Source: Candidatus Aenigmatarchaeota archaeon (GTDB taxonomy: Archaea > Aenigmatarchaeota > Aenigmatarchaeia > QMZP01). Taken from it: a stretch of DNA of 64,000 bases. Both the position numbers and the translations under genes were made by a program. The notes beneath the pieces were generated by a model. That model did not search any database. It was not told where the DNA came from and saw nothing but the letters and a program-made list of their open reading frames with translations. Positions 1 through 64,000 of the stretch are shown here, in pieces (positions within the stretch are counted from its first letter, which is position 1; the number at the start of each line of letters is the position of its first letter). The stretch covers positions 1,605 to 65,604 of the forward strand of contig JADHWJ010000005.1 in the NCBI GenBank assembly GCA_016783545.1. Direction: 5' to 3'.

Positions 1-810
1 GTTTGTGAATACAAGTGTTGATTTGCTCTTATCAATAACATCTTTTATTTTCCTTATTCTTGCAATAGCTTCAGTGGAAACGAATATCTTGTCAGCATCC
101 CTATTATAGCCTTTTTTTGGAACAGGAAAATCTACTTTCAGTTTCAATGCCTTTGAGCTTATTGTGTTTATTATTTTGCATTTTTCTGAGCTGCCAGAAA
201 GGAAATCAGCAACATCTTCTGGAGAACCGACAGTTGCGCTAAGCCCTATTATCTGCGGTTCTTGGTTTCCAGCTTCCTTTATCAGGTATTTTAGCCTTTC
301 CAGGCCTATTGATAACTGGACACCTCTTTTGCTCTCAACAAGCTCGTGTATCTCATCGATTATAATATGCTTTATGTTTTTGAGATGTTCTCTTAGTTTT
401 TTGCCTGTTAATATTGCCTGTAGTGTTTCTGGAGTGACTATTAGCATGTCTGGTGGATTTTCTGCCTGCATGTTCCTTTCATATGGAGTTGTGTCGCCAT
501 GCCTAACAGAGACACTGAAATCAAGATGGTTTGCCCACCAGAGTATTCTTTTTTGAAGGTCTCTGTTCAGAGAACGGAGTGGTGTTATGTATAAGATGCT
601 ATTTGCATTTGGCTGGTTCTTTGCCCAGAAGTTAAAAATCGGGAGCAAACACGATTCAGTTTTACCGCTACCGGTTTCAGATAAAACTAAAACATTTTCA
701 CCCTTTAATATTTCAGGTATGACTGTTTGTTGTATTGGTGTTGGTTTTTTGAATCTTTCAGCTACTAATTTTCTCAGATCTTTTTCCAATAAATTGAATG
801 CTGATTCCAT
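1..810 (-). CDS. Lhr-like DEAD/DEAH-box ATP-dependent helicase, N-terminal part (runs off the window at position 1)
   Basis: Own translation of the minus strand from ATG at 808-810: MESAFNLLEKDLRKLVAERFKKPTPIQQTVIPEILKGENVLVLSETGSGKTES... It has a Q-motif, Walker A SETGSGKTE, a DEIHE box and GLSATVG. It is absent from the ORF track because there is no stop in the window. Plus-strand ORFs 164..556 and 587..823 are its low-complexity antisense shadows. Confidence 0.85.
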   Translation of the reverse strand, partial: MESAFNLLEKDLRKLVAERFKKPTPIQQTVIPEILKGENVLVLSETGSGKTESCLLPIFNFWAKNQPNANSILYITPLRSLNRDLQKRILWWANHLDFSVSVRHGDTTPYERNMQAENPPDMLIVTPETLQAILTGKKLREHLKNIKHIIIDEIHELVESKRGVQLSIGLERLKYLIKEAGNQEPQIIGLSATVGSPEDVADFLSGSSEKCKIINTISSKALKLKVDFPVPKKGYNRDADKIFVSTEAIARIRKIKDVIDKSKSTLVFTN

Positions 811-933
811 TATATCCCTCTAAACTTACAAGTATAAACCTATTTGCACACTTCTATATAGTATATACGGCTTAAAAACTAACCACATGAAGATTCTGTA
901 TATTTTTTAACATCCAAAAGTAAATAGATACAT

Positions 934-3225
934 ATGAGTAAATATTGGAATATTTTAGTCTGTGCTCTGTTTGGGTCACTCTTGCTAGTATTCCCTGTTT
1001 CAGCTTATGTTGGAATGAATGTGAATCTTGATAGCGATATATTTTCAAAGGGTGAAATCATAAGTGGGGAGATGAGCATAAACTTTGACGAGTTTCCTGC
1101 AAATAATTTTGTGAGTGCTGGAATTGTTGGGGAGAATGCCTCTAAATTAAGGGTTTCTGATTATATAAAATCAGCTGAGAATTATTCTTTCCGTGCAGAG
1201 GACTTTGATTATGTTCTGCGGGTTGAAGGTGTAAACAGTTATACAGAATACCCTGACATTAATTTTAACTTTAAATTAAGGGTATTTACAACAACAGGTC
1301 CTAGTAGAATACCATGGTCTGAGGAAACAACTGTTGTGAATGCTTATATAAGTGGTGACGAGAAACTGAAATTTATTTACAATGTGAGCAAGGCAATAGG
1401 CATGCCAGTGGAGGCAAATGACGAAGATACTGTGTGGTCAATAAAGCACCTAACAGATGCCAGGGTTAATGGAACAATGAGAATGGCGTGCGGAAGTCAG
1501 TTGTATGGTGGATACTATACAAGCTCAAATGGGTGGGCAACAGCAGATCTTTCAGCACTATCACCAACACAGGTAGGAAACGATGCTATATTTTATCTGG
1601 GTGTGAAATTCGATAATGAAAGTCTGAGTGGTGCAGGAAGAACACTTTTTGATGGAAGTGGGGGGGTATACAAAAATGGCGTGTACTTAAGCTCTCCTGG
1701 ATATGCTGAATGGAATGGCTCAGAAGGGAAGATTCTGATACATAATTATGATTACCTTTCAAGATATGAGGTGATTTTCCTTCCGCCGAACGGGCCGCTA
1801 TTCTGTGCCTATACAGATCATTCAGTTCCAAGAACAGAACAATGGAACACAGAAACAACAGTGAACGAAGAAACAAGTTTCACAGAACCATATGAATGGG
1901 TAGTTCCCCAGCAGTTTCTGGACAATCAGGCTCCGGACTGTCCTGGAGGGACAACTGACTGTTCCAAAACAGTCTCAGATTGGAATGCAATTCTTTTGAC
2001 ATCAAGCGTTACTCTGGATTTTAGCGTGGATAAGCCAACCAAAGAAATCTCAGCAGAAACAACAAGAAAAACACTTGATAGGGATTATACCGAAAAGATT
2101 AACATATCGCGTTTTCTGATAAGCTCTGACATAGCTGGACAATATTATCTTGATTTTATCTTATACAAAGATCAAGATCAGCTCTTCAAGTTAACAAAAA
2201 CAATCAACACGTGCGAGGATGCTGATTCTGATGGTTTTTGCATAGAGCAAGATGATTGTGATGATGGAAATCCTCTAAGATATCCAGGCGCTCCTGAATT
2301 ATGTGATAATACAGATAATGATTGTGATGGGCAGAAAGATGAAGAGTTTATGCAGGCTGGAAAAAGGCTGGGCGACCCATGTGGTATAGGTGCTTGTAAA
2401 GGGAGATGGGTATGTGAACCAGGTGGTTTAGATGTCTATTGTAATTCCAGTGCCACTAATATTGTTGATGAGATCTGCAATAATGGTATAGACGATGATT
2501 GTGACGGAACAGTAGATGAAGAATATGATATTGTTGACGATGAAATAATTGAAACCTGCATCTGTAAGGGAGGCGATACAAGAGCTTGTGGAAGCGATGT
2601 TGGTATTTGCACAAAAGGTTATCAGATATGTGTTCTGGGGAATTGGAGCCAGTGCATAGATGATGTCAGAGGAAAAGAAGAGATATGTAATGGAATGGAC
2701 GATGATTGCGATGGGATAATAGATGATATAAACAATGTTACACATGTTAGTTCTACTAGGTGTGCTTGTTCTGGTGGAAATATACCAGCCTTAGAGGACT
2801 GTAATGGTATAGATGATGATTGCAATGGGTTTATAGATGATGGTGTTTCATGCTGTATTGAAGGGAATACAAGGTCGTGTGGTGAAACCGAAGGTGAGTG
2901 TTCATCAGGAACTTCAAGATGTGTTGGTGGTAAATGGGGAGACTGTTTTGGTGCTATAATCCCTGTATCAGAGGTCTGTTATGATAGCCTGGATAATGAC
3001 TGTGATGGAACTGTTGATGAAGGCTGTATCATAGAAGATACCTGTAAAAACAGAATAAAGGACATAAATGAAGTTGGAATAGACTGTGGTGGGGTGTGCA
3101 CAACAATATGTGCTGATCCATTCCCCTTTATGATTATAGCAATTCTTGTTATCCTAATAATAGTAATTTTCGCTGTTTTGCAGATAAAAGGCGTGTTTAC
3201 TGAGTCAGAACAAACTGCATACTGA
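934..3225 (+). CDS. Secreted, membrane-anchored Cys/Asp-rich surface protein with MopE-type repeats
   Basis: N-terminal signal-like hydrophobic segment. At least six repeats of the pattern C-N/D-x-x-D-D-D-C-D-G (e.g. CDNTDNDCDGQKDEE, CNNGIDDDCDGTVDEE). C-terminal GIDCGGVC motif followed by a TM helix (FMIIAILVILIIVIFAVL). Confidence 0.8.
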   Translation: MSKYWNILVCALFGSLLLVFPVSAYVGMNVNLDSDIFSKGEIISGEMSINFDEFPANNFVSAGIVGENASKLRVSDYIKSAENYSFRAEDFDYVLRVEGVNSYTEYPDINFNFKLRVFTTTGPSRIPWSEETTVVNAYISGDEKLKFIYNVSKAIGMPVEANDEDTVWSIKHLTDARVNGTMRMACGSQLYGGYYTSSNGWATADLSALSPTQVGNDAIFYLGVKFDNESLSGAGRTLFDGSGGVYKNGVYLSSPGYAEWNGSEGKILIHNYDYLSRYEVIFLPPNGPLFCAYTDHSVPRTEQWNTETTVNEETSFTEPYEWVVPQQFLDNQAPDCPGGTTDCSKTVSDWNAILLTSSVTLDFSVDKPTKEISAETTRKTLDRDYTEKINISRFLISSDIAGQYYLDFILYKDQDQLFKLTKTINTCEDADSDGFCIEQDDCDDGNPLRYPGAPELCDNTDNDCDGQKDEEFMQAGKRLGDPCGIGACKGRWVCEPGGLDVYCNSSATNIVDEICNNGIDDDCDGTVDEEYDIVDDEIIETCICKGGDTRACGSDVGICTKGYQICVLGNWSQCIDDVRGKEEICNGMDDDCDGIIDDINNVTHVSSTRCACSGGNIPALEDCNGIDDDCNGFIDDGVSCCIEGNTRSCGETEGECSSGTSRCVGGKWGDCFGAIIPVSEVCYDSLDNDCDGTVDEGCIIEDTCKNRIKDINEVGIDCGGVCTTICADPFPFMIIAILVILIIVIFAVLQIKGVFTESEQTAY

Positions 3226-3978
3226 TTGACCATCCTTTGCAACAATTGTCTTTATACCAGATTCCTTTTCTATCCATTTTCCCTCTTTTTCAGCTATTCC
3301 ATTCATCATAAGGAATCCAAAATGCTGAAGAATTGCTAGTTTAGGTTTTACTTCCTTTAATATTTTGACTGCATCTCTACTATTCATATGCTTTGGCCAT
3401 TCACTGTTTCTGGGTCTTAGCAGATTTAGAATAAGATAGTCACAATCACTAAACTGTTTTCCCAGACCATTGAAGTATTCCCCATCAGATGTGTATCCTA
3501 TTGTGCTGCTTCCTTTAAAAATAAAGCCAATTCCTTTTGGGTCTCCATGAATGGTCTTGGTTGCGGTTATCTCTATTTTTCCAATATTAGTTTTGTCCTT
3601 GGGTTTTAAAATTTTATATTTTTCAAGTGCACTTAAATGGTATTTTGAGAAAAAAGATACAAATTCTGGTTCAAGGCCATTAATAATGGTTTCATTTGTC
3701 AATAAAACACCCTTCTTCTTAGTAGTTCCTTGTGTCATTGCCTCTATAACAACCTTTGCATCAGTATAATGATCTGGATGGCAATGAGAAACCAGTATTC
3801 CAGTAAGCTTGCTTAAATCAACTTTGTATTGTTTGGCTCTTACTAATGCGCCTGGTCCAGGGTCTATGTGAAGCATTTCATTATCCATTTTGAGAATCCA
3901 GCCACCTGTAGCATGGATCTGTCTTGATGTGACAAATCTCCCCCCACCTGTACCAAGAAAGGTTAATTTTGCAGTCAT
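3205..3978 (-). CDS. MBL-fold metallo-hydrolase
   Basis: TFLGTGGG at the N-terminus and the HxHxDH motif (SHCHPDHY). Length of 257 aa is typical for the family. Confidence 0.85.
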   Translation of the reverse strand: MTAKLTFLGTGGGRFVTSRQIHATGGWILKMDNEMLHIDPGPGALVRAKQYKVDLSKLTGILVSHCHPDHYTDAKVVIEAMTQGTTKKKGVLLTNETIINGLEPEFVSFFSKYHLSALEKYKILKPKDKTNIGKIEITATKTIHGDPKGIGFIFKGSSTIGYTSDGEYFNGLGKQFSDCDYLILNLLRPRNSEWPKHMNSRDAVKILKEVKPKLAILQHFGFLMMNGIAEKEGKWIEKESGIKTIVAKDGQSVCSLF

Positions 3979-4148
3979 AGTATCTATTTGGTTAATTCAG
4001 TTATATTGATTATATCCCTCTAAAAAGACAATATAAAACCAAACCCTATTGATTTCTAGCACTGTGGTGTGATGCTGAAATCAATTCCGAATGGAACAGA
4101 AGGGGGAGTTCTGCAGGGTTTGATTGAGAATCAACAGCCTTCATAGTG

Positions 4149-4376
4149 CTAATCGCAGACAGAAGCCAGAAGGTTGGTAGCTTTTGCATCATCCACTTCG
4201 ATCGCTGCCAGCCTTTCTGTCCTATCGATTTGATGGTAGGCTTCCAGGCACGCTCGGCATTTCCCGCAAGCCACGCCAGTGTTCTCTGATTCTCTGCAGC
4301 CAGGTATTGCGATACCTCTTAGCGCTTCCCTGACGAGAGCAACATGTTCGACTGCGTCTACTGTTGGCATTGTCAT
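4149..4376 (-). CDS. Hypothetical small Cys-containing protein in GC-rich island 1
   Basis: 75-aa ORF with protein-like composition and a Cys cluster (GCRE...ACGKCRAC). Preceded by ctgaaagg...ATG. No family recognised. Confidence 0.35.
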   Translation of the reverse strand: MTMPTVDAVEHVALVREALRGIAIPGCRESENTGVACGKCRACLEAYHQIDRTERLAAIEVDDAKATNLLASVCD

Positions 4377-4393
4377 TTACCATACCTTTCAGG

Positions 4394-4585
4394 TTATGCC
4401 TCTTCTTCGGACGGCTGGATGATTCCTTTCTTGGTTTTCCTCACAAATTCGGTAACTGTGACCCCACTGGGTGTGGCCACAGATATTCCTCCAATTGGCC
4501 TTGCCTTTTCAAGAATTGGACAACGCCAGGGAGCCCTTCCCTGCTTACTCCCTGGCTTCTTCTTTGCAGCTATTGCCATTGGCAT
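4394..4585 (-). CDS. Hypothetical small basic protein in GC-rich island 1
   Basis: 63-aa ORF (MPMAIAAKKKPGSKQGRAPW...). A strong AGGAGG lies about 5 nt upstream of the ATG. It sits in tandem with 4149..4376. Confidence 0.35.
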   Translation of the reverse strand: MPMAIAAKKKPGSKQGRAPWRCPILEKARPIGGISVATPSGVTVTEFVRKTKKGIIQPSEEEA

Positions 4586-4762
4586 TTATCCTCCTAATCT
4601 TATAGGTACATAGCCTTTGCACACACGCACACACAAATGGTTCACTGTTCGCTGGTTCATCATTGCCACGAAAAGGCCAAAGAGAAAAGCCGTGAGCATG
4701 ATGAAGAATAGCCAGACAAGGAATCAGACTGCATATCCCAGTTTCGTCATCATAACTCCCCC

Positions 4763-4921
4763 CTATAGCACACTATGACTATGCGGTGAAACCACATACA
4801 ATATACCAACAATCAAAAGGCATATCATAGGCAAAATCAGCCCCCAGGGCCATGTGATAACAACCACAGTCCAGAAAGCCACTATGAAAAGAAATGCGCA
4901 GAAAATGATAAAGTTTTCCAT
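4763..4921 (-). CDS. Possible 52-aa two-TM membrane peptide
   Basis: Own translation: MENFIIFCAFLFIVAFWTVVVITWPWGLILPMICLLIVGILYVVSPHSHSVL. It falls below the ORF-track length threshold. Hydrophobic pattern only. Confidence 0.25.
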   Translation of the reverse strand: MENFIIFCAFLFIVAFWTVVVITWPWGLILPMICLLIVGILYVVSPHSHSVL

Positions 4922-5059
4922 TTCTCATCTCCTAACTCAGAAAAGACAAGAAGAAAGGGTCAATATTCCCAGATAGGTCTAAACAGTTCCCCATTCTCTT
5001 GGAGTTGGTGAATTGTGTAAAATGTGTAAATATGATATAAATTCTTCTATTTAGAGTTT

Positions 5060-6463
5060 TTAAACCTTCCATTTAGGCCCCTCTGGACCATCCTCTATCT
5101 CAATACCTTTTTTCTTGAGTATGTCTCTTATCTTATCAGCTTCTTTGAAGTTCCTTTCCTTTCTAAACTCCTCTCTTTCCAGAAGAAGCTTTTTTATATC
5201 AGAACTTGCTTCTTTTAGACTTCTCCAGCTTTCTGTTTCTCCAAGGTTTAATCCTAATACAGAATCAAATTTGAGCAGTGTTTTAGCTGCCTTTGGTCCA
5301 GCGCCAATCTTATTGGCTTCCTTTAGAAACTCAAAAATAGCAGCTAGAGCACCTGAAATATTAAGGTCGTCATCCATTGATTTTTCAAATTCTTTCTCTA
5401 CTTTACTGATTAGCTTTTCTATACTTTTGTCATCCTTACCTTTTTTTGCTCTGCCTAAGAAATCATTAAATTTTTTCAGGACTTCGTCAGAATCCTTTAT
5501 ACCCTGTTCAGTGAAATTCAGCTTGGTTCTATATTGAGCTGAAAGCAGAAGATATCTTATTGAGAGCGGATCATAGCCTTTTTCCAAAAGGTCTTTTAAA
5601 GTGAAGAAATTACCCTTTGATTTGCTCATTTTCTCTCCATTAACCATAAGGTGCCTTGCATGCATCCAATACCGGACAAACTTCTTTCCATTTGCGCACT
5701 CAGATTGGGCTATTTCTGCTTCGTGGTGAGGGAATATGTTGTCCTCTCCTCCTGTATGTATGTCTATTGTCTCTCCAAGATACTTCATGCTCATTGCAGA
5801 ACATTCTATGTGCCAGCCAGGATAGCCCTTGCCCCAAGGGCTTGTCCACTGCATGATGTGATTAGGGTCTCTAAGCCAAAGCGCAAAGTCTCTGGGGTCT
5901 TCCTTTTCCGGATGTGCCTCTAAACGGGCACCTACTTTTAATTTATCAAGGGTATTCCCTGAAAGCATGCCATATTTACTAAATTTCCCTCCTCCTACCC
6001 TAAAGAATACATTTCCATTCTTTTCATATGCAAAGCCCTTTTTTATGAGTTTTTCTATGATAGCTATCATCTCTTTCACATGTTCTGTTGCCTTTGGTCT
6101 TTTGAATGGCTCTTTCATGTTAAGGGAATTCCAATCCTCTAAAAAGGCCTTTGTATAGAATTCAGCTATTTCCAGTGGGGTTTTCTTCTCTTTTTTTGCA
6201 GATTCTTCCATCTTGTCCTTTCCTGTATCAGCATCAGCTACCATGTGCCCAACATCTGTTATGTTCATTATCTGTTTTACTCTGAGACCCTTATATTCCA
6301 GATATCTTCTGAGAATATCAGCAAACACAAATGCCCTATAATTGCCTATATGTGCATAGAAATAGACTGTTGGACCGCAGTTGTAGATTGTAACAAGTCC
6401 TTTTTTCAATGGTTTGAACACCTCTTTCTTGTTTGTGAACGTATTATAAAATTTTAATACCAT
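5060..6463 (-). CDS. cysS: Cysteinyl-tRNA synthetase
   Basis: Class I aaRS signatures HIGNYR (HIGH) and KMSKSKGN (KMSKS). The CysRS-typical WHIECS motif is present. 467 aa. Confidence 0.95.
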
Positions 6464-6543
6464 TTCGACACCTATAAAGTATTTATATAGTATTCTATTA
6501 AAATAAACAGATAAAGTATTAACATTCAGTTAAAGAGGTTGTT

Positions 6544-6804
6544 ATGGAAGCGACAATATCTAATTTCAGAGGCGGAAAATCCACTCAGAAACCAAACCAA
6601 ATGATTTTGATAATTGAAGGTATAGACAATAAATCAAAGGCGTCACAGTTTATAGGTAAAAAAGTGTCATGGAAAAGCCCTGCAGGCAAAGAGATTAATG
6701 GAAAGATTGTTTCTGTTCATGGAAATTCAGGTGCTCTTAGAGCAAGATTCACTAGAGGTCTTCCAGGAGAAGCACTGGGAAAGAAAATAAAGATAGTGGA
6801 ATAG
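6544..6804 (+). CDS. rpl35ae: Ribosomal protein eL33 (L35Ae)
   Basis: 86 aa. The C-terminal GKIVSVHGNSGALRARFTRGLPGEALG is typical of archaeal L35Ae. GAGG lies upstream of the start. Confidence 0.85.
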   Translation: MEATISNFRGGKSTQKPNQMILIIEGIDNKSKASQFIGKKVSWKSPAGKEINGKIVSVHGNSGALRARFTRGLPGEALGKKIKIVE

Positions 6805-6863
6805 GTGTTTTGATGTCAAAATCTAGTGTTCAATAGAACACATCTCATAAATACATCTTTAGG

Positions 6864-7079
6864 TTGGTATATATGAATTTACGATCAAATATTATTTTAG
6901 GTATCATATTGATTCTAATAGGAATCATAAGTCTTTTATTCACACTTGGTTTTCTTTCGATTGAGACAATAAGAGATATTGCAATTTCAAGTCCTATTGC
7001 TGTTATTATAATAGGAATTATACTACTTTTCATTAGGAATGATTCTAAAATAGAGCAAGTAAAGGAAGAAAAGGTTTAA
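6864..7079 (+). CDS. Small two-TM membrane protein
   Basis: Two long hydrophobic helices followed by a charged tail. The start may instead be the internal Met at 6873. Confidence 0.5.
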   Translation: MVYMNLRSNIILGIILILIGIISLLFTLGFLSIETIRDIAISSPIAVIIIGIILLFIRNDSKIEQVKEEKV

Positions 7080-7197
7080 AAGAAAGGAAACAATAAGAAA
7101 ATATGGACGATGATCCAAAGAACTTTATTTTGCTGGCAATAGTTGCAATATTATTTGTGGCAATGGTTCTGATATTATATTTTCAAGGAGGATTAGT

Positions 7198-7512
7198 ATG
7201 ATCATAACAAATACAGAGACAGTTCCTGGCAAACAGATAAAAGAAATTCTTGGTATATCCATGGGAAACACTGTGAGAGCAAAGCATATAGGAAAGGATT
7301 TCATGGCTGGACTAAAACAGATAGTTGGTGGTGAGATAGGGCAGTATACAGAGATGCTATCAGATGCAAGACAGGAAGCCATTAATAGAATGATAAACAA
7401 TGCCATAGACATGAAAGCAGATGCTATTGTAAATGTTAGGTTTACAACATCTTCAACAATGGCAGGCGCTGCTGAACTGTTGGCATATGGAACAGCTGTA
7501 AAATTGAAATAA
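7198..7512 (+). CDS. YbjQ/UPF0145 family protein
   Basis: 104 aa. Matches the family pattern (ITTTETVPGK...GGEI..Y...L...R..A...M...A...GA.AIV..RF). Confidence 0.85.
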   Translation: MIITNTETVPGKQIKEILGISMGNTVRAKHIGKDFMAGLKQIVGGEIGQYTEMLSDARQEAINRMINNAIDMKADAIVNVRFTTSSTMAGAAELLAYGTAVKLK

Positions 7513-7540
7513 TATTAACCAACTAATCCAATTATATTCT

Positions 7541-8287
7541 ATGTTAGAAGTCTGGCTATATTCAATATTTAGTGTGATAATAATAAGCCTGATAGCATTT
7601 ATTGGCATATTTACAATATTTCTAAGGATGGAGCAGCTAAGAAAAACACTTCTTTATATGGTAAGCCTTTCTGTAGGTGCTCTATTTGGTGGTGCGTTTA
7701 TACACCTATTACCAGAAGCAGCTGAAGCCGGCTTTACAATTGAAGTAAGCCTTTATGTTCTTTCAGGTATTGTTGTTTTTTTTATAACAGAAAAACTTAT
7801 TCATTGGAGGCATTGTCATGTTCCAACATGTGAAGAGCATCCACATCCATTTGCTTATATGAACCTTGTTGGTGATGGTGTTCATAATTTTATTGATGGT
7901 CTGATTATAGCAGCTAGTTATTTAGCTGGATTACCTGTTGGCATAGCAACCACAATAGCTGTAATACTTCACGAGATACCACAAGAGATTGGGGATTTTG
8001 GTGTGCTTATACATGGTGGATTTTCAAGAAAAAAAGCACTCTGCATGAATTTCTTGACAGCGCTTGTTGCACTTGCAGGTGTTGTTATTGCTCTCATTGT
8101 AGGAGGTTTTGTTGAAGGTCTGAGTACATTCTTACTACCTTTTGCAGCAGGCGGTTTTATCTATATAGCTGGTTCAGATCTAATACCAGAACTGCATAAA
8201 AGAACATGCGAATCAAAGTCTTATTTGCAATTGGCTGCGATAGTAATTGGAATGTTTTTGATGTATCTGTTGGTCTTCTTAGAATAA
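7541..8287 (+). CDS. ZIP-family zinc/divalent metal transporter
   Basis: Multi-TM protein with HNFIDGLII and HEIPQEIGDFGVL metal-binding motifs. Confidence 0.9.
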   Translation: MLEVWLYSIFSVIIISLIAFIGIFTIFLRMEQLRKTLLYMVSLSVGALFGGAFIHLLPEAAEAGFTIEVSLYVLSGIVVFFITEKLIHWRHCHVPTCEEHPHPFAYMNLVGDGVHNFIDGLIIAASYLAGLPVGIATTIAVILHEIPQEIGDFGVLIHGGFSRKKALCMNFLTALVALAGVVIALIVGGFVEGLSTFLLPFAAGGFIYIAGSDLIPELHKRTCESKSYLQLAAIVIGMFLMYLLVFLE

Positions 8288-8318
8288 TTCTTTTATTATA
8301 AAAACATAATTATATATA

Positions 8319-11300
8319 ATGAATAAACAAGTTATCACTATTCCAGTAATACTGATTCTTTTTATTTATATGAGCCTAATGCAGATATCTGCCCAGCAAA
8401 ACCCATGCATTGAGATTGACGGTTATGCTGAACAGCACAGGGACGAGTGCTGCGGACAGGATGAAGATGAAGCAGACCCAGCATTCGTACCAGAATACGA
8501 TGACTGCACCCAGAATCAGCCCTGTTCCAAAGAAGCTCCATGCATGGATATGAAAAAATGCAACCCGGAAACACTGTCATGTGGAGTGGCTGATGATACC
8601 TGCAACAAAGGATGTCACAAAAACTTCCCAGAAGAATGCTGGGAAGCGCCGGCATGCGTAGATGGCGGATGCCTACCTCCTTCTGAATCTGTTTTCAAGG
8701 AAAACGTGGACTGTACGCACAAAAACAATGGAGAGGATATAAGCTTTCTGGAATGTGAAAAGGACAAGGGCAAATGCAAAAAGAAGCCGGATGGTTGGGA
8801 TGATAAAACTGACGGAGAATGGCAGTACTGCCAACCTGTTCCAAAGGCTGACGGTACAGTTTGTACAGTAGATAACAATCCATGCACTGAAGATGTATGC
8901 TATAATGGGGAATGCGGAAAACCAAAGAATGTGGGTGATGCATGCAAAATAACATCCACTGAGACCAGTTGGTTTGCCCCAAAAGACATCGGAGATATAG
9001 ACGGTGTATGCACAACCCCTGACATGTTCCCTGAACCTTTCCCTTCAATTGAGTCTGACATGGTATGCTGCCCGGATGAGGACAAAGACGGCTTTTATGA
9101 TGACATGTGCGGAGGAAATGACTGCGATGACAGTATGACAGATGACCCATATATAGATTGCCCAAACCCCTCAATTCCTATTTGTGCTAAGCCAACAGCT
9201 AGCTGCGCTTTCTGTACAAATCCAAATTCAGAAGAGATATGCGCCAATGATATTGATGAGAACTGTGACGGCATAACCTTTAATGGTGTGGAAATAATCA
9301 CCACCCCTGGTGATGGACAGCAACTAAGAGACCCAAAACATCCAACTACTGTTCAGACTCTTACATGCAAAGCCACAATAGAAAAAACTCCAGATATAGA
9401 AAAGTCATCGTTGGGCTTTGTTTTTGACATAGTAACGCCTAAAAAATCCTACCAAAAAATCATGGGACACGATGAAATTGAATGTTCTGATGATGGAACA
9501 GTCTGCTGGGCAGATCATAAAATATCCCAGACATTAACAAGGCTTGGTGAGGATGTAACATGTTCTGTCAAAAGCTATCGCATAGTCAATGGCAACAAAG
9601 AATACAGCAAATCCTGTGAATCCAAGCTGGCAGTGCCGATTTGCCCCCCTGACGCAGGCCATAAGAAAATAAAGCCAGAAGAGATGGAGGTGGATGATAA
9701 TGGAAACTGGAAAGACCAAAAGGAATTATTCACTGTTTGCGCTCCTGGACTGGTAAAATTTATAGATGAAGCAGAGGACAGCTGTTCCAGTAAGGGGCAA
9801 TCTGAGGCAATCTACAAGACTTGCCTGATGGATTATATCCTAAAAGAGGGATTGGGACCCGGAGCAAAATTCATGAGAGGGTATTTTGCCCAGGAGATTT
9901 GCTGCAAAGGTGGTGATTTCATTGGACCTGCAGCAATATATCATTGTGATACTGTTTCAGCGTTTGGACTGGGAGATTTTTGTACAGCTAAAGATGTTCC
10001 AGAGAATTACAAACCTCTTGATTATGACAGTTTAAACTGCATCAAGAAAGAAGACCAGCCAAATAAAAAGGTATGGATTACCAACGGGCCTGGCTGGAAA
10101 ACAAAAAATTCCTGTTATTTCGAACACCTTCCTGCCACTTCAAGCTTGTTAGTCCTGGGTACTGACAAGGGGAGCGGGCAGGGCACAGGAACATGTGTTG
10201 ATTATTCTATTGCTGTCACCACATTATTGAGAATGGGAGGGTTCAAACCAAATGAAGTCTATACTTCATTTATTATTCGTCATGCGTTCAACATTGTAAA
10301 AAAACCAGGTGAGGAAAAATTCAGCGTTGTGGATGTCACTGGCAACAAACCTCCGTATGCGTATGAAAAGATGCCAGGTGATATGTGTCTTATTAAAGAT
10401 ATCATGAATGACGTTAAGAAAATGACTCTTAATATTGCGGAAAATGATTATAATCTCTTCGTAAAAGGCTGTCTTCCAGAAGGAACAATTGTCTGCGAAA
10501 ATATAAAGTATAATGCAGTAACAAGCGGAGGTGAAATTAAGTTATCTCCAGATTCCCAAAAAACTTTAGAAAATGAAATCAAGAAGAATGGGGATGTTGA
10601 ATTGGAGAACATCGAAGATCTTAAATGCTTGACTAGTCTAAAATTGAAATTTCTTTCGATTTCAAACATAGACCCGCTGAAAACTCTGACAAACCTTGAA
10701 AGTTTATATCTATCCTCTAACCAAATCTTAGACATAGACCCACTGAAAACACTAACAGGCCTTCGATATTTACATCTAAGCAACAACCAGTATCAAGACG
10801 ATAAACTCTCAAACATAGACCCGCTGAAAACACTAACAAGTCTTCGACACTTAAAGCTAAACAGTAACCAAATCTCAGATATAGACCCACTGAAAACTCT
10901 GACAAACCTTGAATATTTAGCTCTATACTACAACCAAATCTCAGATATAGACCCGCTGAAAACCCTGACAAACCTTAAAGAATTATATCTATACGGCAAC
11001 CAAATATCTCCCCAGGACTGCGCTGATTTGGAAAATTATTTCAAGGGCAAGGGTCAGCCAGTTATTATTGATGGATGCCCAACAACCCAACCCCCAATCA
11101 CTGGGAACATGATTACAGGCAACACAATCCAGAAAGCAGCCCCTTCTGAAATCTTCAGCTTTGAGGTTTCAGAACCTGAACTTAGCGATTCTGAAAAAAT
11201 ATATGACATTATGATAACCCTGAGAAATCCACATGACAGCGAGACAGATATCACCTACTTTGTAGATCAATTAAACTTTGAAATGGAAACCATACCTAAT

Positions 11301-11834
11301 GTTGATTATGACTGGTATTACTTGGATGATTATGGCGCAAAAGTTTTTGAATTTACTGAAACATTAGGATCTGATGAAACAGTTGAGAGGGATTTCTCAA
11401 TAAGCGTGAACCAGCTGGGTGAAATATATTTCCCAATCAGTGTTGATTATGGGAATGAAGTGAGCCATTCAGAAACCATAATCATCACAGCTGAATGCAA
11501 CCAGAATAGTGTTTGTGAAACAGACCTTACTGAGAATTATTTCAACTGCCCGGATTGCCTGTCTGGCTCAGAAGATGGTGTCTGCGACCTAGTAAATGAC
11601 GGGATAGTGGACCCGGATTGTATAGAAGGCTCTGATTTTGACTATGTTATAGATGCCTGTTCCGATGGGATGCTGAGTGGCGATGAAGAAGGTGTAGATT
11701 GTGGTGGTACTTGTCCTGAATGCTTACCAACTACAAAAGAAGATGTTTTAAAATCAGTGAACTTTTGGATATTGGGGGAAAAGATAATACAAGATATTAT
11801 AGAAACACTTAGGCAATGGATTGGCTGGTTCTAG
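8319..11834 (+). CDS. Giant secreted protein: Cys-rich N-terminal region, transglutaminase-like core, leucine-rich repeats, Cys-rich C-terminus
   Basis: Signal-like N-terminus. Cys/His/Asp triad pattern GTCVDYS...RHAFNIV...VVDVTGN. About six LRRs (LTNLESLYLSSNQILDIDPLKTL...). C-terminal GVDCGGTCPEC motif. Confidence 0.8.
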   Translation: MNKQVITIPVILILFIYMSLMQISAQQNPCIEIDGYAEQHRDECCGQDEDEADPAFVPEYDDCTQNQPCSKEAPCMDMKKCNPETLSCGVADDTCNKGCHKNFPEECWEAPACVDGGCLPPSESVFKENVDCTHKNNGEDISFLECEKDKGKCKKKPDGWDDKTDGEWQYCQPVPKADGTVCTVDNNPCTEDVCYNGECGKPKNVGDACKITSTETSWFAPKDIGDIDGVCTTPDMFPEPFPSIESDMVCCPDEDKDGFYDDMCGGNDCDDSMTDDPYIDCPNPSIPICAKPTASCAFCTNPNSEEICANDIDENCDGITFNGVEIITTPGDGQQLRDPKHPTTVQTLTCKATIEKTPDIEKSSLGFVFDIVTPKKSYQKIMGHDEIECSDDGTVCWADHKISQTLTRLGEDVTCSVKSYRIVNGNKEYSKSCESKLAVPICPPDAGHKKIKPEEMEVDDNGNWKDQKELFTVCAPGLVKFIDEAEDSCSSKGQSEAIYKTCLMDYILKEGLGPGAKFMRGYFAQEICCKGGDFIGPAAIYHCDTVSAFGLGDFCTAKDVPENYKPLDYDSLNCIKKEDQPNKKVWITNGPGWKTKNSCYFEHLPATSSLLVLGTDKGSGQGTGTCVDYSIAVTTLLRMGGFKPNEVYTSFIIRHAFNIVKKPGEEKFSVVDVTGNKPPYAYEKMPGDMCLIKDIMNDVKKMTLNIAENDYNLFVKGCLPEGTIVCENIKYNAVTSGGEIKLSPDSQKTLENEIKKNGDVELENIEDLKCLTSLKLKFLSISNIDPLKTLTNLESLYLSSNQILDIDPLKTLTGLRYLHLSNNQYQDDKLSNIDPLKTLTSLRHLKLNSNQISDIDPLKTLTNLEYLALYYNQISDIDPLKTLTNLKELYLYGNQISPQDCADLENYFKGKGQPVIIDGCPTTQPPITGNMITGNTIQKAAPSEIFSFEVSEPELSDSEKIYDIMITLRNPHDSETDITYFVDQLNFEMETIPNVDYDWYYLDDYGAKVFEFTETLGSDETVERDFSISVNQLGEIYFPISVDYGNEVSHSETIIITAECNQNSVCETDLTENYFNCPDCLSGSEDGVCDLVNDGIVDPDCIEGSDFDYVIDACSDGMLSGDEEGVDCGGTCPECLPTTKEDVLKSVNFWILGEKIIQDIIETLRQWIGWF
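10620..11010 (+). repeat. In-frame periodic DNA repeat encoding the LRR units
   Basis: gacccRctgaaaacNctRacaaRNctt recurs at about 10671, 10737, 10818, 10884 and 10950, a spacing of 66, 81, 66 and 66 nt. Confidence 0.8.
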
Positions 11835-12112
11835 ATATCAATACCGAACGCATTAGAGAACTCTTCAATCTTTTCAAATTCTTGCATGAACTTCTTTCCT
11901 CTTTCAGTGATTTTGTAAAGCATCCTTTCATCTTCTAGTATTTCTTCTATGAACCCCTTTTCCAAAAGAAACTCCAAGTAGCTTTTTAGCCTATCATGGG
12001 AGAGGTTTGAGCCATACATGATGTGCGTGGGCTTTGCTTGTCCACCTTTTTTAGCAATAGAATTAAGCATATCTAGAAATATTCTCATCTTGGAACGTCT
12101 TTCTGAGCTCAT
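11831..12112 (-). CDS. Winged-helix DNA-binding protein (archaeal HTH_45-like)
   Basis: 93 aa with the pattern MRIFLDMLNSIAKKGGQAKPTHIMYGSNLSHDRLKSYLEFLLEKGFIEE. Its start overlaps the stop of the upstream membrane gene by 4 nt. Confidence 0.75.
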   Translation of the reverse strand: MSSERRSKMRIFLDMLNSIAKKGGQAKPTHIMYGSNLSHDRLKSYLEFLLEKGFIEEILEDERMLYKITERGKKFMQEFEKIEEFSNAFGIDI

Positions 12113-12789
12113 AATCGCTCTAATATTGAAGGCTTTTTTCTAATTATTCTTATCAAAACAGTTAGAAGGCTGAGGAATCCCAGCACAAGTATGAAATGTG
12201 CCAGTACATATATTTCTTTGCTGAAAATGTTCAGCAATAATATAGTATGGAAAGCACCTATTGAAAGGAACGCAGCGAATACTGAAAGACTGTTATAATT
12301 CTTTGCTTGCAAAAATCCAACCCAGCTTCTAAAAACAACATATGCTATTAGGAATATGGAAAACATATGAAAGAATGGAAACATGACAAACCATAGAGGT
12401 GCAACAGAGAACATTTTCTGTTTGTAATCTTTTCTATGTAAAGGTAGATACATTAAAACAAACAATCCATATGCAACCAACGATGAGAGATAATATATGT
12501 AATATCCAAAATCAATAACATCAAAGGACTGGTCAAATAGAAGAGCATAGCAATTGTGGATGCAGGAGACTCTTAATGCAAAGAATGTATAAAATCCTGA
12601 TATACTTAGAACAAAAAACCCCATACTGAGTACAACAAAGCCCAGGTAAAGGAAAAAATGCGATCTGTTTGAAGTAAAGTTATGCATTTTAAGTGCATAG
12701 AATGCGACAGTGAAACCTATTACAGAAGCTAACAGGTATATCACTGCATCAAATCCTATGAATGAAAAGGGAACCAAAAGCTGTGGCAT
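12109..12789 (-). CDS. Polytopic membrane protein (about 7 TM), unknown function
   Basis: Seven hydrophobic segments. Translationally coupled to the wHTH gene downstream. Confidence 0.7.
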   Translation of the reverse strand: MPQLLVPFSFIGFDAVIYLLASVIGFTVAFYALKMHNFTSNRSHFFLYLGFVVLSMGFFVLSISGFYTFFALRVSCIHNCYALLFDQSFDVIDFGYYIYYLSSLVAYGLFVLMYLPLHRKDYKQKMFSVAPLWFVMFPFFHMFSIFLIAYVVFRSWVGFLQAKNYNSLSVFAAFLSIGAFHTILLLNIFSKEIYVLAHFILVLGFLSLLTVLIRIIRKKPSILERL

Positions 12790-13242
12790 GCTTTATAATT
12801 GAATGATTATTTTTTATAGTTTCAGCTCTTAAGATATAGACCTATCGTCTATATTTTTTGTTCAGATTTAGCCTTCACAAAAGAGGTTAATAAGCAAAAC
12901 AAAGTAATGATTAGAACTGTAGTCAAGAATTGCAGTCAGATGCGACTGGGGGTGAGCCAATGCCTTTTCAATATCCAGCGGTGAAATACGAGCGGTTTCC
13001 GATGATTCCAATTTTTTGGAGGAGGAAGCTGAATAGGCTTAATGCTTAAATACTTTCTTTTCTAATCATTATATAGCAAGACAAAGTGTAATAGCTTGTC
13101 TTACTTTCACAACTCATTGAACCATTTCAAAGAGAACAGCGAAACACTTATTCTTGAGTATATTGTTAGCCGAAATCTCCTCGTCTTTTGAAAGAAATTT
13201 GCATGGAATTGCAAGAACCGATTCTCTGAAAGGAGGAACAGC

Positions 13243-13374
13243 ATGGCAAAGAAAGCGGCTAAGAAGGATCCTAGGGTGAGATCGGATTTCTTTGGCCGTC
13301 ATCTCACCATCAAAGCCTGTGCAAAGAAGTACGGGTTATCGATCTGTGCTGTGAGGAGAATACTCGGATATTAG
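13243..13374 (+). CDS. Possible 43-aa HTH peptide in GC-rich island 2
   Basis: Own translation: MAKKAAKKDPRVRSDFFGRHLTIKACAKKYGLSICAVRRILGY. AAAGGAGG lies 6 nt upstream. The HTH-like segment resembles transposase or resolvase N-terminal HTHs. Confidence 0.3.
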   Translation: MAKKAAKKDPRVRSDFFGRHLTIKACAKKYGLSICAVRRILGY

Positions 13375-13940
13375 TAATGTGTGCGCATTGGCCCTTCCGA
13401 TGGCGATTGGAGGAAGTGTATGATGGCTGCGTTCTTGGCGTTAAGGGTCGAGACGAGCTGAACAAGAAGAAAAAGTAAAGCTCTGGAGTAGGGAGTATAA
13501 TCGATCCGATCGCAACTCCCTGCTCCGAACAGATTCACCTCTGGTAATCCCGCTCCCGTGGCCTGCTGTACCCAAGGGGCGCAGGCGCTCGCCGGATTGG
13601 AAGGATTGCCATATGAAGAGGATAAGATATGCGCCTGCGCCCTGAAAACTCAATTTCCAGACAACAGTGGCCTCTGATAGACTGAAAGGAGGTGAATGCT
13701 TTTGGCGAGGAAGGCAGCTAAGGTCCGAAGAAGTCGCAGAGCCAGCAAGAGGAGATAGGCCAAGAAGAAAAAGTGCGGTCTGTCTTGTGCGTGATAGAGA
13801 GAGTCTCTGACTCGCTCTAACAATCTCTACTCGCAGGGGCAAGCAGCGCACGAAGAAGTATGTGCCACTTCCTGTTGCCCCTTTATATTGTCTATTAAGC
13901 GGGATATAATGTAAGATATTGTTATGAAAAAAATCTAAAA

Positions 13941-14219
13941 TGCAACCGCCGGGATTTCCGAATTTTTTCTGGAAGGCCTTGACCTCTTTATTCGAACCCG
14001 GATCACAAGCTATCTTCTTTTTCTTGGAAGCGATCTGATTTCGAAGAAATCAGGAAGCTCCTTTTTGATGAAGCTTTTTGTTGAAAAAGCTTCTTGGAAG
14101 GCTTGGGTCCTTTAATGGAATGTTTTGGAAGCCATAATTTTTGCGAAGCAAAAATAGGCTCCTTTCTTGCTAAAGCTTCTTTGTTGAAAAGAAGCTTTCT
14201 ACCATTAGACTACGGTTGC
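13941..14219 (-). tRNA. tRNA-Gly(UCC) interrupted by about three intron regions (D-loop ~89 nt, canonical 37/38 ~83 nt, T-loop ~36 nt)
   Basis: Manually assembled exons:
- Acceptor GCAACCG/CGGTTGC with discriminator A.
- D arm GTCT-AATGGTA...GGAC.
- Anticodon arm CAAGC-CTTCCA[intron]A-GCTTG.
- T arm CCGGG-TTCGAAT[intron]-CCCGG.
Exons total 71 nt; 71+89+83+36 = 279, the gene length. Oligo-T follows the 3' end. The exon sequence resembles archaeal tRNA-Gly. Confidence 0.75.
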
Positions 14220-14240
14220 ACTATTAGAAATAATTAGTTT

Positions 14241-14300
14241 TATTTTATAAATAAAGATTTCCACTGATCTTGGATCAGTGGTTATTATTTAGGAAAATAT
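14241..14300 (-). promoter_or_regulatory. tRNA-Gly promoter (TATA/BRE about 29 nt upstream) plus a conserved upstream block shared with tRNA-Pro
   Basis: tttataaataaagatttccactg ... tattatttaggaaaata is shared with 16923-16984. A perfect hairpin ccactgat-cttg-gatcagtgg is present in this copy. Confidence 0.5.
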
Positions 14301-14375
14301 CTTAATTATCATGCAAATAATAGGTTAACCAATTGGAACATCCCATCAATCTATTGAACAGTGATAATTGAGATA

Positions 14376-16004
14376 CTATGCTGCTTCTATATAGACAGGG
14401 GTCTTTCCCAGCTTGATTTTTATGGGATTACCTCTTATTTCCTCAGATTTGAAGTCTTTATTATACTTTACCTCAGCACCAACTGCTTTCTTTGGAATAG
14501 TTTCTGTGACCAAAGCGCTGTCAAAATTCAGTCTGATTTCTGACTGTTTCTTTTCAATACAGTCTTTCTCACATTTATTCACACAGTTATCCATTCCCAT
14601 ATAATCTCCCTTATTTTCATTTATGCAGCTATTAACGCATTTTTCATTTCTTGGGCATTTTTTCCACCAGTCCCACCAGGCAACAATCACTGTTTTCCCA
14701 TTTTTGCTGAATTTGTATGCATATGCATCCTTGGGCGTGTTGATAGTTTCGATATTATCCCAATCAGAGCCTCTTAACATCTCTATGAGTTTCTTAAAAG
14801 AATAATAGCTGAGTTTTTTTACACCCCATCCAGGATCTGGGCAGGGATTCCAGGTCTTGGGGTCGCATTTTTCATCCCCTTTTCCGTTTGGGACTCCATT
14901 ATAAATTAGTCCCATGTTATTGAATTTCACATGTAGGTCACCCTGATATATATCATGCTCGAAAATGGTTGACCAAGGAATTTTCTTTGCACCGTTTGCG
15001 ATATTAAAAACAAATTTCTTGACAAGATATTCTGCTTGGTCATGTTCGGTCTGGTAGGTGCTCATAAATTCTTTTCTTTCTTCAAGGTCTATGCCAGTGT
15101 ATGTTGCACCAGCTCTTATCAGAACCTCTTTTTCTCCATAGTCGTATTTCTCTAGGAAATCATAGATATCCTGAACAGTAACATCCTTTAGGTTATTTTG
15201 GTAGGTGTGGAGCCATCCAAACCAGTGATTCTCAAAGTAATCAAAAACAGCGTATTCGGTATCTGAAGCTTTTAGTTCCTTAAAAACTGCTTCATAGAAA
15301 ATTATATCACCACTGTTTGGGGTAAGAATATCAAAGCCTTCTGCCAGTCCGCCCAGAACGATTTTTGATTTGGGCGATAGTTTTCTTATAATCTCAGCAG
15401 AATCAACAGCAAAATTCACATAGGCTTTGGCAGCACTTTCAGTGTCTCCAAACGTTGATTTATACTCTGATTTTATCTCATTGAAGAGGTTCCATCTCGC
15501 GACATACCATTCAGGATTATTAGATTTCTTTTTTCCATAATCATTCACATGGTTTATAAGGGCTGTCAGATAGTTTCTGTAGGCCTGTCTTGAAACAGGG
15601 CCGTCTGGATGAAAGCTTTTTCCTCTCTCCCTTTCCTTGCCGTCAGTGAATTCGTTTTTGGTTATGGGATGCAAAACTATCCATAGGTTCGCATTTCCTT
15701 TACCAACAACCTCATCAATTAGTTTGTCAGCGTCGCTGAAATCATATCTCACTTTTTTGCATTTCTTATTTTCGCATATTTCCTCTTCTTTACGACTTAA
15801 AGAATCAACAACAAAGCCGGCTTCGCCATTGGTTTCACTTAGACCAAGATCTAATAGAACATCTCCTAATTTGTTTAGGGGTTCCCTTCCCTCATTGTGC
15901 GTGGTTGGGTTGCTTAAACCAAACGGCATTTCTGTCGATTTTTCTATCTGAACACAGCCACTGACCAGAACTAATAATATCAAACCAAAGATTATAAGTT
16001 TCAT
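14376..16004 (-). CDS. Secreted lipoprotein, clan GH-A-like glycoside hydrolase (tentative)
   Basis: Lipobox-like LVLVSGC after the signal peptide. WNLFNEI (NE acid/base-like motif) in a TIM-barrel-sized domain. Cys-rich segment near the C-terminus. Confidence 0.55.
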   Translation of the reverse strand: MKLIIFGLILLVLVSGCVQIEKSTEMPFGLSNPTTHNEGREPLNKLGDVLLDLGLSETNGEAGFVVDSLSRKEEEICENKKCKKVRYDFSDADKLIDEVVGKGNANLWIVLHPITKNEFTDGKERERGKSFHPDGPVSRQAYRNYLTALINHVNDYGKKKSNNPEWYVARWNLFNEIKSEYKSTFGDTESAAKAYVNFAVDSAEIIRKLSPKSKIVLGGLAEGFDILTPNSGDIIFYEAVFKELKASDTEYAVFDYFENHWFGWLHTYQNNLKDVTVQDIYDFLEKYDYGEKEVLIRAGATYTGIDLEERKEFMSTYQTEHDQAEYLVKKFVFNIANGAKKIPWSTIFEHDIYQGDLHVKFNNMGLIYNGVPNGKGDEKCDPKTWNPCPDPGWGVKKLSYYSFKKLIEMLRGSDWDNIETINTPKDAYAYKFSKNGKTVIVAWWDWWKKCPRNEKCVNSCINENKGDYMGMDNCVNKCEKDCIEKKQSEIRLNFDSALVTETIPKKAVGAEVKYNKDFKSEEIRGNPIKIKLGKTPVYIEAA

Positions 16005-16053
16005 TACTTAATTATTGTTTTTTTTATAATAAATTTACGTTTCCGCGGTTCAG

Positions 16054-16635
16054 CTAAAAATTAAAGTCAATTTCTTCCAGTTCTTCTTCTTTCTTTGATT
16101 TTTTCTTTGCTGGAGAAAAATCTGTTTTTTCTTTAACAGGTTTCTTTGGTTCTGGAACTGCTCTTTCAACCGCTTCTTCAATACCCTTTTCTATGTCACT
16201 TGGGTTTTCAAGTTCAGCAGATTCTATTTTTTCTGCAATCTTATCAAGCATTTCCTCATTCATTTTTTTGACCTGTAAAACAGCTTCAATGCTTACAGGA
16301 CCTTCATTTGCAAATCTTGGTATTACATGAAAATGTACATGTGGAACCATCTGACCTGCTACTGCACCATTACTTTGAACAATATTAGCTCCCTGAGCTT
16401 TCATTGCATTTATTGCTTTCACAGCAACATTTCTAACACTCTGAAAAACATTTCCTATGTCTTCATTTTTCATTTCAAAAATAGTGCCTGCATGGTCCTT
16501 TGGTATAACTAATGTATGTCCGGGGTTTCTTGGATTTATGTCTAAAATTGCAATTACGTATGAATCTTCATATACCTTTTTAGCAGGTATTTTACCTGCA
16601 ATTATACCACAAAATATACATTGATTTTCTGTCAT
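16054..16635 (-). CDS. HIT-family nucleotide hydrolase/transferase with an extended charged C-terminal tail
   Basis: CIFCGII at the N-terminus and the histidine triad HVHFHVIP. About 55 aa of extra Lys/Glu-rich tail. Confidence 0.9.
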   Translation of the reverse strand: MTENQCIFCGIIAGKIPAKKVYEDSYVIAILDINPRNPGHTLVIPKDHAGTIFEMKNEDIGNVFQSVRNVAVKAINAMKAQGANIVQSNGAVAGQMVPHVHFHVIPRFANEGPVSIEAVLQVKKMNEEMLDKIAEKIESAELENPSDIEKGIEEAVERAVPEPKKPVKEKTDFSPAKKKSKKEEELEEIDFNF

Positions 16636-16720
16636 ATCTATCCTCTCAAATCGAATAGTATCAGTTGTTATTGATATTTATAAGCTTTACTTAAAAGCAT
16701 TCTCATACTTTTTAGTAAAA

Positions 16721-16899
16721 TGGGACTACCCGGATTTTCAGTTTTGCTGAAAATGTTTTGCTTCAGCAAAATAATTTGAACCGGGGTCTCGAGCTGTTTT
16801 TGAGCCATTCTTTCTTTTCCTTGAGGCTTTCTTGCGAAAGCTTCTGAAAGAAAGGCTCACCCAAAGCTCGGATGCTAGACCAAACTACACTATAGTCCC
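16721..16899 (-). tRNA. tRNA-Pro(UGG) with two introns (canonical 37/38 ~64 nt, T-loop ~40 nt)
   Basis: Manually assembled exons:
- Acceptor GGGACTA/TAGTCCC.
- Anticodon arm CGAGC-TTTGGG[intron]A-GCTCG.
- GAGACCCCGGTTCAAAT[intron]CCGGG matches archaeal tRNA-Pro.
Exons total 75 nt; 75+64+40 = 179, the gene length. Oligo-T follows the 3' end. Confidence 0.8.
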
Positions 16900-16920
16900 T
16901 TATAATAAAATATTATGTTT

Positions 16921-16984
16921 TTGTTTATAAATAAAGATTTCCACTGGTTAAGACTAGTGACTATTATTTAGGAAAATACCTTAG
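16921..16984 (-). promoter_or_regulatory. tRNA-Pro promoter plus conserved upstream block (second copy), abutting the tRNA-Thr 3' end
   Basis: Shares 23 nt and 17 nt identical segments with 14244-14300. TATA-like tttatttataaa lies about 28-30 nt upstream of the tRNA-Pro 5' end. Confidence 0.5.
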
Positions 16985-17090
16985 AGCCCCTGAGGCGATT
17001 TGAACGCCTAACCTACTGCTTACGAAGCAGTTGCTCTGGAACGCAAAACTGTGTAAAAAACAGAGTTTTGTACCGTTGAGCTACAGAGGC
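16985..17090 (-). tRNA. tRNA-Thr(CGU) with a ~34-nt intron at the D-loop/D-stem junction
   Basis: Manually assembled exons:
- Acceptor GCCTCTG/CAGGGGC (one G-U pair).
- D arm GCTC-AACGGTA[intron caaaactctgttttttacacagttttgcgttcca]GAGC.
- Anticodon arm ACTGC-TTCGTAA-GCAGT.
- T arm AGGCG-TTCAAAT-CGCCT.
- Discriminator U. Confidence 0.8.
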
Positions 17091-17123
17091 ATATTATTTA
17101 ATTAACAAAATCAATTATAAAAT

Positions 17124-18230
17124 ATGCCCGTTCCTTTCAAAAAAGCCCTTTTCTGGAAGAAATCTATTTTTAAGACAGTTCAATGTCAACTTTGCCCAAG
17201 AAATTGTAAGATAGCTGAGAACCAAAAAGGTTTTTGTAGAGTAAAGGAAAATATACAGGGTAATCTATATTCTTTGGTTTATGGAAAACCATGTTCAGTG
17301 AACGTTGATCCAATAGAAAAGAAGCCATTATTTCACTTTGCTCCTGGAACACAGTGTCTTTCAATAGCCACTGTTGGATGCAATCTTAATTGCAAATTCT
17401 GTCAGAACTGGGAGATCTCAAGAGCTGAAGAAATTACAGAAAATGAAGTGGGAGGGTTTTTGGCTCCACAGACTTTTGTTGGAAGCCCTCAGGCTCCAAA
17501 AGGCTGTGATGAAATGAACCCAGAAGCTGTTGTGGAATTTGCAAAAAAATACAATGTACCTGGAATTGCATATACATATACAGAACCCACCATAGCACTG
17601 GAATATTATTTAGATATAATGAAACTTGCAAGAAAGGAAGGTCTTTACAATATATGGGTATCTAATGGTTATATTAATCCACTTCCAGCAAAGAAGGCTG
17701 CAAGATTTTTGGATGCAATAAACATGGATCTAAAGGGAGATTCTTTCTTTTATCAAAGCCTTTGTGGAGTTCCTAATGAAAATCCAATGAAAAATGCATT
17801 GAAAATATACAAAGAAAACGGCGTTTGGATAGAAATAACTAATCTCCTAATACCTGGTTTCAATGATAAGAAAAACCATATAGAAAAACTAGTAAAATGG
17901 GTCAAATCAAATCTTGGTATTGAAACACCTATTCATTTTTCCAGGTTTTATCCTCAATATAAAATGGTAAATAAAGAAAAAACCCCTCTAGAGACATTGA
18001 AGATGGCAGCGAATGTTGCTGATGATCTCTCTATGTGGCATGTTTACTTGGGAAATATTCAAAAAAATGCTAGAGAAAGCACATATTGCCCACATTGCGG
18101 AAAACTGGTAATAGAGCGGTTTGGGTATAAAATAATGAAAATGAATTTAAAATCCCTTAATAAAAAGAACTGGAAAAAACCGAATTATATGTGTAATTTT
18201 TGTGGAAAAAAACTTTTAATATTTGGATAA
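17124..18230 (+). CDS. amrS: AmmeMemoRadiSam-system radical SAM enzyme (PFL-activase-like)
   Basis: N-terminal CQLCPRNCKI...GFCRVKEN Cys cluster plus the radical SAM motif GCNLNCKFCQNWEIS. C-terminal CPHCG...CNFCG zinc ribbon. Confidence 0.8.
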   Translation: MPVPFKKALFWKKSIFKTVQCQLCPRNCKIAENQKGFCRVKENIQGNLYSLVYGKPCSVNVDPIEKKPLFHFAPGTQCLSIATVGCNLNCKFCQNWEISRAEEITENEVGGFLAPQTFVGSPQAPKGCDEMNPEAVVEFAKKYNVPGIAYTYTEPTIALEYYLDIMKLARKEGLYNIWVSNGYINPLPAKKAARFLDAINMDLKGDSFFYQSLCGVPNENPMKNALKIYKENGVWIEITNLLIPGFNDKKNHIEKLVKWVKSNLGIETPIHFSRFYPQYKMVNKEKTPLETLKMAANVADDLSMWHVYLGNIQKNARESTYCPHCGKLVIERFGYKIMKMNLKSLNKKNWKKPNYMCNFCGKKLLIFG

Positions 18231-18256
18231 TTTGATAATATTGTGTAATCTATCTC

Positions 18257-18284
18257 CGCGATATATTATATTGGATATGTCGCG
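18257..18284. promoter_or_regulatory. 28-nt imperfect palindrome, copy 1 (88 nt upstream of the cyclase-STAND gene)
   Basis: cgcgatatattatattggatatgtcgcg. The arms CGCGATAT and ATGTCGCG are complementary. 24 of 28 positions are identical to the reverse complement of 55890-55917. Confidence 0.5.
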
Positions 18285-18371
18285 AAACTCTTTATTTTTG
18301 GATAAAAGCCTCTTAATCTATCGAATATAGACAAATTTTATTTAAAAACCAATTATCTATTTTATTAACAT

Positions 18372-21356
18372 ATGGTAGTGAAAATACGCAGAAAACGCAA
18401 TGTAGCAGTGTTTTTAGGGGATATAGAAAGCTCTAGCACTAAGATTAGCGAAGCATATGATGCAGGCGGTTTAGGTCTAGTAGAAAATGTTGTTGAAGTT
18501 TTTGATATGCTTTTAGGGAATGGTGTAGATGGAATGGGTGGCAACATATTAACTACAGAGGGCGATGCTTTTGTAGCTTCTATTGGTGCAAATCGTGTGG
18601 GAAATCTCACAAAGAGAGCAGATGATGTACTTTCAGCAAGCTTGCATAGATCCTTGGGGTTTGGTGATGTTTACTGTATTGAAGAATTTAATGAAGGTGG
18701 GCTTGAGTACAGATTGGTTTATGGAAGTGCAATCAGAGATGCAAAAGAAGCAAGAGGTAAAGGAATAGATGAGCTGAGAATAGGAAATAACTTTCAGGAA
18801 GCGCTTAAAACCGATAAAGAGGTCAGGAAAGTTTCTTTTGATGACATGGGTGATAGTGAAGATATTTTACCGCTTCATGTGTGTGATACAGCCATGTTTG
18901 CATGTCAAATACCACTTCCTGATAATCCAGATAATAGTAATTTAGAACAATTGGCAGGTGCCTGTTCAGCTATAAAAGGAGTTGCTGATAAAAGAGGAGG
19001 TGTTCTGCATAAAAAAATAGGAGATAATCTTCTCATATTCTTTCCATATGATAACCCAATAGAAAGTGCGGCTTTATGCGGAAGCGAGGTATTGGATATT
19101 CTAGATGATTTCGGTGAAGCAAATTATGGTGTTGTTGGTTATGGAAAATGCTTTCAGGTGGAATTCTTTGAAGATCTGTTAGGAATAGGCATACGTGAGG
19201 TTTTGGGAACAGGAATACATGAAATCTTCAATACAATCAAAGATCTGAGAAAAGGGGGTGTAAAGCCCGGGTTATTTATCAGTGAAGGTGCATATTCTGT
19301 ATCACCACCAAATATTGATTTCTATGATAGGAGCAAAAAATTCCATCGGGTGAAAGACATTTCTGAATCTGGTCATTGGGAACATCGTTTTGTTGGAAGA
19401 GAGAGTGAATTAGATGAACTAGATAACTGGTATAATGGAAATAGCTCTTTTGTAAACGTTTATGGTATATCTGGAATAGGTAAAACCACTTTTTTGAATG
19501 AATTTGTAAAGCATTTGGATGGTGTTAAAAAATATAAAATAAATAGGTTTGCTAATCTATTGGCAGAATTTGGCGTATCTATTGCAGATGCTCCAAACAT
19601 AAGGAAATTAAAGGAAGGTATATATGAGGCAATAGCTTCTAATGATGGTATTCTTGTTGTTGATGATGTTGGTATTGACAGTGATTTTATTGATTTTTTC
19701 AAATGGGTTTCGAAAAAGGAGACAAAATTAAGAACAGTGGCAATAAGCAGAGAAGATTTGGGTATAGGTACAGATGAATACAGGCTTGGGACACTTAGTA
19801 GACACGATGCATTGGAATTGGCACAGGGTGATGAAACAGTATTAAGTGAACTAAAACATACGGGATACAGCCCTGCACGTATACTTTTGAGAGCAGGAAA
19901 GGATTGGAGGGTTGCAGATGTCAAGGCTGAGATAATGGCAAGGGATGTAAGAAGCCTAAGTTTTGATGCTGCCAGGGGACTAACAAGATTAGCTGTTGCT
20001 TATGATAACAATAACATAACAGTTGAAGAAGCAGAATCTATTGGTGTTGGTTCTGAATTATTGGATGAGGCTGTTGAAAAAGGTGTTATGGTTCTGAATG
20101 ATTATTCTTATTCATTTAATGACCCAGCACTTGTTGATGTGTTAGAAGACAACATAATGCCGTCTGTCTCAGAAAAAATACACGATGAGATGTTTGATAG
20201 AATAGAGACTGAATATGAAATTGAAGTTCCGTTATCAATAGAAAGTCTAAGTGAATATGTTGCAAGATGTAAAAGAGTAATGAAAATATCAGATTTGACT
20301 GAGTTAGCAAGGCATGGGAGAGGCACTGGGAATACAATAAAACTATATGCTTCTACAATGGCTGCTGGAATAAGACTAAGAGAATTTGGGCTTTTTGGTG
20401 AATCAGAGGCTTTGTACGAAGATGCATTAGATAGACTAAGTAATTATTTCATTTTTAATAGGTTAGTAGAAGGTAATTTTGACACAGAAACATACGCTGC
20501 TTTTCATGCATATGTTGGTATGTTGAGCGGTCTTACAAGAGTATGTTCTGATATGGACAAATATGAGAAAACAGATACTATTTGTAAACGTGGAATAAAA
20601 ACAACTGAGACTGTGCTGAGAAATATCAATACTAATGACCCTAAACATTCGAAATTCCTAAAAAGAGGGGAACAATTGCTGTTCGACTCTCTTCATAAAC
20701 GAGGGGTATGTAGTTTTGCTAGTATGGATTACACTTCAGCAGAAGCTGACTTTTTATCTGCATTGCACCACCTTGAAAGGATATCTGAAATAGATCCGGA
20801 TTCATATCAATATTTGCAAGAGACTGGTCTAAAGATACATAATTCTCTTGGAAGGTTATTTGAGATGCAGGGCATGTATGAAGAGGCTAGGGAAGAATAC
20901 GTGTTTGCATATGAATCAGCAAATAGTTCTGGAAACCCAATAACTAGTGTAAAGGCTGGGTTATATCTTGATACAATGAATATGGTATTGGGTAGAGATA
21001 GTGATTGTTCTGAAGATGCTGAAATAATGCTTAAAAAAAGATTATCTAAAGGTGACAGAGTACAGATATATGATCTCTTGACAAGAAAATATCTTGTTCA
21101 TGCAAGCAGGTTATCTGGTCCAAAAAGAGAGAAAACGTTAGGACTTGCAGAGAGATGTGTTAAAAAAGTTATTACAATGGAAAGAGATGCTGAGAATGAA
21201 TATGCATATAAAGTTGCAAAGGTTATGCAATCAGCCATAAACTTGGTTTCTGGTAGAGATGGGGAAGGCTTTTATAATTTGAGAGAAGAGCTACAACAGG
21301 ACGATAGATTTGGAATACTTGATTATATAGATAGAATAGTATCTTTATATGATTAA
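18372..21356 (+). CDS. Tandem class-III-cyclase-like domains, STAND P-loop NTPase, TPR-like helical repeats
   Basis: CHD-like 1: VAVFLGDIESSS...TTEGDAFVASIG. CHD-like 2: AMFACQIPL...KKIGDNLLIFF (first metal Asp missing). Walker A VYGISGIGKTTFLNEF and Walker B ILVVDDVG. The C-terminal ~400 aa is helical-repeat rich. Confidence 0.7.
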   Translation: MVVKIRRKRNVAVFLGDIESSSTKISEAYDAGGLGLVENVVEVFDMLLGNGVDGMGGNILTTEGDAFVASIGANRVGNLTKRADDVLSASLHRSLGFGDVYCIEEFNEGGLEYRLVYGSAIRDAKEARGKGIDELRIGNNFQEALKTDKEVRKVSFDDMGDSEDILPLHVCDTAMFACQIPLPDNPDNSNLEQLAGACSAIKGVADKRGGVLHKKIGDNLLIFFPYDNPIESAALCGSEVLDILDDFGEANYGVVGYGKCFQVEFFEDLLGIGIREVLGTGIHEIFNTIKDLRKGGVKPGLFISEGAYSVSPPNIDFYDRSKKFHRVKDISESGHWEHRFVGRESELDELDNWYNGNSSFVNVYGISGIGKTTFLNEFVKHLDGVKKYKINRFANLLAEFGVSIADAPNIRKLKEGIYEAIASNDGILVVDDVGIDSDFIDFFKWVSKKETKLRTVAISREDLGIGTDEYRLGTLSRHDALELAQGDETVLSELKHTGYSPARILLRAGKDWRVADVKAEIMARDVRSLSFDAARGLTRLAVAYDNNNITVEEAESIGVGSELLDEAVEKGVMVLNDYSYSFNDPALVDVLEDNIMPSVSEKIHDEMFDRIETEYEIEVPLSIESLSEYVARCKRVMKISDLTELARHGRGTGNTIKLYASTMAAGIRLREFGLFGESEALYEDALDRLSNYFIFNRLVEGNFDTETYAAFHAYVGMLSGLTRVCSDMDKYEKTDTICKRGIKTTETVLRNINTNDPKHSKFLKRGEQLLFDSLHKRGVCSFASMDYTSAEADFLSALHHLERISEIDPDSYQYLQETGLKIHNSLGRLFEMQGMYEEAREEYVFAYESANSSGNPITSVKAGLYLDTMNMVLGRDSDCSEDAEIMLKKRLSKGDRVQIYDLLTRKYLVHASRLSGPKREKTLGLAERCVKKVITMERDAENEYAYKVAKVMQSAINLVSGRDGEGFYNLREELQQDDRFGILDYIDRIVSLYD

Positions 21357-21357
21357 A

Positions 21358-22266
21358 TTACACAGGTACGTCACCAGAATCTCCTTCTGGAAGAGATGCT
21401 ATTTGTTCTGCTGTACAAGGATTTCCATACGCATCAAGGGTACCATCGCCTAAAATGCTGCCCTCGCATGGATTAGTTCCAATACATTCTGGCTGGTTTG
21501 GATCAATTTCACAATCTGCAGGTATTGTTGTGTATGTACAAGAACCATCATCCATTGTTGCTTGTGGGTTAAAGTTATTAGCTGCGGGGTCAATGCATCC
21601 AGAATATGTACAAGAACCATCATCCATATTAGCAATTGAGTTATAGTTATTAGCTGATGGGTCAGTACATCCAGAATATGTACAAGAACCATCATCCATT
21701 GTTGCTTGTGGGTTAAAGTTATTAGCTGCGGGGTCAATGCATCCAGAATATGTACAAGAACCATCATCCATTGTTGCTTGTGGGTTAAAGTTATTAGCTG
21801 AAGTATCCATACAACCAGAGTATTGACAGGAACCGTCGTCTACATTAGCCATTGAATTCCAGTTATTGGCCATGGAATCTGTACAACCTAAATATTCACA
21901 GGTTCCATCATCCATATTAGCAATTGAGTTATAGTTATTAGCTGATGGGTCAGTACATCCAGAATATTGACAAGAACCGTCATTGAAATTTGCTTGTGGA
22001 TCATAATTATCAGCATTTGGATCATCACAGCCCCAATATTCGCACATATTTGGATCATCTATATTGGCAAATGCATCATAATTATTTGCCATAGGGTCCA
22101 TACAGCCTGTTACTGGTGTTACGCACTGATCATTCTGAACCATACATGATGAACAGGAATCTCCAATAATATTACCTGTGAAATTGCCTGAAATAACGCC
22201 TAGTATTAGAATTGCAACTACAAGTAAACCAAAGAATAAAAGTTTCTGATCTTCAGTTTTTGCCAT
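21358..22266 (-). CDS. Membrane-anchored or secreted protein made of eight 24-aa two-Cys repeats (GCxDPxAxNYNxxAxxDDGSCxYS)
   Basis: N-terminal TM/signal segment (LLFFGLLVVAILILGVI). Eight consecutive repeats, followed by an acidic C-terminal tail. Confidence 0.8.
   Translation of the reverse strand: MAKTEDQKLLFFGLLVVAILILGVISGNFTGNIIGDSCSSCMVQNDQCVTPVTGCMDPMANNYDAFANIDDPNMCEYWGCDDPNADNYDPQANFNDGSCQYSGCTDPSANNYNSIANMDDGTCEYLGCTDSMANNWNSMANVDDGSCQYSGCMDTSANNFNPQATMDDGSCTYSGCIDPAANNFNPQATMDDGSCTYSGCTDPSANNYNSIANMDDGSCTYSGCIDPAANNFNPQATMDDGSCTYTTIPADCEIDPNQPECIGTNPCEGSILGDGTLDAYGNPCTAEQIASLPEGDSGDVPV
21532..22107 (-). repeat. 72-nt in-frame tandem repeat array (8 units, several near-identical)
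   Basis: For example, tgtacaagaaccatcatccattgttgcttgtgggttaaagttattagctgcggggtcaatgcatccagaatat recurs almost perfectly. It generates the spurious alternative-frame ORFs 21450..21767 and 21455..21646. Confidence 0.85.
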
Positions 22267-22344
22267 TATTTCTTTATTGGTTCAGCTTGTTTATAAATAT
22301 TTAACATAAAATAAGCTTATAAGTAGAACAATAAAATTGTTTTT

Positions 22345-22767
22345 ATGGAAAAAGATATAGGAAATAAGCTTAAAGATGGTTGGGTAAAAGTAGTTGCAAT
22401 GATAGAGGTTCTGGCTGTCACAGAAGAAACAGCAAAATCTTCTTTGGAAAAGCATATAGAGGGACTTGAGAAGGAAAAAAATGTGCTTCTTTATAGAAAA
22501 GATTTTCAAAAAATAGAAAAAGTTGAAAAACCAATACAGGGGATAGAAGTAGCTTATTCAAATCTTGTCGAAGTTGAATTTGTGGCAAAGAATCTTGATA
22601 CACTTGTTAAGATTGTGATGAATTATGCTCCTTCAAGTATAGAGATTATTGAGCCAGAAAAACTGAAAATAGATATGGGAGAAGCTCAGGGTGTTCTAAA
22701 TTCTATTGCAGAGATGGTGCATAAGTTCGCTGCTGCGGGTTTGGGTGGAGTAATTATTAACACATGA
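22345..22767 (+). CDS. Hypothetical protein
   Basis: 140-aa ORF with balanced composition, divergent from 21358..22266. No family recognised. Confidence 0.55.
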   Translation: MEKDIGNKLKDGWVKVVAMIEVLAVTEETAKSSLEKHIEGLEKEKNVLLYRKDFQKIEKVEKPIQGIEVAYSNLVEVEFVAKNLDTLVKIVMNYAPSSIEIIEPEKLKIDMGEAQGVLNSIAEMVHKFAAAGLGGVIINT

Positions 22768-23100
22768 GATAATAATTATAGGCATTATTAGATGATATGC
22801 AATACTAATTGCTATAACATTTAACAATCAACGAACCATATGCTTTATTAGATTTTACATGCAATAATATATTATGCAGCAAATCCTAGGTATTTGGGAG
22901 AATTTCTTTAAGATGTACCTAGGAGTAAATACATCTTGTCCAAGATATTCAGTTATTAAATAATCTTGGGATGATTCCTTTCTTGGATGACCATCATAAT
23001 TAACTTCTGATAATTCATTTGCGTTGCACATGTTCAGCTATGAAAATATGGTCAGCCGGTCGGTATCTCTGATCAACTGACTAAGCTGACCTGTGTTTTA

Positions 23101-23267
23101 GCCCAGGCTGGTGAACATATGTAAGGTTCATATATGCGACTTTCCCATAGCTAGGAGCCCTTATGCTTTGCAGCATATGTCACGAAGATAAGCCCTAAGA
23201 GCTATTCTTTAGACTGGTATGAAAAGTGGGACATGCCAGTAATTGCGTCTTCTTCACCCCCTGGGTA
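23101..23267 (+). ncRNA. GC-rich structured RNA candidate, possibly a divergent or expanded 5S rRNA
   Basis: - Closing helix: CCCAGG (23102-07) pairs with CCTGGG (23260-65), and GGTGAA (23110-15) pairs with TTCACC (23253-58).
- Internal hairpins: TATGCT-ttgc-AGCATA, and CTGGTATG...CATGCCAG.
- CACGAAGATAAGCCC (23181-95) closely matches my recollection of the archaeal 5S loop C/helix III segment CACGGAAGAUAAGCCC.
- TTAGACTGG resembles the loop E region.
The strand call rests on the 5S-like motif. Confidence 0.4.
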
Positions 23268-23273
23268 TTTTTT

Positions 23274-23942
23274 TTATCTTATCGTAGTACCTATAAATTC
23301 GTTTCCGTTTAGAAATTTTTCCAGGTTTTTCAGATTATTTCCATTCAGAATTATTACTTTCAGCTTAAGCTTCTCAGCTTCTTTGCTTGCAATAGGATCA
23401 AATGGAAGATTCGAACCAGGATTCCATTCATCACCAACGAGTTTTCTAAACCCTTTCCAATCTATTTTCTTTACTGGCTTTGCATCTTTGAATTTGTTTG
23501 GGTCCTTGTTGCATACATAGTTAATATTCGTCATGTTTATTATTGTTTTCACATCAATACTTTTAGCAATTAATACAGCATCCATATCAGAAGAGAATCC
23601 AGGCTTCCAGCCAGATGCTATTATAATGGGTTTATCTGATTTTATAGGTAATGTTGGGTTCTTTATGATTTTATCATGTGCTTTGTTTTCAAAAATTACC
23701 CTGAGAAGTTCTGCATTCAGTTTTGTCGAAGCAACTCCAATCCAATCCAGATCTTCAGTATTTGCATCAATAAGCTTTTTCGTGGCTTCCTGGTATTTTC
23801 TGCATACTTTTCCACCACCGGTTATTATCACAAATCTTTTCTCTTGCTTCAGAATAAGATTTCTAAATTTCCTTAAAAAATCTATGTCTATATCATCAGG
23901 TATTATTAAGGAGCCTCCAAGGGAGATTATAATGATTTCCAT
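23274..23942 (-). CDS. pyrH: Uridylate (UMP) kinase, archaeal type
   Basis: Amino-acid-kinase fold: IIISLGGSLI, VIITGGGKVCRKY. 222 aa. Typical archaeal PyrH architecture. Confidence 0.85.
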   Translation of the reverse strand: MEIIIISLGGSLIIPDDIDIDFLRKFRNLILKQEKRFVIITGGGKVCRKYQEATKKLIDANTEDLDWIGVASTKLNAELLRVIFENKAHDKIIKNPTLPIKSDKPIIIASGWKPGFSSDMDAVLIAKSIDVKTIINMTNINYVCNKDPNKFKDAKPVKKIDWKGFRKLVGDEWNPGSNLPFDPIASKEAEKLKLKVIILNGNNLKNLEKFLNGNEFIGTTIR

Positions 23943-24016
23943 GTTTGTATATTATCATATAGAGACTAAATAGTTTTTAAAAATTCTTTTAATAGTATTT
24001 AACTAAATATATAATC

Positions 24017-25897
24017 ATGAATAAAGCTCTATTAATTTTTACTACATTTTTATTATTATTTTCTATTTCAGGTATTGTAACCGCTGATCCTAAAATACAT
24101 GAAAAGGTAACTGTCAATGTTGAAAGTAACTTTAATAATCTTCCTATTCCAGATGCATATATAAAATTTAAAAATGCAGGCGATATATGGCATAGGGGTA
24201 TAGTAAAAAAAACAGATGGGAATGGTCAGGCCATATTTTCAAATGGTGGTGATGGGATATTTGATTATCCTGATTGTAACTCTTATTCTACTAAAGCAGA
24301 ATGTTTTTTGACAAGATATTGTCAGTGGGCTGATTCTAGTTGTTCCCACGTCAGCAGTTCAGCTATTTCTTATCCGACATGGGACATTAACTTTCCCCCT
24401 AAACTCGTGCTTAGATATAAAGATATTGTAGTGGTGCAGAGGGTATATCCAGAAACTCCAATAACGGTTCCAGGAGAATATGAAGAAACAATTAAAATAG
24501 ATGCTGGAAGAGTTCATTATTGTATAAAAGTTAATGATAATGATGGATTTTCAGTAGAAGATGCTGATGTAAGACTGAGATTTAAAAACGGTGGTATTAT
24601 GATTAATATTGGCGGTTCTATAAGAAGTGCTGGCGCAAAAATAGTATTCTATGATGGTAGGGATACGCCAGGAGTGAACGGGGAATGGTTAAGTGATTTT
24701 GCTGGCCATTGGTACTTTAAAGGAACTAGAAGTAGATATGGAAAACCAAAGGGTCATACGTTTGCTGCATATTGGTATCCTTTTAAAACAGATGAAAATG
24801 GTATGTTAGATGTAGCGGTTGATATTCCATATTGCATAAAACACAGATATGATAATACAATACATGGTCCAAATATATTACACCCTCTTGACCGTTTTCG
24901 TGGAGAATTTAAACCACTTGAGTGTTTCAGAGAGGCAGAAGCACAGGTGGTGAGAATAAATGATGGTGGCGGTGTTGATATTTTAACAAATTTTAAAAAA
25001 CTATCACATCTAAATGATTGTTCTTCAGGATATACTACATTTACTATAACTGATGAATGTTCTAAAGAATATGTATATGATATAACAGGTGGTGGAGATC
25101 ATACAAACGAGATACATGCAGAATTCATAGAAAGTGACTTGGGTTGTGTTAGATTATATGATTGGCCTGCTCTTGGTTTAAATGAAAAAATGACAGCTGA
25201 TCTCATTTATACCTGTCCTTCTGGAGAAGAAATAGAAATAGAATCATTTGAGTTTGGACCTACAACATATCAATGGTATCTAAACACTAATTGTAATACA
25301 GGTTTTGTTCTAACCAATGTAAGGAATGATATTGGCTTTGATAGGTTCAAATTAAGGGCAAAAGTAACTGGTGGTGTAAATTACAATCTCAATAAAGAAT
25401 TTACAGTACTTCCTGGAAAAAATAAAAGAAACTATCTTTATTGGCGTATATCAACAGGTATATGTGATGACCTATGTGTTAATGGCCTAGCAGAATCTGG
25501 ATTTGCAAGTTTTAGTACAGGTCTATCTAGTGTTTGGAACTGTAAAGAATCAGTATATGATATTAGCAAGAAGGGTGGTGGAGAGCCTTTAGGTGAAGTG
25601 GCATACAACAACGCTATTGAAAAACTAAAGAGCATAGCTAGGGACTCGCAGTACGAAGATGCTAGAAAGAGCTGCACAATAGAAACACATATTTCTTCAA
25701 GGGAAGAAGTAGGGCAGCCAAATATTAGAATTATAAGAATGAAATCTATTCCAAAGGTTCAGGGACATTCATCCATGGAAGATTTTTCAATTATAAGAGC
25801 AGTACTTTTTAGAAAATTGGTTCAGATTTTAAATGCAATGGTAGGGTTCACAAATCCAATACCAGACATATTCATAAGCATTGGTAGGGACATATGA
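24017..25897 (+). CDS. Secreted protein, unknown function (first of three coupled surface-protein genes)
   Basis: N-terminal signal-like segment (LLIFTTFLLLFSISGIV). Cys-containing. Its stop overlaps the next gene's start by 4 nt. Confidence 0.75.
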   Translation: MNKALLIFTTFLLLFSISGIVTADPKIHEKVTVNVESNFNNLPIPDAYIKFKNAGDIWHRGIVKKTDGNGQAIFSNGGDGIFDYPDCNSYSTKAECFLTRYCQWADSSCSHVSSSAISYPTWDINFPPKLVLRYKDIVVVQRVYPETPITVPGEYEETIKIDAGRVHYCIKVNDNDGFSVEDADVRLRFKNGGIMINIGGSIRSAGAKIVFYDGRDTPGVNGEWLSDFAGHWYFKGTRSRYGKPKGHTFAAYWYPFKTDENGMLDVAVDIPYCIKHRYDNTIHGPNILHPLDRFRGEFKPLECFREAEAQVVRINDGGGVDILTNFKKLSHLNDCSSGYTTFTITDECSKEYVYDITGGGDHTNEIHAEFIESDLGCVRLYDWPALGLNEKMTADLIYTCPSGEEIEIESFEFGPTTYQWYLNTNCNTGFVLTNVRNDIGFDRFKLRAKVTGGVNYNLNKEFTVLPGKNKRNYLYWRISTGICDDLCVNGLAESGFASFSTGLSSVWNCKESVYDISKKGGGEPLGEVAYNNAIEKLKSIARDSQYEDARKSCTIETHISSREEVGQPNIRIIRMKSIPKVQGHSSMEDFSIIRAVLFRKLVQILNAMVGFTNPIPDIFISIGRDI

Positions 25898-27528
25898 GAA
25901 AAACAAAGAATTGGAATAGGATAATCGTGGCTGTAATGATTTTAGTAGCTCTATCCATTTCAGTTTTATATGTTACTATAGCACCGCAGGGATGGTTTAT
26001 GGGAGCTGGTTTTGGAATACAAACATATCCATATCATTCTGTTTTTTGTCCTGATATACATAATGACCAAAGCATAGATCTATATTTTCCAGACCATGTT
26101 AGTAAAGATATAAGTACTGTAAATATTGAAATTAGAAATGGTGGTGGAACCGTAGAGTCTTATTCATGTCCAAAAGAACAGGATAGTCAAGGTAATGAAA
26201 TCTATTATTGTAAACCCCCATCAGGAAAGACTGTTTTTTCAGTTCCAAGATCAACATCTATTGAGCTGCATGAGTGTGTTCTTATTGTAGACTTTGTTGA
26301 TGCTGCTGGACAGGAATATCCAATGGATCTTTTTAAATTCTTTGCCACACCATGTGAAAGCGGTGCAAATCCAGATGAAGAAGGATTTTGCCCATGTTCT
26401 CAAGACCTTAGAATACCAGCACCTAGAACAAAACCTAATATGCAAATAAATCCATTTGGTCCTGGTTATGAATCAATAACAAAGCTTTTGGATAGTGATA
26501 GATGTAAAACAAATATACCTGACACATCACTTTCATGGTCATGGTGGGAGAGCAAACTATGTGGGGAAAAGGAAATATTCAGCGAAGCTGATGCACTAGA
26601 ATGTGAGAATACAAAATTTGATGATGGTGATGATGTTGAAGATTGTGAAGTTTATCCTTCTTTAGGAGGATTTAGTGATTGTGTGGGTTCTAATAGTGTT
26701 GATATTAGTAATATTGAAATAGAGCAAGGTATTAATAAAATAAATCCCAATGACAAAGGAATATATGATATTGAAAAAGAAGATACATCAATTAGTTTCT
26801 TTTTGAATGTAATGACAAATTTCAATAATCCTCAAAGTGTACCTGAATACAAACTCAAAATTGAAAATCTATTAAGATATAATGATAGAGATGTGGATGA
26901 TGATTTTGAAGTTAAATTGAAATCACCGATTATAGACGGGACTTCAGGATCCTGTACCTTTGCAACAACAAATCAAATCCCTTTTGATATGTGGATGCAT
27001 ATCTATCACTGCCAATTTGATATTAGAGCTCCTACAGATATCGCTCCTGGAACTGAGATAGATATTACAGATAATAGCAATACTGAAACAAAATCATTTT
27101 TAGAGCTTGGTAATGATATTGCATTACCAATTGAGATTGAGGTTGAAGCATATAAAAGTACAACAGCGATATATGATTTCAAGAGCATTGGTTATATCAG
27201 TACATTAAAATTTAGGGTTTATAATATAGCTCCTGATATACAAGCAAGTACTCATGATACAGCAATTGGTTCAGATGAATTAGCTGAAGTTTTGGATGAT
27301 GCAAAAACTAATGGCGAATATGATGGAAAAAACTTTGCTATATCATTTACTATAGAAGGTGGAGAAGACGTTCAGATGCCAAGTGTTCTTAAAAATGATT
27401 TTAGTACACTTAGTTCTGGAAATCCTTTAGCTGTGAACACTATTGACAATAATGTGGTTAGTGGTGTTAATACTCAGATTGAAAATGATTTAAAAACTAT
27501 TACAAGGGTTGATATATTCCATGGATAA
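25894..27528 (+). CDS. Membrane-anchored extracellular protein, unknown function
   Basis: N-terminal TM (IIVAVMILVALSISVLYV). Acidic, Cys-containing ectodomain. Overlaps both neighbouring genes. Confidence 0.75.
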   Translation: MRKTKNWNRIIVAVMILVALSISVLYVTIAPQGWFMGAGFGIQTYPYHSVFCPDIHNDQSIDLYFPDHVSKDISTVNIEIRNGGGTVESYSCPKEQDSQGNEIYYCKPPSGKTVFSVPRSTSIELHECVLIVDFVDAAGQEYPMDLFKFFATPCESGANPDEEGFCPCSQDLRIPAPRTKPNMQINPFGPGYESITKLLDSDRCKTNIPDTSLSWSWWESKLCGEKEIFSEADALECENTKFDDGDDVEDCEVYPSLGGFSDCVGSNSVDISNIEIEQGINKINPNDKGIYDIEKEDTSISFFLNVMTNFNNPQSVPEYKLKIENLLRYNDRDVDDDFEVKLKSPIIDGTSGSCTFATTNQIPFDMWMHIYHCQFDIRAPTDIAPGTEIDITDNSNTETKSFLELGNDIALPIEIEVEAYKSTTAIYDFKSIGYISTLKFRVYNIAPDIQASTHDTAIGSDELAEVLDDAKTNGEYDGKNFAISFTIEGGEDVQMPSVLKNDFSTLSSGNPLAVNTIDNNVVSGVNTQIENDLKTITRVDIFHG

Positions 27529-29125
27529 TAAAATATTTTTCGGTGTGGCAGGTCTGGTTTTTATATTACTAGCACTACCTGTATATGCAACAGATGTTTC
27601 TGTTGATGTGTTAACTGTTTTACCAGATACAATAACCTCCCCGCAAGAATTCAGTATAGATGTTAACATAACAAATATAGATGAACTTGAACCAGCATGG
27701 GATATGAATGTGGTAATAGAAGGATTTATACTGGAAACAGGTGATTATTATTTAATCAATAAAACAAACATAAGTGTTCTATATACAGGTGACAGTGTTC
27801 TTTTAGAAGATATTGTATGGAATGTTAATAAGTCAGGTGAACATCTTCTTATAGTATCAGCAAGCCTGGAATATGATATAAATCGCAGTAATAATATAGT
27901 TACTAAAACCCTGAATTTCACTCCAGATGGTATGGATATAGCCACTGAAATTGTTTATGATGATATATTAAAATTGGGCGAGAGGAATATTATTCCTATA
28001 TATTTGACAAATCTAGGATCAGTATCCGGTTCTGTACAAGTTATATTGAATATGCACTCTATTACTAATGAAACACTTTTTGATGAGATAATTAATGTAG
28101 AACCTGGAGAAGAGCTCTATCTATACGCTAATTCAACACCAACCACTGAAGGGCTGTATCTGTTTGAACTCATGGCTATAAACGATAGTGATGTTATTCA
28201 AGAAAATAATTTTCAAAATAAGACATTAACAACTGTTGAAAATCCAACTATTGATATATTTGTAACAGATAGAAATGACAATAATGTTGCTGATAATATA
28301 TATGTGGAAATACCAGATTACCTGATTAATCAACATGTAGAGAATAATATCTCTTTAGAACTTCCTGAAATAGGACACAATTTTTATTTGAAAAAATACC
28401 ATGAAAATACTGCTGTTGTTATCATAACATTTGATGATGTATATCCAAACGAAACAATGAGACTTGTATTTGAAGATGTGGTAGAGACAGAATTGGAGAT
28501 AATTGGTTTCAAGCCTAGCTGGAATTATTCTAAAATAAATATATACATACTAGGTGCGAATCAATATCTAGAAAATATAAGTAATATAGATCTGCATATC
28601 TGTTCTGCATGGAATTTTGGATCAAATACCTGTTCTAATTGGCAGCAGATTGAACCAACTATTGAACAGACCATACTATTTTATAGTAGTATTGAGATGA
28701 TACAAGGACTAAAACTTACTGAGAACATAACACATGAATCTGAGCCAGTAACACAAGGAACACCCGGTAGCACAGGAACCACAGCACCTCCAAGTGGCGG
28801 CGTAATACCACAGACACCTAATACAACCAATACAACTAATGTTACTACTAATGTTACTACTAATATAACAGAGCCTGTAGCAAATATAACAGCACCAGTA
28901 TGCGCTGAAGGTGACAGGGTCTGTGCAGGGAATAGTCTTCAAACATGTAAAAACAATGAATGGAAAATAGATGTTTGTCCTAATGGTTGTAATAGTCTAA
29001 CAAAAGTCTGTAAAGAAAAGCCAATAGAATCAATAGTACAGGATAATACATGGGTATTAGTCATTATTGGCATTGTTGTTTTGATTGTAGCAGTGATTAT
29101 GATGTTTAGAAAAAATCTATTTTAA
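27509..29125 (+). CDS. Surface protein with CARDB-like domains, Thr/Asn-rich linker, Cys knot and C-terminal TM anchor
   Basis: Signal peptide. VSVDVLTVLPDTITSPQEFSIDVNITN-type beta-sandwich repeats. Linker TPNTTNTTNVTTNVTTNITEP. Cys-rich CAEGDRVCAGNSLQTCKNNEWKIDVCPNGC. C-terminal TM helix. Confidence 0.75.
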   Translation: MIYSMDNKIFFGVAGLVFILLALPVYATDVSVDVLTVLPDTITSPQEFSIDVNITNIDELEPAWDMNVVIEGFILETGDYYLINKTNISVLYTGDSVLLEDIVWNVNKSGEHLLIVSASLEYDINRSNNIVTKTLNFTPDGMDIATEIVYDDILKLGERNIIPIYLTNLGSVSGSVQVILNMHSITNETLFDEIINVEPGEELYLYANSTPTTEGLYLFELMAINDSDVIQENNFQNKTLTTVENPTIDIFVTDRNDNNVADNIYVEIPDYLINQHVENNISLELPEIGHNFYLKKYHENTAVVIITFDDVYPNETMRLVFEDVVETELEIIGFKPSWNYSKINIYILGANQYLENISNIDLHICSAWNFGSNTCSNWQQIEPTIEQTILFYSSIEMIQGLKLTENITHESEPVTQGTPGSTGTTAPPSGGVIPQTPNTTNTTNVTTNVTTNITEPVANITAPVCAEGDRVCAGNSLQTCKNNEWKIDVCPNGCNSLTKVCKEKPIESIVQDNTWVLVIIGIVVLIVAVIMMFRKNLF

Positions 29126-29139
29126 AATAATATTAGCTT

Positions 29140-31131
29140 TTATTGCTTGTATTTTTCTATGTTTCCCTTTATCATGTCTTTTTCTTTTGAATAAACAATA
29201 ACTGCAACGATTATGATAATTACTATGATAATAATCCAAGTGATGTCTGTTTGTTCTGTTCCACTAGGTGAATTTTTATCTCCTGCAGCAGTGTATTTAC
29301 CTTCTGGACGTACTTCTGGTTCGGTCTCTCTTGTTGTGTCAGCACCCGGGCTGGTTTCTACACTAGAAGGACTAAAAGGTTCTGGCTCAGAAAGTTCGTT
29401 GTTGTCATATTTAACTACTGTATTCTCTACAAGGTCAATGCTTTTGCCGTCAACTTCTATTTCTGGTGTTCCTTCAATAGAATAGATTTTAATACCATTC
29501 TCTGTATCTTCAATGAGAACAGATGATTTTATTTTTATTATCAATGGCGAAGCACTTGAAGTGACTGGTCCGCCTCCCTGAAGGAATCGCATTGCAACAC
29601 TCACTGGGAAGGATATTATTTTTCCTCCTATACTGGCAATTTTCCCTATGAGAAAAGAAAGCCCTTTTTTACCTGCCTTATCTTCTATGTCAAGCATTCC
29701 TATATATGATTCCAATTCCCTTACTGTAAGAGGCTCTGACAAAGACATTGCACTAGCTGGAAGCCAGGATTCAATTTCTATTCCATTGAAGTACTCTAAT
29801 TTTATATAGCCTCTCTGTGGTATGCTAATTACATCACTTGGGCGTATTATCATGTTTTCCTTTACTGGTATCTCTCTACCGCCTCTAAAGACCCGAACAC
29901 AACCAACAGATGTTTGTGCGCAGTTTGGAATATTTTCAAGCTTTTTTAGGTAAACAACGTGATCTATTGTAAATTCCTTTTCTCCTAGAAGTTTCAAATT
30001 ACGGTCTCTTACAAAAGCAAATAATTTTCTGTTCAATGCATCAAATACATCTAAACCATAATGTTTGCCCCAGTCACCACGTATTGGAAGAAATATTGTG
30101 CCTTCACTGCCGCAAAAATGATCTTTCCCAAGACTTTTACCCATTATAAGCAGACTGACATCAAAGCATTCATTATTTGTTGGTGTCTTGCTCCCTACTG
30201 ATGTTATTTCAAGTTCCCAGTCATGTGTTAATTTAATATCAAATTTATAATCACTGGTTTCCTCTATACAGGTACCGTCTTTGCAGACATAGCCAGATCT
30301 ATGGTCATTGCAGTCAATTGCTAAGGTTTTTTCCACACTGACACCAGTGCAGAAGTTTTGCTGTAGGCTATTATCCCAGCACCTGTCCTCAAACTCTGTT
30401 GAGCTACCAAGCATTGTATAAGTAACTACACCTTTTACAAAAGGATCGTTATCTGGGTCATTGTCAGTGCAGCTTACCTGCACTTCCTTTTCCACACATT
30501 GACCATTTTCGCATTCCTGGTCAGAAGAACATTGCATAACAGTTGAAGCAGATTTCCCATCTTGGCATATATAATGATTAACAGATGAACTGCTAGCACA
30601 CTCGTCATGGAGTTCCACTGTTGATCCATTATCATACGAGACAATAACAGATCCGGTAGTGGTGTCACTGCAGTCTATTACCTCTCCTTCTTTTTCAGGA
30701 CAGCCGTCTGCTTTCAGAATTTTGTTACCACTATCAGTATCATCACAATCACAGTCAGCACTTATCCCATCACTGTCTTCGTCTGTTGGAAAAGGACCAA
30801 AATCGTACGAGTAATGCCAACTTTCAGTATATTGGCAATCTGGAACTAACGCTGCACGTATTTCCTGGCCATTTTGAGTGGGCCAATTTACAGTACTTTC
30901 CAATGTTTTATATCCACTTTTGGTGACTGTGTATGGACAATCCACTCCAAATTCAAAAAGTCCTAGGTAGCAATTGCCATCATCATCGATTGTGGTTGAC
31001 TTGCCGCATGCGGATACACTGGCTCCAGGAGTTGACCATCTGCACGTGATTGGAAGTTCTACTTTTGCATTAACCATTGGGAAAACAAGTAAGCAAAAAA
31101 TTACAAATGTTATTAATAATATATTTTTCAT
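29140..31131 (-). CDS. Secreted Cys-rich protein with C-terminal TM anchor
   Basis: Signal peptide (LLITFVIFCLLVFPMVNA). Multiple Cys-rich modules. C-terminal ITWIIIIVIIIIVAVIVY. Convergent with the 24017-29125 operon. Confidence 0.75.
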   Translation of the reverse strand: MKNILLITFVIFCLLVFPMVNAKVELPITCRWSTPGASVSACGKSTTIDDDGNCYLGLFEFGVDCPYTVTKSGYKTLESTVNWPTQNGQEIRAALVPDCQYTESWHYSYDFGPFPTDEDSDGISADCDCDDTDSGNKILKADGCPEKEGEVIDCSDTTTGSVIVSYDNGSTVELHDECASSSSVNHYICQDGKSASTVMQCSSDQECENGQCVEKEVQVSCTDNDPDNDPFVKGVVTYTMLGSSTEFEDRCWDNSLQQNFCTGVSVEKTLAIDCNDHRSGYVCKDGTCIEETSDYKFDIKLTHDWELEITSVGSKTPTNNECFDVSLLIMGKSLGKDHFCGSEGTIFLPIRGDWGKHYGLDVFDALNRKLFAFVRDRNLKLLGEKEFTIDHVVYLKKLENIPNCAQTSVGCVRVFRGGREIPVKENMIIRPSDVISIPQRGYIKLEYFNGIEIESWLPASAMSLSEPLTVRELESYIGMLDIEDKAGKKGLSFLIGKIASIGGKIISFPVSVAMRFLQGGGPVTSSASPLIIKIKSSVLIEDTENGIKIYSIEGTPEIEVDGKSIDLVENTVVKYDNNELSEPEPFSPSSVETSPGADTTRETEPEVRPEGKYTAAGDKNSPSGTEQTDITWIIIIVIIIIVAVIVYSKEKDMIKGNIEKYKQ

Positions 31132-31169
31132 TTAACTCTAATAATAATTACTCATAGCCATTATTTAAA

Positions 31170-32363
31170 TTAAAAGAAATCACCAAGTCTTCTTTGCTTT
31201 AGTAACTTACTTCTTGATACATACTCATTCATGCTTATTCTGAGCTTGGAATCTGCATAGTCCATTGCCTCTTTTAATGTTGAAAATTCTTTTTTCTTCT
31301 TGTATGCGCTTCTTGCTGTCTGCCTCACCACCCATACACCTAAAGAGATGTTATATCCTTCATATATTTCCCTAAAAACAATAACCCTTGCCTGTCTTTT
31401 CATTTTTGAAAGCTTTTCCACGCAGGCTATCCTTGATGCATAATAACCGCCACCTTCCTGGTCTGCATATTTGGTTTTGCCTTTAAATGGTTCATATTCC
31501 TCTACTATCTCCATCTTCTTTAAACCTCGGCTCCACATGGAACCAGGCGCCCAGGCCTCGAAGTTCTCAAATTCCCAGTTACCTGGCATCATTAGAATAA
31601 CAAAATGATTGTCCAGATATTTGGACTCGAAAACAATGTAATTGTTTATAGATGGATACTCTCTTATTTTCTTCATGAGATCTTTTGCTATAAGATCATC
31701 GATTCCTGTTATTGACCAATGAGTTGGGACAATCTTTTTATTTTTTTCTAGTCCAAGAACACCAGAGCTTAGTATGGTTGAAAGTTTGTAGACATCTGTT
31801 CCTTTTTGATATAGAATATTAGCGGCCTCGTTTGCTTTCAGGTCGTCTGAAACTATCTTTTCTAATTTTTGCGGTATTTTTGGATTTTCCGCTATCCTGA
31901 GCTTCTTTAATGTTCCTGATGGTCCCATTGGCTGAGTCACATCAGAGAAACTTACATTATATGATGGCTTATTCTTAAATAAAACCTCTATATCGGTGGG
32001 TTTGCTTGCTAAGGCAAGTTCCTGTGCCTCCAGAATGTATCTAGAGTCAGACTTTACGTTTTCCTGGCGTCTGGAACGCAGGAGAAGGCTTCGAATTTCT
32101 ATTATCTCACTGTACTTTAAACCTAGCCATTTCTCTGGGTTGTCCATATTTGGACGTTCTTCTATTGCTGCCATAGGGCCTAATGAAACATTAGGATAGC
32201 CAAATCTACCTACAAAGAGATTATAACTTGGGCCAAAGAAATCTTCAGATATCTTTTTCTTTATTTCAGGTGCCATTTTGAATCTTGGTATAAGAGGGCA
32301 TGGGTTATTTCCGCAAAGAGCTCTCCCACCCTTACACATAAGGCATAGCCTTGTAGGGGACAT
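31170..32363 (-). CDS. Archaeal Nre-family (DUF650/DUF651) putative DNA-repair protein with a C-terminal PIP box
   Basis: N-terminal Cys cluster CLMCKGGRALCGNNPCP. About 400 aa. The C-terminus QRRLGDFF fits the PCNA-interaction consensus QxxLxxFF. Confidence 0.6.
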   Translation of the reverse strand: MSPTRLCLMCKGGRALCGNNPCPLIPRFKMAPEIKKKISEDFFGPSYNLFVGRFGYPNVSLGPMAAIEERPNMDNPEKWLGLKYSEIIEIRSLLLRSRRQENVKSDSRYILEAQELALASKPTDIEVLFKNKPSYNVSFSDVTQPMGPSGTLKKLRIAENPKIPQKLEKIVSDDLKANEAANILYQKGTDVYKLSTILSSGVLGLEKNKKIVPTHWSITGIDDLIAKDLMKKIREYPSINNYIVFESKYLDNHFVILMMPGNWEFENFEAWAPGSMWSRGLKKMEIVEEYEPFKGKTKYADQEGGGYYASRIACVEKLSKMKRQARVIVFREIYEGYNISLGVWVVRQTARSAYKKKKEFSTLKEAMDYADSKLRISMNEYVSRSKLLKQRRLGDFF

Positions 32364-32387
32364 TAAAAAGAATTGGATTCAGGAATT

Positions 32388-32780
32388 TTATTCTTTATCT
32401 TCTGGCTGTCTTGAACCTGTGGTATCCCATAATTTTATAGGAAAGGTGAAAGCATCAGTAATACCACCAGCTCTTTCAAATGCAATTGTTCTGTCTCCTA
32501 TATAGCTTTCAGGATAATCTTTAATGTCTGTTTCTGGAATAGCTTCATTACGTCGAAAGCTAACCCCAAGCTTAGTCCCAATCAGTTCAACAGAATCAAC
32601 ATTACCAACCAGACTTATATGTAATGGTATTTCATCTGGAGAAGCATACAATTCCTTATTAGCAGGGCAGCCAAAACTTAAACCAAATTCTTCAGCTACT
32701 TCCATAACACATGTTCTATATTCATCCAATTCAGGACACCCTATTACATATGTACCTAAAGATCTTACAGCTATTAACAT
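32388..32780 (-). CDS. Hypothetical protein, co-oriented 24 nt upstream of the Nre-like gene
   Basis: 130-aa ORF. A single HxS motif (PLHISLVG) is reminiscent of half a 2H phosphoesterase. Not assignable. Confidence 0.5.
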   Translation of the reverse strand: MLIAVRSLGTYVIGCPELDEYRTCVMEVAEEFGLSFGCPANKELYASPDEIPLHISLVGNVDSVELIGTKLGVSFRRNEAIPETDIKDYPESYIGDRTIAFERAGGITDAFTFPIKLWDTTGSRQPEDKE

Positions 32781-32838
32781 AAATTAAATTTAATAGTAAA
32801 TTTTAAATATTCAAAGCTTTTAAACAGAAAACTGAACT

Positions 32839-33078
32839 ATGTATATGGATATAGACCCTAACAAGGATTTCTTCATGGCGGTTCATGATGAATTCGAAGA
32901 ACCAGAAAGCCTGTACGTCTATGTTACTAGTAGGAAGTATGATATTGGTAAAAGGAATCATAAATATGATCATCATATAAAAGACTGTGATGTGTGCAGA
33001 AACTATGCATTACCTGAAGATGAGCATAACGCTTTAGTATTAGGCGTACTAGCAATAAAAAAAGAGGTAATAGACTAA
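32839..33078 (+). CDS. Hypothetical small protein
   Basis: 79-aa ORF. No recognisable motifs. Confidence 0.4.
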   Translation: MYMDIDPNKDFFMAVHDEFEEPESLYVYVTSRKYDIGKRNHKYDHHIKDCDVCRNYALPEDEHNALVLGVLAIKKEVID

Positions 33079-33169
33079 GTTTAATATATAGGTTTTTAAT
33101 AATAAAGATATTCGGAGATATTATGAAACATGAAAATTCAGTTTTCATGAACATAATATCGGAGATATT

Positions 33170-33856
33170 ATGAATTGTCCACAATGCGGAAATGGAATTG
33201 AAATGGGGTGGCACTACTGCCCCAACTGCGGTCTTAGCTTTAGAAAACAGTCTTTCTCTAACATATTCAAAAAGGTTTTCAATGATGTCAAAAGGGAGAT
33301 GGGTGTTACAGACAGGACAATGGAAAAGGATATAGAAGCACTTGATCTTTCGCCATTTTTCGAGAATTTTAATAAAGGCATGGAAAAACCCACCAGAAGA
33401 ATAATGCTACCAAAGAATAGGTCTGGTTTTTCTGTTAGAATAACATCTGGAACCGGTCGACCACCAAAAGTCTCTGTAAGAACATTTGGTAATGTTGACA
33501 GGGAGAATATTGAAAATCAGCTCAAAAAACAGCTGGGTATGAGGCAGCTTCAGGTTGCAAATCAACATGCAAAAACAGTACAGTCTAAACCCCAAGGAAT
33601 GGTTTTTAAGGAGCATAAAACAACTGAAGAGCCAAAAGAAAACATAAAAAGAACAGCCAATGGTTTAATTGTTGAGTTGGACATGCCTGGTGTGAATTCT
33701 GAGAATGATATTGAGATAAAAGAATTGGAAAACTCTGTTGAAGTTAAAGCAGTTGCAGGTGATAAGGCATACTTTAAAATTCTTACAAAACCTGAAAAAT
33801 TCCACCTAAAAGGAAAGAGCTTTGAAAACGGTAAATTGCTTCTAAAATTCGCCTAA
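33170..33856 (+). CDS. Zinc-ribbon / Hsp20 (alpha-crystallin domain) fusion protein
   Basis: N-terminal CPQCG...CPNCG. The C-terminal LIVELDMPGVNSENDIEIKELENSVEVKAV...GKLLLKF matches the ACD pattern. Confidence 0.7.
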   Translation: MNCPQCGNGIEMGWHYCPNCGLSFRKQSFSNIFKKVFNDVKREMGVTDRTMEKDIEALDLSPFFENFNKGMEKPTRRIMLPKNRSGFSVRITSGTGRPPKVSVRTFGNVDRENIENQLKKQLGMRQLQVANQHAKTVQSKPQGMVFKEHKTTEEPKENIKRTANGLIVELDMPGVNSENDIEIKELENSVEVKAVAGDKAYFKILTKPEKFHLKGKSFENGKLLLKFA

Positions 33857-33889
33857 AAACGCTTTTAAGTACCTATATTAAGATAATTT

Positions 33890-34609
33890 ATGATACTACA
33901 TAATTTTGGAGAAGAACCAGTATTTGAAAGAGATGGATTAAAAATTACTAGATATAGTGCTGATCCACAACGTATACAAAAGACTTCAGCAAATTATGGT
34001 ACATTCATATATGTTTCAGGTCCTGCTAATCTTTGGACTGGAGATTATAAGTGTTCTCTTCCAGAAAAGGGTGTTTTTGGTATAGTAAAATCAGACCAAG
34101 AATATGTTTTTCAGGCAAGAAATGACTCTGATCTATATGTTTTTGATGTTTTTGATATGGCAGAAGCTGCAAAAATATCTGAGTTTCCTGTTATCGATAT
34201 GAGAGAATGGAGTGATGAGATGTGGATATCATCAGATGGTTCTGTTGTAATGTATCCAGATAGTTCCAGAGTATTGCCAGATGGAGGAAGATCAGGATGG
34301 TTTACACATGCATATAAAGGAACTCATATTGGAATAGCTGATGCTGAATGGGAAGAAATAAGAGAAAATGAAGATCTTCATTATCATAAATTTACAGCAG
34401 AAGGTAGGATTACACTTGAAGGTGGTATGAAAGTGGCATGTGCAGGACAGGTAATAGATGTTCCAAGAGAACATATGCTTGTACTTGATCCTAAGTCAGG
34501 AGCACAGAGAATAGTAGAAATAGAAACACCTCACAGACATGTAGCTTGGAGCTGGCCTTCTTATCCAGAAGATCCAAATCTTGAGCCAGATAAGATAGAG
34601 ATAAAATAA
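33890..34609 (+). CDS. Hypothetical protein
   Basis: 239-aa ORF with normal composition. No family recognised. Confidence 0.55.
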   Translation: MILHNFGEEPVFERDGLKITRYSADPQRIQKTSANYGTFIYVSGPANLWTGDYKCSLPEKGVFGIVKSDQEYVFQARNDSDLYVFDVFDMAEAAKISEFPVIDMREWSDEMWISSDGSVVMYPDSSRVLPDGGRSGWFTHAYKGTHIGIADAEWEEIRENEDLHYHKFTAEGRITLEGGMKVACAGQVIDVPREHMLVLDPKSGAQRIVEIETPHRHVAWSWPSYPEDPNLEPDKIEIK

Positions 34610-34897
34610 TTAAACATTCCTACAAAGATCTATTATCTCACCGGTTGCATCGTCTATATTTAACTCTCCATTGGCAACCTTTTCAGCTATCTTTTCAATG
34701 GCTTCTCTTAGCTCTGGCTTTTCATCAAATATTGCTGCATGACCCCTTGTATCTCTCTTATATTGAGAAACAGCTGGCTGAGTTATTCTCAGTTTTTCTG
34801 CAATATCTTTTTGATTCATCCCAGAAGAAATCATTTTCTTTGCTATGATAGCACGAGCTGCAGGAAGAACTTCTATGAGCACTTTATCATAGGTCAT
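34610..34897 (-). CDS. Small HTH transcriptional regulator (archaeal COG2522-like)
   Basis: The HTH segment MNQKDIAEKLRITQPAVSQYKRDTRG. 95 aa. Confidence 0.75.
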   Translation of the reverse strand: MTYDKVLIEVLPAARAIIAKKMISSGMNQKDIAEKLRITQPAVSQYKRDTRGHAAIFDEKPELREAIEKIAEKVANGELNIDDATGEIIDLCRNV

Positions 34898-34941
34898 AAT
34901 ACACCTCCCGCCTTTATGTATACATTTGATGCGGGTAATTA

Positions 34942-37900
34942 TTATTTGTTTTTGCTGGTATAAATAACGCTGTTATTGTTTTTCTTTTTCTTCAAAATTA
35001 TTACTAAAATCGTTATTATAACTATAGCTATAACAGTTGCAAGACCAGCAATTGTCTCTGTTCCCATGCCAAAGAACGCACCAACAGGACTTGAAAGCTC
35101 TTCTTTTGGTTCTTCAATACATGCATTGTTTTCGCATTTATAATCACAGGTTTCTACAAGAGACCATTCATATTCATCTAAACATTTTTCCAAAGAAACC
35201 CCAGAGCATCTAAGTTCATCTTCTGTACATATTTTTGGTTTTTCTTTACAGGCTTTATTTTCACAACCATATTCACAATCTTCAGAAACCTGCCAAGAGT
35301 TATTGGAGCATATGTAAAGACTCTCATCACATTTTAATTCAGATTCTGTGCAGATAACTTCGATTACAGGAGCTGCAGCAGAGCTTCCAACAGTACCACC
35401 TGCACTACCTCCTCCTACATTAGGAGTAGCAGGGGCTGCCAAAGGATTTGAACCAGCATCATATTCAGCACCATCATCTGTTCCATCTCCATCTGTATCT
35501 GCAGTAGTTGGGCTTGTTCCTAGTTCTGTCTCTAAAATTTTAACAAGGCCATCAGAATCAGTATCAGAGAAATCATCATTTGCTTCTGTAAAATTATCTG
35601 TTCCGTTCACAAAATTATTAAAGAACCAAGTAAAATTACCTCCGGTTATGTTATTCACAGCGTTTATTATATCTGTATTGTTGTATCTGGAATTATAGAA
35701 ATTTTGGTATAGATATAGCATCACATCATTAAAGCTTTTATTAGTGGTATTTGAAGTTATGTTTTTATTCCAAAGATATGTTAACACAGCACCCTTTGAA
35801 TAATAAATTGTTTTGTAATTTGCTTCACCAACAACTCCACCCGAATCACTATTTCCTGCATCTATTAGAGAGACATTTAGACTGGAATTCGTTCCTGTTG
35901 CATTATTGAATGTGTCATACCAATCGCTCAGGCAGATATAATATTGCTTTCTATTGTAAAGACTGGAATTATATCTTGCAAGGCACGAATAATATTCAGT
36001 TACACCTTCTGCGAACCATTGTTCTGAGCTACTGTTAGCAATGAAGATATCTGAATTCCATAAATGAAATATCTGATGGCTTGTTGAATGCTCAATATCA
36101 TATGGTGTTGCATATACTGAATATCCGTTGCTATCTCCGTTTAAATCACTTCCAATAAACAAAGGATAGAAAACAAGTAGTTTACTGTTCAGACTTTCAT
36201 TAAATATGTCTACGTACACAGAATAGAAATTATCAGCATATGAAGAATTTGAGAAATCAGGTAGCTCTCCTGCATTGTTTTCATAATAGTATGTATTGTT
36301 ATGATATGTTCTGTTTGCATTTGAAGGATATGCAACTGTTATATTTGTTCCATTAACCAAAGTGCTGCTTACAGTTAGGTTTCCGATTGCAATAATGGAC
36401 TCTAACCCTTTGTTTGAATATATTGAATATGTGCTATTGGTATGGTTTAATGGAATGGCTATTGTCCAGTTCTCTGGCACACTGAACACCATAGAGGTTG
36501 AAAAGTTTATGCTTCTATTTGATGGATAAAAGAAACTGGATTTTCCAATGATTAATCCATAATCCAGATCAAATGCATTTCTTCCAAGTGAGTATGAGGT
36601 ATTTGACTGATTTATTTGCGTAACATTTACGCTATATGAAACAATTGCCTGACTAAAGCTGGTTGTATTAATTACTTTGAGACTTGAATTGCCTGTCACA
36701 TTCAGTTCTGTTGAGTTATCTGTGACATTAAAACCTATTATATAATCAGGTGTTGGTATGGAAAAATTGAATTGTGATATATTCAGATTAGTTATGTTTA
36801 TAGTTACATTAAATTCTGTATCTGAGAAATTGTTTATTGTGATGTTATATAACAGATCAGGCGTATAAACTGAAAAAGAGATGTTTGAACTATTGATGTT
36901 CCCAGCAGAATCATTCGCATAAATAGTTACAACTGAAACCTGATCATCTAATGAACTGAAACTGGAATTGGAGCAGTTCTCCAAGCTTGTGCTTGTTCCA
37001 TTATATTCGTACCAGCAGGAGTCCAAATAGCTTTCATTAACTGAATAATTCAAATCTAATAATAAGGCATTATAAACATCATCTGAAGGTGAATCTATTG
37101 TTATTCTTGGAGCTGTTGTGTCAATAGTAACGATATTGGTTCCTGAGATATTTGTAACAGTGTCATTGGAACAGTTTATGTGCCATTCGTAAATAGATTC
37201 AGATATATTAAGGCTGAATACTGTTTCTATATTTAAAGAGACAGTATCATTTGTCTGGTTTAATGTATTGTTTATATAAAGGCTGCAATTAAGAGCAGAA
37301 TCTATTGCCCTGGTAGCATTAAATGAGAATAAGACTGTCTGATTGTTTGTGAAACTATTGTTTTCAGGGGAAATTAGTATTATGGATATATCTGGCTCGT
37401 TTATGGCATATGTCCAGGAGTCTGTTGAGTTTACATTCCCTGATGTGTCATTTGCATACCATTTGTAGCTATAATTTCCTAATGTAAGATTAAACATATT
37501 GTAATAGTATTCATTTCCTGTTCTGTTTTCAGCAGTATAATTTGTTCCATTGAATTCAAAGATAACAACATCTATTGTAAATGAATCTGACCAAGTGATA
37601 TTGAACTGGTAACTTTGGTTTTCAGTATATAATCCACTGGAATTTGGACTTGTTTTATTATCAGACCATAGAGGATTACCCAGATCATTGAAAATCAATG
37701 AGTATTCTTGAGGCGCCTGGGGCATACTAGTTCCGTTAACAATAACTGTATAATTACCAGAGGATGCGTTGTTGATAATAATTTGCTCTATGTTGTTAAT
37801 ACTATCATTTCCTGTTGTGGCTGGTTGTGTTAGATTGCTGAGATTTAAAATCCATGGGTAGAATCTATCACCAGTTGAATTTTCAATCCAAAGGTCTAGA

Positions 37901-39570
37901 TTATTGATAAGCTTTTTTGGTGCACTTAATGTGCCTTGATAATCTGACCAAACAAGAGTTAATTTTATCTGAGAATTGTTTTCTGAAACAAGAATAGTAT
38001 ATGTATTATTTGTTCCATCAGAAAGGCTGCCATTCTTAATAATACCTGAATAGTTCTTATCATCAATTATCTTGTTTATTGCAGCAGTTGCATTGACAAG
38101 TCCCCAGCCCATCTTAAAGTCAGGACCAGTATTATCTAAATCTTTTGCAGTATGTATAAGAATTGCTTTTACAGTTGAAGGGGTAATGTTTGCATTATTG
38201 TGCGTATTCCTATAAGACTCTACCATAAGACCTATTATACCAGAAACAACAGGAGCGGCCATGGAAGTTCCATCTAATTCTGTATATGTCTCTCCAATGT
38301 ATGTAGACTTTATATTTACACCAACAGCAACAACATCTGGCTTTATTCTTCCATCGTCTGTTGGTCCCCATGAACTGAATGATGCCATATTCTCAGAGTC
38401 ATCAACCGCACCAACAGTTATTGTATTCTTTGCGGTTGCACCAGGACCTAGGCTTGTATTGTATGTGTGACTACCTTGGGAAGCTGCACCGCAATAATAA
38501 AGTCCAAAAGAATCTGTTGTAGTTGCCCTTTCATTTCCTGCTGAAAATACAACAGTCATGGGTTTTGGAGTTGTTGTTCCCCTTACTATTTTATCATATT
38601 CTTGGGAATCAGAATCATAGTCTCCAAGCTCTGAGCAGTTGTGTACATTCCACCCCCAACTGTTTTGGGAGAGTACAGCACCATAACTTGTAATGGATTC
38701 GTTTATTTCAGTGTATGTGCTGGCCTGCGGCCAGAAATAATAGCTTACAACAGTTGCATTCGGTGACATACCTTTCCATTGAAATGCTGTTCCGCCTTTG
38801 GATTGGCTAAGACTGCCGTTACTAACCATTATTCCAGCAACATGGGTTGCATGATAATTCTCAGCTACATTATTACCTATGACCCTTCTTGCGTTATAAT
38901 CACTATGATTTGCCAGTCCGCCATCCCACATTGCAAGCGCAACACCTGCACCAGTTAGATTATAGGGATTTGCCTGTACGGTATTAACACCACATGTTGA
39001 CCTTGCACCATCATTCAATAATATTGGTATGCGTATCTCCTCTATCCATTTAACATCATCTTCTGATGCCAGCCTTTTTATCAGGTTCTCAGTTATCTGA
39101 ACGACAAAGGAATTCGAGTTTTCACTTACTACAGTACCATACTCTTCAATTGTTTCTTTTCCCCCATCAGCAAAAAGAATAACCTTTAGTTTTTTGAGTT
39201 TTTGGCTATCTGGATTTGGCTTAATTCCAGGAGATAATTTATCTTCAGGTAAAATCTCTCCAACATATGTTATATTAGGATTTTCCAAAGTCAGCTCATC
39301 AGAAACCTTTGCAATCCATGTTTTTTCTGGTATATAGTCTATAAGCAATAGGCCACTTGCTTCCATTTCCAGTTTTTCTTCGTTTGATGGTATAAAATTA
39401 AACTGAACAATATAATGATTTCCAGTCTCAATGTCAAATGGAAGTGCTTCAGTTATCTCTCTTGATTCTAATATTATGGGTTCTTTGAGCTCAGAATTAT
39501 CCTCGAGCTGTAGAGCTGGTTCTGCTAACAAAACAAATGCTATTATGGTTATTATTAATATTTTTTTCAT
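34942..39570 (-). CDS. Giant (1542 aa) membrane-anchored subtilisin-like (S8) protease with sequon-rich beta domains, a degenerate M1-like module, TSP3-like Ca-binding repeats and Cys-rich C-terminal repeats
   Basis: S8 catalytic triad contexts AMWDGG, HATHVAGIM and GTSMAAPVVSG. Dozens of NxS/T sequons. HQIFHLW...WFAEGVTEYY. DTDSDG...DTDGDGTDDGAEYD. Two CxxxELxCxxxx...C repeats. C-terminal TM helix. Confidence 0.9.
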   Translation of the reverse strand: MKKILIITIIAFVLLAEPALQLEDNSELKEPIILESREITEALPFDIETGNHYIVQFNFIPSNEEKLEMEASGLLLIDYIPEKTWIAKVSDELTLENPNITYVGEILPEDKLSPGIKPNPDSQKLKKLKVILFADGGKETIEEYGTVVSENSNSFVVQITENLIKRLASEDDVKWIEEIRIPILLNDGARSTCGVNTVQANPYNLTGAGVALAMWDGGLANHSDYNARRVIGNNVAENYHATHVAGIMVSNGSLSQSKGGTAFQWKGMSPNATVVSYYFWPQASTYTEINESITSYGAVLSQNSWGWNVHNCSELGDYDSDSQEYDKIVRGTTTPKPMTVVFSAGNERATTTDSFGLYYCGAASQGSHTYNTSLGPGATAKNTITVGAVDDSENMASFSSWGPTDDGRIKPDVVAVGVNIKSTYIGETYTELDGTSMAAPVVSGIIGLMVESYRNTHNNANITPSTVKAILIHTAKDLDNTGPDFKMGWGLVNATAAINKIIDDKNYSGIIKNGSLSDGTNNTYTILVSENNSQIKLTLVWSDYQGTLSAPKKLINNLDLWIENSTGDRFYPWILNLSNLTQPATTGNDSINNIEQIIINNASSGNYTVIVNGTSMPQAPQEYSLIFNDLGNPLWSDNKTSPNSSGLYTENQSYQFNITWSDSFTIDVVIFEFNGTNYTAENRTGNEYYYNMFNLTLGNYSYKWYANDTSGNVNSTDSWTYAINEPDISIILISPENNSFTNNQTVLFSFNATRAIDSALNCSLYINNTLNQTNDTVSLNIETVFSLNISESIYEWHINCSNDTVTNISGTNIVTIDTTAPRITIDSPSDDVYNALLLDLNYSVNESYLDSCWYEYNGTSTSLENCSNSSFSSLDDQVSVVTIYANDSAGNINSSNISFSVYTPDLLYNITINNFSDTEFNVTINITNLNISQFNFSIPTPDYIIGFNVTDNSTELNVTGNSSLKVINTTSFSQAIVSYSVNVTQINQSNTSYSLGRNAFDLDYGLIIGKSSFFYPSNRSINFSTSMVFSVPENWTIAIPLNHTNSTYSIYSNKGLESIIAIGNLTVSSTLVNGTNITVAYPSNANRTYHNNTYYYENNAGELPDFSNSSYADNFYSVYVDIFNESLNSKLLVFYPLFIGSDLNGDSNGYSVYATPYDIEHSTSHQIFHLWNSDIFIANSSSEQWFAEGVTEYYSCLARYNSSLYNRKQYYICLSDWYDTFNNATGTNSSLNVSLIDAGNSDSGGVVGEANYKTIYYSKGAVLTYLWNKNITSNTTNKSFNDVMLYLYQNFYNSRYNNTDIINAVNNITGGNFTWFFNNFVNGTDNFTEANDDFSDTDSDGLVKILETELGTSPTTADTDGDGTDDGAEYDAGSNPLAAPATPNVGGGSAGGTVGSSAAAPVIEVICTESELKCDESLYICSNNSWQVSEDCEYGCENKACKEKPKICTEDELRCSGVSLEKCLDEYEWSLVETCDYKCENNACIEEPKEELSSPVGAFFGMGTETIAGLATVIAIVIITILVIILKKKKNNNSVIYTSKNK

Positions 39571-39992
39571 AGCTCTTCAAAACTCTCAATTTCAATAAAG
39601 TAAAATGCACCTTTTTTCCATGTACCTGTAACCCTATAATTTTTCCCTGCTTTTAGCGGGTGGCAATTTATTGAGCATTCTGAACCCTCACATCCAGTTC
39701 TTGATTGGTTATATTCACCAAAAAGAAATATTTCATAACCACTATACGCAAGCGCAAGATGACCTGCACAGGTATTGCAGCATGGGTTTTCTTCACTACA
39801 AAAAATAGTTGTGCACATTGTATTTACAACCTTGGTTTTTCCTTCAACAGAAACTCTCTGGTCTACATATTTAGTTGGTTTGTTTGCAAGATCAGAAACC
39901 GTAACTTCTTGAGCAACGCAACCACTAATAAAAACTATAGATAATAATAATATAATCCAGATCTTCATGATTAAATATATATAAAAATTCAT
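39567..39992 (-). CDS. Cys-rich lipoprotein-like protein, translationally coupled to the S8 protease
   Basis: Signal segment plus SGC lipobox-like motif. 4-nt overlap (ATGA) with the protease start. Confidence 0.65.
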   Translation of the reverse strand: MNFYIYLIMKIWIILLLSIVFISGCVAQEVTVSDLANKPTKYVDQRVSVEGKTKVVNTMCTTIFCSEENPCCNTCAGHLALAYSGYEIFLFGEYNQSRTGCEGSECSINCHPLKAGKNYRVTGTWKKGAFYFIEIESFEEL

Positions 39993-40008
39993 ATATTAAC
40001 TTAGTCTT

Positions 40009-40332
40009 ATGTTAACAGGAGAAGAGGTAACGATTCTGAGAAAGGATTATAAAATTAATTACATAAAACCATGTAAAACAGATAGTGATAAAAGAATGGC
40101 AGAGGCAAACCTATTAAACTTCAAAATGGATTGCAAAGACATGTATGATATATTGAAGAAATCAGGTCTTTTTGGAACAGTTAAATTATCTGAAAAAATC
40201 AATACAGTAAGGGCAGAAAACCCTGGTTCTGTTACTATTTTTGATACAGGAAAGCTAAGCTTCAAGAGAATGGAAGAAGGAATGGTATTGGATCTTGTGG
40301 ATGGGTTAAATATGTTATTAAGAAAAATATAA
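40009..40332 (+). CDS. Hypothetical protein
   Basis: 107-aa ORF. No family recognised. Confidence 0.45.
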   Translation: MLTGEEVTILRKDYKINYIKPCKTDSDKRMAEANLLNFKMDCKDMYDILKKSGLFGTVKLSEKINTVRAENPGSVTIFDTGKLSFKRMEEGMVLDLVDGLNMLLRKI

Positions 40333-40359
40333 AATACACTATTAATTTTGGATCAGAGA

Positions 40360-42384
40360 CTAAATTATTTTAGCTTTTTTGCATTCGGTTAGAATATCAT
40401 CGGTTGTAGGGACTTTGCCATCTCTAACATATAACCCTAATCTATTAAAAAGCCTTGATACCTGATCATATTCAGACCCAGACCAGGAATGCAATAATCT
40501 ACTCAATGAACGTCCACCGTTGCAAGTTCTTAGTGCCTTTAAAAACTCTATTTTCTCTCCAGGTTCTAGATATTCTGTTGTTGCAATATCCAGAGCAAAA
40601 TCATCAGCCAATTTTTTTGTGCCTTTATCTTTAGTGTCAATTGCTCCATAGACATCATCCATAAATCCAGATTCATCAAAATATAAATCATGAGTTTCTT
40701 CGTCAGCAGAAGCTTCGGCTCTTTTTCTTTCTTCTCTAGCTCTTTTTCTTTCTTCTCTAGCCTTTCCTTCTTCCTCTAATACACTTTTAGGTGTTGGGCC
40801 ATAAGTTTCTGCTTCCAGTTCAGCACTATATCTTGCTAGTTCATCTTTATCTGCCCTATAGGTCAATAACAACTCACCATGCAGATCACCAGTATCTGTG
40901 CCAGCTCTCGCAGCCTTTAACCTCAGTTCATAGTACCTTTCTCCTGAAAGTGCTTCTCTCTGACTTTTTGGAGTTCCGAACATTTTTCTTGGTTTTGGAT
41001 TCTCGTATTCAGTCTTTTTCAATAGTTCAGCAACATGTGTCAATATTCTTTTGGATTTCTCTAAGAACCATTTTTCATATTTTCTATATTGTCTTTCTGT
41101 AACTCCAATAGCATTTTTTCCTCTAAGACTCTTTTCTCTGATATCCTTTTCATCAATGATCCTATCATTATAATCAGGAGGCGGTTCTCCCAATGACACT
41201 GCAAAATGAAGTTGATCTTGACCTGGTATTGCACGAAATGTATCTTTCCATTCATCAAAGGTTCTGGTATCTTGATCTAAGCTAAATAAATCCAAAAACA
41301 TTGGAGATCCGTCATCTTTTACATATCTAAATCTTTCAACTTTTTTTGGAAAATAAGGTCTTTCTGATTCAGCTATAAGAGCTACTGCAAAAAGAATATT
41401 TTCAAAACCCGATTCTTTAAGACTCTCTTTCAATCTAACTGACATTTTTTCTTCTACACAGCTGTAGTTGACTATAACATTTCCATCGGATACTATTCTA
41501 GATAATTCTCTTCCTAAAAAATAAGGATCTAAATCTTCATGTCTTATATAATGACAAAGTTCTGGAGATATGTCTCTAAGAGTTCTAATCTCACCTGAAT
41601 CTTTATCCAAAAAGAAATATACATCTCTTAAAAGATTACTAGAGTACGTCCTTAAACATCTTTTAGTTTCTCTAGCCGTCTCTTCTGATTCTAATCTCTT
41701 CATAAATTTATCCCAGTCATCTTCAAAATCATCACTACCTATCACTTGGTATCCAGGATCAAGTTGAAAAATTCTTGGTATATACATATTGCTCTTTCCA
41801 CGTCCAAGAATTTTCAGAACAAATCTTGTTATTCCAATATCTTTATACTCTTCCATATCCATATCAATCTCTTCAAGAAATCTTGCAATTATTCTTCTGC
41901 GAGGTTCATAATCATCACCAGCCCTTTCTTCGTCTTCATTCATCCAGACTTCGAGTCTATCTGCTTGTTCTGGGCTCAATGATCTTGTATAATTAAATAA
42001 TACATCATCATCCTCTTCTTCCCCATGAAAATTAGTCAGAAATAATCCTTTTTGGCTTAAAAGCTGTCTTCCTGCTATTATTGTTAGTGATCTTAAAGCA
42101 TCATCGTCAAGCTGCTGTTCATAATCAAAGCTTATTATATCAAACCTATCATCAGTCTGTCTGAAAAAATCTACAGGATTTCCTTCTATCCCAACTATAT
42201 TCCCTCTTGGAATTCCCAGAGGATCATATACCTCAGAAATCTCTTCTTCTCCAGGAAAGCACGCAACCTTTAATCGCTTAGGTGATTTTCCTAGCCATTT
42301 CATTTGACTACTAAAGAAGCGTAGCTGCTCCTTTCTTGCTAATTCTTTGATTTTTGTGTCATAACTATTCATATTTACCACCAA
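40360..42384 (-). CDS. Operon gene 6: 674-aa protein with an N-terminal degenerate Rossmann/methyltransferase-like domain
   Basis: LKVACFPGEEE (motif I-like), IVGIEGNPVD (motif II-like), RFDIISFDYEQQLDDD (motif IV-like), LFLTNFHG. This domain is paralogous to the C-terminal domain of 44030..45385. Contains the duplicated AREERKR heptad. Confidence 0.8.
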   Translation of the reverse strand: MVVNMNSYDTKIKELARKEQLRFFSSQMKWLGKSPKRLKVACFPGEEEISEVYDPLGIPRGNIVGIEGNPVDFFRQTDDRFDIISFDYEQQLDDDALRSLTIIAGRQLLSQKGLFLTNFHGEEEDDDVLFNYTRSLSPEQADRLEVWMNEDEERAGDDYEPRRRIIARFLEEIDMDMEEYKDIGITRFVLKILGRGKSNMYIPRIFQLDPGYQVIGSDDFEDDWDKFMKRLESEETARETKRCLRTYSSNLLRDVYFFLDKDSGEIRTLRDISPELCHYIRHEDLDPYFLGRELSRIVSDGNVIVNYSCVEEKMSVRLKESLKESGFENILFAVALIAESERPYFPKKVERFRYVKDDGSPMFLDLFSLDQDTRTFDEWKDTFRAIPGQDQLHFAVSLGEPPPDYNDRIIDEKDIREKSLRGKNAIGVTERQYRKYEKWFLEKSKRILTHVAELLKKTEYENPKPRKMFGTPKSQREALSGERYYELRLKAARAGTDTGDLHGELLLTYRADKDELARYSAELEAETYGPTPKSVLEEEGKAREERKRAREERKRAEASADEETHDLYFDESGFMDDVYGAIDTKDKGTKKLADDFALDIATTEYLEPGEKIEFLKALRTCNGGRSLSRLLHSWSGSEYDQVSRLFNRLGLYVRDGKVPTTDDILTECKKAKII
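40720..40761 (-). repeat. Perfect 21-nt tandem duplication inside operon gene 6
   Basis: tctttttctttcttctctagc occurs twice (40720-40740 and 40741-40761). It encodes the duplicated heptad within ...REERKRAREERKRA... Confidence 0.9.
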
Positions 42385-42441
42385 ATAGTGAATTTTGGAA
42401 AGTTCTACTTAAAAATCAATATCTAATGACTATGAAATATT

Positions 42442-43584
42442 CTATAATTGGCAATGACATGTTGGCTTTTTTCTGTCAAGTTCCAGGCCAACCGCAGTCC
42501 ACATATCATCTGTTTCTTTACAGAGGCCAATACTAATATCACCTTCTGCCCTCTCTCTTATACAATCAACAATATGTCTGTATAAATCCACTCTTATGTC
42601 ATCCCTATATCTATATCTATGGTCTTCATCAGGATCATCAGAAAGCAAATCATCATCAAATAACACTGTATTTGGGAATCTTTGTGTTGCTGATGCTCTT
42701 ATTGTTGGATGAAATCTCAATGAACCCATTGTTACTCTTTCTGGTCTAAGATCCCTAAAAACAGCATCCATCATTCTATTGTATCTCTTCTTCCAGTCCC
42801 CCCTTCTCCATTCTTTTCCACTTAAAAGAAGTAATGGGTCAAATCTCAGTCTCAAAGGATATCCAGCTTCTTGGGCCTTTTTAGCCGCTCCTATTCTTCT
42901 ATATAAAGGGGCTGTATCAAGTTCAATATTCCTTGTCACATGGTCAGAGTTTATGCTCCATGAAACAATTGTGTGTTCATTGTGTTCTAAGTCTAGTAAA
43001 TTATCAACACAATCACTCTTTGATAAAAGCAAAAGCCTTGCATCTTTTCTAGCAAAAAACGGAACCAAAATTCTTGTTAATGGATAAATATAATCAAAAG
43101 CTAGGCTATCCTGGTTTTCACCCATATGATAGACCTGTGTTCCTAAAACAGCCCTTTCTGCAATATCCCTATCAATCTCTTTTAAAAGTTTTTCCCAATT
43201 TAAATTAAACTTTACTCTTGGATGTCTTCCCCTATACGTTCCTTGCATAAAGCAATACTGGCAAGAATAATGGCAGCCATTTGAAATTGGTATTATCTTT
43301 CTTGGGCCCTTGCAATAATGAACAGGTTGACCTTTCGAAGGTGAAATAAATTTTTGAGCTTCTCCTAAGACTAGAGTTTTCTTTCCCCAGTCAACTAAGC
43401 TACCAATTTCCCTATCTTCTAAATCATCTCCAAAGCCATCTTGACTATCAGTAACTTCTATATGCGCATCTGGATACCTTTCCCTAACATTTTCAGTGAC
43501 TTCATGATACTCATAGCCTTTTAGTACAAATATCCTCTCTGGTCTATAATTATCTATGGTTTGTTTTCTTGTCATATTTTTCAC
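42442..43584 (-). CDS. Operon gene 5: radical SAM enzyme, spore-photoproduct-lyase/COG1533-like
   Basis: CxxxCxxC motif in ISNGCHYSCQYCFMQGTYRG. 380 aa. The overall layout resembles the SplB-like DNA photolyase family. Confidence 0.8.
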   Translation of the reverse strand: MKNMTRKQTIDNYRPERIFVLKGYEYHEVTENVRERYPDAHIEVTDSQDGFGDDLEDREIGSLVDWGKKTLVLGEAQKFISPSKGQPVHYCKGPRKIIPISNGCHYSCQYCFMQGTYRGRHPRVKFNLNWEKLLKEIDRDIAERAVLGTQVYHMGENQDSLAFDYIYPLTRILVPFFARKDARLLLLSKSDCVDNLLDLEHNEHTIVSWSINSDHVTRNIELDTAPLYRRIGAAKKAQEAGYPLRLRFDPLLLLSGKEWRRGDWKKRYNRMMDAVFRDLRPERVTMGSLRFHPTIRASATQRFPNTVLFDDDLLSDDPDEDHRYRYRDDIRVDLYRHIVDCIRERAEGDISIGLCKETDDMWTAVGLELDRKKPTCHCQL

Positions 43585-44037
43585 CTAGTATATTACCTCT
43601 CCATTAGGGTTCCATATTATTGTTGATGGTGAAGTACAACCTCCTCCCTCTTCAATCACATATTCTAATGTCTGGTCTCTATATTCATCTGTTTCAAGCA
43701 ATTCTTTTGCATCTTCTTCCATTGCATCTAACATTTCTGGTGGAAAGGACATTCTTTCTTCGTTTTCTCTATTAACATCTTCATCTGTTAATCTAACTCT
43801 TGCACTTCCGCCATGACCCATTCCATATATGCAAAAATCTCTTTCACTATCTCTAGTTATCACAACCGCAAAATCTGGAGCCTGTCCTTTGTAGACATGT
43901 CCGTGCGAAGTTATGATGGAATGTGCCTCTTCTCTTTGAATCCATTCCAAGAAATCAGCAAGAGTGGTGTCTTCAGGATGATCAGTATAAAGCCTGACCA
44001 GATCAGGAACCTCTGCTAAAGGAATTTTATCACTCAT
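43585..44037 (-). CDS. Operon gene 4: 150-aa His-rich acidic protein, unknown function
   Basis: HSIITSHGHVYKG...GMGHGGSARV. Abuts the radical SAM gene start and overlaps the upstream gene by 8 nt. Confidence 0.7.
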   Translation of the reverse strand: MSDKIPLAEVPDLVRLYTDHPEDTTLADFLEWIQREEAHSIITSHGHVYKGQAPDFAVVITRDSERDFCIYGMGHGGSARVRLTDEDVNRENEERMSFPPEMLDAMEEDAKELLETDEYRDQTLEYVIEEGGGCTSPSTIIWNPNGEVIY

Positions 44038-45385
44038 TTTTTACCCCCTTACTCAAACTTACTGGAACTGAAATTCCAGATTTTCTTTTTTCAAATCTGA
44101 AACCCAATGTTTCCATATCACTAGTATCTGCATATTGTGATTCTGTTTCACTTAAAATCACTTCACAATCAAAATCATGTTCTGCACATCTTTCTTCAAT
44201 AAACCCAAGGCATGTTACTTCTTGATCTGTTGTTTCATAGCCTGCTACTTTACTACCCCTTCCTCTTTCGAATCTTGCTATCTCTAATGCTGATGTGTTC
44301 AATGTTACAAATACAACCGCAGGATCATCAAGATGATCATTTTCAAAGAGATTTCTAATTGCTCTTTCTTTGTCAGGACCCCAGGAACTCAGATAATCAA
44401 GCCAGACAAAATTAAACTTGCCATCTTTTATGCCTCTTTTACCAAGGGCTCTGTCCATAAATCCTTCATATAATCTTAATCCTTGGAACATTTCCCCACC
44501 ATCAATTATGTCCCAGTGTCTTATTATTGACTGCATTATATTTGCTTCTTTTCTTCCTCTCTCAACAGCTATACTTTGCTCAGGATCGATTCCAAACCTT
44601 TCATGTAATAGTACATAGTCAATAAAATTAACAGCAGGCATGCCCAGATATCTCAGGTTCCTCGGATTTGATAGATTCTTTCTCACAGCATCACATATAA
44701 GATCTCTATCATATTGCTTTCCTTCTCTTTCTCCTCCTCCTCCTCCATAGAATACGGCATCAAGTATTGGTTGGGTTGTTATGGCATCAACAGAGCCTAG
44801 ATTATCTGCAACCCAGCCTCCATCTAAAAGACCAGAATCCAGAAGAAAACTCTCCATCACAGCCTTTTTGTATGGTTTTCCAAGCTTGCTCACAATATCT
44901 CTGATTATAAGCCTATGTGGTGTTTCACCACCTTTCTGCCTTTGTATCTCAGCGCTGTTTGCATGTTCTTTATCCTCTTCAAGGAAGAATTTTTTTATTG
45001 GTTCATAATTATCCTTTATCTTTTTTGCTCTTACATCCTTTCCAAAATTATGCCAATGTCCATTATAATCAGCTTTTATTTCTTCTGATCTTGGGATATA
45101 ATAACCATTCCATCTTCCACCATATTCATCTACTAGAGAGTTCCACTCCTCTTCTGTAAATTTTGGGCCAAGTATATTTTCAAAAGTAGTACCTATTTCT
45201 AGTAATTTTCCTTTTGTAGGTTTTTTTGGTTCTTCAGGAACCTCAGTTTCAAAGACATATTGTCCAGCTTTTATCTTATATTTTCTATTTCCGTCATACA
45301 TTTCTTTAAGCAAATCCATGATAGGAAGTCCAAATTCAATTGCTGTTTCACCCAGTGAAACGTATCTACTTGGCATTTTATTCAT
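44030..45385 (-). CDS. Operon gene 3: 451-aa protein with an N-terminal excisionase-type HTH and a C-terminal degenerate methyltransferase-like domain
   Basis: RYVSLGETAIEFGLPIMDLLKEMYDGNRKYKIKAGQYVF (HTH_17-like). LRYLGMPAVNF, IAVERGRKE, LYEGFMDRAL and FNFVWLDYLSSWG (MTase motif I-IV-like order). Confidence 0.8.
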   Translation of the reverse strand: MNKMPSRYVSLGETAIEFGLPIMDLLKEMYDGNRKYKIKAGQYVFETEVPEEPKKPTKGKLLEIGTTFENILGPKFTEEEWNSLVDEYGGRWNGYYIPRSEEIKADYNGHWHNFGKDVRAKKIKDNYEPIKKFFLEEDKEHANSAEIQRQKGGETPHRLIIRDIVSKLGKPYKKAVMESFLLDSGLLDGGWVADNLGSVDAITTQPILDAVFYGGGGGEREGKQYDRDLICDAVRKNLSNPRNLRYLGMPAVNFIDYVLLHERFGIDPEQSIAVERGRKEANIMQSIIRHWDIIDGGEMFQGLRLYEGFMDRALGKRGIKDGKFNFVWLDYLSSWGPDKERAIRNLFENDHLDDPAVVFVTLNTSALEIARFERGRGSKVAGYETTDQEVTCLGFIEERCAEHDFDCEVILSETESQYADTSDMETLGFRFEKRKSGISVPVSLSKGVKNE

Positions 45386-46406
45386 CTCCTTTGAAAGTTT
45401 GCATTTTCATAACATCTTCACGAAGGTATATTTTAGCTTTACGTGCTCCAGTATGAGTTTTTATTTTACCATCAATATAGGTCACACCAGCTCCTTTTAC
45501 CAATTTACGGAAGTCAGCCATCACTTCTTTTGGATATTTGCCTCTCTCATCTTTTTCAGCACCAGGGAATAGATATTTCAAGACATCTCCCTGGGAGAAT
45601 GCTTCTGCCTGGGTATATATCTTTTCGTTGAGTCTTGTAGCTAATTCAGGTATCGGTTCTGTTGTTGGACTTGTTTCCAAAAGAGGATAATCAATATCTG
45701 AAACAACAACAAAACTAAGGTTTGCTTCATCAGGCCATCTTGGGTTTCCAGTTCTTAATCTATCTGACAGTTCTCTTCTTATTTCATCCCTATCAAGTTT
45801 AGATTTTTCTGCAGATATTCTCACATAACCATCAGTTTCTTCTGGTAAACTTATTTTGAATCCAGCAGATTCAGAAGTTGCCATGCAATACTCTAATAAA
45901 TTCAACATTAGACTGGGGTTTGCTTCAATATCTTCAAAAAGTATTGTTGGCAAAAGATATACCACTTCATCCATTTCTAGAATAAAAACACCAGCTTCTT
46001 TTCTTTGTTCTAGAGAGCTTCTCCTTTCAGCGGCTTCAAGAGTCCTTTCATATGCTGTTTTTGTTTCTTGAGCTTCAGTATAACTTTCATCTAAGGCTGC
46101 TTTTACTTTTGGCTTCAGGGATTCAAGGGCTGTTTCTTCATATTCAGTTATAAATTCTATGGCATCTTTTCCATCAGCTTCTAATTCAGTTGTCAATTCC
46201 TTTATATCAGAACCTGATAAAGAAGCAAATGTTTCATTTCTCTCGTGGAGAGCCTGTGCCATATCTTTTGAAACTTGAATTAATCTTGAATGTAACTCAG
46301 TGTCATATTCACTCAATAACATATCTACTCTTTCTCTATATTCAGAACTAAGATTTCCTAGAGTCGTTCCTATACCAGAATCTTCCTTGTGTTCATATTG
46401 AGACAT
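45378..46406 (-). CDS. Operon gene 2: 342-aa acidic protein, unknown function
   Basis: Long acidic helical N-terminal half. The C-terminal segment IYTQAEAF...IYLREDVMKM may be HTH-like. 8-nt overlap with gene 3. Confidence 0.75.
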   Translation of the reverse strand: MSQYEHKEDSGIGTTLGNLSSEYRERVDMLLSEYDTELHSRLIQVSKDMAQALHERNETFASLSGSDIKELTTELEADGKDAIEFITEYEETALESLKPKVKAALDESYTEAQETKTAYERTLEAAERRSSLEQRKEAGVFILEMDEVVYLLPTILFEDIEANPSLMLNLLEYCMATSESAGFKISLPEETDGYVRISAEKSKLDRDEIRRELSDRLRTGNPRWPDEANLSFVVVSDIDYPLLETSPTTEPIPELATRLNEKIYTQAEAFSQGDVLKYLFPGAEKDERGKYPKEVMADFRKLVKGAGVTYIDGKIKTHTGARKAKIYLREDVMKMQTFKGDE

Positions 46407-46414
46407 ATTATCAC

Positions 46415-47053
46415 CTATTCAGCAACAAGATCATCTACTTCTTTTGTGGAATAAAGCACATCTCGACCTCTATTTCCTAATTTTTTGATTTTTCCTGTTT
46501 TTGACATATGTGCAAGTGCACCAGCACCAATACCAAGCTTAGATCTTACCTGTTCCCCTGTATATACAGATTCTCCTTCATAGTCTACTGATTCACCAGC
46601 TAGTTTATCTACGTCTTCTACATCATAGTATGTGTGTTTCCCGTCATTTCCTAGTTTTCTAACCTGCTTTTTCATTGTGAGCCATGCAAGGCTTGCTGCA
46701 TTAATACCGAGCCTAGTTCTTATATGTTCCCCTGTATATGCAGGATTTCCCTTGTATTCTACTGCTCCATCTGGTATATCAGCAGTTCTTTCTGATATAT
46801 CAGCAGTTTCAGCTTCTGGGATTACTGGCCTTTTTGGGCTATCAGCAGGTATTTCTGCTAATTCCATTGAAAGTTCTGTTGAAAGCTTTGTTAGTCTTTC
46901 TTTCATACCATTTAATTCTGTGTATTCTGCTCCTAATTCTTGTAGATATCCTTTAAGACTTCCAACACCACTTGTTAATCTAGATGCTGCTGCTTCTATT
47001 TCATCTAAGGCATCTGATACTTGTTTTAAATAGTTAGGCATATTTACCTCCAT
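46415..47053 (-). CDS. Operon gene 1: coiled-coil protein with two tandem excisionase/MerR-type HTH (HTH_17-like) repeats
   Basis: Repeat 1: YKGNPAYTGEHIRTRLGINAASLAWLTMKKQVRKLGNDGKHTYYDVEDVDKL. Repeat 2: YEGESVYTGEQVRSKLGIGAGALAHMSKTGKIKKLGNRGRDVLYSTKEVDDL. Confidence 0.75.
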   Translation of the reverse strand: MEVNMPNYLKQVSDALDEIEAAASRLTSGVGSLKGYLQELGAEYTELNGMKERLTKLSTELSMELAEIPADSPKRPVIPEAETADISERTADIPDGAVEYKGNPAYTGEHIRTRLGINAASLAWLTMKKQVRKLGNDGKHTYYDVEDVDKLAGESVDYEGESVYTGEQVRSKLGIGAGALAHMSKTGKIKKLGNRGRDVLYSTKEVDDLVAE

Positions 47054-47208
47054 TATCCTATAAATTAGAGGTATATTATTTAAAGTTTACTATTGAAGAA
47101 TAGTCGCATATTGCCGATTTTATGGTTAATTGAGAATATGAGCCAGATCTTAAGATAGACCAGTTCTTTTTATATAATAATTTATTTCTTGAAATTAAAA
47201 AGATAGAT

Positions 47209-48015
47209 ATGAGTATTCAGAAAAACATACCAATAATAATTATCCTTATACCCCTTATACTATTCGGAATCACTATGACTCCTAATCCTGAGGGACAGAA
47301 TCTTACAGGAATGAATACTAATCTTGTTTCCCGTGTAATAGATGGGGATACAGTTGAGCTTGGAAATAGTGAAAGGGTAAGACTTCTTGGAATAGACACA
47401 CCAGAAAGGGGCCAGTTCCTGTTCAAGGAATCAACTGAATGGCTCAAAGACAAAATAGAAGGAAAGAGAGTTAGGCTGGAGTCAGATATCGAAGATAAGG
47501 ACAAATATGATAGGCTTCTAAGGCATATCTTCTTGGGAAATGAGCATATTAATCTGAAATTAGTTGAACTGGGTTATGCGAATACGCTTTTCTATGGGAA
47601 TGAAAAATACAGAGAAGAACTTTTAGCAGCAGAAGCAGAAGCAAGGGATAAAGGAACAGGTATATGGCATTTTAACAGGAACCTATTTTGTATAGGTATA
47701 TTCCAATTGCATTATAATGCAAAAGGGGATGATAATGAAAACCTTAATGATGAGTATGTTATTCTCAGGAACAAGTGCGAAAATCCGGTCAGTATGGACA
47801 AATGGCTATTGAAAGATGAATCCGGCATAATGTATGAGTTCAAAAACCTTTTAGTGAAAGCAAAAGCTAAATTTACTTTACATACAGGGCAGGGTAATGA
47901 TAACGAAACAGATATCTATTGGAATAGGGCAAGGGCTGTCTGGAATAATAATGGGGATATATTGAAAGTATGGAATGCTAATAGAGAACCTGTTTTAGAG
48001 TACCAATATCCATAG
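47209..48015 (+). CDS. Membrane-anchored or secreted staphylococcal-nuclease-like thermonuclease fused to a lamin-tail domain
   Basis: N-terminal TM/signal segment. SNase motifs VIDGDTVEL and RVRLLGIDTPE. C-terminal LTD-like EYVILRNKCENPVSMDKWLLKDESG. Confidence 0.85.
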   Translation: MSIQKNIPIIIILIPLILFGITMTPNPEGQNLTGMNTNLVSRVIDGDTVELGNSERVRLLGIDTPERGQFLFKESTEWLKDKIEGKRVRLESDIEDKDKYDRLLRHIFLGNEHINLKLVELGYANTLFYGNEKYREELLAAEAEARDKGTGIWHFNRNLFCIGIFQLHYNAKGDDNENLNDEYVILRNKCENPVSMDKWLLKDESGIMYEFKNLLVKAKAKFTLHTGQGNDNETDIYWNRARAVWNNNGDILKVWNANREPVLEYQYP

Positions 48016-48098
48016 GTTTTTATATTGAATGGAAGGGAGCAGAAACGCGTTGATTTAAGCAAAAATACATTTAAATATCCGTTTTAAGAAGTTAAACT

Positions 48099-48731
48099 AT
48101 GCAAAAAGGGGATTTCATCTTAATTGATTTTGTAGGAAAGATAAAGCTTACAGACGAAGTTTTCGATCTGACAATAGAATCAGAAGCTAAGAAAGCAGGT
48201 ATATACAATGAAAAAAAGGAATATAAGCCTGTTCTTGTTATAATGGGAGCTGGAAACGTTGTTTCTGGTGTTGAAAAGCAACTTGAGAAAATGAAACCTG
48301 GTGAAGAAAAGAATTTTTCTGTAAATCCAGAAGATGGTTTTGGGAAAAGAAATCCTTTATCTGTAAAAATAGTTTCTATTAAAAAATTCCTTGAAAAAAA
48401 CATAAACCCTGTTCCAGGAATATATGTTGATATAGGCGGCATTCCCTGTAGGATACAGAGTGTTTCTGGTGGAAGGGTAAGGGTTGATTTTAATCACCCT
48501 TTAGCTGGAAAGGAATTGGGATATAATCTCAAGATAGTGAAAAAGCTTTCAGGTGCAAAGATTCAGATAGAATCCATACTTGAAAAATTTGAAATAAAAG
48601 GAACTGTAACTGTTAAAGAAAAGAACGTGGATATAAAATTGGAAGGCAAATCAAAACCAGAACTTAACAAGCCTATTTCCGAATTTATTAAAAAATGGGT
48701 AAAAGATATTAAAAAAATTAACTTTAAATAG
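48099..48731 (+). CDS. FKBP-type peptidyl-prolyl cis-trans isomerase (archaeal long type, SlyD-like)
   Basis: GDFILIDFVGK, an insert-in-flap region, and FNHPLAGKELGYNLKIV. Confidence 0.8.
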   Translation: MQKGDFILIDFVGKIKLTDEVFDLTIESEAKKAGIYNEKKEYKPVLVIMGAGNVVSGVEKQLEKMKPGEEKNFSVNPEDGFGKRNPLSVKIVSIKKFLEKNINPVPGIYVDIGGIPCRIQSVSGGRVRVDFNHPLAGKELGYNLKIVKKLSGAKIQIESILEKFEIKGTVTVKEKNVDIKLEGKSKPELNKPISEFIKKWVKDIKKINFK

Positions 48732-48807
48732 GTTTTGTCTTATAACACAAACCTTTAAAAAACTTACTTCTATAGATTAATTGTAATATTTTGAGGTAAA
48801 AAAATAT

Positions 48808-49938
48808 TTGGGAGAGACTTTTATGGCAGATTTTAATGATTCACAACCAACTGAGGTAACAGAGTTTTCTGAGACTCTGGGAGAAAGAGCAAGTGAGATA
48901 GATGACGAGCTCAGAAAAATTCTTGAGTCCAGAAAAGCAGAGATAAAAGTGGTTGGTGTTGGTGGAGCAGGTGGAAACACAATTTCAAGATTAATGCAAG
49001 TTGGTATTGTTGGTGCAGAGACAATTTCTATAAACACAGACGCACAGGATCTTTTATACACGGATTCAGATAGGAAACTTCTTATAGGAAAAGACATAAC
49101 AGGCGGACTTGGTGCTGGAGCTGACCCAAAAATAGGTCAGGAAGCAGCAAAAGAAAGCAAAGAGGATATAAAGAAAGGTCTGGAAGGCGCTGACATGGTT
49201 TTTATTAACTGCGGACTTGGTGGCGGAACAGGAACAGGTGCTGCTCCAATAGTCGCTGATATTGCAAAGAAACTTGGTGCACTAACTGTTGGTATAGTTA
49301 CACTACCATTCTCAATGGAAGGGAAGCAAAGAGGCAGAAATGCACAGGAAGGTATGGAAAGCCTTGAATCTATTCTTGACACATTGATTGTAATACCAAA
49401 TGACAAGCTTTTGGAAATAGTTCCTGATGTATCTGTTACAACAGCTTTCAAAGTTGCTGATGAGATTCTTGTTAATGCTGTAAAAGGTATAGCAGAGCTT
49501 ATCACAAAGCCAGGACTTGTAAACCTTGATTTCGCTGACATAAGGACAGTAATGAGCTCTGGTGGACTTGCAATGATAGGAATGGGTGAATCTGACACAG
49601 AGAACAGGGCAATGGAATCTGTTGAAAAAGCACTGAATAACCCATTATTAGATGTTGATATTGAAGGCGCTGCAGGTGCACTGATAAATGTTTCTGGTGG
49701 TTCTGATATAACAATAAAGGAATGCCAGGAAATTGTTGAGGGTGTGAGCTCCAAGATAAACGAAAATGCAAAGATAATATGGGGAGCACAGGTAATCAAA
49801 GAGCTTGGAGATACCATAAGAGCAATGCTTATTGTAACCGGTGTAAAGAGTTCTCAGATATACGGTCCTGAAAAGACAGTAACATCAGAAAAGAAAAGAG
49901 AAATTGAGCAGATTCTTGGCGTTGAGTTTGTAGGTTAA
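48808..49938 (+). CDS. ftsZ: Cell division GTPase FtsZ
   Basis: VVGVGGAGGNTISRL, NTDAQDL, and the tubulin signature GLGGGTGTGAAPIVA. The true start may be Met at 48823. Confidence 0.95.
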   Translation: MGETFMADFNDSQPTEVTEFSETLGERASEIDDELRKILESRKAEIKVVGVGGAGGNTISRLMQVGIVGAETISINTDAQDLLYTDSDRKLLIGKDITGGLGAGADPKIGQEAAKESKEDIKKGLEGADMVFINCGLGGGTGTGAAPIVADIAKKLGALTVGIVTLPFSMEGKQRGRNAQEGMESLESILDTLIVIPNDKLLEIVPDVSVTTAFKVADEILVNAVKGIAELITKPGLVNLDFADIRTVMSSGGLAMIGMGESDTENRAMESVEKALNNPLLDVDIEGAAGALINVSGGSDITIKECQEIVEGVSSKINENAKIIWGAQVIKELGDTIRAMLIVTGVKSSQIYGPEKTVTSEKKREIEQILGVEFVG

Positions 49939-49965
49939 GTTTATTTAAGTCTTATTATTCGTTTT

Positions 49966-52620
49966 TTAACTAAAAACTTTATTCTTTATCCACATCACAC
50001 TTATACCAATCAATGCTATCAATACAACTACACCCCAGTCATAAAGCCCAATAGGTACTGTCTGGAATATTCCCTGGAAGAATGGTAAATAAACAACAGC
50101 AATCTGCAACACAACTGAACCTAATATAGCATATATCAGTTTCCTATTAGCAAAGAAGCCTACTTTGTATTTTAATCTTACCCCCTGCACCCTTGCCATC
50201 TCAAAAACAACAACCATTGTGAAGACTACGGTCCTTGCCCTTGCTGCTCCCAAAGGAAGCTCTGACCAGAATAGCCAAAGTCCTGCCACAGCCATTATTA
50301 TGCCTATAATGAACATGTCAAGGAGCATGCTCTTTGACATTATCTTCTCTTTGGGGCTTCTTGGTGTTTTTTCCATTATATCCTTTGCACCAGGATCTAC
50401 ACCCAATGCCAGAGCAGGCATCCCATCTGTAACAAGATTTATCCAAAGTATTTGTATAACTGTCAAAGGGACCAAGAACTGACCTGTGACAGGATCTGAA
50501 AATCCTATTAACATTGCAAGGAATATTATAAGGACCTCGCCAAGGTTTGCAGAAAGCATGTATTGTATAAACTTTTTAATATTGTCATATATTATTCTCC
50601 CTTCTTTGATGGCTATAACTATTGTTGAGAAGTTGTCGTCTTCCAATATTATTTCAGATGCCTCTTTCGCAACATCAGTTCCCTTTATTCCCATTGCAAT
50701 GCCTATCTGAGCTTTTTTTAGTGCAGGTGCATCATTAACACCATCCCCTGTCATTGCAACTATATGTCCATTGGATTGCAAAGCCTCTACAATTTTCAGT
50801 TTTTGTACAGGTTCAACCCTTGCATAAACATCAATCTCTTCAACTATTTTCCTGAACTTCTCCTCTGGCATATTTTTGAGGTCTTCACCAACCAGCACAT
50901 TGTGTCCTTTACCTGTTATTATTCCTAGGCTTTTTGCTATTGCTTCTGCAGTGTCTGCATGGTCTCCTGTAACCATAACAACTTTAATACCAGCCTTTCT
51001 GCAGATTTCTATATCCTTTTTGACTTCCTCCCTTGGAGGATCTATCATTCCAACAAGACCGATAAAAACCAGATTATCTTCTTTCACATCCTTTGTTTTG
51101 GTTTCCTTGTATGCTAGAGCCAGTACTCTTAAAGCCCTCTTGGCCATTGCTTTGTTCTGATTCAATATCAGTTTCTTGTCTTTCTCTGTTATCCCTAAAA
51201 TCTTGTCATTTTTCTGTATCTTTGTGCACCTATCAAGTATTGTTTCAACAGCACCTTTTGATAACATAAACATTTTCTTTCCAGAGACATTCACAGTGCT
51301 CATCATCTTCCTTTCTGAGCTAAAAGGTATTTCTGCCTTTCTTGGGCTATTTTTCAGTATTTCATTCACATTTAGAGCTTTTTTAGCAAGTACTAGTAGA
51401 GCAGCCTCTGTTGGGTCTCCAATGAGTTTATTATCCTCAAATTCCGAATTATTGCAGAGAACTCCTGTTTTCAGAAGAACAGACAAGGCTTTATCCTTTT
51501 CAGCGTTTATTGCTTTTCCGTTTAGGTGTATAGAGCCTTTTGGGGTATATCCAGAACCAGTAACCATGTAATTGTTGTTATTTACGAAAACCTCTTTCAC
51601 TGTCATTTCATTTTTTGTCATTGTTCCTGTTTTATCAGCACATATAACTGATGTGCTTCCAAGGGTTTCAACAGCAGGTAGCTTTCTTATTAATGCATTC
51701 TTGGTGGCCATTGTTTTCAGGCCTACAGCAAGAGTAATTGTGACAACAGCTGGAAGCCCCTCTGGTATGGCTGCAACAGCCAGGGCTATTCCAGTAAGCA
51801 CCATTTCCATTACCTCTCCGCCTCTTGCTATCCCTAAAACGATTATTATAGCGCATATACCAAGTATCATCAAACCAAGATTCTTTCCAAAAACTTTGAG
51901 TGTTTTCTGTAACGGTGTGAGCTTTTCCTCTTCCTGAACCATTTTTGCTATTCTTCCCATCTCTGTTTTCATACCCGTTTTTACAACAATACCAAGTCCT
52001 CTTCCATATGTGACCACAGTACCTAAAAAAGCAGAGTTTTTTCTGTCAGCAAGGGCAACTTCTTTGAATTTATCTACAGTTTTTTCAACAGGAGCTGACT
52101 CTCCTGTGAGCGAAGCCTCATCTATTTTTAGGTTAATTGATTCAATAAGCCTTAGATCAGCTGGTATTGCTGTCCCCTCTTCCAGAACAACAATATCCCC
52201 TGGTACAAGGGTTTTGCTATCTATCTCTTCCTTTTTTCCATTCCTTATGACAATGGTCTTTGGTTTTGTAAGCTTTCTTAGGGCTTCCATTGCTTTTTCT
52301 GCCCTAAATTCTTGAACAAACCCAAATACACCATTCAGTATAATTATGATAATGATAACTATTGTGTCCAAAAGGTTTCCTATCAGAGCAGAAATAATTG
52401 AAGCAACTATTAAGATAATAACAAGTATAGAGGTAAACTGTCTTAGAAATATTCCAATTCCGCTTATTTTCTTTTCTTCTCTGAAAACATTAGAACCATA
52501 TTTATGAAGCCTTTCCCTTACCTGCAATCTGGAAAGCCCGTTTTTGGATGTCTGTAATTTTTCCAATGTTTGCTTAACTGATAATTGATAATAAGGTTTG
52601 TCTGTCTCTTGTTCAGGCAT
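49966..52620 (-). CDS. P-type ATPase, type II (Ca2+/cation-transporting, SERCA/PacL-like)
   Basis: DKTGTMT phosphorylation site, PEGLPAV, TGDHADTA, TGDGVNDAPALKKA, and about 10 TM segments. 884 aa. Confidence 0.95.
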   Translation of the reverse strand: MPEQETDKPYYQLSVKQTLEKLQTSKNGLSRLQVRERLHKYGSNVFREEKKISGIGIFLRQFTSILVIILIVASIISALIGNLLDTIVIIIIIILNGVFGFVQEFRAEKAMEALRKLTKPKTIVIRNGKKEEIDSKTLVPGDIVVLEEGTAIPADLRLIESINLKIDEASLTGESAPVEKTVDKFKEVALADRKNSAFLGTVVTYGRGLGIVVKTGMKTEMGRIAKMVQEEEKLTPLQKTLKVFGKNLGLMILGICAIIIVLGIARGGEVMEMVLTGIALAVAAIPEGLPAVVTITLAVGLKTMATKNALIRKLPAVETLGSTSVICADKTGTMTKNEMTVKEVFVNNNNYMVTGSGYTPKGSIHLNGKAINAEKDKALSVLLKTGVLCNNSEFEDNKLIGDPTEAALLVLAKKALNVNEILKNSPRKAEIPFSSERKMMSTVNVSGKKMFMLSKGAVETILDRCTKIQKNDKILGITEKDKKLILNQNKAMAKRALRVLALAYKETKTKDVKEDNLVFIGLVGMIDPPREEVKKDIEICRKAGIKVVMVTGDHADTAEAIAKSLGIITGKGHNVLVGEDLKNMPEEKFRKIVEEIDVYARVEPVQKLKIVEALQSNGHIVAMTGDGVNDAPALKKAQIGIAMGIKGTDVAKEASEIILEDDNFSTIVIAIKEGRIIYDNIKKFIQYMLSANLGEVLIIFLAMLIGFSDPVTGQFLVPLTVIQILWINLVTDGMPALALGVDPGAKDIMEKTPRSPKEKIMSKSMLLDMFIIGIIMAVAGLWLFWSELPLGAARARTVVFTMVVVFEMARVQGVRLKYKVGFFANRKLIYAILGSVVLQIAVVYLPFFQGIFQTVPIGLYDWGVVVLIALIGISVMWIKNKVFS

Positions 52621-52690
52621 ATTATACTTTTGTTTAATTGGTTAATATTCATTTATATTTCTTAGTATCAATTTCTATAATTGTGATTAT

Positions 52691-53260
52691 ATGCCTAACG
52701 GAAGAGTTACTAACGTAACAAGAAGATATATTGATTTTGAAAGTAGTGGTAATAATTATTCTGCAGAACTTAAAGATGTTAGAGATCTTGATCTTTCCCA
52801 GGGTGACGTTGTTAATTTTACACATGCCAGTGGTCAAAGTGTTGAAGGTTATCCAAGAGCAATTAACGTCAGTCTTGTAAGAAAGACTGCTCACCTTGGA
52901 ATTCAACCAATTGTTACTGAACCTGAAAGAAAATATGAAAGCCCTTTAGATGCTGCTAAAAAGGCAGAAGGCTTGCGAATGGATGATATTATTGATAATG
53001 TTATTCTTGGTGATGATAGATATGTTGAAGTTGGAAAACAAACTGTTTTTGTGGACAGGTGTAATTATACTCTTAATGGCAAAACAACAGAATTTAATCC
53101 TGATGCAATGACAACAGCAGTCAGAATAACAAATAGTTATCCATCTACTGAGAAAGTAGAAAGAAGAAAGGGGAAGGGTGTTAGAGGAAGCCTGAAAATC
53201 AAAGGAAACAGGGGAACTGATTTTTTGGCCGATTTTAAGGCACTAACTTTTGATTTATAA
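52691..53260 (+). CDS. Hypothetical protein
   Basis: 189-aa ORF. No family recognised. Confidence 0.5.
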   Translation: MPNGRVTNVTRRYIDFESSGNNYSAELKDVRDLDLSQGDVVNFTHASGQSVEGYPRAINVSLVRKTAHLGIQPIVTEPERKYESPLDAAKKAEGLRMDDIIDNVILGDDRYVEVGKQTVFVDRCNYTLNGKTTEFNPDAMTTAVRITNSYPSTEKVERRKGKGVRGSLKIKGNRGTDFLADFKALTFDL

Positions 53261-53440
53261 AGTTTATTTCTAATTTTTTTTCAGCCAATTAGAAGTTAAT
53301 AGTCTGATTGGTTATTCCATTGTTTTTATCCAAAGAGATATGCAAACTTCGTTTGCATGTACTTTGAAAAAGATTTCAAAGAGAACCTGAGAGAACACTA
53401 GTTCTAGCTCTGCTCTTTGGAGAATATAAGCGTCTACTAA

Positions 53441-53794
53441 ATGTCTTTGGAGGAAGAACCAATGATTCATAAGGTCATCTTGACAGTGACCTTTCTTATT
53501 TTGCTGTTCTTTGCATACCTGCCGATTTTATACTCACATGATTGGCAGATGGGAATAGCAGTCGTATTGTTTTTCATTCCATTCGGAGTGTTGGTGGCCG
53601 CAGTAATTGATAAGTTGAATGCCAGACCACATGTGTTGGCTCCTTTGTTCATATTTTTCCTTGGCACTTTCCTGTATTTCATTCCTCTTTGGGATGGGCC
53701 ATGGACTCACCCGATACTTAGCATTGCGTGCTGCTGTGGAATGGGCGAGATCATCTGGCAACACTTAAAGGAAAGGGTATCGAAGTATTTCTAG
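53441..53794 (+). CDS. Membrane protein (3-4 TM) in GC-rich island 3
   Basis: Hydrophobic helices in a locally GC-enriched segment. An alternative start is at 53462. Confidence 0.5.
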   Translation: MSLEEEPMIHKVILTVTFLILLFFAYLPILYSHDWQMGIAVVLFFIPFGVLVAAVIDKLNARPHVLAPLFIFFLGTFLYFIPLWDGPWTHPILSIACCCGMGEIIWQHLKERVSKYF

Positions 53795-53803
53795 GGGAGA
53801 ACC

Positions 53804-54343
53804 ATGCTCAACGCTATCTGTTTCATCATCATATGCAGCGTAGCGCATATCCTAGCCCCTAATGGACTTAGTTATGGGCTAATGTTGACACTGGGATTCA
53901 TCTCTGCACCAATGCAGACACTCTTCCACACCAAACGTGGTAAAAAGGGAGCTTTTTGCTACGCTATCGGCTTGCTTGCACTCTCTTGTGCGATTATGAT
54001 GAACTTTACCACGCATATGAAGCATTTTAGGGAGAGTGGTGGCGTCCTACTCATACTTTACACATCCTGTTGTTTGGGAGCTGGGTATGCTCTATGGGAG
54101 ATGGTAAGACCCATTATGAGAAGAATGGCCTCACGCAGACCATTCACACTTGAAGCATGGGAAAACCGTCTTACTAGGATAGGTTGGAGGCTAAAAGAGG
54201 CATCAGTGAAAAATGGGTACCGGATCCTGTGGGTGTTGTCTATTTTTCTGCTGCTTCTTTCGTTCTTCTATTCTGTATCAATGATAGCCATAGCAGGTAT
54301 GCTTTACCTGCTCTCGTATGGAGGAGAGACCGATGAATGCTGA
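53804..54343 (+). CDS. Membrane protein (about 5 TM) in GC-rich island 3
   Basis: Hydrophobic helices. Begins 9 nt after the previous ORF. Confidence 0.5.
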   Translation: MLNAICFIIICSVAHILAPNGLSYGLMLTLGFISAPMQTLFHTKRGKKGAFCYAIGLLALSCAIMMNFTTHMKHFRESGGVLLILYTSCCLGAGYALWEMVRPIMRRMASRRPFTLEAWENRLTRIGWRLKEASVKNGYRILWVLSIFLLLLSFFYSVSMIAIAGMLYLLSYGGETDEC

Positions 54344-54442
54344 GAGATATGTAACTGACAGGTGTGTCGCCGTTTATCGCCTTGAAACAGGGAAGAGATC
54401 TTCAAAGTTGATCGCAGTAATGGAGGAGGCCTTCGGGCCTTT

Positions 54443-54484
54443 CTTATGTCTAATAAAAGGGAGTCTTTTTAGAGGGAGTTTTTC
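54443..54484. repeat. Left copy of the direct repeat flanking the AAA ATPase gene (with a 15-nt insertion)
   Basis: tcttatgtctaat[aaaagggagtctttt]tagagggagttt compared with tcttatgtcttattagagggagttt at 55777-55800. Confidence 0.6.
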
Positions 54485-55695
54485 TTAAGCATCCATTTCC
54501 ATACAGGAATCAAGCTTATTTTTTTTCCTTTGATTATTAATTCATCACCCTGGTTATATGTTAGAATAATTCCCTGTTTCAAGTTGAATTCTTCCATTGC
54601 TTCTAACAATCCGTTTATTTCTCTGTTTTTGTTTTCTTCATTCAAGTTATAGCAAACCTGAAAAGCTTTCCTAATTTTTGTATCATCCCTGACAACAAAA
54701 TCACATTCACCATTTTCCCTGAAAAAGAATATATCCTTATATCTTTTCTTTAGCTCAATGAAAACAATGTTCTCAAGCATTCTTCCATTATCTTCTGAAA
54801 AAGAAATAGAATTGACAATTGACATCGCATTGTCAATAGAATATATTTTCTTTGGATTCACTATCTGTTTTTTCAAGGAATATTCAAATTTCGGCACTGA
54901 AAAAAGCAGATAACTGTCTTCAAAATATGAAATAAAAGATATAACAGTATTGGTTGATCCTAATTCAAATATTTTCTTAAGGCTGTTATAAGAGAACTCT
55001 TTTCCTGTGTTTGTTAAGAGATAAGAAGCCATTTTTCTCAGAATTTCAGTATTCTTCAACCCATATCTGACAGCAATATCCCTCATAATTATATCATTCA
55101 AAAGCTCCTGTAATATTTCTGCTTTTCCTGTTTTAATATATTCCGGAAAGCCGCCAATCTTTAGAAAATATTCTTCAAAAGATTTTACAGAAGGCTTCAG
55201 ACTTCTAATCTTTAGAAACTCAGTAAATGAAAAAGGGAAAAGTTCATATGTAAGATGTCTTCCAGTGAGCCTTGTCCCAAGCTCCTTGCTCAATAAAGAA
55301 GCATTTGAACCTGTAATAAAAACATGATTTTTTCTATCAAGTAGTGTCCTAACAAACAATTCCCATTTCTCTGCATTCTGAATTTCATCAAAAAAATACT
55401 GTTTGCTATCGCCATATTCCTCATGGAAAACCTCATCAAGTCTTTGAAAATCAGATACATCAAATCCAACCGCCCTTGGATCCTCAAAATTGAAATAATA
55501 GAAATTCTCGGTTTTTTTCATGAGCTGTCTTAGCAGTGTGCTTTTTCCTGATCTTCTTATTCCTGATACAATCACTGCAAAAGACATATCCAGATCAATT
55601 TCTTTGATTTTCTCTCTTTCTATACCTTCTTCAAACTGGGAAAGATTTTCTTTCTGTGATTTGACTATATTCCTTAGGGTTTCTTTTAATATCAT
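54469..55695 (-). CDS. AAA-family ATPase (AAA_14 + DUF4143 type)
   Basis: Walker A GIRRSGKSTLLRQL, Walker B-like YFFDEIQ, and a C-terminal DUF4143-like region ending in a PD-(D/E)xK-like CDFV. Typical multi-copy archaeal ATPase. Confidence 0.85.
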   Translation of the reverse strand: MILKETLRNIVKSQKENLSQFEEGIEREKIKEIDLDMSFAVIVSGIRRSGKSTLLRQLMKKTENFYYFNFEDPRAVGFDVSDFQRLDEVFHEEYGDSKQYFFDEIQNAEKWELFVRTLLDRKNHVFITGSNASLLSKELGTRLTGRHLTYELFPFSFTEFLKIRSLKPSVKSFEEYFLKIGGFPEYIKTGKAEILQELLNDIIMRDIAVRYGLKNTEILRKMASYLLTNTGKEFSYNSLKKIFELGSTNTVISFISYFEDSYLLFSVPKFEYSLKKQIVNPKKIYSIDNAMSIVNSISFSEDNGRMLENIVFIELKKRYKDIFFFRENGECDFVVRDDTKIRKAFQVCYNLNEENKNREINGLLEAMEEFNLKQGIILTYNQGDELIIKGKKISLIPVWKWMLKKNSL

Positions 55696-55776
55696 ATTAA
55701 ATTATTGTTATTTCTGCTTAAAAAGCTTTCATTGGTAATGAATAGTTTTGTTCATTATAAATGAACAGTTTAGTAT

Positions 55777-55802
55777 CTTATGTCTTATTAGAGGGAGTTT
55801 AT
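55777..55802. repeat. Right copy of the direct repeat flanking the AAA ATPase gene
   Basis: See 54443..54484. This copy repeats the last codons (KNSL-stop) of the ATPase gene about 85 nt upstream of its start. Confidence 0.6.
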
Positions 55803-55889
55803 TAAACGGGACATAGAATTTTTTATCTAAATTTTAAAGAAAAAAACTCTCACGGCCTAATTTTCGCATTTTCGGACATATTTAGACAT

Positions 55890-55917
55890 CGCGACATATC
55901 TAATATGATAAATCGCA
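55890..55917. promoter_or_regulatory. 28-nt imperfect palindrome, copy 2 (about 195 nt upstream of the AAA ATPase start)
   Basis: The reverse complement tgcgatttatcatattagatatgtcgcg matches 18257-18284 at 24 of 28 positions. It has the same orientation relative to its downstream gene as copy 1. Confidence 0.5.
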
Positions 55918-56136
55918 TGGTTTTAATATTTAAAACCAGTTGAAATCTTAATACGTTGCTCTCCAACTACTGGATCCTCAAAAAGAGCATATATGTCAAA
56001 AGCCTTGGAATCACATTCTGAATCTTCTACACGTAATACTGTAAATATTGGTACATCCATTCCTAGTTCACCCATACGTATGGATAGTCTAGTTTCACCC
56101 CAACCCTCTTTTATAATTGGTAAAAGTTATTTAAGC

Positions 56137-56934
56137 TTATTTAATAGTAGTTCCTAACCCCTCTTCACCGAGTATTGCTCTTTTTAGATTATCTTCTTTT
56201 AGACCACTTATTATCTGGGTCTTTATTCCATTTTCAGCAAGCTCTAGAGCCTGTTCAACCTTGTGTATCATTCCACCAGTAACGTCTATATTATCAGATC
56301 CAGACAAGCACTTTTTAATTTCATCAAAATTCTTTTTTGTTATTTCAGGTATTAACTTTGCGTCTGGATTTACAATAGGATCTGCTCTAAATACTCCACT
56401 AACATTTCCACAGAAAATAATCTTCTTTGCACCAAGCTTTATTCCTAAGAATCTTAGAATCTCTTCTGTAGAGATTATACAACAACCTTGAGCTAGATCA
56501 AGACCAACATCACCATAAGGAACGGTAATCATATCATATTCTAGTGCTTTTTCTATTGGTTTGGTATACCATTCTGTTATTTTTTTACCTTCAGCAATAC
56601 AAGAAGCTGAAGGCATTATATTAAATGGCTTTTCACCAACATCTAAGAGCGCTTGTACAAATATTCTATTCAGTCTTGCAGCATCGTTCTGGACTTCAGC
56701 AATTCCTCTATAACTTTCTTCATTTTTCACTCCATGTTGGGTTTGATACCTATGCGCTGACTGGTGTGGAAAACTGCCACCACCATGTCCAACTATAACC
56801 TTTGCTCCAGATTCTTTCTTAGCTTCATATATCTCTCTAGCCAATCTTTCAATTATTTCAGGTTTTGGAGTATATGGTTTAGACTTGTCAGTAATTAAAG
56901 AACCACCAAGCTTGATTAAAATAAGGTCTTCCAT
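56137..56934 (-). CDS. ipk: Isopentenyl phosphate kinase
   Basis: Amino-acid-kinase fold with LIKLGGSLITDK and VGHGGGSFPH. 265 aa. Sits in a mevalonate-pathway gene context. Confidence 0.8.
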   Translation of the reverse strand: MEDLILIKLGGSLITDKSKPYTPKPEIIERLAREIYEAKKESGAKVIVGHGGGSFPHQSAHRYQTQHGVKNEESYRGIAEVQNDAARLNRIFVQALLDVGEKPFNIMPSASCIAEGKKITEWYTKPIEKALEYDMITVPYGDVGLDLAQGCCIISTEEILRFLGIKLGAKKIIFCGNVSGVFRADPIVNPDAKLIPEITKKNFDEIKKCLSGSDNIDVTGGMIHKVEQALELAENGIKTQIISGLKEDNLKRAILGEEGLGTTIK

Positions 56935-56993
56935 AGACTATTAATAATTAGATATATTCTTATAAATTATGATTATTTTAGTACAATTGACGA

Positions 56994-58148
56994 TTATCCG
57001 AGCTCTTCAGAGACAGTGTGTATTATATTACTTAAAGAAAGATATCCACCATGCTCTACCTCTGCTTTTGCTAATTCAAAAAACCTATCATTTACTCTTA
57101 CTGAATCATCTGCTGTTGATGGATATAATGCATCAAACATACTATAATCCAGCCTTAATCTGGCTACCAAATTCTCTAATGATGAAAAGTAAGCTGTCTG
57201 CGGTTCACCCTCTTTTAAAGCTTCAATAGCAAGTTTTGATGATAATAATGCGTGTCCTATTCCACCACCACTTATAGTACTCTCCAAAAAATCTGCATCT
57301 CCCACTGGCAAAAAAAATTTATCAGTTAGCATATCTTGTGTTATTGGTCCTCCAGAACACATTAATTTTGAAAAAGTTCTTCCTTTCACAATTTTTACAT
57401 TACCAAAAACATTGTGTGGATTAGTATCAATAAATCTATTAAGATTATCACTACCTCTGGAAGCTTTCCATGGTTTAAAAACAACACCAACATTAGCTTC
57501 TACTAATCCAGTATCTGATTTTGGAAATATATAATAATATATTACATTCGGATCATCTGAAAGATATAATACTTTAGCATTTCCCAGTGCCTCAATATTT
57601 ACGTCTGTCATAGTATGTTGATAACCAGTTATGAAACAAATACCACTATCATCAGATACTATTCTTTTTGTTGCTTTACTGGTTCCCCATGCACAAAGAA
57701 CATAGGCACCTGGATGTATTTCTTTAATTTCATCAACGTCTTCTACCCCTTCTCCAAATCTTATTTCAGCACCATTTGTTTTAGCCAGATCTAGATAATA
57801 ATCTTCAAAAGCTGCTCTATTAATAAACATGTATGGATCTATATCACCATGAAGCTCACCTAATATTCCATTATCACTCATTCTTCCTAGAATAAGCTGA
57901 TTTGTACTATTTTCAATACAGGACTCTGGATCTTGTGGATCTATAAAAAGTCTAGCATTTTCTAGTTTTCTTTGCCAGATGCCTTCACCACATTTTCTTC
58001 CTCTAAGAGGATCAATATACCATTTATCTTCTGATATTTTTTCATACACAGTAACATCATATCCTTCTATAGATGCTAGATAAGCTGCATAAGATCCTGC
58101 AATACCTGCTCCTATAATTACAACTTTTGCCATAATAACCACTACCAA
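56994..58148 (-). CDS. FAD-dependent oxidoreductase, geranylgeranyl-reductase family
   Basis: Dinucleotide-binding VVIIGAGIAGSYAAYLA...VTVYEK. About 380 aa. Isoprenoid gene context. The probable start is MAKVVIIG. Confidence 0.7.
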   Translation of the reverse strand: MVVVIMAKVVIIGAGIAGSYAAYLASIEGYDVTVYEKISEDKWYIDPLRGRKCGEGIWQRKLENARLFIDPQDPESCIENSTNQLILGRMSDNGILGELHGDIDPYMFINRAAFEDYYLDLAKTNGAEIRFGEGVEDVDEIKEIHPGAYVLCAWGTSKATKRIVSDDSGICFITGYQHTMTDVNIEALGNAKVLYLSDDPNVIYYYIFPKSDTGLVEANVGVVFKPWKASRGSDNLNRFIDTNPHNVFGNVKIVKGRTFSKLMCSGGPITQDMLTDKFFLPVGDADFLESTISGGGIGHALLSSKLAIEALKEGEPQTAYFSSLENLVARLRLDYSMFDALYPSTADDSVRVNDRFFELAKAEVEHGGYLSLSNIIHTVSEELG

Positions 58149-58171
58149 TAGGCTATATTAAAAAAATGAGT

Positions 58172-58696
58172 TTAAATACGTTCTTCAAGAACTATTAATT
58201 TACTAGGCTTTTTGAGGTACCACTTCAGAATCTCCCTAGCATATAATGGGAACTTGCCTGGATTTTCCTTTAGAATTCTTTCTATATCAGATCTACTATG
58301 AAACTTTGCTTCTGAAACTTCGCTATCTTCTGGTTTAATTTCACCATCATATCTAGCTTCAAAAAGAACTGTTATCATAAAGTCTGTTCTCTCATAGACC
58401 ATTCTGAACTTTGCAAGTCTTTTCACTTCTAGTTTTATTCCAAGCTCTTCCAGGAGCTCTCGCTTTACTGTTTTCAGGTAACCATCTCCTGAATTAACAT
58501 GACCAGAAAGAGAGAGATCAAACTTTCCAGGATACTTGTCCTTTTTCATGCTTCTATGCTGAATGAGTATCTCATCTCTACTATTAAGAAGAATAACATG
58601 AACGCCTCTGTGCCATTGCTGAGAGTTGTGAATCTCTTTTCTAGAGGCTTTTCCTATTACTTTATCATTCTCATCTACAATATCTAGAAGTTCCAT
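58172..58696 (-). CDS. Nudix hydrolase (IDI-type-1-like fold)
   Basis: Nudix box GHVNSGDGYLKTVKRELLEELGI. WHRGVHVILLN resembles the IDI1 N-terminal strand. Confidence 0.8.
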   Translation of the reverse strand: MELLDIVDENDKVIGKASRKEIHNSQQWHRGVHVILLNSRDEILIQHRSMKKDKYPGKFDLSLSGHVNSGDGYLKTVKRELLEELGIKLEVKRLAKFRMVYERTDFMITVLFEARYDGEIKPEDSEVSEAKFHSRSDIERILKENPGKFPLYAREILKWYLKKPSKLIVLEERI

Positions 58697-58724
58697 AATA
58701 GAAATTAAAAAAGATTATTTAAAT

Positions 58725-59102
58725 TTACAAAACTTTAACATCGTTGCCATTAACCTCAATTTGAGCACCATCTTTTATCTGTTCTATATCTACCTTATCA
58801 ACGCATGGAATCTCAGAGATTATTGCTCCAACAGCAACAATTGTTTCGCACTCTTTGTTTACTATTGCTGCAGGTGCTTTTCCATTCTTTTTCAGTCTGT
58901 AAAGAACATAAGAGCCCACTGTAGAACCCTTTCCTTCTGGGAAAACTAATACCTTTCCTGTTATTGATTTACCTTCTAATGGATGACCTTTTTCTATTAC
59001 AACTCCTGTCTCAGGATCCACTCCACCATAGAAGCTTATTCCTTCTGCTGAGACAATTGCCTCTGCTTTTGTATTTCCCTTGAATATAATTCTTCCGTTC
59101 AT
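58725..59102 (-). CDS. Phosphomevalonate dehydratase small subunit (aconitase X swivel domain, DUF126)
   Basis: 125 aa with GGVDPETGVV and LVFPEGKGSTVGSYVLYRL. 4-nt overlap with the large-subunit gene. Confidence 0.8.
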   Translation of the reverse strand: MNGRIIFKGNTKAEAIVSAEGISFYGGVDPETGVVIEKGHPLEGKSITGKVLVFPEGKGSTVGSYVLYRLKKNGKAPAAIVNKECETIVAVGAIISEIPCVDKVDIEQIKDGAQIEVNGNDVKVL

Positions 59103-60271
59103 TTCAATGCCTCCTCAATACAACCTTCAATACTTGCTATCTTTGTCTTGAAATCGTTTTTTCCACTACCATAAAAACATCCTTTTGCTGAATCAGTGCA
59201 AAGAACTTTGAATCTTCCCTTTATTGGAGCAACCACACAACAGGTATCACAAGCAAACTTGACTCCAGAATCTTCTATTGTTCTTGTATATCCCATCTGG
59301 TCAGCTATTTTCTTAATAGGTCTTGCAGTTGTTATCCAGACCTCTTTGGTTACTTTCTTCCCTTCAAGAAGTTTTGCAACTAATGCAATCTCTCTTATAG
59401 AAGCATGAGGACAACCAATTGAGACAAAATCTGCGTCTTCGCCTGTATTCATTGATTCAATTGCCTTCTTTATCTCTTCTTCTGTAACTTCAATTGATTC
59501 TTCTGGGATATCTGTTTTGTTCGGTGTTATACCTTCAATATGATAGAGTGCTGTTCCACCATAAGTTGCTATTGAGGCTGAAAAAGACTTAAGTTCTTCC
59601 ACACTAGCCTCTTTTATTCCTTTTATGTAGGCTATTTTGTTTCCTATTTTTTCTCCAATAACCTTTCCTAGTGCACCAAAGTTCATTGTTCCTTTGATTT
59701 CAGTTTTAACATCAATAGCTATCTTAGCCTGTCTATTCTCTTCTAGATGATATCCATATTCAGGTGTGAATCCTGTCAGAGCAGCTGCAAGAGCTGAAGG
59801 TCCACCTTCCCTATTTGTTTTTGCACCAAGAACAGAGTTTGAAAAGCATACTGCAGAACTCTCTGCCCATGCTATATGTTCACCAAATCTTACAAGATTT
59901 CCAATAAAATATGGTGTGCATGTGCATGTTGCTATAATACCCATTTTTTTGAAAGCGTCAATAACTCTTCCCTGATTCTCTGCAAACTCTTTGCTTATTC
60001 CAAGAGCTTCCCAGTTCTCCATATCCATACCAGCAGGGTTTAGTGTTGTAAGAACCTTTACTTTTCCATCTTCTGCCATAGTACTTAGGAATTCTAATCC
60101 TGCTTCTCCAAGATTATCATAACTAACACCAGCTATCTGAACAGAATTTACAGGAATAAGTTTTTTTGCTCCGTATATCTCTCCAAGAGCTGTTAGAATT
60201 TCCATTGCTTTTTTCACAGCCTTTCCATGCTTTCCTTCAAGCATTTCCTTTTGTTCTGCTGTAAGTTCCAT
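59099..60271 (-). CDS. Phosphomevalonate dehydratase large subunit (aconitase X catalytic domain, DUF521)
   Basis: 390 aa. The N-terminus MELTAEQKEMLEGKHGKAVKKAMEIL is typical of DUF521. Conserved Cys residues are present. Adjacent to the DUF126 partner. Confidence 0.85.
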   Translation of the reverse strand: MELTAEQKEMLEGKHGKAVKKAMEILTALGEIYGAKKLIPVNSVQIAGVSYDNLGEAGLEFLSTMAEDGKVKVLTTLNPAGMDMENWEALGISKEFAENQGRVIDAFKKMGIIATCTCTPYFIGNLVRFGEHIAWAESSAVCFSNSVLGAKTNREGGPSALAAALTGFTPEYGYHLEENRQAKIAIDVKTEIKGTMNFGALGKVIGEKIGNKIAYIKGIKEASVEELKSFSASIATYGGTALYHIEGITPNKTDIPEESIEVTEEEIKKAIESMNTGEDADFVSIGCPHASIREIALVAKLLEGKKVTKEVWITTARPIKKIADQMGYTRTIEDSGVKFACDTCCVVAPIKGRFKVLCTDSAKGCFYGSGKNDFKTKIASIEGCIEEALK

Positions 60272-60272
60272 A

Positions 60273-61595
60273 TTAATCTAAAAAATCCTTAACATTGACT
60301 TTTGGGAATTCAGCCTTCTCAAAGTTCTTTCCTTCTGAAACAGTTAGCGGCTTTGTAAGATCAAATCCCATTTTATGGGTCATTTTTGTTCCTGGCTCTC
60401 CGCTTGGATCCAAGCTGGAACCAGGTTCCATTCCCCTTATAACAATGCGCTTATCTCCTTGGAATCTTGTGGCCATTGCCCACTCAACCTCCAAAGGATC
60501 CAGTATATTGATATCACTATCCACTACAAACGCATGCTTTAGGCTTGAATGCCCATCAAAGGCAGCCACTAGGGCTTTTTTGCCGTCATCCTCGTTTTGC
60601 TTGTCTATCTTTATTATAGAGTGTAACCATGAACATCCACCAGGGTTTATTGAGACATCAAGGCACTTGATTCCTGCTTCATTTACCTTTTTGAAAATAG
60701 TAGGTTCTCTTGGCATTCCCATCATAATTTTATGTTCTAATCCACCTGGCAATAATGCATACCAAATTGCATCCTTTCTATGAGTTATTTTTTTAACAGT
60801 GAAAACAGGCTCCTGCCTTACAATATCTTGTGTTTCTGTAAGATCAACAAAAGGACCTTCATTTGCTTTTTCTTCCAAAGAAATTGTTCCTTCAATAACA
60901 AACTCAGCATCAGCTGGTATCATAAGATCTGAAGTTTTTGCTTTAACAACTTTTAGAGGTTCTAATGCATTTGCTATCTCTAATTCATCTTTTCCCTTAT
61001 CTATACTTGTTGCTGCTGAAAGCAGAACATTGGCACCACATCCAACACAAACAGCTATGTCCATCTTTTTCTGGTCTTGTAAAAACTCATCAAAATGTCT
61101 TTTTGAAACAACTCTTACTGAGAATTTGTTTTTATCAATCTGCATCATTCTATGAAAATCAATGTTCTGTCCAAAATCAGGATGCTTTGCAATAACCACA
61201 CCAGAGCTTATGTAGTTTCCACCATCATTCTGGCAGTGGAATAGTATAGGAACTTTGTCTAGGTCCACTTCATCCATCTCAACTTCTTGACAGGGTGCTT
61301 CTTCTACTACTTCTGGTTTTGATGGATTACCTATAGCATCAATTATCTTTGGAATAAGCTCTTCTGGTTTTATTCCAAAATAAGAAGCAATCAATTCTTT
61401 TGAACCAAAAATATTACCAACAACACTGAAATCAGATTCCTTGATATCATTAAGTTTTAGCACTTTTGTCTCCAGTGCTTTTAGAAGTCCAGAAGCCTCA
61501 AGACGTCTTGAAACAGGTTTCTCTACATTAACAAGTTTTCCTTCCTTATCCAGTTTTTCAACAAACTCTCTGAATGACATAATTATCCACCCCAC
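60273..61595 (-). CDS. UbiD-family decarboxylase (anhydromevalonate phosphate decarboxylase candidate)
   Basis: 440 aa. UbiD N-terminus FREFVEKLDKEGKLVNVEKPVS. Located between the AcnX and UbiX genes. Confidence 0.85.
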   Translation of the reverse strand: MGWIIMSFREFVEKLDKEGKLVNVEKPVSRRLEASGLLKALETKVLKLNDIKESDFSVVGNIFGSKELIASYFGIKPEELIPKIIDAIGNPSKPEVVEEAPCQEVEMDEVDLDKVPILFHCQNDGGNYISSGVVIAKHPDFGQNIDFHRMMQIDKNKFSVRVVSKRHFDEFLQDQKKMDIAVCVGCGANVLLSAATSIDKGKDELEIANALEPLKVVKAKTSDLMIPADAEFVIEGTISLEEKANEGPFVDLTETQDIVRQEPVFTVKKITHRKDAIWYALLPGGLEHKIMMGMPREPTIFKKVNEAGIKCLDVSINPGGCSWLHSIIKIDKQNEDDGKKALVAAFDGHSSLKHAFVVDSDINILDPLEVEWAMATRFQGDKRIVIRGMEPGSSLDPSGEPGTKMTHKMGFDLTKPLTVSEGKNFEKAEFPKVNVKDFLD

Positions 61596-62170
61596 CTCTT
61601 GTATTCTTTGTTTTCAATTCCAAGGCAATCCAATATCTTTCCTATCATAAAGTTGTATATATCATTTATATTCTTTGGCTTTCCATAAAATCCCGGGCTT
61701 AATGGCATAATAATTGCTCCGTATATTGAGAGTTTCTTTAAATTATCTATTGTAGGTGTGCTTAATGGTGTTTCCCTTAAACAAACTATAAGCTTTTTCT
61801 TCATTTTCAGCATATTATCAGCACATCTGCTTATCAGTGTGGATGTATGAGCATGAACAATCTCTGAGACTGTTTTTATTGTAGAAGGAACAACTACCAT
61901 TGCATCTATTGGGAATGAACTGCTTGATACTGCAGCTGCCATATCATTGTTTGAGTAGATAAAAGAAGCATTTTTCCTAATCTCTTCGACTTTATGATCA
62001 GTTTCCAGCTCTATAACCTTCTCAGCCCATTCACTAAGTATAAGATGCGTTTCTACTCCTTTTTCTTTTAGTGTTTTCAGAAGTCCTATCCCATATTCTA
62101 CGCCTGATGCACCTGTAATAGCAACAATAAGTTTCATAAGGAATGTTTGGGAAAACTTTAAATATTTCAA
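61583..62170 (-). CDS. ubiX: UbiX flavin prenyltransferase (prFMN synthase)
   Basis: KLIVAITGASGVEYG and the flavoprotein fold. The likely true start is MKLIV at 62137. Confidence 0.9.
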   Translation of the reverse strand: MKYLKFSQTFLMKLIVAITGASGVEYGIGLLKTLKEKGVETHLILSEWAEKVIELETDHKVEEIRKNASFIYSNNDMAAAVSSSSFPIDAMVVVPSTIKTVSEIVHAHTSTLISRCADNMLKMKKKLIVCLRETPLSTPTIDNLKKLSIYGAIIMPLSPGFYGKPKNINDIYNFMIGKILDCLGIENKEYKRWGG

Positions 62171-62199
62171 CGAAAATAAGTTCGACTGATGTCGATTAT

Positions 62200-63132
62200 T
62201 TAACCAACACTAGTTCTTAATGTAGTAAATCCTTCATCTTCAAAGGCTTTTGCAACCTTTTCCTGAAGCTCTTTTCCTGGTGTTAGAGCAATCATATATC
62301 CACCACGACCTGTTCCTGTTAGCTTTGCACCCCAAGCACCATTATCCTTTGCTACCTTAACAAGGTGTTCTAATTCATCACAAGAAACACCAATTTTTTG
62401 AAGAAGTTCATGGTTTTTATCCATTAATTCTCCAACTCTTTTCCAATCACCACTATTTATTGCTTTCACTGCACTGTTATAAACTTCAATATATTCATCA
62501 GTAATTGCTTTGAACTGTTCTTCATCACTCTCTTTAAGTTTGAGAACATCTGCAACCACAACCTTTGTTTCTTGAGTAATACCAGTACTTACCATAACAA
62601 TTTCCACGGGTTTACTAACTGAAAGTTTTTCAATTTTATTAGGCCCGCCTTCTTTATTCTTTTCGAAGGTTATGAAACCACCGAAAACAGAACATGTATT
62701 GTCTATACCAGAAGGTGTTCCGCTTCCTGCTTCCTCTGCTAAATATGCTACTTTATTTATTTCTTCATCATTGAGATTGAGATTAAGTTTCTCATTAAAT
62801 GCTCTCGCTGTACTTGCAGCCAGAGCAGCACTTGCACCAACACCACTACTACAAAGCAAGTCACCAGCTAATGTTATTTTAATAGGGGTTTCTTCTGGGT
62901 TAATCTTGAAATAATTAAAGATTGCTTCAAACTGTCTCTTCATTTCTTCGCTCTTTTTTTCTCCATAACCAGGAACTTGTGGTCTATTATCAACTAATTC
63001 AAAACCTTTCTGACCATCTTCAAGCGTTGCTATGGTTTGACCAGATATTCCACTAGCTATACCAGGAAGATAATAAACTACAAAATGTTCTCCAAAAAGA
63101 ATGACTTTTCCAAAACCTTCTCCTTTAGACAT
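62200..63132 (-). CDS. mvk: Mevalonate kinase
   Basis: GHMP kinase motifs GKVILFGEHFVVY and SSGVGASAALAAS. 310 aa. Confidence 0.9.
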   Translation of the reverse strand: MSKGEGFGKVILFGEHFVVYYLPGIASGISGQTIATLEDGQKGFELVDNRPQVPGYGEKKSEEMKRQFEAIFNYFKINPEETPIKITLAGDLLCSSGVGASAALAASTARAFNEKLNLNLNDEEINKVAYLAEEAGSGTPSGIDNTCSVFGGFITFEKNKEGGPNKIEKLSVSKPVEIVMVSTGITQETKVVVADVLKLKESDEEQFKAITDEYIEVYNSAVKAINSGDWKRVGELMDKNHELLQKIGVSCDELEHLVKVAKDNGAWGAKLTGTGRGGYMIALTPGKELQEKVAKAFEDEGFTTLRTSVG

Positions 63133-63216
63133 AGTGATTAATTGTAAGAAAGGCTTTTATATTAAAATGTTCGACAAGGAACGAAGGCTTTTATTTTCTT
63201 AAAGAAAACCTATAGT

Positions 63217-63915
63217 ATGAATAAAAAGTTAAGGGAGATAAAACTTATCATTTTTGGGTTTGATGAAGTAATGATATCAGATAGTGAATATCATATAAAA
63301 ATCTCCAAAGATGTTCTTAATGATGCAAAGGCACATTGTACAACGAATGAACTGTATTCGTTATTTGAGCTTCCTGAATCCGAGATGATAGAAGCTGCAC
63401 TTGACAGGAAAGGTATCCGAGACAAAGAAACAATTGAAAAGACCATAAAAAGAAAAAGAGAGCTAATTGCAAAATCCTTAAATGGGAAAAATCTTCTTAC
63501 AAAAAACATAAAGGAAGCTATTCAGATTCTGAAAGATAATGACTATAAACTGGCATTATACTCAGAGCTTAGTAAAGACCAGATAACCAAGCATATAGAT
63601 TTCATTAAAATGTTTGATCTTGTTGTAACAGAAGCTGAGATAAAAGAACTTATAGAAAAGGGGCTGGATCCAAAACCGTCAGGTGATATTCTTTTCCATA
63701 TATCAGAACTCTTGGAAATTCCTCTGAAAAACACAGCATTTGTAGGAGGTACTGTTACTGACATGGTAGCTGCAAGAGCTGCAGAGATGCTTGCAATAGG
63801 TATTGGAGAGGAAAAAATAATGAGAAATATTTTGTTAGGGTATGCTGAATTCACATTTAAAAATGTATGGGAATTAGCAAAACTATTAACAAAAGAGGAA
63901 AATTTTAGAGTCTGA
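63217..63915 (+). CDS. HAD-superfamily-like hydrolase with a non-canonical motif I
   Basis: C-terminal FVGGTVTDMVAARAAEM (motif IV-like). Motif I reads FGFDEVM instead of DxDGT. Confidence 0.55.
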   Translation: MNKKLREIKLIIFGFDEVMISDSEYHIKISKDVLNDAKAHCTTNELYSLFELPESEMIEAALDRKGIRDKETIEKTIKRKRELIAKSLNGKNLLTKNIKEAIQILKDNDYKLALYSELSKDQITKHIDFIKMFDLVVTEAEIKELIEKGLDPKPSGDILFHISELLEIPLKNTAFVGGTVTDMVAARAAEMLAIGIGEEKIMRNILLGYAEFTFKNVWELAKLLTKEENFRV

Positions 63916-64000
63916 CAGTAACACTGTTTTTTCTTCTATTATTAAAATTTCCCCAACCCATCTTCTCCAGAATTAGTTGTGTGTATACAGTAAGGTTCAA

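Follow-up and report, generated by a model that had tools for sequence, protein, structure and literature searches.

In this work we have analysed a 64-kb stretch of DNA (the window) from a Candidatus Aenigmarchaeota archaeon and describe in it a tRNA-Gly(UCC) gene whose four exons are separated by three introns. It is very probable that the gene is functional, with a multiply interrupted transcript that would be spliced by EndA, and that its intron at position 20/21 arose by duplication or transposition within the gene itself. Judged by its sequence, a tRNA-Gly gene with three protein-spliced introns is a real archaeal gene of a kind already known; the new twist would be the mobile module that two of its introns appear to carry. 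Once joined, the exons (19+17+21+14 = 71 nt) adopt a perfect cloverleaf as their minimum-free-energy fold (-26.5 kcal/mol), the stems of 7, 4, 5 and 5 bp are all without mismatch, and U8, a GG-containing D-loop, U33, the UCC anticodon, the UUCGAAU T-loop and A73 are all present. ARAGORN calls the spliced 71-nt sequence tRNA-Gly(tcc) and, run with -i after deletion of introns 1 and 3, gives i(37,83). CCA is absent from the encoded exon 4. The initial annotation had placed a 279-nt tRNA-Gly(UCC) gene here on the minus strand, with about 71 nt of exon sequence forming a canonical cloverleaf after removal of some 89, 83 and 36 nt from the D-loop, position 37/38 and the T-loop; on reading the sequence we find the gene and its coordinates correct and the three lengths exact. 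Since all four exons follow one another in order on a single strand, inside 279 nt, a split or permuted tRNA gene is ruled out. The coordinates of all features are collected in Table 1.

Table 1. Features of the tRNA-Gly(UCC) gene and its surroundings, in window coordinates. Gene-internal numbering is p = 14220 - window coordinate; in the bulge-helix-bulge (BHB) motifs a hyphen marks the junction.
Feature	Position	Strand	Length	Description
tRNA-Gly(UCC) gene	13941..14219	(-)	279 nt	4 exons and 3 introns; called from the spliced product and the orthologue alignment
Exon 1	14201..14219 (p1-19)	(-)	19 nt	acceptor 5' strand GCAACCG, U8 A9, D-stem 5' strand GUCU, D-loop AAUGGU
Intron 1	14112..14200 (p20-108)	(-)	89 nt	position 20/21, D-loop; BHB: outer GUCU/GGAC (D stem), central AAUG/CAUU, bulges GU-A and AA-A, potential inner GAA/UUC (h=4, h'=3)
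Exon 2	14095..14111 (p109-125)	(-)	17 nt	A21, D-stem 3' strand GGAC, C26, anticodon-stem 5' strand CAAGC, anticodon loop CUUCCA
Intron 2	14012..14094 (p126-208)	(-)	83 nt	canonical position 37/38; relaxed BHB (hBH): outer CAAGC/GCUUG (anticodon stem), central CUUC/GAAG, bulges CA-A and AU-A, no inner helix (h=5, h'=0)
Exon 3	13991..14011 (p209-229)	(-)	21 nt	A38, anticodon-stem 3' strand GCUUG, variable region UGAU, T-stem 5' strand CCGGG, T-loop UUCGAA
Intron 3	13955..13990 (p230-265)	(-)	36 nt	position 59/60, T-loop; BHB: outer CCGGG/CCCGG (T stem), central UUCG/CGGA, bulges AA-U and AA-U, potential inner 2 bp (h=5, h'=2)
Exon 4	13941..13954 (p266-279)	(-)	14 nt	U60, T-stem 3' strand CCCGG, acceptor 3' strand CGGUUGC, discriminator A73
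Module copy 1, in intron 1	14120..14198	(-)		hairpin A 14198-14172, linker AGCAAGAAA, GGAGCC, inner hairpin with UUC loop, GGCUUCCAA; nhmmer E 1.9e-13
Module copy 2, in intron 2	14018..14095	(-)		hairpin A 14093-14070, linker AUCAAAAA, GGAGC, inner hairpin with UUC loop, GCUUCCAA; nhmmer E 7e-15
CTTCCAA	14131-14125; 14100-14094; 14030-14024			second occurrence is the anticodon loop
CTTCCAG	13975-13969			
Upstream cassette CAGTGGAAATCTTTATTTATAAA	14244..14266	(-)		TATA-like box TTTATAAA at 14251-14244, ending 24 nt before G1
T-rich tract TTTTAGATTTTTTT	13927..13940	(-)		directly after the discriminator base
tRNA-Pro(UGG)	16721..16899	(-)	179 nt	introns at 37/38 (16859-16796, 64 nt) and 59/60 (16774-16735, 40 nt); orthologues exist
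tRNA-Thr(CGU)	16985..17090	(-)	106 nt	strict-BHB intron at 20/21 (17071-17038, 34 nt); Rfam 56.6 bits, ARAGORN

Could the cloverleaf be a computational artefact, obtained by picking just those deletions which happen to leave a tRNA-like sequence? A permissive scan, allowing one mismatch in the central helix and followed by ARAGORN, did give hundreds of alternative 'tRNAs' with spurious isotypes at the tRNA-Gly locus, and for this reason we discount the ARAGORN calls as independent support. Strict motifs, however, leave only this solution and one obvious artefact in 128 kb searched. The strict scan, in which strict BHB candidates were deleted and some 7,350 constructs covering both strands of the 64-kb window were given to ARAGORN, returned the tRNA-Gly locus and the neighbouring tRNA-Thr only. 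It overlooks tRNA-Pro because the motifs of that gene are relaxed. Taken together, the unbiased scans of the whole window give the tRNA-Gly gene and its two neighbours and nothing else. The decisive evidence comes from relatives: the spliced sequence aligns over its full length, with 70-83% identity across all 71 exon positions, to six tRNA-Gly(UCC) genes which mostly lie in a conserved neighbourhood. At the level of sequence this alignment effectively refutes the artefact, whose probability we regard as negligible.

At every junction pair, two 3-nt bulges flank a zero-mismatch central helix of 4 bp and a stem of the exons serves as the outer helix (4, 5 and 5 bp for introns 1, 2 and 3), and the zero-mismatch sites of the BHB scan coincide with precisely the three junctions whose removal gives the cloverleaf. 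The initial annotation had made its reading depend on such motifs, and they are present at three of three junctions. The unconstrained minimum-free-energy fold contains all three central helices, the anticodon stem and three of the five base pairs of the T stem. The intron 2 motif is complete in this fold, with pair probabilities of 0.68-0.98, and the central helix of intron 3 reaches 0.75-0.84; the central helix of intron 1 is also in the fold, and the ensemble, which gives the D stem and h' little weight, favours a continuous 6-bp helix over the D stem with its bulges. The potential inner helices measure 3, 0 and 2 bp in introns 1, 2 and 3 and have an ensemble pair probability of about 0, a fold with all BHB constraints imposed lies 13 kcal/mol above the minimum free energy, and the place of an inner helix next to the 5' bulge is taken, in introns 1 and 2, by a stable hairpin. 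As the inner helices are absent or weak, the models suggest that all three motifs are effectively relaxed, of the hBH type, which would imply an EndA of broad specificity, since enzymes of this kind accept the relaxed hBH form (PMC4033280). The relaxed motifs thus predict a broad-specificity EndA in Aenigmarchaeota, an enzyme so far uncharacterised; the ORFs of at least 150 aa in the 64-kb window gave no match to EndA (tRNA_int_endo). Relaxed motifs (hBH, HBh', BHL) and broad-specificity EndA (epsilon2, or alpha4 with an L3 loop) have been described in ARMAN and other DPANN archaea (PMC3239211, PMC3488258, PMC5829648). Our gene resembles these cases in its DPANN host, its non-canonical intron positions and its motifs without a solid inner helix, but Aenigmarchaeota lie outside the genomes analysed in those three studies.

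We propose that a precursor of about 280 nt would be transcribed from the TATA box about 25 nt upstream. In this precursor the 4 nt before each 5' splice site (AAUG in the D-loop, CUUC in the anticodon loop and UUCG in the T-loop) would pair with 4 nt near the 3' end of the same intron, and each pairing would build a bulge-helix-bulge with the D, anticodon or T stem as its outer helix. EndA, the archaeal splicing endonuclease, would then cleave two nucleotides into each 3-nt bulge, an RtcB-type ligase would join the exons, the introns would probably be circularised, and the resulting canonical 71-nt tRNA would receive its CCA.

A different reading takes the locus for a decaying tRNA-Gly pseudogene, inactivated by insertions of a repeat element and not spliced into a working tRNA. 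It would account for three insertions which amount to 208 nt, for the presence in two of them of one repeat module that is tandemly amplified elsewhere, and for the weakness of the BHB inner helices. Decay would be expected to show as broken stems, lost invariant nucleotides or a lost promoter or terminator, yet all exon stems are intact with zero mismatches, the upstream cassette with its TATA-like box and the T-tract are intact, and the site of every insertion is precisely one at which a 4-bp helix without mismatch can form together with two 3-nt bulges. Moreover, the gene is interrupted at 9/9 orthologous loci sampled from relatives and intron-less at 0/9, so interruption is the normal state in the clade, and we hold a pseudogene to be very improbable.

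The relatives also bear on the history of the introns. Synteny was traced through the HIT protein, in a conserved neighbourhood of the order Thr-Pro-HIT-Gly, and six of the nine loci were aligned to the mature sequence of the window. The HIT protein and a 542-aa neighbour protein match NCBI proteins of a Candidatus Aenigmarchaeota MAG at 100% identity, which places the host. Homologues of the 542-aa protein are patchy (Omnitrophica, Parcubacteria) and of no use for synteny, and a CysRS search of genome contigs had as its best match an Aenigmatarchaeota MAG (59% identity) with no synteny to the tRNA. Across the orthologous genes the exons are conserved and the introns vary in presence, position and sequence: the nine loci have one or two introns each, at four different sites, with inserts at ~29/30, 37/38 or 59/60, and the 20/21 site is empty in all of them. 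In one relative (L066) the sole intron, of 20 nt at 37/38, begins AGAAG and finishes GAAGAA, as intron 2 does; in another (L105) the canonical intron has 14 nt. The clade presents a compact natural experiment, one orthologous gene in six intron configurations at four sites. We suppose that 37/38 and 59/60 are sites in wide use across the Aenigmarchaeota clade and that the 20/21 intron would be a lineage-specific gain, with a body paralogous to the 37/38 intron.

Three disrupted tRNA genes, tRNA-Gly among them, lie close together in 3.2 kb, and the introns of tRNA-Thr and tRNA-Pro fall on the sites used in tRNA-Gly (20/21, 37/38 and 59/60); the tRNA-Thr orthologues of relatives are intron-less. 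A 23-mer identical to the upstream cassette stands at equal distance upstream of tRNA-Pro (2 exact copies, 0 expected), and in alignment the two genes have about 75 nt of upstream sequence in common; we infer that the cassette is a putative promoter. The T-rich tract is, by its sequence and place, likely an archaeal terminator. A GC-rich island at 13200-13900 was matched by neither Rfam nor Pfam.

Introns 1 and 2 are clearly related to each other: their similarity (z = 9.0) lies above 500/500 dinucleotide shuffles, and the near-identical hairpins which the initial annotation had noticed in the D-loop and canonical introns are where it had put them. Its suggestion of intron duplication or transposition within the gene thus holds for these two introns. 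Intron 3 shows no significant similarity to the other introns (z 0.2-0.5), and for this reason its CUUCCAG, which had been counted as a related variant of the anticodon-loop heptamer, is no evidence of relatedness. In the same kind of shuffle test the tRNA-Thr intron was not significantly similar to introns 1 and 2, and intron 1 of tRNA-Pro gave z = 2.5 against our intron 1, which is suggestive at most.

What introns 1 and 2 share is a structured module of about 72 nt. A module HMM (nhmmer) also matches 59/60 introns of tRNA-Gly and tRNA-Thr in relatives (L102/L103; E 1e-15 to 2e-7), and in L103 the copies form a tandem array inside one intron. A CRISPR-like reading of this array is out, the 'spacers' being themselves members of the hairpin-A family. 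Every copy starts 1-3 nt past the 5' splice site; the module has two invariant motifs, AGGAGC and GCUUCCA, and a conserved CUUCG, and GCUUCCA is the invariant 3' strand which pairs with GGAGC. The intron copies of CUUCCAA do lie at the positions first reported, but they are not free-standing copies of the anticodon loop, since they belong to this conserved module; a connection with the Gly anticodon loop may exist but need not. Five pairs of hairpin A show compensatory changes when the copies, which come from two genomes and three intron positions, are compared. The 8-bp inner hairpin of the window copies is retained despite four double, compensatory differences; the L102/L103 copies do not conserve it. 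One family of modules occupies Gly 20/21, Gly 37/38, Gly 59/60 and Thr 59/60, and a second occupies Pro 37/38 and Ile 59/60 (z 4.3-5.8). This distribution is incongruent with the host tRNA bodies, as the module is found at 20/21 and 37/38 of one gene, at Gly 59/60 elsewhere and in tRNA-Thr, and it is absent from most orthologous tRNA-Gly genes. Copy number apparently differs between near-identical strains. We think that one intron would have been duplicated or transposed inside one gene via this module, whose family would be common to Aenigmarchaeota tRNA genes. A metagenome scan with the intron-module pattern gave 12 loci, all of them one chance match in a human-gut bacterial gene, and two scans of viral contigs found nothing. 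A 16-nt exact match at 42342-42327 falls within an ORF, in the part that encodes the N-terminus, and is coincidental.

What, then, is the module? Tentatively, and as a possibility we take seriously without favouring it outright, it may be a self-propagating intron element of Aenigmarchaeota (hairpin A, AGGAGC, CUUCG, GCUUCCA) which jumps between tRNA sites and amplifies in tandem. Always starting at an EndA cleavage site, it would provide the helix beside the 5' bulge, and a match of 4 nt between its tail and the target would suffice for a new spliceable intron, so that in several tRNA genes it could move between sites in the D-loop, the anticodon loop and the T-loop. Its invariant end GCUUCCAA mimics the tRNA-Gly(UCC) anticodon loop, and perhaps this mimicry seeded entry at 37/38. 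If this is true, the module would be a concrete and experimentally tractable vehicle of archaeal tRNA-intron gain, whose mechanism is still unknown according to reviews.

The conservation of the module could also mean that introns 1 and 2 carry a functional small RNA, such as a stable circular RNA or a protein-binding element, which is freed by tRNA splicing. The invariant and conserved motifs, the compensatory changes in hairpin A and in the inner hairpin, and the constant start beyond the 5' splice site are all what one would expect of it. A box C/D guide RNA lies within the tRNA-Trp intron of Euryarchaeota, for instance in Haloferax volcanii, and our module is likewise a structured, conserved RNA inside a tRNA intron that would be freed by splicing. 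Unlike that guide, however, it is without C, D, C' and D' boxes and has no Rfam match, and its conserved motif is identical, not complementary, to the anticodon loop. C/D-box and H/ACA readings are out for want of the boxes; none of the tRNA-Gly introns contains RUGAUGA and no Rfam snoRNA family reached threshold in them. The lack of conservation of the inner hairpin in L102/L103 and the absence of the module in most orthologous genes also speak against a function, and changes in tandem copy number, with a possible recency of the copies, would explain the conservation without one. We regard a small RNA as unlikely. Still less probable, in our view, is that intron 2 is composite and arose when a 60-nt element entered a short ancestral canonical intron (AGAAAAAGAAGAU) with a 10-bp target duplication (CUUCCAAGAA), perhaps with two-step splicing or alternative sites. 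Exact 10-nt direct repeats (p120-129 and p190-199) do flank the module, and deleting one repeat and the intervening 60 nt leaves a 13-nt intron with ends like those of the short canonical introns of L066 and L105. But the second CUUC copy is without an outer helix and so gives no cleavable BHB, GCUUCCA is intrinsic to the module, also in T-loop introns where no duplicate flanks it, and the minimum-free-energy fold has a single hBH motif that encloses all 83 nt.

In archaea, introns at 20/21 and 59/60 are on record, as are genes with as many as three introns (PMC4090602, PMC8450103). According to these two papers, which cite Sugahara et al. 2007/2008, tRNA-Pro(UGG) of Pyrobaculum islandicum has introns at 25/26, 37/38 and 56/57. 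Like such Thermoproteales genes, tRNA-Gly(UCC) combines one canonical and two non-canonical BHB-bounded introns, three being the documented maximum, and yields a cloverleaf only after all are removed; unlike them it belongs to a DPANN archaeon and not to a crenarchaeon, its sites 20/21 and 59/60 differ from those of P. islandicum, and it contains a pair of long introns (89 and 83 nt) that are paralogues within one gene. The initial annotation had regarded multi-intron tRNAs at non-canonical positions as known mainly from Thermoproteales and a few other archaea; from Thermoproteales multi-intron tRNAs are indeed known, but the present host, Candidatus Aenigmarchaeota, falls outside that order. 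Transposition of tRNA introns is also known from Thermoproteales (a 2010 study, as cited in PMC4033280 and PMC4090602). As far as these citing papers describe it, similar introns are there, as here, spread across positions and tRNA genes; here the phylum is different, the unit is a discrete two-part structured module beginning at the 5' splice site, and in one genome it is tandemly repeated inside an intron. In Caldiarchaeum subterraneum the tRNA-Thr(GGU) locus is heterogeneous and direct repeats of tRNA sequence have been proposed as integration footprints (PMC3293823). Intron gain varies among closely related genomes in both cases, but our locus has no recombinase-encoding element, its repeat is 10 nt and its unit is a non-coding module of 60-75 nt. 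Two paralogous introns which share a module with related genomes bear on the question of how tRNA introns spread.

The three adjacent tRNA genes are invisible, or almost so, to ARAGORN and Rfam. Default ARAGORN called no tRNA in the 64-kb window and so misses the tRNA-Gly gene, which the BHB scan and ARAGORN on the spliced product recover; Rfam, at gathering and E-value thresholds, reported tRNA-Thr alone in the window and missed the Gly and Pro genes. The two-intron tRNA-Pro(UGG) was overlooked by the initial annotation and by all standard tools. DPANN genomes that seem short of tRNAs may hide them behind multiple long introns, as has been suspected earlier (PMC5829648). Archaeal Nre and AcnX proteins are also encoded in the window.

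The gene studied here lies on the minus strand at 14219-13941, begins with GCAACCG UA GUCU AAUGGU and ends with CCCGG CGGUUGC A. Taking out three segments leaves a 71-nt product which ARAGORN calls tRNA-Gly(tcc) and whose minimum-free-energy fold (-26.5 kcal/mol) is a perfect cloverleaf, with stems of 7, 4, 5 and 5 bp and no mismatch; when the middle segment alone is retained, ARAGORN places it as a canonical intron, i(37,83). The initial annotation, made without database searches, had claimed a tRNA-Gly(UCC) gene with three introns at this place, and it was essentially right. The finding is real, and the two hairpins (14198-14172 and 14093-14070), the CTTCCAA copies (14131-14125, 14100-14094 and 14030-14024) and the CTTCCAG (13975-13969) that it listed are all present. 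Neither default ARAGORN nor Rfam detected the gene. CCA is not encoded, and a T-tract directly follows the discriminator base. What the analysis demonstrates is the anatomy of the sequence, the geometry of the splice motifs, the orthology and the similarity between introns; that the gene is transcribed, cut by EndA and ligated we infer. A domain search of the window ORFs of at least 150 aa found no EndA domain.

In the archaeal bulge-helix-bulge (BHB) motif, an outer-helix strand, a central-helix strand of 4 nt and two nucleotides of a bulge stand in this order at the end of the 5' exon. The 4 nt that pair with the central-helix strand, and two more bulge nucleotides, close the intron; the third nucleotide of that bulge opens the 3' exon, just ahead of the other strand of the outer helix. 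A search for this motif, the check named in the initial annotation, found it at all three junctions with zero mismatches. The unconstrained minimum-free-energy structure of the whole precursor contains the three central helices, the anticodon stem and 3 of the 5 bp of the T stem. In this unconstrained fold the inner helices have a probability of essentially zero and for intron 1 a continuous 6-bp helix competes with the D stem and the bulges; the structure under the full BHB constraint lies 13 kcal/mol above the minimum free energy. Because of these results the motifs, as modelled, are best described as relaxed, of the hBH type. A stable hairpin begins 1-2 nt past the 5' splice site in introns 1 and 2, and it may be that this hairpin supplies the intron-side helix of the 5' bulge.

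Strict BHB candidates on both strands of the window were removed singly and in pairs, and the resulting constructs (about 7,350) were submitted to ARAGORN. Nothing came out but the tRNA-Gly locus itself, the tRNA-Thr next to it and a single obvious artefact, again at the tRNA-Gly locus. An independent anchor scan (7-bp acceptor stem, U8, 5-bp T stem, G53-TTCRA) gave seven candidates, three of them real; the other four were AT-rich junk within coding regions. When one central-helix mismatch was tolerated, ARAGORN accepted hundreds of alternative 'tRNAs' at the tRNA-Gly locus, so its calls are not independent evidence, and the argument for the gene is carried by the strict motifs and the comparison with orthologues.

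For this comparison, the neighbourhood Thr-Pro-HIT-Gly was reached in other Aenigmarchaeota assemblies through homologues of the HIT protein, and locus L066 through CysRS loci. The 71-nt mature tRNA-Gly aligned over its full length with six orthologues at 70-83% identity. Their introns are listed in the table, where the junctions at about 29/30 were placed by eye and alignment and not by BHB motif. Neither a 20/21 intron nor a set of three introns was found in any of the sampled tRNA-Gly(UCC) orthologues (L066, L096, L098/L099, L102-L107). The tRNA-Thr gene has no intron in L094 and L096 and is interrupted in L098 and L102, and the number of tRNA-Pro introns ranges from zero (L102) to two (the window and L096). 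Conserved exons combined with freely varying introns are what real exon-intron boundaries should produce, and the comparison shows interruption to be the normal state of these tRNA genes in the clade. At two further loci (L100 2215-2477 (+) and L101 1713-1975 (+)) we observed a 263-nt tRNA-Thr(GGU)-like gene that is interrupted by a very long intron at the canonical position and by another at 59/60; an ORF with a LAGLIDADG_3 homing-endonuclease domain (L100 1367-1906) lies a few hundred nucleotides from it. A gene labelled 'tRNA-Gly(gcc) i(35,142)' by ARAGORN (L076 5554-5768 (-)) reads by eye as tRNA-Cys(GCA) interrupted by a canonical intron of about 140 nt; what looks like a repeat of its anticodon loop at the end of this intron is due to CUGCAG, a palindrome that forms the central BHB helix.

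Introns and related features of the disrupted tRNA genes. Coordinates are those of the window or of the locus named (L, loci from other assemblies, mostly related Aenigmarchaeota); p, precursor numbering (14220 minus the window coordinate)
Feature	Position	Strand	Description
tRNA-Gly(UCC) intron 1	p20-108	-	89 nt, 20/21; outer helix GUCU/GGAC (D stem), central AAUG/CAUU, bulges GU|A and AA|A, potential inner GAA/UUC (3 bp)
tRNA-Gly(UCC) intron 2	p126-208	-	83 nt, 37/38; outer helix CAAGC/GCUUG (anticodon stem), central CUUC/GAAG, bulges CA|A and AU|A, no inner helix
tRNA-Gly(UCC) intron 3	p230-265	-	36 nt, 59/60; outer helix CCGGG/CCCGG (T stem), central UUCG/CGGA, bulges AA|U and AA|U, potential inner 2 bp
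tRNA-Pro(UGG)	16899-16721	-	179 nt; introns at 37/38 (16859-16796, 64 nt) and 59/60 (16774-16735, 40 nt)
tRNA-Thr(CGU)	17090-16985	-	34-nt strict-BHB intron at 20/21 (17071-17038)
tRNA-Gly(UCC), L066			37/38 alone, 20 nt
tRNA-Gly(UCC), L098/L099			one intron, 5' strand of anticodon stem, putative ~29/30
tRNA-Gly(UCC), L096			putative ~29/30 and 59/60
tRNA-Gly(UCC), L106/L107			putative ~29/30 and 59/60
tRNA-Gly(UCC), L102/L103			putative ~29/30 and 59/60
tRNA-Gly(UCC), L104			37/38 and 59/60
tRNA-Gly(UCC), L105			37/38 (14 nt) and T-loop intron of ~151 nt
tRNA-Thr(CGU), L102/L103	3250-3638	+	389 nt; intron at or near 37/38 and T-loop intron of ~250 nt
Second intron family	window 16796-16859; L098 3851-3971; L100 1957-2114 (-)		pattern UGAsCCUUUCUU...AAAGCsUCAAsGGAAA

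The tRNA-Pro(UGG) gene, which was missed by ARAGORN, Rfam and the strict BHB scan of the window, was reached through a short BLAST match of intron 1 to 16845-16827, and its in silico splicing gives 75 nt called tRNA-Pro(tgg). The tRNA-Thr(CGU) intron, like intron 1 of tRNA-Gly, sits at 20/21. The Gly, Pro and Thr genes lie on one strand within 3.2 kb and hold six introns in total at only three positions. An exact 23-mer, CAGTGGAAATCTTTATTTATAAA, with a TATA-like box inside, ends 24 nt upstream of G1 of tRNA-Gly and recurs at the identical distance upstream of tRNA-Pro. About 75 nt of upstream sequence are common to these two genes and not to tRNA-Thr (14244-14300 and 16924-16980, minus strand), which may represent a promoter cassette that was duplicated or a tRNA promoter element specific to the lineage. 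The shared stretch also contains an inverted repeat, CCACTGATC..GATCAGTGG.

The alignment of intron 1 with intron 2 covers about 75 nt, and its score is above all of 500 dinucleotide shuffles (z=9.0). The two introns have in common hairpin A (10-11 bp), a linker rich in A with AAAGGAGC at its end, an inner hairpin of 8 bp whose loop is UUC and in which four base pairs differ by double, compensatory changes, and GCUUCCAA, whose GCUUC pairs with GGAGC. Their final 10-12 nt differ (CAUU for the D-loop, GAAG for the anticodon loop), as they must because they pair with the local exon. The intragenic paralogy is genuine. Intron 3, the Thr intron and the Pro 59/60 intron showed no significant similarity to any other intron compared, so the earlier suggestion of intron duplication or transposition within the gene holds for introns 1 and 2 but not for intron 3.

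The paralogous introns belong to a wider modular intron family in Aenigmarchaeota. A profile of their module, a structured unit of about 72 nt which opens with hairpin A and ends with GCUUCCA, matches L102 and L103 in the 59/60 introns of tRNA-Gly(UCC) (E 1e-15) and of tRNA-Thr(CGU) (about 250 nt, E 2e-7). In each of the four independent intron contexts the module starts 1-3 nt past the 5' splice site. Six copies of it were compared: AGGAGC and GCUUCCA do not vary among them, and five pairs of hairpin A show compensatory changes. In L103 (4709-5012) the tRNA-Gly 59/60 intron is about 300 nt long and contains a 72-nt tandem module repeat (2.2 copies, 96% identity), whereas that of L102 (4709-4832) has 121 nt with a single, apparently recombinant copy. 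The flanks of the two are 99.8-99.9% identical, and the difference may reflect strains that truly vary in copy number or a collapse of short-read assembly. The T-loop intron of their tRNA-Thr opens with the module (3381-3455), after which come another, incomplete hairpin-A/GCUUCCA unit and further hairpin modules, and these tRNA-Thr introns look like mosaics of modules. A second intron family (z 4.3-5.8) unites the 37/38 introns of tRNA-Pro in the window and in L098 with the 59/60 intron of tRNA-Ile(GAU) in L100.

The two intronic CUUCCAA copies occupy homologous positions of the paralogous module, and GCUUCCA is an intrinsic, invariant part of it even within the tRNA-Thr intron. The description of the introns as carrying copies of the gene's own anticodon-loop sequence is therefore literally true but misleading, although a connection between GCUUCCA and the anticodon loop is possible. 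On either side of the intron 2 module stands an exact direct repeat of 10 nt, CUUCCAAGAA, one copy spanning the anticodon loop and the first intron bases and the other the module end and the tail. Deleting one repeat and the 60 nt between leaves a 13-nt intron with ends similar to those of the short canonical introns in L066 and L105, and the exon/intron-2 junction, GCCUUCCA-AG-AAGCUU, resembles the tandem-module junction of L103, GCUUCCA-GC-AAGCUU. We hypothesize that this homology allowed the module to enter or expand at 37/38 and that a copy of it later founded the 20/21 intron. Could the direction have been different? The module may instead have moved from 20/21 to 37/38, or it may have been acquired from a 59/60 intron, the position which it occupies in L102 and L103.

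Thermoproteales are the main group in which introns at 20/21 and 59/60, relaxed hBH/HBh' motifs and as many as three introns in one gene have been documented (PMC4090602, PMC4033280, PMC8450103). Families of similar introns across tRNA genes of this order have been read as large-scale intron transposition (Fujishima et al. 2010, as cited in PMC4033280 and PMC4090602), the mechanism of which is called unknown in these two papers. The present host is a DPANN archaeon outside Thermoproteales, since the neighbouring 542-aa and HIT proteins are 100% identical to NCBI proteins of a 'Candidatus Aenigmarchaeota archaeon' MAG (locus tag ISS36_02405), the best match of CysRS (59% identity) is in an Aenigmatarchaeota MAG, and archaeal Nre, AcnX and FtsZ are encoded in the window. 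In DPANN, EndA variants with an L3 loop have been linked to increased tRNA gene disruption, and gaps in the tRNA sets are taken there as a sign of disrupted genes that escaped detection (PMC5829648); Aenigmarchaeota, to which our host belongs, lie outside the genome set of that study. The gene is thus of the same kind as the three-intron BHB tRNA genes of Thermoproteales but from another phylum, in which, to our knowledge, it was previously undescribed. Within the literature searched, we found no description of multi-intron tRNAs in Aenigmarchaeota or of tandem modules inside archaeal tRNA introns, and the modular intron family is the most interesting lead of this analysis.

Two features beside the gene were also observed. 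The 542-aa ORF (14376-16004 (-)), which has no Pfam domain, separates HIT from tRNA-Gly, two genes that are direct neighbours in relatives (e.g. L096 and L106), with tRNA-Gly after HIT. Its homologues are patchy (Omnitrophica, Parcubacteria, metagenome contigs), and together with the gene order of the relatives this suggests an inserted, horizontally moving gene. Directly downstream of tRNA-Gly is a GC-rich island (13200-13900; 47-63% GC against about 36% in the window) that has neither a convincing ORF nor any match in Pfam or Rfam. Its plus strand folds better than shuffled sequences (z=-3.0, from 20 shuffles only), and CUGAAAGGAGG occurs in it twice, each copy followed by ATG and a short basic ORF. 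The island could be a structured RNA of a new type, a group of tiny genes or what is left of an element that once integrated.

Follow-up and report, generated by a model that had tools for sequence, protein, structure and literature searches.

The two tRNA genes described here lie on the minus strand of a 64-kb stretch of a contig (the window) from a tiny uncultivated archaeon, where they fill the 488-nt intergenic gap between an ORF resembling the HIT family (16054-16635, minus strand; a putative assignment made from its N-terminal sequence alone) and a radical-SAM gene (17124-18230, plus strand). The gap contains no ORF of 80 aa or longer. An earlier reading of this DNA, made from the letters alone and called here the sequence-only reading, had marked positions 16721-17090, which match the two genes exactly. 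The tRNA-Thr(CGU) gene (16985..17090) has a precursor of 106 nt and a mature length of 72 nt. Its 5' exon (17072..17090, 19 nt, tRNA positions 1-20) and 3' exon (16985..17037, 53 nt, positions 21-73) are separated by a 34-nt D-loop intron at 20/21 (17038..17071). The tRNA-Pro(UGG) gene (16721..16899) has a precursor of 179 nt, a mature length of 75 nt and two introns, one of 64 nt at the canonical 37/38 position (16796..16859) and one of 40 nt in the T-loop at 59/60 (16735..16774). These leave a middle exon (16775..16795, 21 nt, positions 38-59) and a 3' exon (16721..16734, 14 nt, positions 60-73). The discriminator is U73 in tRNA-Thr and A73 in tRNA-Pro, CCA is not encoded in either gene and TTTT directly follows the tRNA-Pro gene.

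ARAGORN in its default mode reported no tRNA in the whole 64-kb window, these two included. The Rfam tRNA model (RF00005) matched tRNA-Thr at 17090..16985 with 56.6 bits and a 35-nt insert in the D-loop; tRNA-Pro was not detected at the gathering threshold. A strict genome-wide BHB scan combined with splicing gave 181,395 candidates, too many for use, and dropped the true Pro 59/60 intron because its inner helix begins after a small loop. The strict scan was replaced by a custom parser anchored on the T-arm and the acceptor stem, and the intron calls come from that parser together with the folds. When the 34 nt were removed in silico, ARAGORN reported tRNA-Thr(cgt) of 72 nt with a canonical cloverleaf, and removal of 64 and 40 nt likewise gave a canonical tRNA-Pro(tgg) of 75 nt. 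Once the T-loop intron had been removed, the intron mode of ARAGORN (-i) located the 64-nt Pro intron unaided. Both spliced products have U8, G18G19, U33 and the T-loop UUCAAAU, and all seven acceptor-stem positions are paired, with one G-U in tRNA-Thr. The sequence-only reading had expected one canonical intron of ~64 nt and one T-loop intron of ~40 nt in tRNA-Pro, as the parser finds, and had allowed that tRNA-prediction software might move the exon boundaries; on the spliced sequences ARAGORN kept both cloverleaves. It had also placed a ~34-nt tRNA-Thr intron at the same relative position as the D-loop intron of tRNA-Gly, and the parser assigns both to 20/21. The comparison gene, tRNA-Gly(UCC) (13941..14219, minus strand), contains three introns, of 89 nt at 20/21, 83 nt at 37/38 and 36 nt at 59/60. 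The estimate of about six introns in three tRNAs in the window is therefore correct (Thr 1, Pro 2, Gly 3).

A BHB motif spans both splice sites at all three junctions, as judged by the parser, the folds and a random control. The Thr 20/21 junction is a strict hBHBh' in which the D-stem GCUC/GAGC forms the outer helix, followed by a 4-bp central helix AACG/CGUU, the bulges GU|A and CC|A and, within the intron, a 10-bp hairpin CAAAACUCUG/CACAGUUUUG (score H4, h4, h'7). This structure emerges when the entire precursor is folded to minimum free energy without constraints. The Pro 59/60 junction is also a strict BHB, with the T-stem as outer helix, a perfect central helix UUCA/UGAA, two AA|U bulges and an 11-bp helix UUUUGCUGAAG/UUUUCAGCAAAA closing the intron. 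Five splice registers (56/57 to 60/61) would give an identical mature sequence, and the central helix is perfect only at 59/60, as found by hand and by the parser. The Pro 37/38 junction is a relaxed BHB whose central helix UUUG/AAAA contains one G.A mismatch; this weak A-U helix is absent from the minimum-free-energy fold. Its intron forms the long hairpin that had been read as TGAGCC...GGCTCA, seen in the fold as GAGCC.../...GGCUC with an inner CUUUC-GCAA-GAAAG hairpin. Since the tRNA stem itself supplies the outer exon helix, that helix is not independent evidence, and the independent evidence for each BHB consists of the central helix and the intron helix. Random genomic pairs of position and length matched the BHB quality of Thr 20/21 and of Pro 59/60 in 0/300,000 cases each and that of Pro 37/38 in 7/300,000. 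Introns at each of the three positions are on record for archaea (PMC4090602). A reading of the introns as C/D-box guides was rejected, as on inspection box C (UGAUGA) is present in none of the three; Pro 59/60 has nothing more than CUGA tetramers.

The assembly to which the window belongs has 886 kb in 18 contigs and is 70% complete with an estimated contamination of 0.11%. Without its intron mode ARAGORN found 5 tRNAs in this genome and Rfam found 10 above threshold. The custom parser found 21 of 25 parsed tRNA loci to be interrupted, with ~43 introns, several of the four-intron parses being of low confidence; the commonest positions were 59/60 (n=13), 37/38 (n=8) and 20/21 (n=3). The genome-wide intron expansion that had been extrapolated from the window is borne out by this census, by the five tRNAs of ARAGORN and by the similarly small numbers in most relatives (below). 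The census is incomplete by at least one gene, a tRNA-Arg(UCU) with three introns on contig C17 (~83180-83470, plus strand), which Rfam, ARAGORN and the census all missed and which carries in one T-loop intron the ~70-nt module discussed below.

The assembly contains a single match to the catalytic domain of the splicing endonuclease EndA, a 392-aa ORF at C12:51847-53022. Residues 5-392 of this ORF align with residues 8-387 of PDB 4FZ2 (E = 3e-101), the three-unit epsilon2 endonuclease of ARMAN-2 (PMC3488258), and Pfam assigns tRNA_int_endo_N to residues 12-65 and tRNA_int_endo to residues 210-298. One polypeptide of ~390 aa spans the alphaN, alpha and betaC units, which is the mark of the epsilon2 type. 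The catalytic Tyr, His and Lys (ARMAN-2 Y236, H251 and K282) are kept, as is the lysine of the specificity loop (K157 here, K161 in ARMAN-2), and the segments FRIYFPG, WIHSKH, KKTF and GIYK align with ARMAN-2 residues whose roles have been described (PMC3488258). The ARMAN-2 enzyme cuts introns at 37/38 and 59/60 in vitro and its cleavage is abolished by K161A (PMC3239211, PMC3488258). The EndA found here is a full-length epsilon2 homologue and, going by its sequence, is predicted to be able to cut at non-canonical positions. Its closest homologues in named genomes, most of them matching at full length, reach 52-67% identity in the best segment, and nearly all are labelled Candidatus Aenigmatarchaeota or 'uncultured archaeon', with two 'Nanoarchaeota' and one 'archaeon'. 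The Micrarchaeota homologues show 40-45% identity, and these values together fix the lineage as Aenigmatarchaeota. In a 2018 survey epsilon2 was known only from relatives of Micrarchaeum (PMC5829648).

The RtcB ligase gave no match in this 70%-complete assembly. RtcB is present in 28/30 relatives, including 15/15 high-quality genomes, and so its absence here is likely due to the incompleteness of the assembly. In two relatives the RtcB matches are split within very long reading frames (G008:C2:319-3141, 1002 aa, and G031:C25:2264-6502, 1486 aa), which suggests that these RtcB genes contain inteins.

Taken with the intact spliced products, the BHB at every junction and the conserved EndA, the data make it very likely that the locus holds two functional archaeal tRNA genes whose transcripts need splicing by protein enzymes, with cleavage by an epsilon2-type EndA, and that their introns are part of a lineage-wide state. 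We infer that splicing does occur and that it would proceed in the following order. The single three-unit EndA would cut within the two 3-nt bulges of each BHB, dividing the Thr precursor into 19 + 34 + 53 nt and the Pro precursor into 40 + 64 + 21 + 40 + 14 nt. An RtcB-type ligase would then join the exons, and CCA would be added after splicing. The three introns occupy the three commonest intron sites of the genome (59/60, 37/38 and 20/21). Across the Aenigmatarchaeota, an endonuclease of broad specificity may tolerate introns nearly anywhere that a BHB can form, and the introns would be gained and lost rapidly between genera. The mechanism is of an ordinary, known kind, and what is known of splicing is left unchanged by the finding.

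The enzyme and the tRNA deficit were compared across the family and order in 40 relatives. Despite a completeness of 80-96%, Rfam detects only 5-28 tRNAs in most of them. EndA of the epsilon2 type is full length or nearly so in 35/40 and partial in four more, mostly on short or cut contigs. The sole genome without epsilon2, G001, belongs to the same family, gives a short alpha-type EndA match only and has 42 detectable tRNAs, the only normal count among the relatives; a covariance model of the intron module found no copies in it. This natural contrast within one family, although a single one, is consistent with the co-evolution of enzyme and tRNA proposed for ARMAN-2.

Comparison with related MAGs, which the sequence-only reading had suggested, showed that the intron sets at Thr(CGU) and Pro(UGG) differ between genomes. 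The tRNA-Thr(CGU) gene adjoins the same radical-SAM gene in several genera, so that the genes compared are in part syntenic orthologues, and nine different intron configurations occur within the family. There is no intron in G045, G059, G046, G041, G012 and G052. A single intron is found at 20/21 in the genome studied, at 59/60 in G023, at 17a/17b in G021 and at 32/33 in G013. Combinations are 20/21 + 59/60 in G016, 37/38 + 59/60 in G024 and G054, and 20a/20b + 37/38 + 59/60 in G010. The 20/21 intron of G016 has no similarity to that of the gene described here. Such a number of configurations within one family indicates that intron turnover is fast, and makes these orthologues a compact set in which gains and losses of introns could be dated. 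The Pro(UGG) gene varies in the same manner. It has no intron in G013 and G024, introns at 37/38 + 59/60 in G004, G042 and G056 (54-121 nt), at ~33/34 + 37/38 in G045, at ~33/34 + 37/38 + 59/60 in G023, and a single 50-nt D-loop intron at 17/17a in G005. Across the family the Pro(UGG) exons retain 75-89% identity; the introns can be aligned within a genus only (G004 vs G042, 24/24 nt). Intron gains in this family are repeated and lineage-specific and fall at sites able to form a BHB. A metagenome scan with the radical-SAM protein gave 80 loci, all 39-46% identical, none of which had a Thr-like tRNA start.

The origin of the introns is a separate matter, and the alternative that survives best concerns origin only and is compatible with splicing by EndA. 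Some or all of the three inserts could be copies of DNA-level mobile elements, either a module or MITE-like, which survived where a BHB could form. The sequence-only reading had described the tRNA introns as mobile-like, and for other families in this genome the description is apt: similarity over most of the intron between different tRNAs, as expected of transposed families, is seen in a Trp/Glu pair, whose 37/38 introns are identical over 33/33 nt, and in a pair of module copies in tRNA-Gly and in a tRNA on contig C13. The module is ~70 nt long and consists of a AAGCTTTTT-loop-AAAAAGCTT hairpin followed by CAAAAAGGAGC, a variable hairpin and GCTTCCAAG. It is present in Gly 37/38, in Gly 20/21 as a diverged copy, in the C13 tRNA (15/16) and in the tRNA-Arg(UCU) mentioned above. 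The covariance model finds it in 25/47 family genomes with up to 29 copies, and most of 30 sampled loci are tRNA introns at 37/38, 59/60, 58/59, 25/26 and 20/21 of many different tRNAs. RNAalifold gave a module consensus containing the GGAGC/GCUUC helix only, because MAFFT had aligned the first hairpin out of register.

For the Thr and Pro introns themselves the description as mobile-like has weak or partial support; similarity over most of the intron to that of a different tRNA is found for none of the three. The sequence-only reading had noted a gaagcttt core common to the canonical Pro intron and tRNA-Gly, and here the match is stronger than it had claimed. Within the Pro 37/38 intron, AGAAGCTTTCGCAAGAAAG agrees with the Gly 20/21 intron at 18/19 nt in the same orientation, and the form AGAAGCTTT[C/A]GCAAGAAAG common to the two occurs nowhere else in the genome. 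The block has a BLAST E of 0.036 against the genome and 1.5e-4 against the 4-kb intron set, with a shuffle p of ~0.005. Furthermore, GAAGCTTT occurs 87 times in the genome (both strands) and in 5/43 parsed introns, an enrichment of ~48-fold (Poisson 1e-7) in a count that includes two introns from outside the set that defined the motif. A second proposed likeness, a hairpin shared by the Pro T-loop intron and the Gly D-loop intron, arose from a mixture of strands, as Pro had been read in the RNA sense (ttttgctgaagcaaaac) and Gly on the antisense (plus) strand, its RNA sense being uuuuugcuucgcaaaaa. Aligned locally in the RNA sense, Pro 59/60 and Gly 20/21 reach a best score typical of dinucleotide shuffles (p ~0.4), and with the reverse complement of Gly 20/21 the score is higher, ~2.5 SD above the shuffle mean. 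In that comparison the 6-bp stem alone aligns and the loops are UGAA vs UUC. The genome has only four matches to the strand-symmetric pattern TTTTGC-N3-5-GCAAAA, two of them inside these two introns, though the pattern was chosen post hoc and its p of ~0.01 is an estimate that allows for about six candidate hairpins. The strand-symmetric likeness is suggestive at best.

Several observations argue against a mobile origin of the three introns. Neither the HMM nor the covariance model of the module recognises Thr 20/21, Pro 37/38 or Pro 59/60, and inspection of the sequence showed no flanking target-site duplication at any of them. The block in Pro 37/38 matches a fragment of the module and is not collinear with it. 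For Thr 20/21 and Pro 59/60, nothing similar (no match at E < 0.01) turned up in the genome, in the 75 introns collected or in the introns of orthologues. An origin of these inserts as mobile DNA is judged improbable, though it is the best of the alternatives.

Copies of the module are also found outside tRNA genes. On either side of a full copy at C12:6521-6589 (within C12:6507-6610, locus L198, ~1487-1590) stands the 15-nt sequence CATGATTGACTTTGC, a perfect direct repeat, and an FtsX/MacB-like permease ORF (MIDFAFK...) has its start codon within the downstream repeat. None of the 15 registers of the repeat yields a convincing BHB, so that it is not evident that this copy could be spliced as an intron; it resembles an insertion that has duplicated its target. 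More copies of this kind lie at C13:75349-75417 (minus strand), C7:33645-33717 (plus strand) and, in relatives, L206 (G052:C93:6094-6163), L203 (G043:C72:6469-6537) and L225 (G024:C37). Their settings include one between two operon genes just upstream of the ribosome-binding site, one directly after an apparent 23S rRNA 3' end and several in tandem in an intergenic region. The copies at C13:75349 and, in a tRNA intron, at C13:17161 share their variable hairpin. A more general proposal, which we regard as doubtful, is that tRNA introns in this family were seeded by a structured ~70-nt mobile DNA module inserting in transcribed non-coding DNA and persisting where a BHB permits its removal by epsilon2. 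Were this so, C12:6521-6589 with its 15-nt repeat would be the footprint of a fresh insertion, Pro 37/38 would be a decayed and rearranged descendant of the module, and the proposal would supply a concrete route for intron arrival, one that the literature terms unknown.

The second alternative takes the Thr and Pro genes for pseudogenes in decay, broken by insertions, with other copies supplying the function. A second, intron-free tRNA-Thr(CGU) does exist at C7:29542-29614, in a cluster duplicating four host isoacceptors, and the intron-bearing Thr gene is therefore not strictly indispensable. Against this, a second Pro(UGG) was not found in the assembly, the stems and universal nucleotides are all intact after splicing, every junction has a BHB, and interrupted genes are the rule in about 40 relatives. 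The combination of conserved exons with intron turnover also favours functional genes over pseudogenes. The C7 cluster itself looks foreign. It lies in an island of 53% GC (C7:28950-29960; locus L081, ~6950-7960) in a genome of 36% GC, and its four intron-free tRNAs (Asn-GUU, Thr-GGU, Thr-CGU and Glu-CUC) duplicate intron-bearing host genes, with 56-66% identity to the host isoacceptors. The Glu tRNA has a bacterial-type look. No counterpart of the island turned up in 46 family genomes, and relatives and phage records alike gave generic matches at the level of tRNAs only; the island was probably acquired horizontally. The pseudogene explanation is judged very improbable, and the intron-bearing Thr and Pro genes are most likely functional. 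Finally, that the inserts are artefacts of assembly or binning, or self-splicing introns of group I or II, is scarcely credible, given that 34-64 nt is far below the size of either group, that no Rfam intron family matches, that independently assembled genomes of many relatives show inserts at the same positions and that estimated contamination is 0.11%.

The reading of the locus as two functional, spliced tRNA genes has its closest parallel in ARMAN-2 (Candidatus Micrarchaeum acidiphilum), another DPANN archaeon with a three-unit EndA that keeps the catalytic triad and the specificity-loop lysine (Fujishima et al. 2011, PMC3239211; Hirata et al. 2012, PMC3488258). There, too, introns are found at 37/38 and 59/60, T-loop introns in a tRNA-Pro among them, and strict and relaxed BHB motifs occur side by side. 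However, ARMAN-2 belongs to a separate phylum-level lineage, and the proportion of interrupted genes is 84% of parsed loci here as against 56% reported for ARMAN-2. The Thermoproteales are a second parallel. According to PMC4090602, which summarises the transposed intron families of Sugahara et al. 2008 and Fujishima et al. 2010, their tRNA genes have up to three introns, with non-canonical positions including 20/21 and 59/60, and similar introns in different tRNAs and at different positions imply spread. Unlike the archaeon studied here, the Thermoproteales are Crenarchaeota, with a heterotetrameric (alpha-beta)2 EndA, and of the three introns described here only one has any family link, the 19-nt block. 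A limited literature search, which does not prove absence, returned no publication linking Aenigmatarchaeota to epsilon2 or to interrupted tRNA genes, and their occurrence together in this phylum is apparently previously undescribed. The pairing of epsilon2 with heavily interrupted tRNA genes now includes Aenigmatarchaeota besides Micrarchaeota.

These results explain the near-absence of tRNAs from the output of standard tRNA finders for small DPANN genomes (5 with ARAGORN and ~10 with Rfam in this case). As such finders miss interrupted tRNAs, those with D-arm introns included, inferences on completeness and codon usage drawn from their output are misleading. Among the relatives, the 1.9-Mb assembly G038 has 75 detectable tRNAs. 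It contains a dense array of more than 10 intron-free tRNA genes at ~144750-148050 of contig C74, which may be a mobile-element array or the result of a mixed bin.

What the first reader, a model, noticed from the sequence alone, without database searches (positions are those of the whole stretch)
18372..21356. 994-aa protein with two tandem, asymmetric class-III-cyclase-like domains fused to a STAND NTPase and TPR-like repeats
- Domain 1 keeps both metal-binding Asp contexts of class III nucleotidyl cyclases (FLGDIESS and EGDAFVA).
- Domain 2 keeps only the second (KIGDNLLIFF). The first is replaced by MFACQI. This gives an intramolecular pseudo-heterodimer like the C1/C2 arrangement of eukaryotic cyclases.
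- These are followed by a P-loop (GISGIGKTTF), Walker B (ILVVDDVG) and about 400 aa of helical repeats.

An effector-like N-terminus, STAND NTPase and repeat sensor is the architecture of Avs/NLR-like immune sensors. Cyclase-fold enzymes are used by cyclic-nucleotide defence systems such as Pycsar. In a small AT-rich archaeon this would be an unusual signalling or immunity protein. No obvious cNMP-binding effector gene is adjacent.
Basis: partly seen in the sequence, partly recalled or inferred. Interest (0 to 1): 0.65.

Follow-up and report, generated by a model that had tools for sequence, protein, structure and literature searches.

The report
Divergent archaeal cyclase–STAND–TPR signalling protein
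This is a real 994-residue archaeal gene with no close relatives anywhere, and it is most likely an extremely diverged cousin of the bacterial "adenylate cyclase + ATPase switch + TPR sensor" signalling proteins; it may carry two cyclase-like domains in tandem, as the soluble adenylyl cyclase of animals does, and nothing supports a role in antiviral immunity.

Summary
The ORF (18372-21356, +, 994 aa) and all quoted motifs are present. The STAND NTPase is solid: PF01637 passes its cutoff, and every NOD motif is colinear with bacterial cyclase-NTPase-TPR proteins (hhalign 93.9%, E 1.6e-7, 760 columns). Residues 655-994 are TPR-like helical repeats.

The N-terminal 340 aa have no detectable homologue in 1.84 billion representatives. 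Both halves nevertheless score weakly, reproducibly and in register against class III cyclase profiles (7-10 bits). Shuffles almost never reach those scores with the two main profiles, and at most 2 of 1,849 natural protein tiles do. A GGDEF profile scores at chance. Domain 1 also aligns end to end with human sAC C1 (P 8e-4). Genuine sAC domains score 49-61 bits on the same profiles, so divergence is extreme and activity uncertain.

Domain 1 keeps only the two metal Asp. Domain 2 keeps both Asp, the Lys, Thr and Asn, but not the Arg.

The context is housekeeping, with no defence genes and no cNMP effector. The best frame is a cyclase-STAND-TPR signalling protein (Rv0386 class) with a sAC-like tandem, not an Avs/Pycsar system. 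It is a new variant of a known kind, of moderate interest.

The parts
18372..21356 (+). Complete coding sequence, 994 aa plus stop
   Evidence: in-frame stop immediately upstream
18393..18836 (+). Domain 1 (res 8-155): putative C1-like cyclase-homology domain. It keeps both metal Asp (D17, D65) and lacks the Lys (T61), Asn and Arg.
   Evidence: Pfam PF00211 is the only hit, E 0.17. chd.hmm 7.5 bits and famN.hmm 9.7 bits; shuffles reaching these: 2/5000, 1/3000, 0/3000. Natural tiles reaching them: 1 and 0 of 1849. hhalign to human sAC C1 P 7.7e-4, in register, 0/150 shuffles.
18861..19346 (+). Domain 2 (res 164-325): putative cyclase-homology domain at the position the single CHD occupies in bacterial relatives. 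It keeps D172, K214, D218, T280 and N287. The Arg position is D291, with K290 adjacent.
   Evidence: chd.hmm 6.9 bits, CHD11 8.8 bits, famN.hmm 7.2 bits, 0 shuffles reaching any. hhalign P 0.0013, 0.0008 and 0.0028. MAFFT places 120 CHDs here with their GD Asp on D218. Colinear with P0014 up to the P-loop. Residue map.
19377..19886 (+). Junction and STAND nucleotide-binding oligomerization domain (res 336-505): RFVGRESELDEL 339-350, Walker A GISGIGKTT 365-373, Walker B ILVVDDVG 427-434, sensor TVAISRED 455-462, GxP-type motif GYSPARI 498-504
   Evidence: PF01637 34.8 bits (cutoff 33.2) and PF13191 29.6 bits. BLASTP to the P0014 NTPase 38 bits, E 6.5e-10. Family HMM 22.8 bits. Colinear motif alignment.
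19887..20333 (+). Helical region between the NOD and the repeats (res 506-654); presumably arm/winged-helix plus the first repeats, not resolved
   Evidence: Aligned colinearly with the family. AF2 predicts helices but pLDDT is below 50.
20334..21353 (+). TPR-like alpha-solenoid (res 655-994), presumed sensor
   Evidence: AF2 without alignment gives pLDDT 58-85 and regular helix pairs. Top Foldseek hits are TPR proteins, none significant. Sub-threshold Pfam TPR_1/TPR_12/TPR_2 at 797-843. Colinear with the family TPR region, 775-977.
18336..18348 (+). AT-rich TATA-like box (TTTTATTTAAAAA) about 25-35 nt upstream of the ATG; a possible own promoter with a short or absent leader (inference only)
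   Evidence: Sequence read; there is a 141-nt gap to the upstream gene. Not tested.

Best explanation
The gene encodes a highly diverged archaeal member of the cyclase-STAND-TPR class of intracellular signal-transduction proteins. Bacterial examples are ~1,100-aa plasmid- and chromosome-encoded 'adenylate/guanylate cyclase / AAA ATPase' proteins and M. tuberculosis Rv0386. Here the output module is two cyclase-homology domains in tandem, the arrangement known from eukaryotic soluble adenylyl cyclase.

Proposed mechanism:
1. At rest the TPR-like C-terminus and arm hold the NTPase in a closed, ADP-bound monomer.
2. Binding of an unknown ligand or protein to the TPR sensor lets the NOD exchange nucleotide and oligomerize.
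3. This repositions the N-terminal cyclase module. Class III cyclases work only as dimers with the active site at the interface. Here d1 and d2 could form an intramolecular pseudo-heterodimer with one composite site: metal Asp D17 and D65 from d1, and Lys214, Thr280 and Asn287 from d2. Alternatively, d2 could pair with d2 of a neighbouring protomer.
4. The Lys/Thr pair predicts ATP as substrate and cAMP as product.

Shown: the ORF, the STAND core and its kinship to the NTPase of cyclase fusions, and the helical C-terminus. Weakly shown: cyclase homology of d1 and d2 and the residue map. Inferred from established knowledge of STAND proteins and class III cyclases: autoinhibition, oligomerization, dimer formation, substrate and catalytic competence.
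For: STAND core: PF01637 above cutoff. NTPase plus junction versus the bona fide cyclase-NTPase fusion P0014: 38 bits, E 6.5e-10. Full-length colinear match to nine bacterial cyclase-NTPase-TPR proteins: HMM 27.3 bits in three colinear pieces; hhalign 93.9%, E 1.6e-7, 760 columns. All NOD motifs are in order.

Cyclase module: PF00211 is the only Pfam hit for d1 among 24,736 models and is in register. Two independent cyclase profiles score both halves far above shuffles and natural-protein tiles. The three best of 196 tiles from the window's own ORFs are from this protein. The GGDEF profile scores at chance. MAFFT places real CHDs on d2 without guidance. d1 aligns with sAC C1 at P 7.7e-4, in register at both Asp motifs, beta4 and alpha4. 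The secondary-structure order of the no-alignment AF2 model fits a beta-alpha-alpha-beta-beta-alpha-beta pattern twice, and 10 of its top 50 PDB matches are class III cyclases, none GGDEF (not significant).

Residue complementarity comes from two concordant alignments. Precedents: sAC has C1, C2 and a STAND module (PMC12802110); Rv0386, Rv1358 and Rv2488c have cyclase, MalT-type ATPase and TPR (bioRxiv 10.1101/2024.03.06.583649); the mechanism of STAND proteins with TPR sensors is described in PMC6468293.
Against: - No curated threshold is met for the cyclase domains: 11.9 bits against 21.9 for d1, nothing for d2.
- Genuine, already divergent sAC C1 and C2 score 49-61 bits on the same profiles where d1 and d2 score 7-10.
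- At plain BLAST level d2 gives no HSP to the P0014 cyclase domain, and d1 is no better than shuffles against 120 CHDs.
- With a smaller 11-sequence cyclase profile, d1 drops to 3.2 bits, reached by 54 of 3000 shuffles.
- d1 and d2 show no in-register similarity to each other.
- The transition-state Arg is missing in both halves (D291 in d2), which usually cripples catalysis.
- AF2 could not fold the region (pLDDT 36.7), so fold and dimer packing are unverified.
- The protein has no homologues, so residue conservation cannot be assessed.
- No cAMP receptor was seen in the window.
Confidence: 0.45

Rival explanations
1. Same scaffold, but the cyclase-like module is a pseudo-enzyme. The two N-terminal domains descend from cyclase-homology domains and no longer make cyclic nucleotides. 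They would act as a nucleotide-binding or protein-interaction output or regulatory module of a STAND switch.
For: Extreme divergence: 7-10 bits against 49-61 bits for sAC C1 and C2 on the same profiles. The catalytic Arg is absent from both halves, and d1 also lacks the Lys and Asn. No cNMP receptor was seen in the window. In Dictyostelium sGC, some functions of the protein do not require the catalytic domain (PMC8684759).
Against: The residues that are kept are exactly the catalytic ones: both metal Asp in d1; both Asp, the Lys, Thr and Asn in d2. That is unexpected for a decayed site in such a diverged sequence. K290 next to D291 could substitute for the Arg.
Confidence: 0.2
2. The N-terminal 340 residues are not cyclase-related at all. 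The motif matches are chance or convergent features of small alpha/beta (ferredoxin-like) domains, and the protein is a MalT/AAA_16-type STAND NTPase with an unknown N-terminal effector.
For: No curated threshold is met. BLAST-level similarity is absent. A few natural protein tiles reach similar scores: 1-2 of 1849. One shuffle of 5000 reached 12.9 bits. AF2 has low confidence, and its best fold matches are generic ferredoxin-like designs. The finding was selected by eye for these motifs, so some selection bias applies.
Against: Two adjacent segments independently fall in the top ~0.1% against two independently built cyclase profiles, always in the same register. The GGDEF profile, for the same fold, gives nothing. 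d2 sits exactly where the CHD sits in the homologous fusion family and is colinear with it. d1 matches sAC C1 over 139 columns.
Confidence: 0.2
3. One reading: an Avs/NLR-like antiviral sensor whose cyclase effector makes a cyclic-nucleotide alarm signal (Pycsar-like) for an effector encoded elsewhere.
For: The tripartite effector-STAND-repeat layout is shared with antiviral STANDs (PMC13581612). Orphan status suggests very fast evolution, as in conflict genes. The gene appears to be a single-gene unit with its own upstream AT-rich region.
Against: There is no significant PADLOC hit and none to Pycsar cyclases. The flanks are housekeeping or surface-protein genes, with no defence island, integrase or mobile element. 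No cNMP-activated effector was seen in 64 kb. The closest relatives are the cyclase-NTPase-TPR signalling class, found among metabolic and regulatory genes on plasmids. The 2026 survey of about 90 defence-associated STAND families does not mention cyclase effectors in its main text. Many other proteins of this genome also lack Pfam hits, so orphan status is partly a property of the lineage.
Confidence: 0.1

Closest known systems
Bacterial cyclase-STAND(AAA_16/MalT-type)-TPR proteins, e.g. the plasmid-encoded ~1,050-1,340-aa 'adenylate/guanylate cyclase domain-containing protein / AAA family ATPase' of Burkholderia, Sinorhizobium, Phyllobacterium, Microvirga and Streptomyces (L091-L099), and M. 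tuberculosis Rv0386, Rv1358 and Rv2488c
   Same: Same order of modules and similar size. Colinear match over 760 columns (hhalign 93.9%). Identical junction (F)VGRxxEL followed by GxxGIGKT, hhhhDD, an Rpe-type sensor and a GxP motif. A TPR-like C-terminus. d2 occupies the position of their cyclase domain.
   Different: They have one canonical cyclase domain each, scoring 129-193 bits on the same profile. Ours has two cyclase-like segments scoring 7-10 bits. Their N-terminal extensions are SAM-like or zinc-ribbon. The Mtb proteins end in a LuxR HTH, for which Pfam finds no counterpart here. The host is an archaeon. Sequence identity is ~17% over the hhalign alignment.
Eukaryotic soluble adenylyl cyclase (sAC/ADCY10, full-length isoform) and Dictyostelium sGC
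   Same: Two tandem class III domains in the order Asp-donor (C1) then Lys/Thr/Asn-donor (C2), followed by a predicted STAND P-loop module (PMC12802110, PMC8684759). d1 aligns with sAC C1 in register, P 7.7e-4. Like C1, d1 has both metal Asp and a degenerate alpha4. Like C2, d2 carries the Lys, Thr and Asn.
   Different: sAC is ~1,600 aa and eukaryotic, and its domains are easily recognized (49-61 bits). sAC C2 has lost the beta1 Asp, whereas d2 seems to keep it (D172). sAC C2 has the Arg, while d2 has Asp291. The sAC bicarbonate-site Lys95 corresponds to Thr61 here (the role of Lys95 is from my own knowledge of sAC structures). d2 shows no direct similarity to sAC C1 or C2. Common descent of the tandem cannot be shown.
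MalT-type STAND regulators with TPR sensors (E. coli MalT, Streptomyces AfsR, Pyrococcus PH0952)
   Same: An NOD-arm-TPR switch. The inducer-gated ADP/ATP exchange and multimerization mechanism is the model for steps 1-2 (PMC6468293, PMC4381067).
   Different: Their output modules are DNA-binding domains, not cyclase-like domains. There is no detectable direct sequence match in the PDB search.
Antiviral STAND NTPases (Avs) and Pycsar cyclases
   Same: The effector-NTPase-repeat layout (Avs) and a class III-like cyclase fold used for signalling (Pycsar).
   Different: No PADLOC family match beyond the P-loop, no defence neighbourhood, and no partner effector.

Membership tests
Class III nucleotidyl cyclase catalytic domain (CHD, Pfam PF00211) | Sequence match above the curated Pfam gathering score (21.9 bits) | tested here: not met
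   d1 scores 11.9 bits, E 0.17, in register with profile positions 2-69. d2 gives no hit, and the full-length protein gives no hit.
Class III nucleotidyl cyclase catalytic domain (CHD, Pfam PF00211) | Similarity to CHD profiles above empirical null distributions, and specific relative to the related GGDEF palm family | tested here: met
   Scores are d1 7.5 and 9.7 bits, d2 6.9 and 7.2 bits. Shuffles reaching them: 0-2 of 3000-5000. Natural tiles reaching them: 0-2 of 1849. The GGDEF profile gives -1.8 and -2.5 bits, at chance. One weaker result: with an 11-sequence CHD profile, d1 scores 3.2 bits, reached by 54 of 3000 shuffles.
Class III nucleotidyl cyclase catalytic domain (CHD, Pfam PF00211) | Beta-alpha-alpha-beta-beta-alpha-beta palm fold forming a head-to-tail dimer | tested here: inconclusive
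   The AF2 model without alignment has pLDDT 36.7. Its secondary-structure order is compatible. Foldseek gives no significant hit, and 10 of the top 50 are class III cyclases. An MSA-driven model would be circular.
Class III nucleotidyl cyclase catalytic domain (CHD, Pfam PF00211) | Two metal-binding Asp (beta1, and the beta2-beta3 hairpin) | tested here: met
By alignment only: D17 and D65 in d1, D172 and D218 in d2, with two concordant profile alignments.
Class III nucleotidyl cyclase catalytic domain (CHD, Pfam PF00211) | Substrate-specifying pair (Lys plus Asp/Thr for ATP) | tested here: met
   By alignment only: d2 has K214 and T280; d1 has T61 and R114, so the pair is absent there. The alignment around T280 has low confidence.
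Class III nucleotidyl cyclase catalytic domain (CHD, Pfam PF00211) | Transition-state Asn and Arg on helix alpha4 | tested here: not met
   N287 is present in d2, but the Arg position is D291, with K290 adjacent. d1 has neither residue. BLAST aligns alpha4 three residues differently, so this region is uncertain.
Class III nucleotidyl cyclase catalytic domain (CHD, Pfam PF00211) | Cyclase activity | not testable with these tools
   Needs an enzyme assay.
STAND NTPase, AAA_16/MalT-type clade | P-loop NTPase with Walker A and Walker B, matched by a curated model | tested here: met
   PF01637 scores 34.8 bits against a cutoff of 33.2. PF13191 scores 29.6 against 32.6, just below. GISGIGKTT at 365-373 and ILVVDDVG at 427-434.
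STAND NTPase, AAA_16/MalT-type clade | STAND-specific elements after Walker B (sensor Arg, GxP motif, helical arm), colinear with family members | tested here: met
   TVAISRED aligns with lv.t.Rpe, YRLGTLSRHDALELA with l.L.pL...ea..la, and GYSPARI with GnPLf. hhalign gives 93.9%.
STAND NTPase, AAA_16/MalT-type clade | C-terminal repeat sensor | tested here: met
   Residues 655-994 are helical pairs with pLDDT 58-85, and the top fold matches are TPR proteins (not significant). Pfam TPR hits are sub-threshold.
Bacterial cyclase-STAND-TPR fusion class (Rv0386-like) | Colinear CHD - (F)VGRxxEL junction - NOD - TPR in one polypeptide of ~1,000-1,300 aa | tested here: met
   Family HMM gives three colinear pieces, 27.3 bits. 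hhalign gives E 1.6e-7 over residues 49-889. BLASTP to P0014 aligns 204-391 colinearly.
Bacterial cyclase-STAND-TPR fusion class (Rv0386-like) | A single canonical, readily recognizable CHD | tested here: not met
   All nine members sampled have one CHD, scoring 129-193 bits. This protein has two segments scoring 7-10 bits.
Soluble adenylyl cyclase (sAC/ADCY10)-type tandem cyclases | Two tandem CHDs with complementary catalytic residues, followed by a STAND module | tested here: inconclusive
   The layout and residue distribution fit, and d1 matches C1 at P 7.7e-4. But d2 matches C1 and C2 only at P 0.15-0.22, and the fold is unverified.
Soluble adenylyl cyclase (sAC/ADCY10)-type tandem cyclases | Bicarbonate-site Lys in C1 (Lys95 of human sAC; from my own knowledge) | tested here: not met
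   Lys95 aligns with Thr61.
Antiviral STAND (Avs) / Pycsar | Match to a defence-system protein model | tested here: not met
   The best PADLOC hit is PDC-S27, E 1.3e-3, over the P-loop only (residues 339-381). There is no Pycsar cyclase hit at E <= 10.
Antiviral STAND (Avs) / Pycsar | Defence-island context or an adjacent cNMP-activated effector | tested here: not met
   Neighbours are HIT, tRNA, AmmeMemoRadiSam radical SAM, UMP kinase and surface proteins. The only PADLOC hit among ten neighbours is a weak generic radical-SAM match to pVip (E 1.1e-4), on the gene NCBIfam identifies as the AmmeMemoRadiSam enzyme. No cNMP, CARF, SAVED or TIR domains were found in the window.

The most novel reading that the evidence does not exclude
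This is a catalytically active, prokaryotic sAC-like enzyme: an intramolecular C1/C2-type pseudo-heterodimeric class III cyclase gated by a STAND/TPR switch, in an archaeon. That arrangement is described so far only for eukaryotic sAC and sGC, whereas bacterial class III cyclases are described as single-domain homodimers (PMC9552081). The sequence is so diverged that standard annotation cannot see it. It would then exemplify a hidden class III lineage that could help explain how archaea make cAMP. That question is open, because very few archaeal class III cyclases are predicted and archaeal CYTH proteins appear not to be cyclases (PMC8646023).
Probability: 0.2. Interest if true: 0.7.

Novelty: new variant of a known kind. 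Interest (0 to 1): 0.45.

Why it matters
If the N-terminal module really is a tandem cyclase, three things follow.

1. The tandem-cyclase-plus-STAND layout of animal soluble adenylyl cyclase would not be a eukaryotic invention, or it would have arisen twice.
2. Class III cyclases could diverge beyond the reach of Pfam-type annotation. That bears on the unresolved source of cAMP in archaea (PMC8646023).
3. It would be a compact 994-aa model for how a STAND switch controls a cyclase. That question is still unanswered even for human sAC, where no regulator specific to the full-length isoform has been found (PMC12802110).

If the module is not a cyclase, the gene is simply a lineage-specific STAND NTPase with an unknown effector, of modest interest.

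Tried and rejected
- **Homologue searches:** the word-indexed search with the full-length protein returned only the protein itself. The N-terminal 340 aa gave nothing at E <= 10. An exhaustive phmmer search of 1.84 billion representatives with the N-terminus returned only itself. Scans of genome and metagenome contigs found nothing, nor did phage and plasmid tblastn. The exact-sequence contig look-up found nothing on record.
- **PDB sequence searches** with the whole protein and each half found nothing relevant.
- **AlphaFold2 without alignment on residues 1-340** gave pLDDT 36.7, unusable for fold assignment. Its Foldseek hits are not significant.
- **An MSA-driven AlphaFold run** using real cyclases was considered and rejected as circular. 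MAFFT aligns the whole cyclase block on d2, so a cyclase fold would follow by construction.
- **GGDEF/diguanylate cyclase** was tested because d1's 'AIRDAKEARGKG' resembles the GGDEF C-terminal 'A.Y.AK..GRN' motif. A profile of 11 real GGDEF domains scores both halves at chance, so this was rejected.
- **Internal duplication:** d1 and d2 do not align with each other in register, so there is no direct evidence.
- **The BLASTP hit to P0014** (E 3e-9) at first looked like strong evidence for d2. Splitting it showed that the NTPase and junction carry about 38 of the 44.7 bits, and that the cyclase part alone gives no HSP.
- **Synteny in relatives:** the conserved upstream radical SAM gene finds only bacterial relatives at 39-47% identity, so no close genome is available.
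- **pVip (viperin) reading of the upstream radical SAM:** rejected. It is the AmmeMemoRadiSam enzyme, at 321 bits against a cutoff of 220.
- **Upstream intergenic inverted repeats:** only AT-rich low-complexity matches.

Full report
**1. Observation.** The window holds one uninterrupted ORF at 18372-21356 on the + strand, 994 aa. Its ATG lies one codon after an in-frame TAA, so the N-terminus is fixed. G+C content (~36%) matches the flanks. The host is an archaeon. The window encodes archaeal-type UMP kinase (TIGR02076, 193 bits), Nre, FtsZ, the AcnX/UbiD-type archaeal mevalonate genes, and a 106-nt tRNA that Rfam finds but ARAGORN does not, presumably because it carries an intron.

**2. The NTPase and the C-terminus are solid.** Pfam gives PF01637 (ATPase_2) at 34.8 bits against a cutoff of 33.2, and PF13191 (AAA_16) at 29.6 against 32.6, over residues 339-450. 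It also gives sub-threshold TPR hits at 797-843.

A genuine cyclase-NTPase fusion recovered in a search for real cyclase domains (P0014; PF00211 + PF01637 + PF13191) matches the NTPase plus junction with 38 bits, E 6.5e-10. Such fusions are common: 313 plasmid records hold a match covering at least 80% of P0014.

I fetched nine full-length members, 1,052-1,341 aa, annotated 'adenylate/guanylate cyclase' or 'AAA family ATPase'. Their family HMM hits the archaeal protein in three colinear pieces: the cyclase hairpin at 204-224, the junction and P-loop at 332-386 (22.8 bits), and the TPR region at 775-977. The total is 27.3 bits. hhalign gives 93.9% probability, E 1.6e-7, over 760 columns, residues 49-889.

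The alignment shows every landmark of the AAA_16/MalT-type STAND core in order: RFVGRESELDEL, GISGIGKTT, ILVVDDVG, TVAISRED, YRLGTLSRHDALELA and the GxP-type GYSPARI.

AlphaFold2 without any alignment models residues 655-994 as regular helix pairs with pLDDT 58-85. The best PDB fold matches are TPR proteins: APC/C subunits, Ctr9, TTC7, LGN, Sec17, OGT and Tom70. None is significant.

**3. The N-terminal 340 residues are an orphan.**
- The word-indexed search of 5.8 billion proteins returns only the protein itself with the full-length query, and nothing at E <= 10 with the N-terminus.
- An exhaustive phmmer search of 1.84 billion representatives returns only the protein itself.
- Scans of genome contigs, metagenome contigs, phages and plasmids find nothing.
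- PDB sequence searches find nothing.
- AlphaFold2 fails on this region, with pLDDT 36.7.

So the cyclase question had to be approached with targeted profile tests and explicit null distributions.

**4. Tests of the cyclase hypothesis.**

(a) *Pfam.* Scanned alone, domain 1 (d1, residues 1-156) gives exactly one hit among 24,736 Pfam models. It is PF00211, residues 4-77 on profile positions 2-69, but at only 11.9 bits, E 0.17, against a cutoff of 21.9. Domain 2 (d2) gives none.

(b) *Generic cyclase profile.* A profile built from 120 real class III domains gives the scores below, matching in register at the beta1 Asp motif and the beta2-beta3 'GD' hairpin. In a control with all long ORFs of the window, the three best of 196 tiles all come from this protein.

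(c) *Fusion-class profile.* A second, independent profile built from the cyclase parts of the nine fusion proteins replicates the signal in the same register.

(d) *Natural-protein control.* I scored 1,849 tiles from unrelated bacterial loci with both profiles.

| Test | d1 | d2 |
|---|---|---|
| 120-CHD profile, bits | 7.5 | 6.9 |
| Shuffles reaching that score | 2 of 5000; 1 of 3000 in a repeat | 0 of 5000; 0 of 3000 |
| hhalign P vs 120-CHD alignment | 0.034 | 0.0013 |
| Fusion-class CHD profile, bits | 9.7 | 7.2 |
| Shuffles reaching that score | 0 of 3000 | 0 of 3000 |
| hhalign P vs fusion-class alignment | 0.0067 | 0.0028 |
| Natural tiles reaching score, 120-CHD profile | 1 of 1849 | 2 of 1849 |
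| Natural tiles reaching score, fusion-class profile | 0 of 1849 | 1 of 1849 |
| 11-sequence CHD profile, bits (shuffles reaching) | 3.2 (54 of 3000) | 8.8 (0 of 3000) |
| GGDEF profile, bits (shuffles reaching) | -1.8 (1786 of 3000) | -2.5 (979 of 3000) |

(e) *GGDEF rival.* A profile of 11 real GGDEF domains, which share the same fold superfamily, scores both halves at chance. The signal is therefore specific to class III cyclases.

(f) *Blind placement.* MAFFT, given the 340-aa N-terminus and 120 cyclases, places the whole block on d2 with the invariant GD Asp on D218.

(g) *Comparison with human sAC.* d1 aligns end to end with sAC C1 (sequence taken from 4OYA/4CLF) at hhalign P 7.7e-4 over 139 columns, and 0 of 150 shuffles reach that score. 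The register holds throughout: D17 = D47, GGNILTTEGD65AF = GGDILKFAGD99AL, EGGLEYRLVYG = EE-GLDIRVKIG, and GIDELRIGNNF = AVDDVRLAQNM. For scale, sAC C1 against its own partner C2 gives P 3.7e-4.

(h) *Fold hints.* The secondary-structure order of the no-alignment model fits the cyclase topology twice. Ten of its top 50 PDB matches are class III cyclases and none is a GGDEF protein, but nothing there is significant.

**5. Counter-evidence.**
- No curated threshold is met.
- Genuine sAC C1 and C2 score 49-61 bits on the profiles where d1 and d2 score 7-10.
- At BLAST level, d2 gives no HSP to the P0014 cyclase domain, and d1 is no better than shuffles against the 120 cyclases.
- The apparently strong colinear HSP to P0014 (E 3e-9) owes about 38 of its 44.7 bits to the NTPase.
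- d1 and d2 do not align with each other in register.
- With the smaller 11-sequence cyclase profile, d1 drops to 3.2 bits, reached by 54 of 3000 shuffles.

I estimate about 0.75 that d2 is a cyclase-homology domain, about 0.65 for d1, and about 0.65 that both are. That figure is the sum of the three readings below that assume a cyclase-derived module (0.45 + 0.2 + 0.1, less some overlap).

**6. Residue map (by alignment, two concordant profiles).**

| Canonical position | d1 | d2 |
|---|---|---|
| Metal Asp 1 (beta1) | D17 | D172 |
| Metal Asp 2 (beta2-beta3 hairpin) | D65 | D218 |
| Adenine-specifying Lys | T61 (absent) | K214 |
| Thr/Asp specificity position, 7 residues before the Asn | R114 (absent) | T280 |
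| Asn on alpha4 | absent | N287 |
| Arg on alpha4 | absent | D291 (K290 adjacent) |

The D172-D218 spacing of 46 fits the canonical 44 better than the 40 from C178. The distribution is C1-like (d1) followed by C2-like (d2), the same order as in sAC and the membrane cyclases. The one difference is that d2 looks nearly complete. The alpha4 register is uncertain, because BLAST shifts it by three residues.

**7. Context.** Upstream on the same strand, after a 141-nt gap, lies the AmmeMemoRadiSam-system radical SAM enzyme (TIGR04337, 321 bits against 220). Its weak pVip hits are generic radical-SAM similarity. Further upstream are a tRNA and a HIT protein. Downstream are a convergent membrane-anchored Cys-rich repeat protein, a 140-aa unknown, and archaeal UMP kinase. 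No PADLOC family was found among ten neighbours apart from that generic match. No cNMP-binding, CARF, SAVED or TIR domain was found in about 40 ORFs of the window. Relatives of the radical SAM gene in 185,579 species genomes are only 39-47% identical and all bacterial, so no close genome exists for a synteny test.

**8. Interpretation.** The protein is best read as an extremely diverged archaeal member of the cyclase-STAND-TPR signalling class, with a sAC-like tandem output module. The mechanism follows established knowledge. STAND proteins with TPR sensors are autoinhibited ADP-bound monomers that multimerize on inducer binding (PMC6468293, PMC4381067). Class III cyclases are active only as dimers with interface active sites (PMC9552081). 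The predicted composite site is D17/D65 plus K214/T280/N287, and the Lys/Thr pair predicts cAMP as product. The missing Arg and the extreme divergence leave a substantial chance that the module is catalytically dead.

My confidence in each reading:

| Reading | Confidence |
|---|---|
| Active cyclase-STAND-TPR signalling protein | 0.45 |
| Pseudo-enzyme on the same scaffold | 0.2 |
| N-terminus not a cyclase at all | 0.2 |
| Antiviral sensor | 0.1 |

**9. Novelty.** The module order is known. It occurs in bacteria (Rv0386, Rv1358 and Rv2488c, bioRxiv 10.1101/2024.03.06.583649; the plasmid proteins). The tandem version occurs in eukaryotic sAC and sGC (PMC12802110, PMC8684759). Three things are new: the archaeal host, the tandem arrangement in a prokaryote (all nine bacterial members sampled have one domain), and the depth of divergence. 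Very few class III cyclases are predicted in archaea, and the source of archaeal cAMP is considered unknown (PMC8646023). That gives the finding some bearing on an open question, but the evidence rests on one orphan sequence.

Verdict: a new variant of a known kind, interest 0.45.

Noticed in passing
window 21358-22266 (-): The convergent downstream gene encodes a 302-aa protein with an N-terminal membrane anchor, followed by about 9 tandem ~24-aa Cys-rich repeats of the form GC.DP.ANN(Y/F)N..A..DDGSC.Y. It has no significant Pfam family (weak DUF6047 only).
   Followed up: partly
window 16985-17090 (-): A 106-nt tRNA found by Rfam (56.6 bits) but missed by ARAGORN, presumably because it contains an intron, as is common in archaea.
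   Followed up: no
window 17124-18230 (+); loci L010-L089: The AmmeMemoRadiSam radical SAM enzyme of this archaeon finds its best relatives (39-47% identity) exclusively in bacterial MAGs (Aminicenantes, Zixibacteria, Omnitrophota and others). Either no close archaeal genome is in the collection or the gene was transferred.
   Followed up: no
window 8319-11834 (+): A 1,171-aa protein with internalin-like leucine-rich repeats (LRR_4/LRR_8 at ~750-900), unusual in an archaeon. Its N-terminal 740 aa are unannotated.
   Followed up: no
window 34942-39570 (-): A 1,542-aa protein combining a subtilase S8 domain (233-489) with M61/M1-type metallopeptidase domains (907-1319) in one polypeptide.
   Followed up: no
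window 24017-29125 (+) and 14376-16004 (-), 29140-31131 (-): A run of large ORFs (626, 544, 538, 542 and 663 aa), with overlapping starts and stops in the + strand trio. None has a Pfam, NCBIfam or PADLOC hit. The four examined (626, 544, 538 and 542 aa) have N-terminal signal anchors and are probably lineage-specific surface proteins.
   Followed up: partly
window 56137-63132 (-): A cluster of archaeal-type mevalonate pathway genes: amino-acid-kinase-family protein (probably isopentenyl phosphate kinase), AcnX (aconitase X family), a UbiD-family decarboxylase and a GHMP kinase.
   Followed up: no
window 47209-48015 (+): A 268-aa protein fusing a staphylococcal-nuclease domain to a lamin-tail domain (LTD).
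   Followed up: no
window 934-3225 (+): A 763-aa protein with repeated MopE-type putative metal-binding motifs (PF11617, 88 bits).
   Followed up: no
locus L097 (Miltoncostaea oceani plasmid, NZ_CP064357.1 190306-194121): A member of the cyclase-NTPase-TPR class is annotated 'protein kinase' in RefSeq, although its N-terminus is a canonical class III cyclase domain (150 bits). It sits next to a gene annotated 'tail fiber domain-containing protein'.
   Followed up: no
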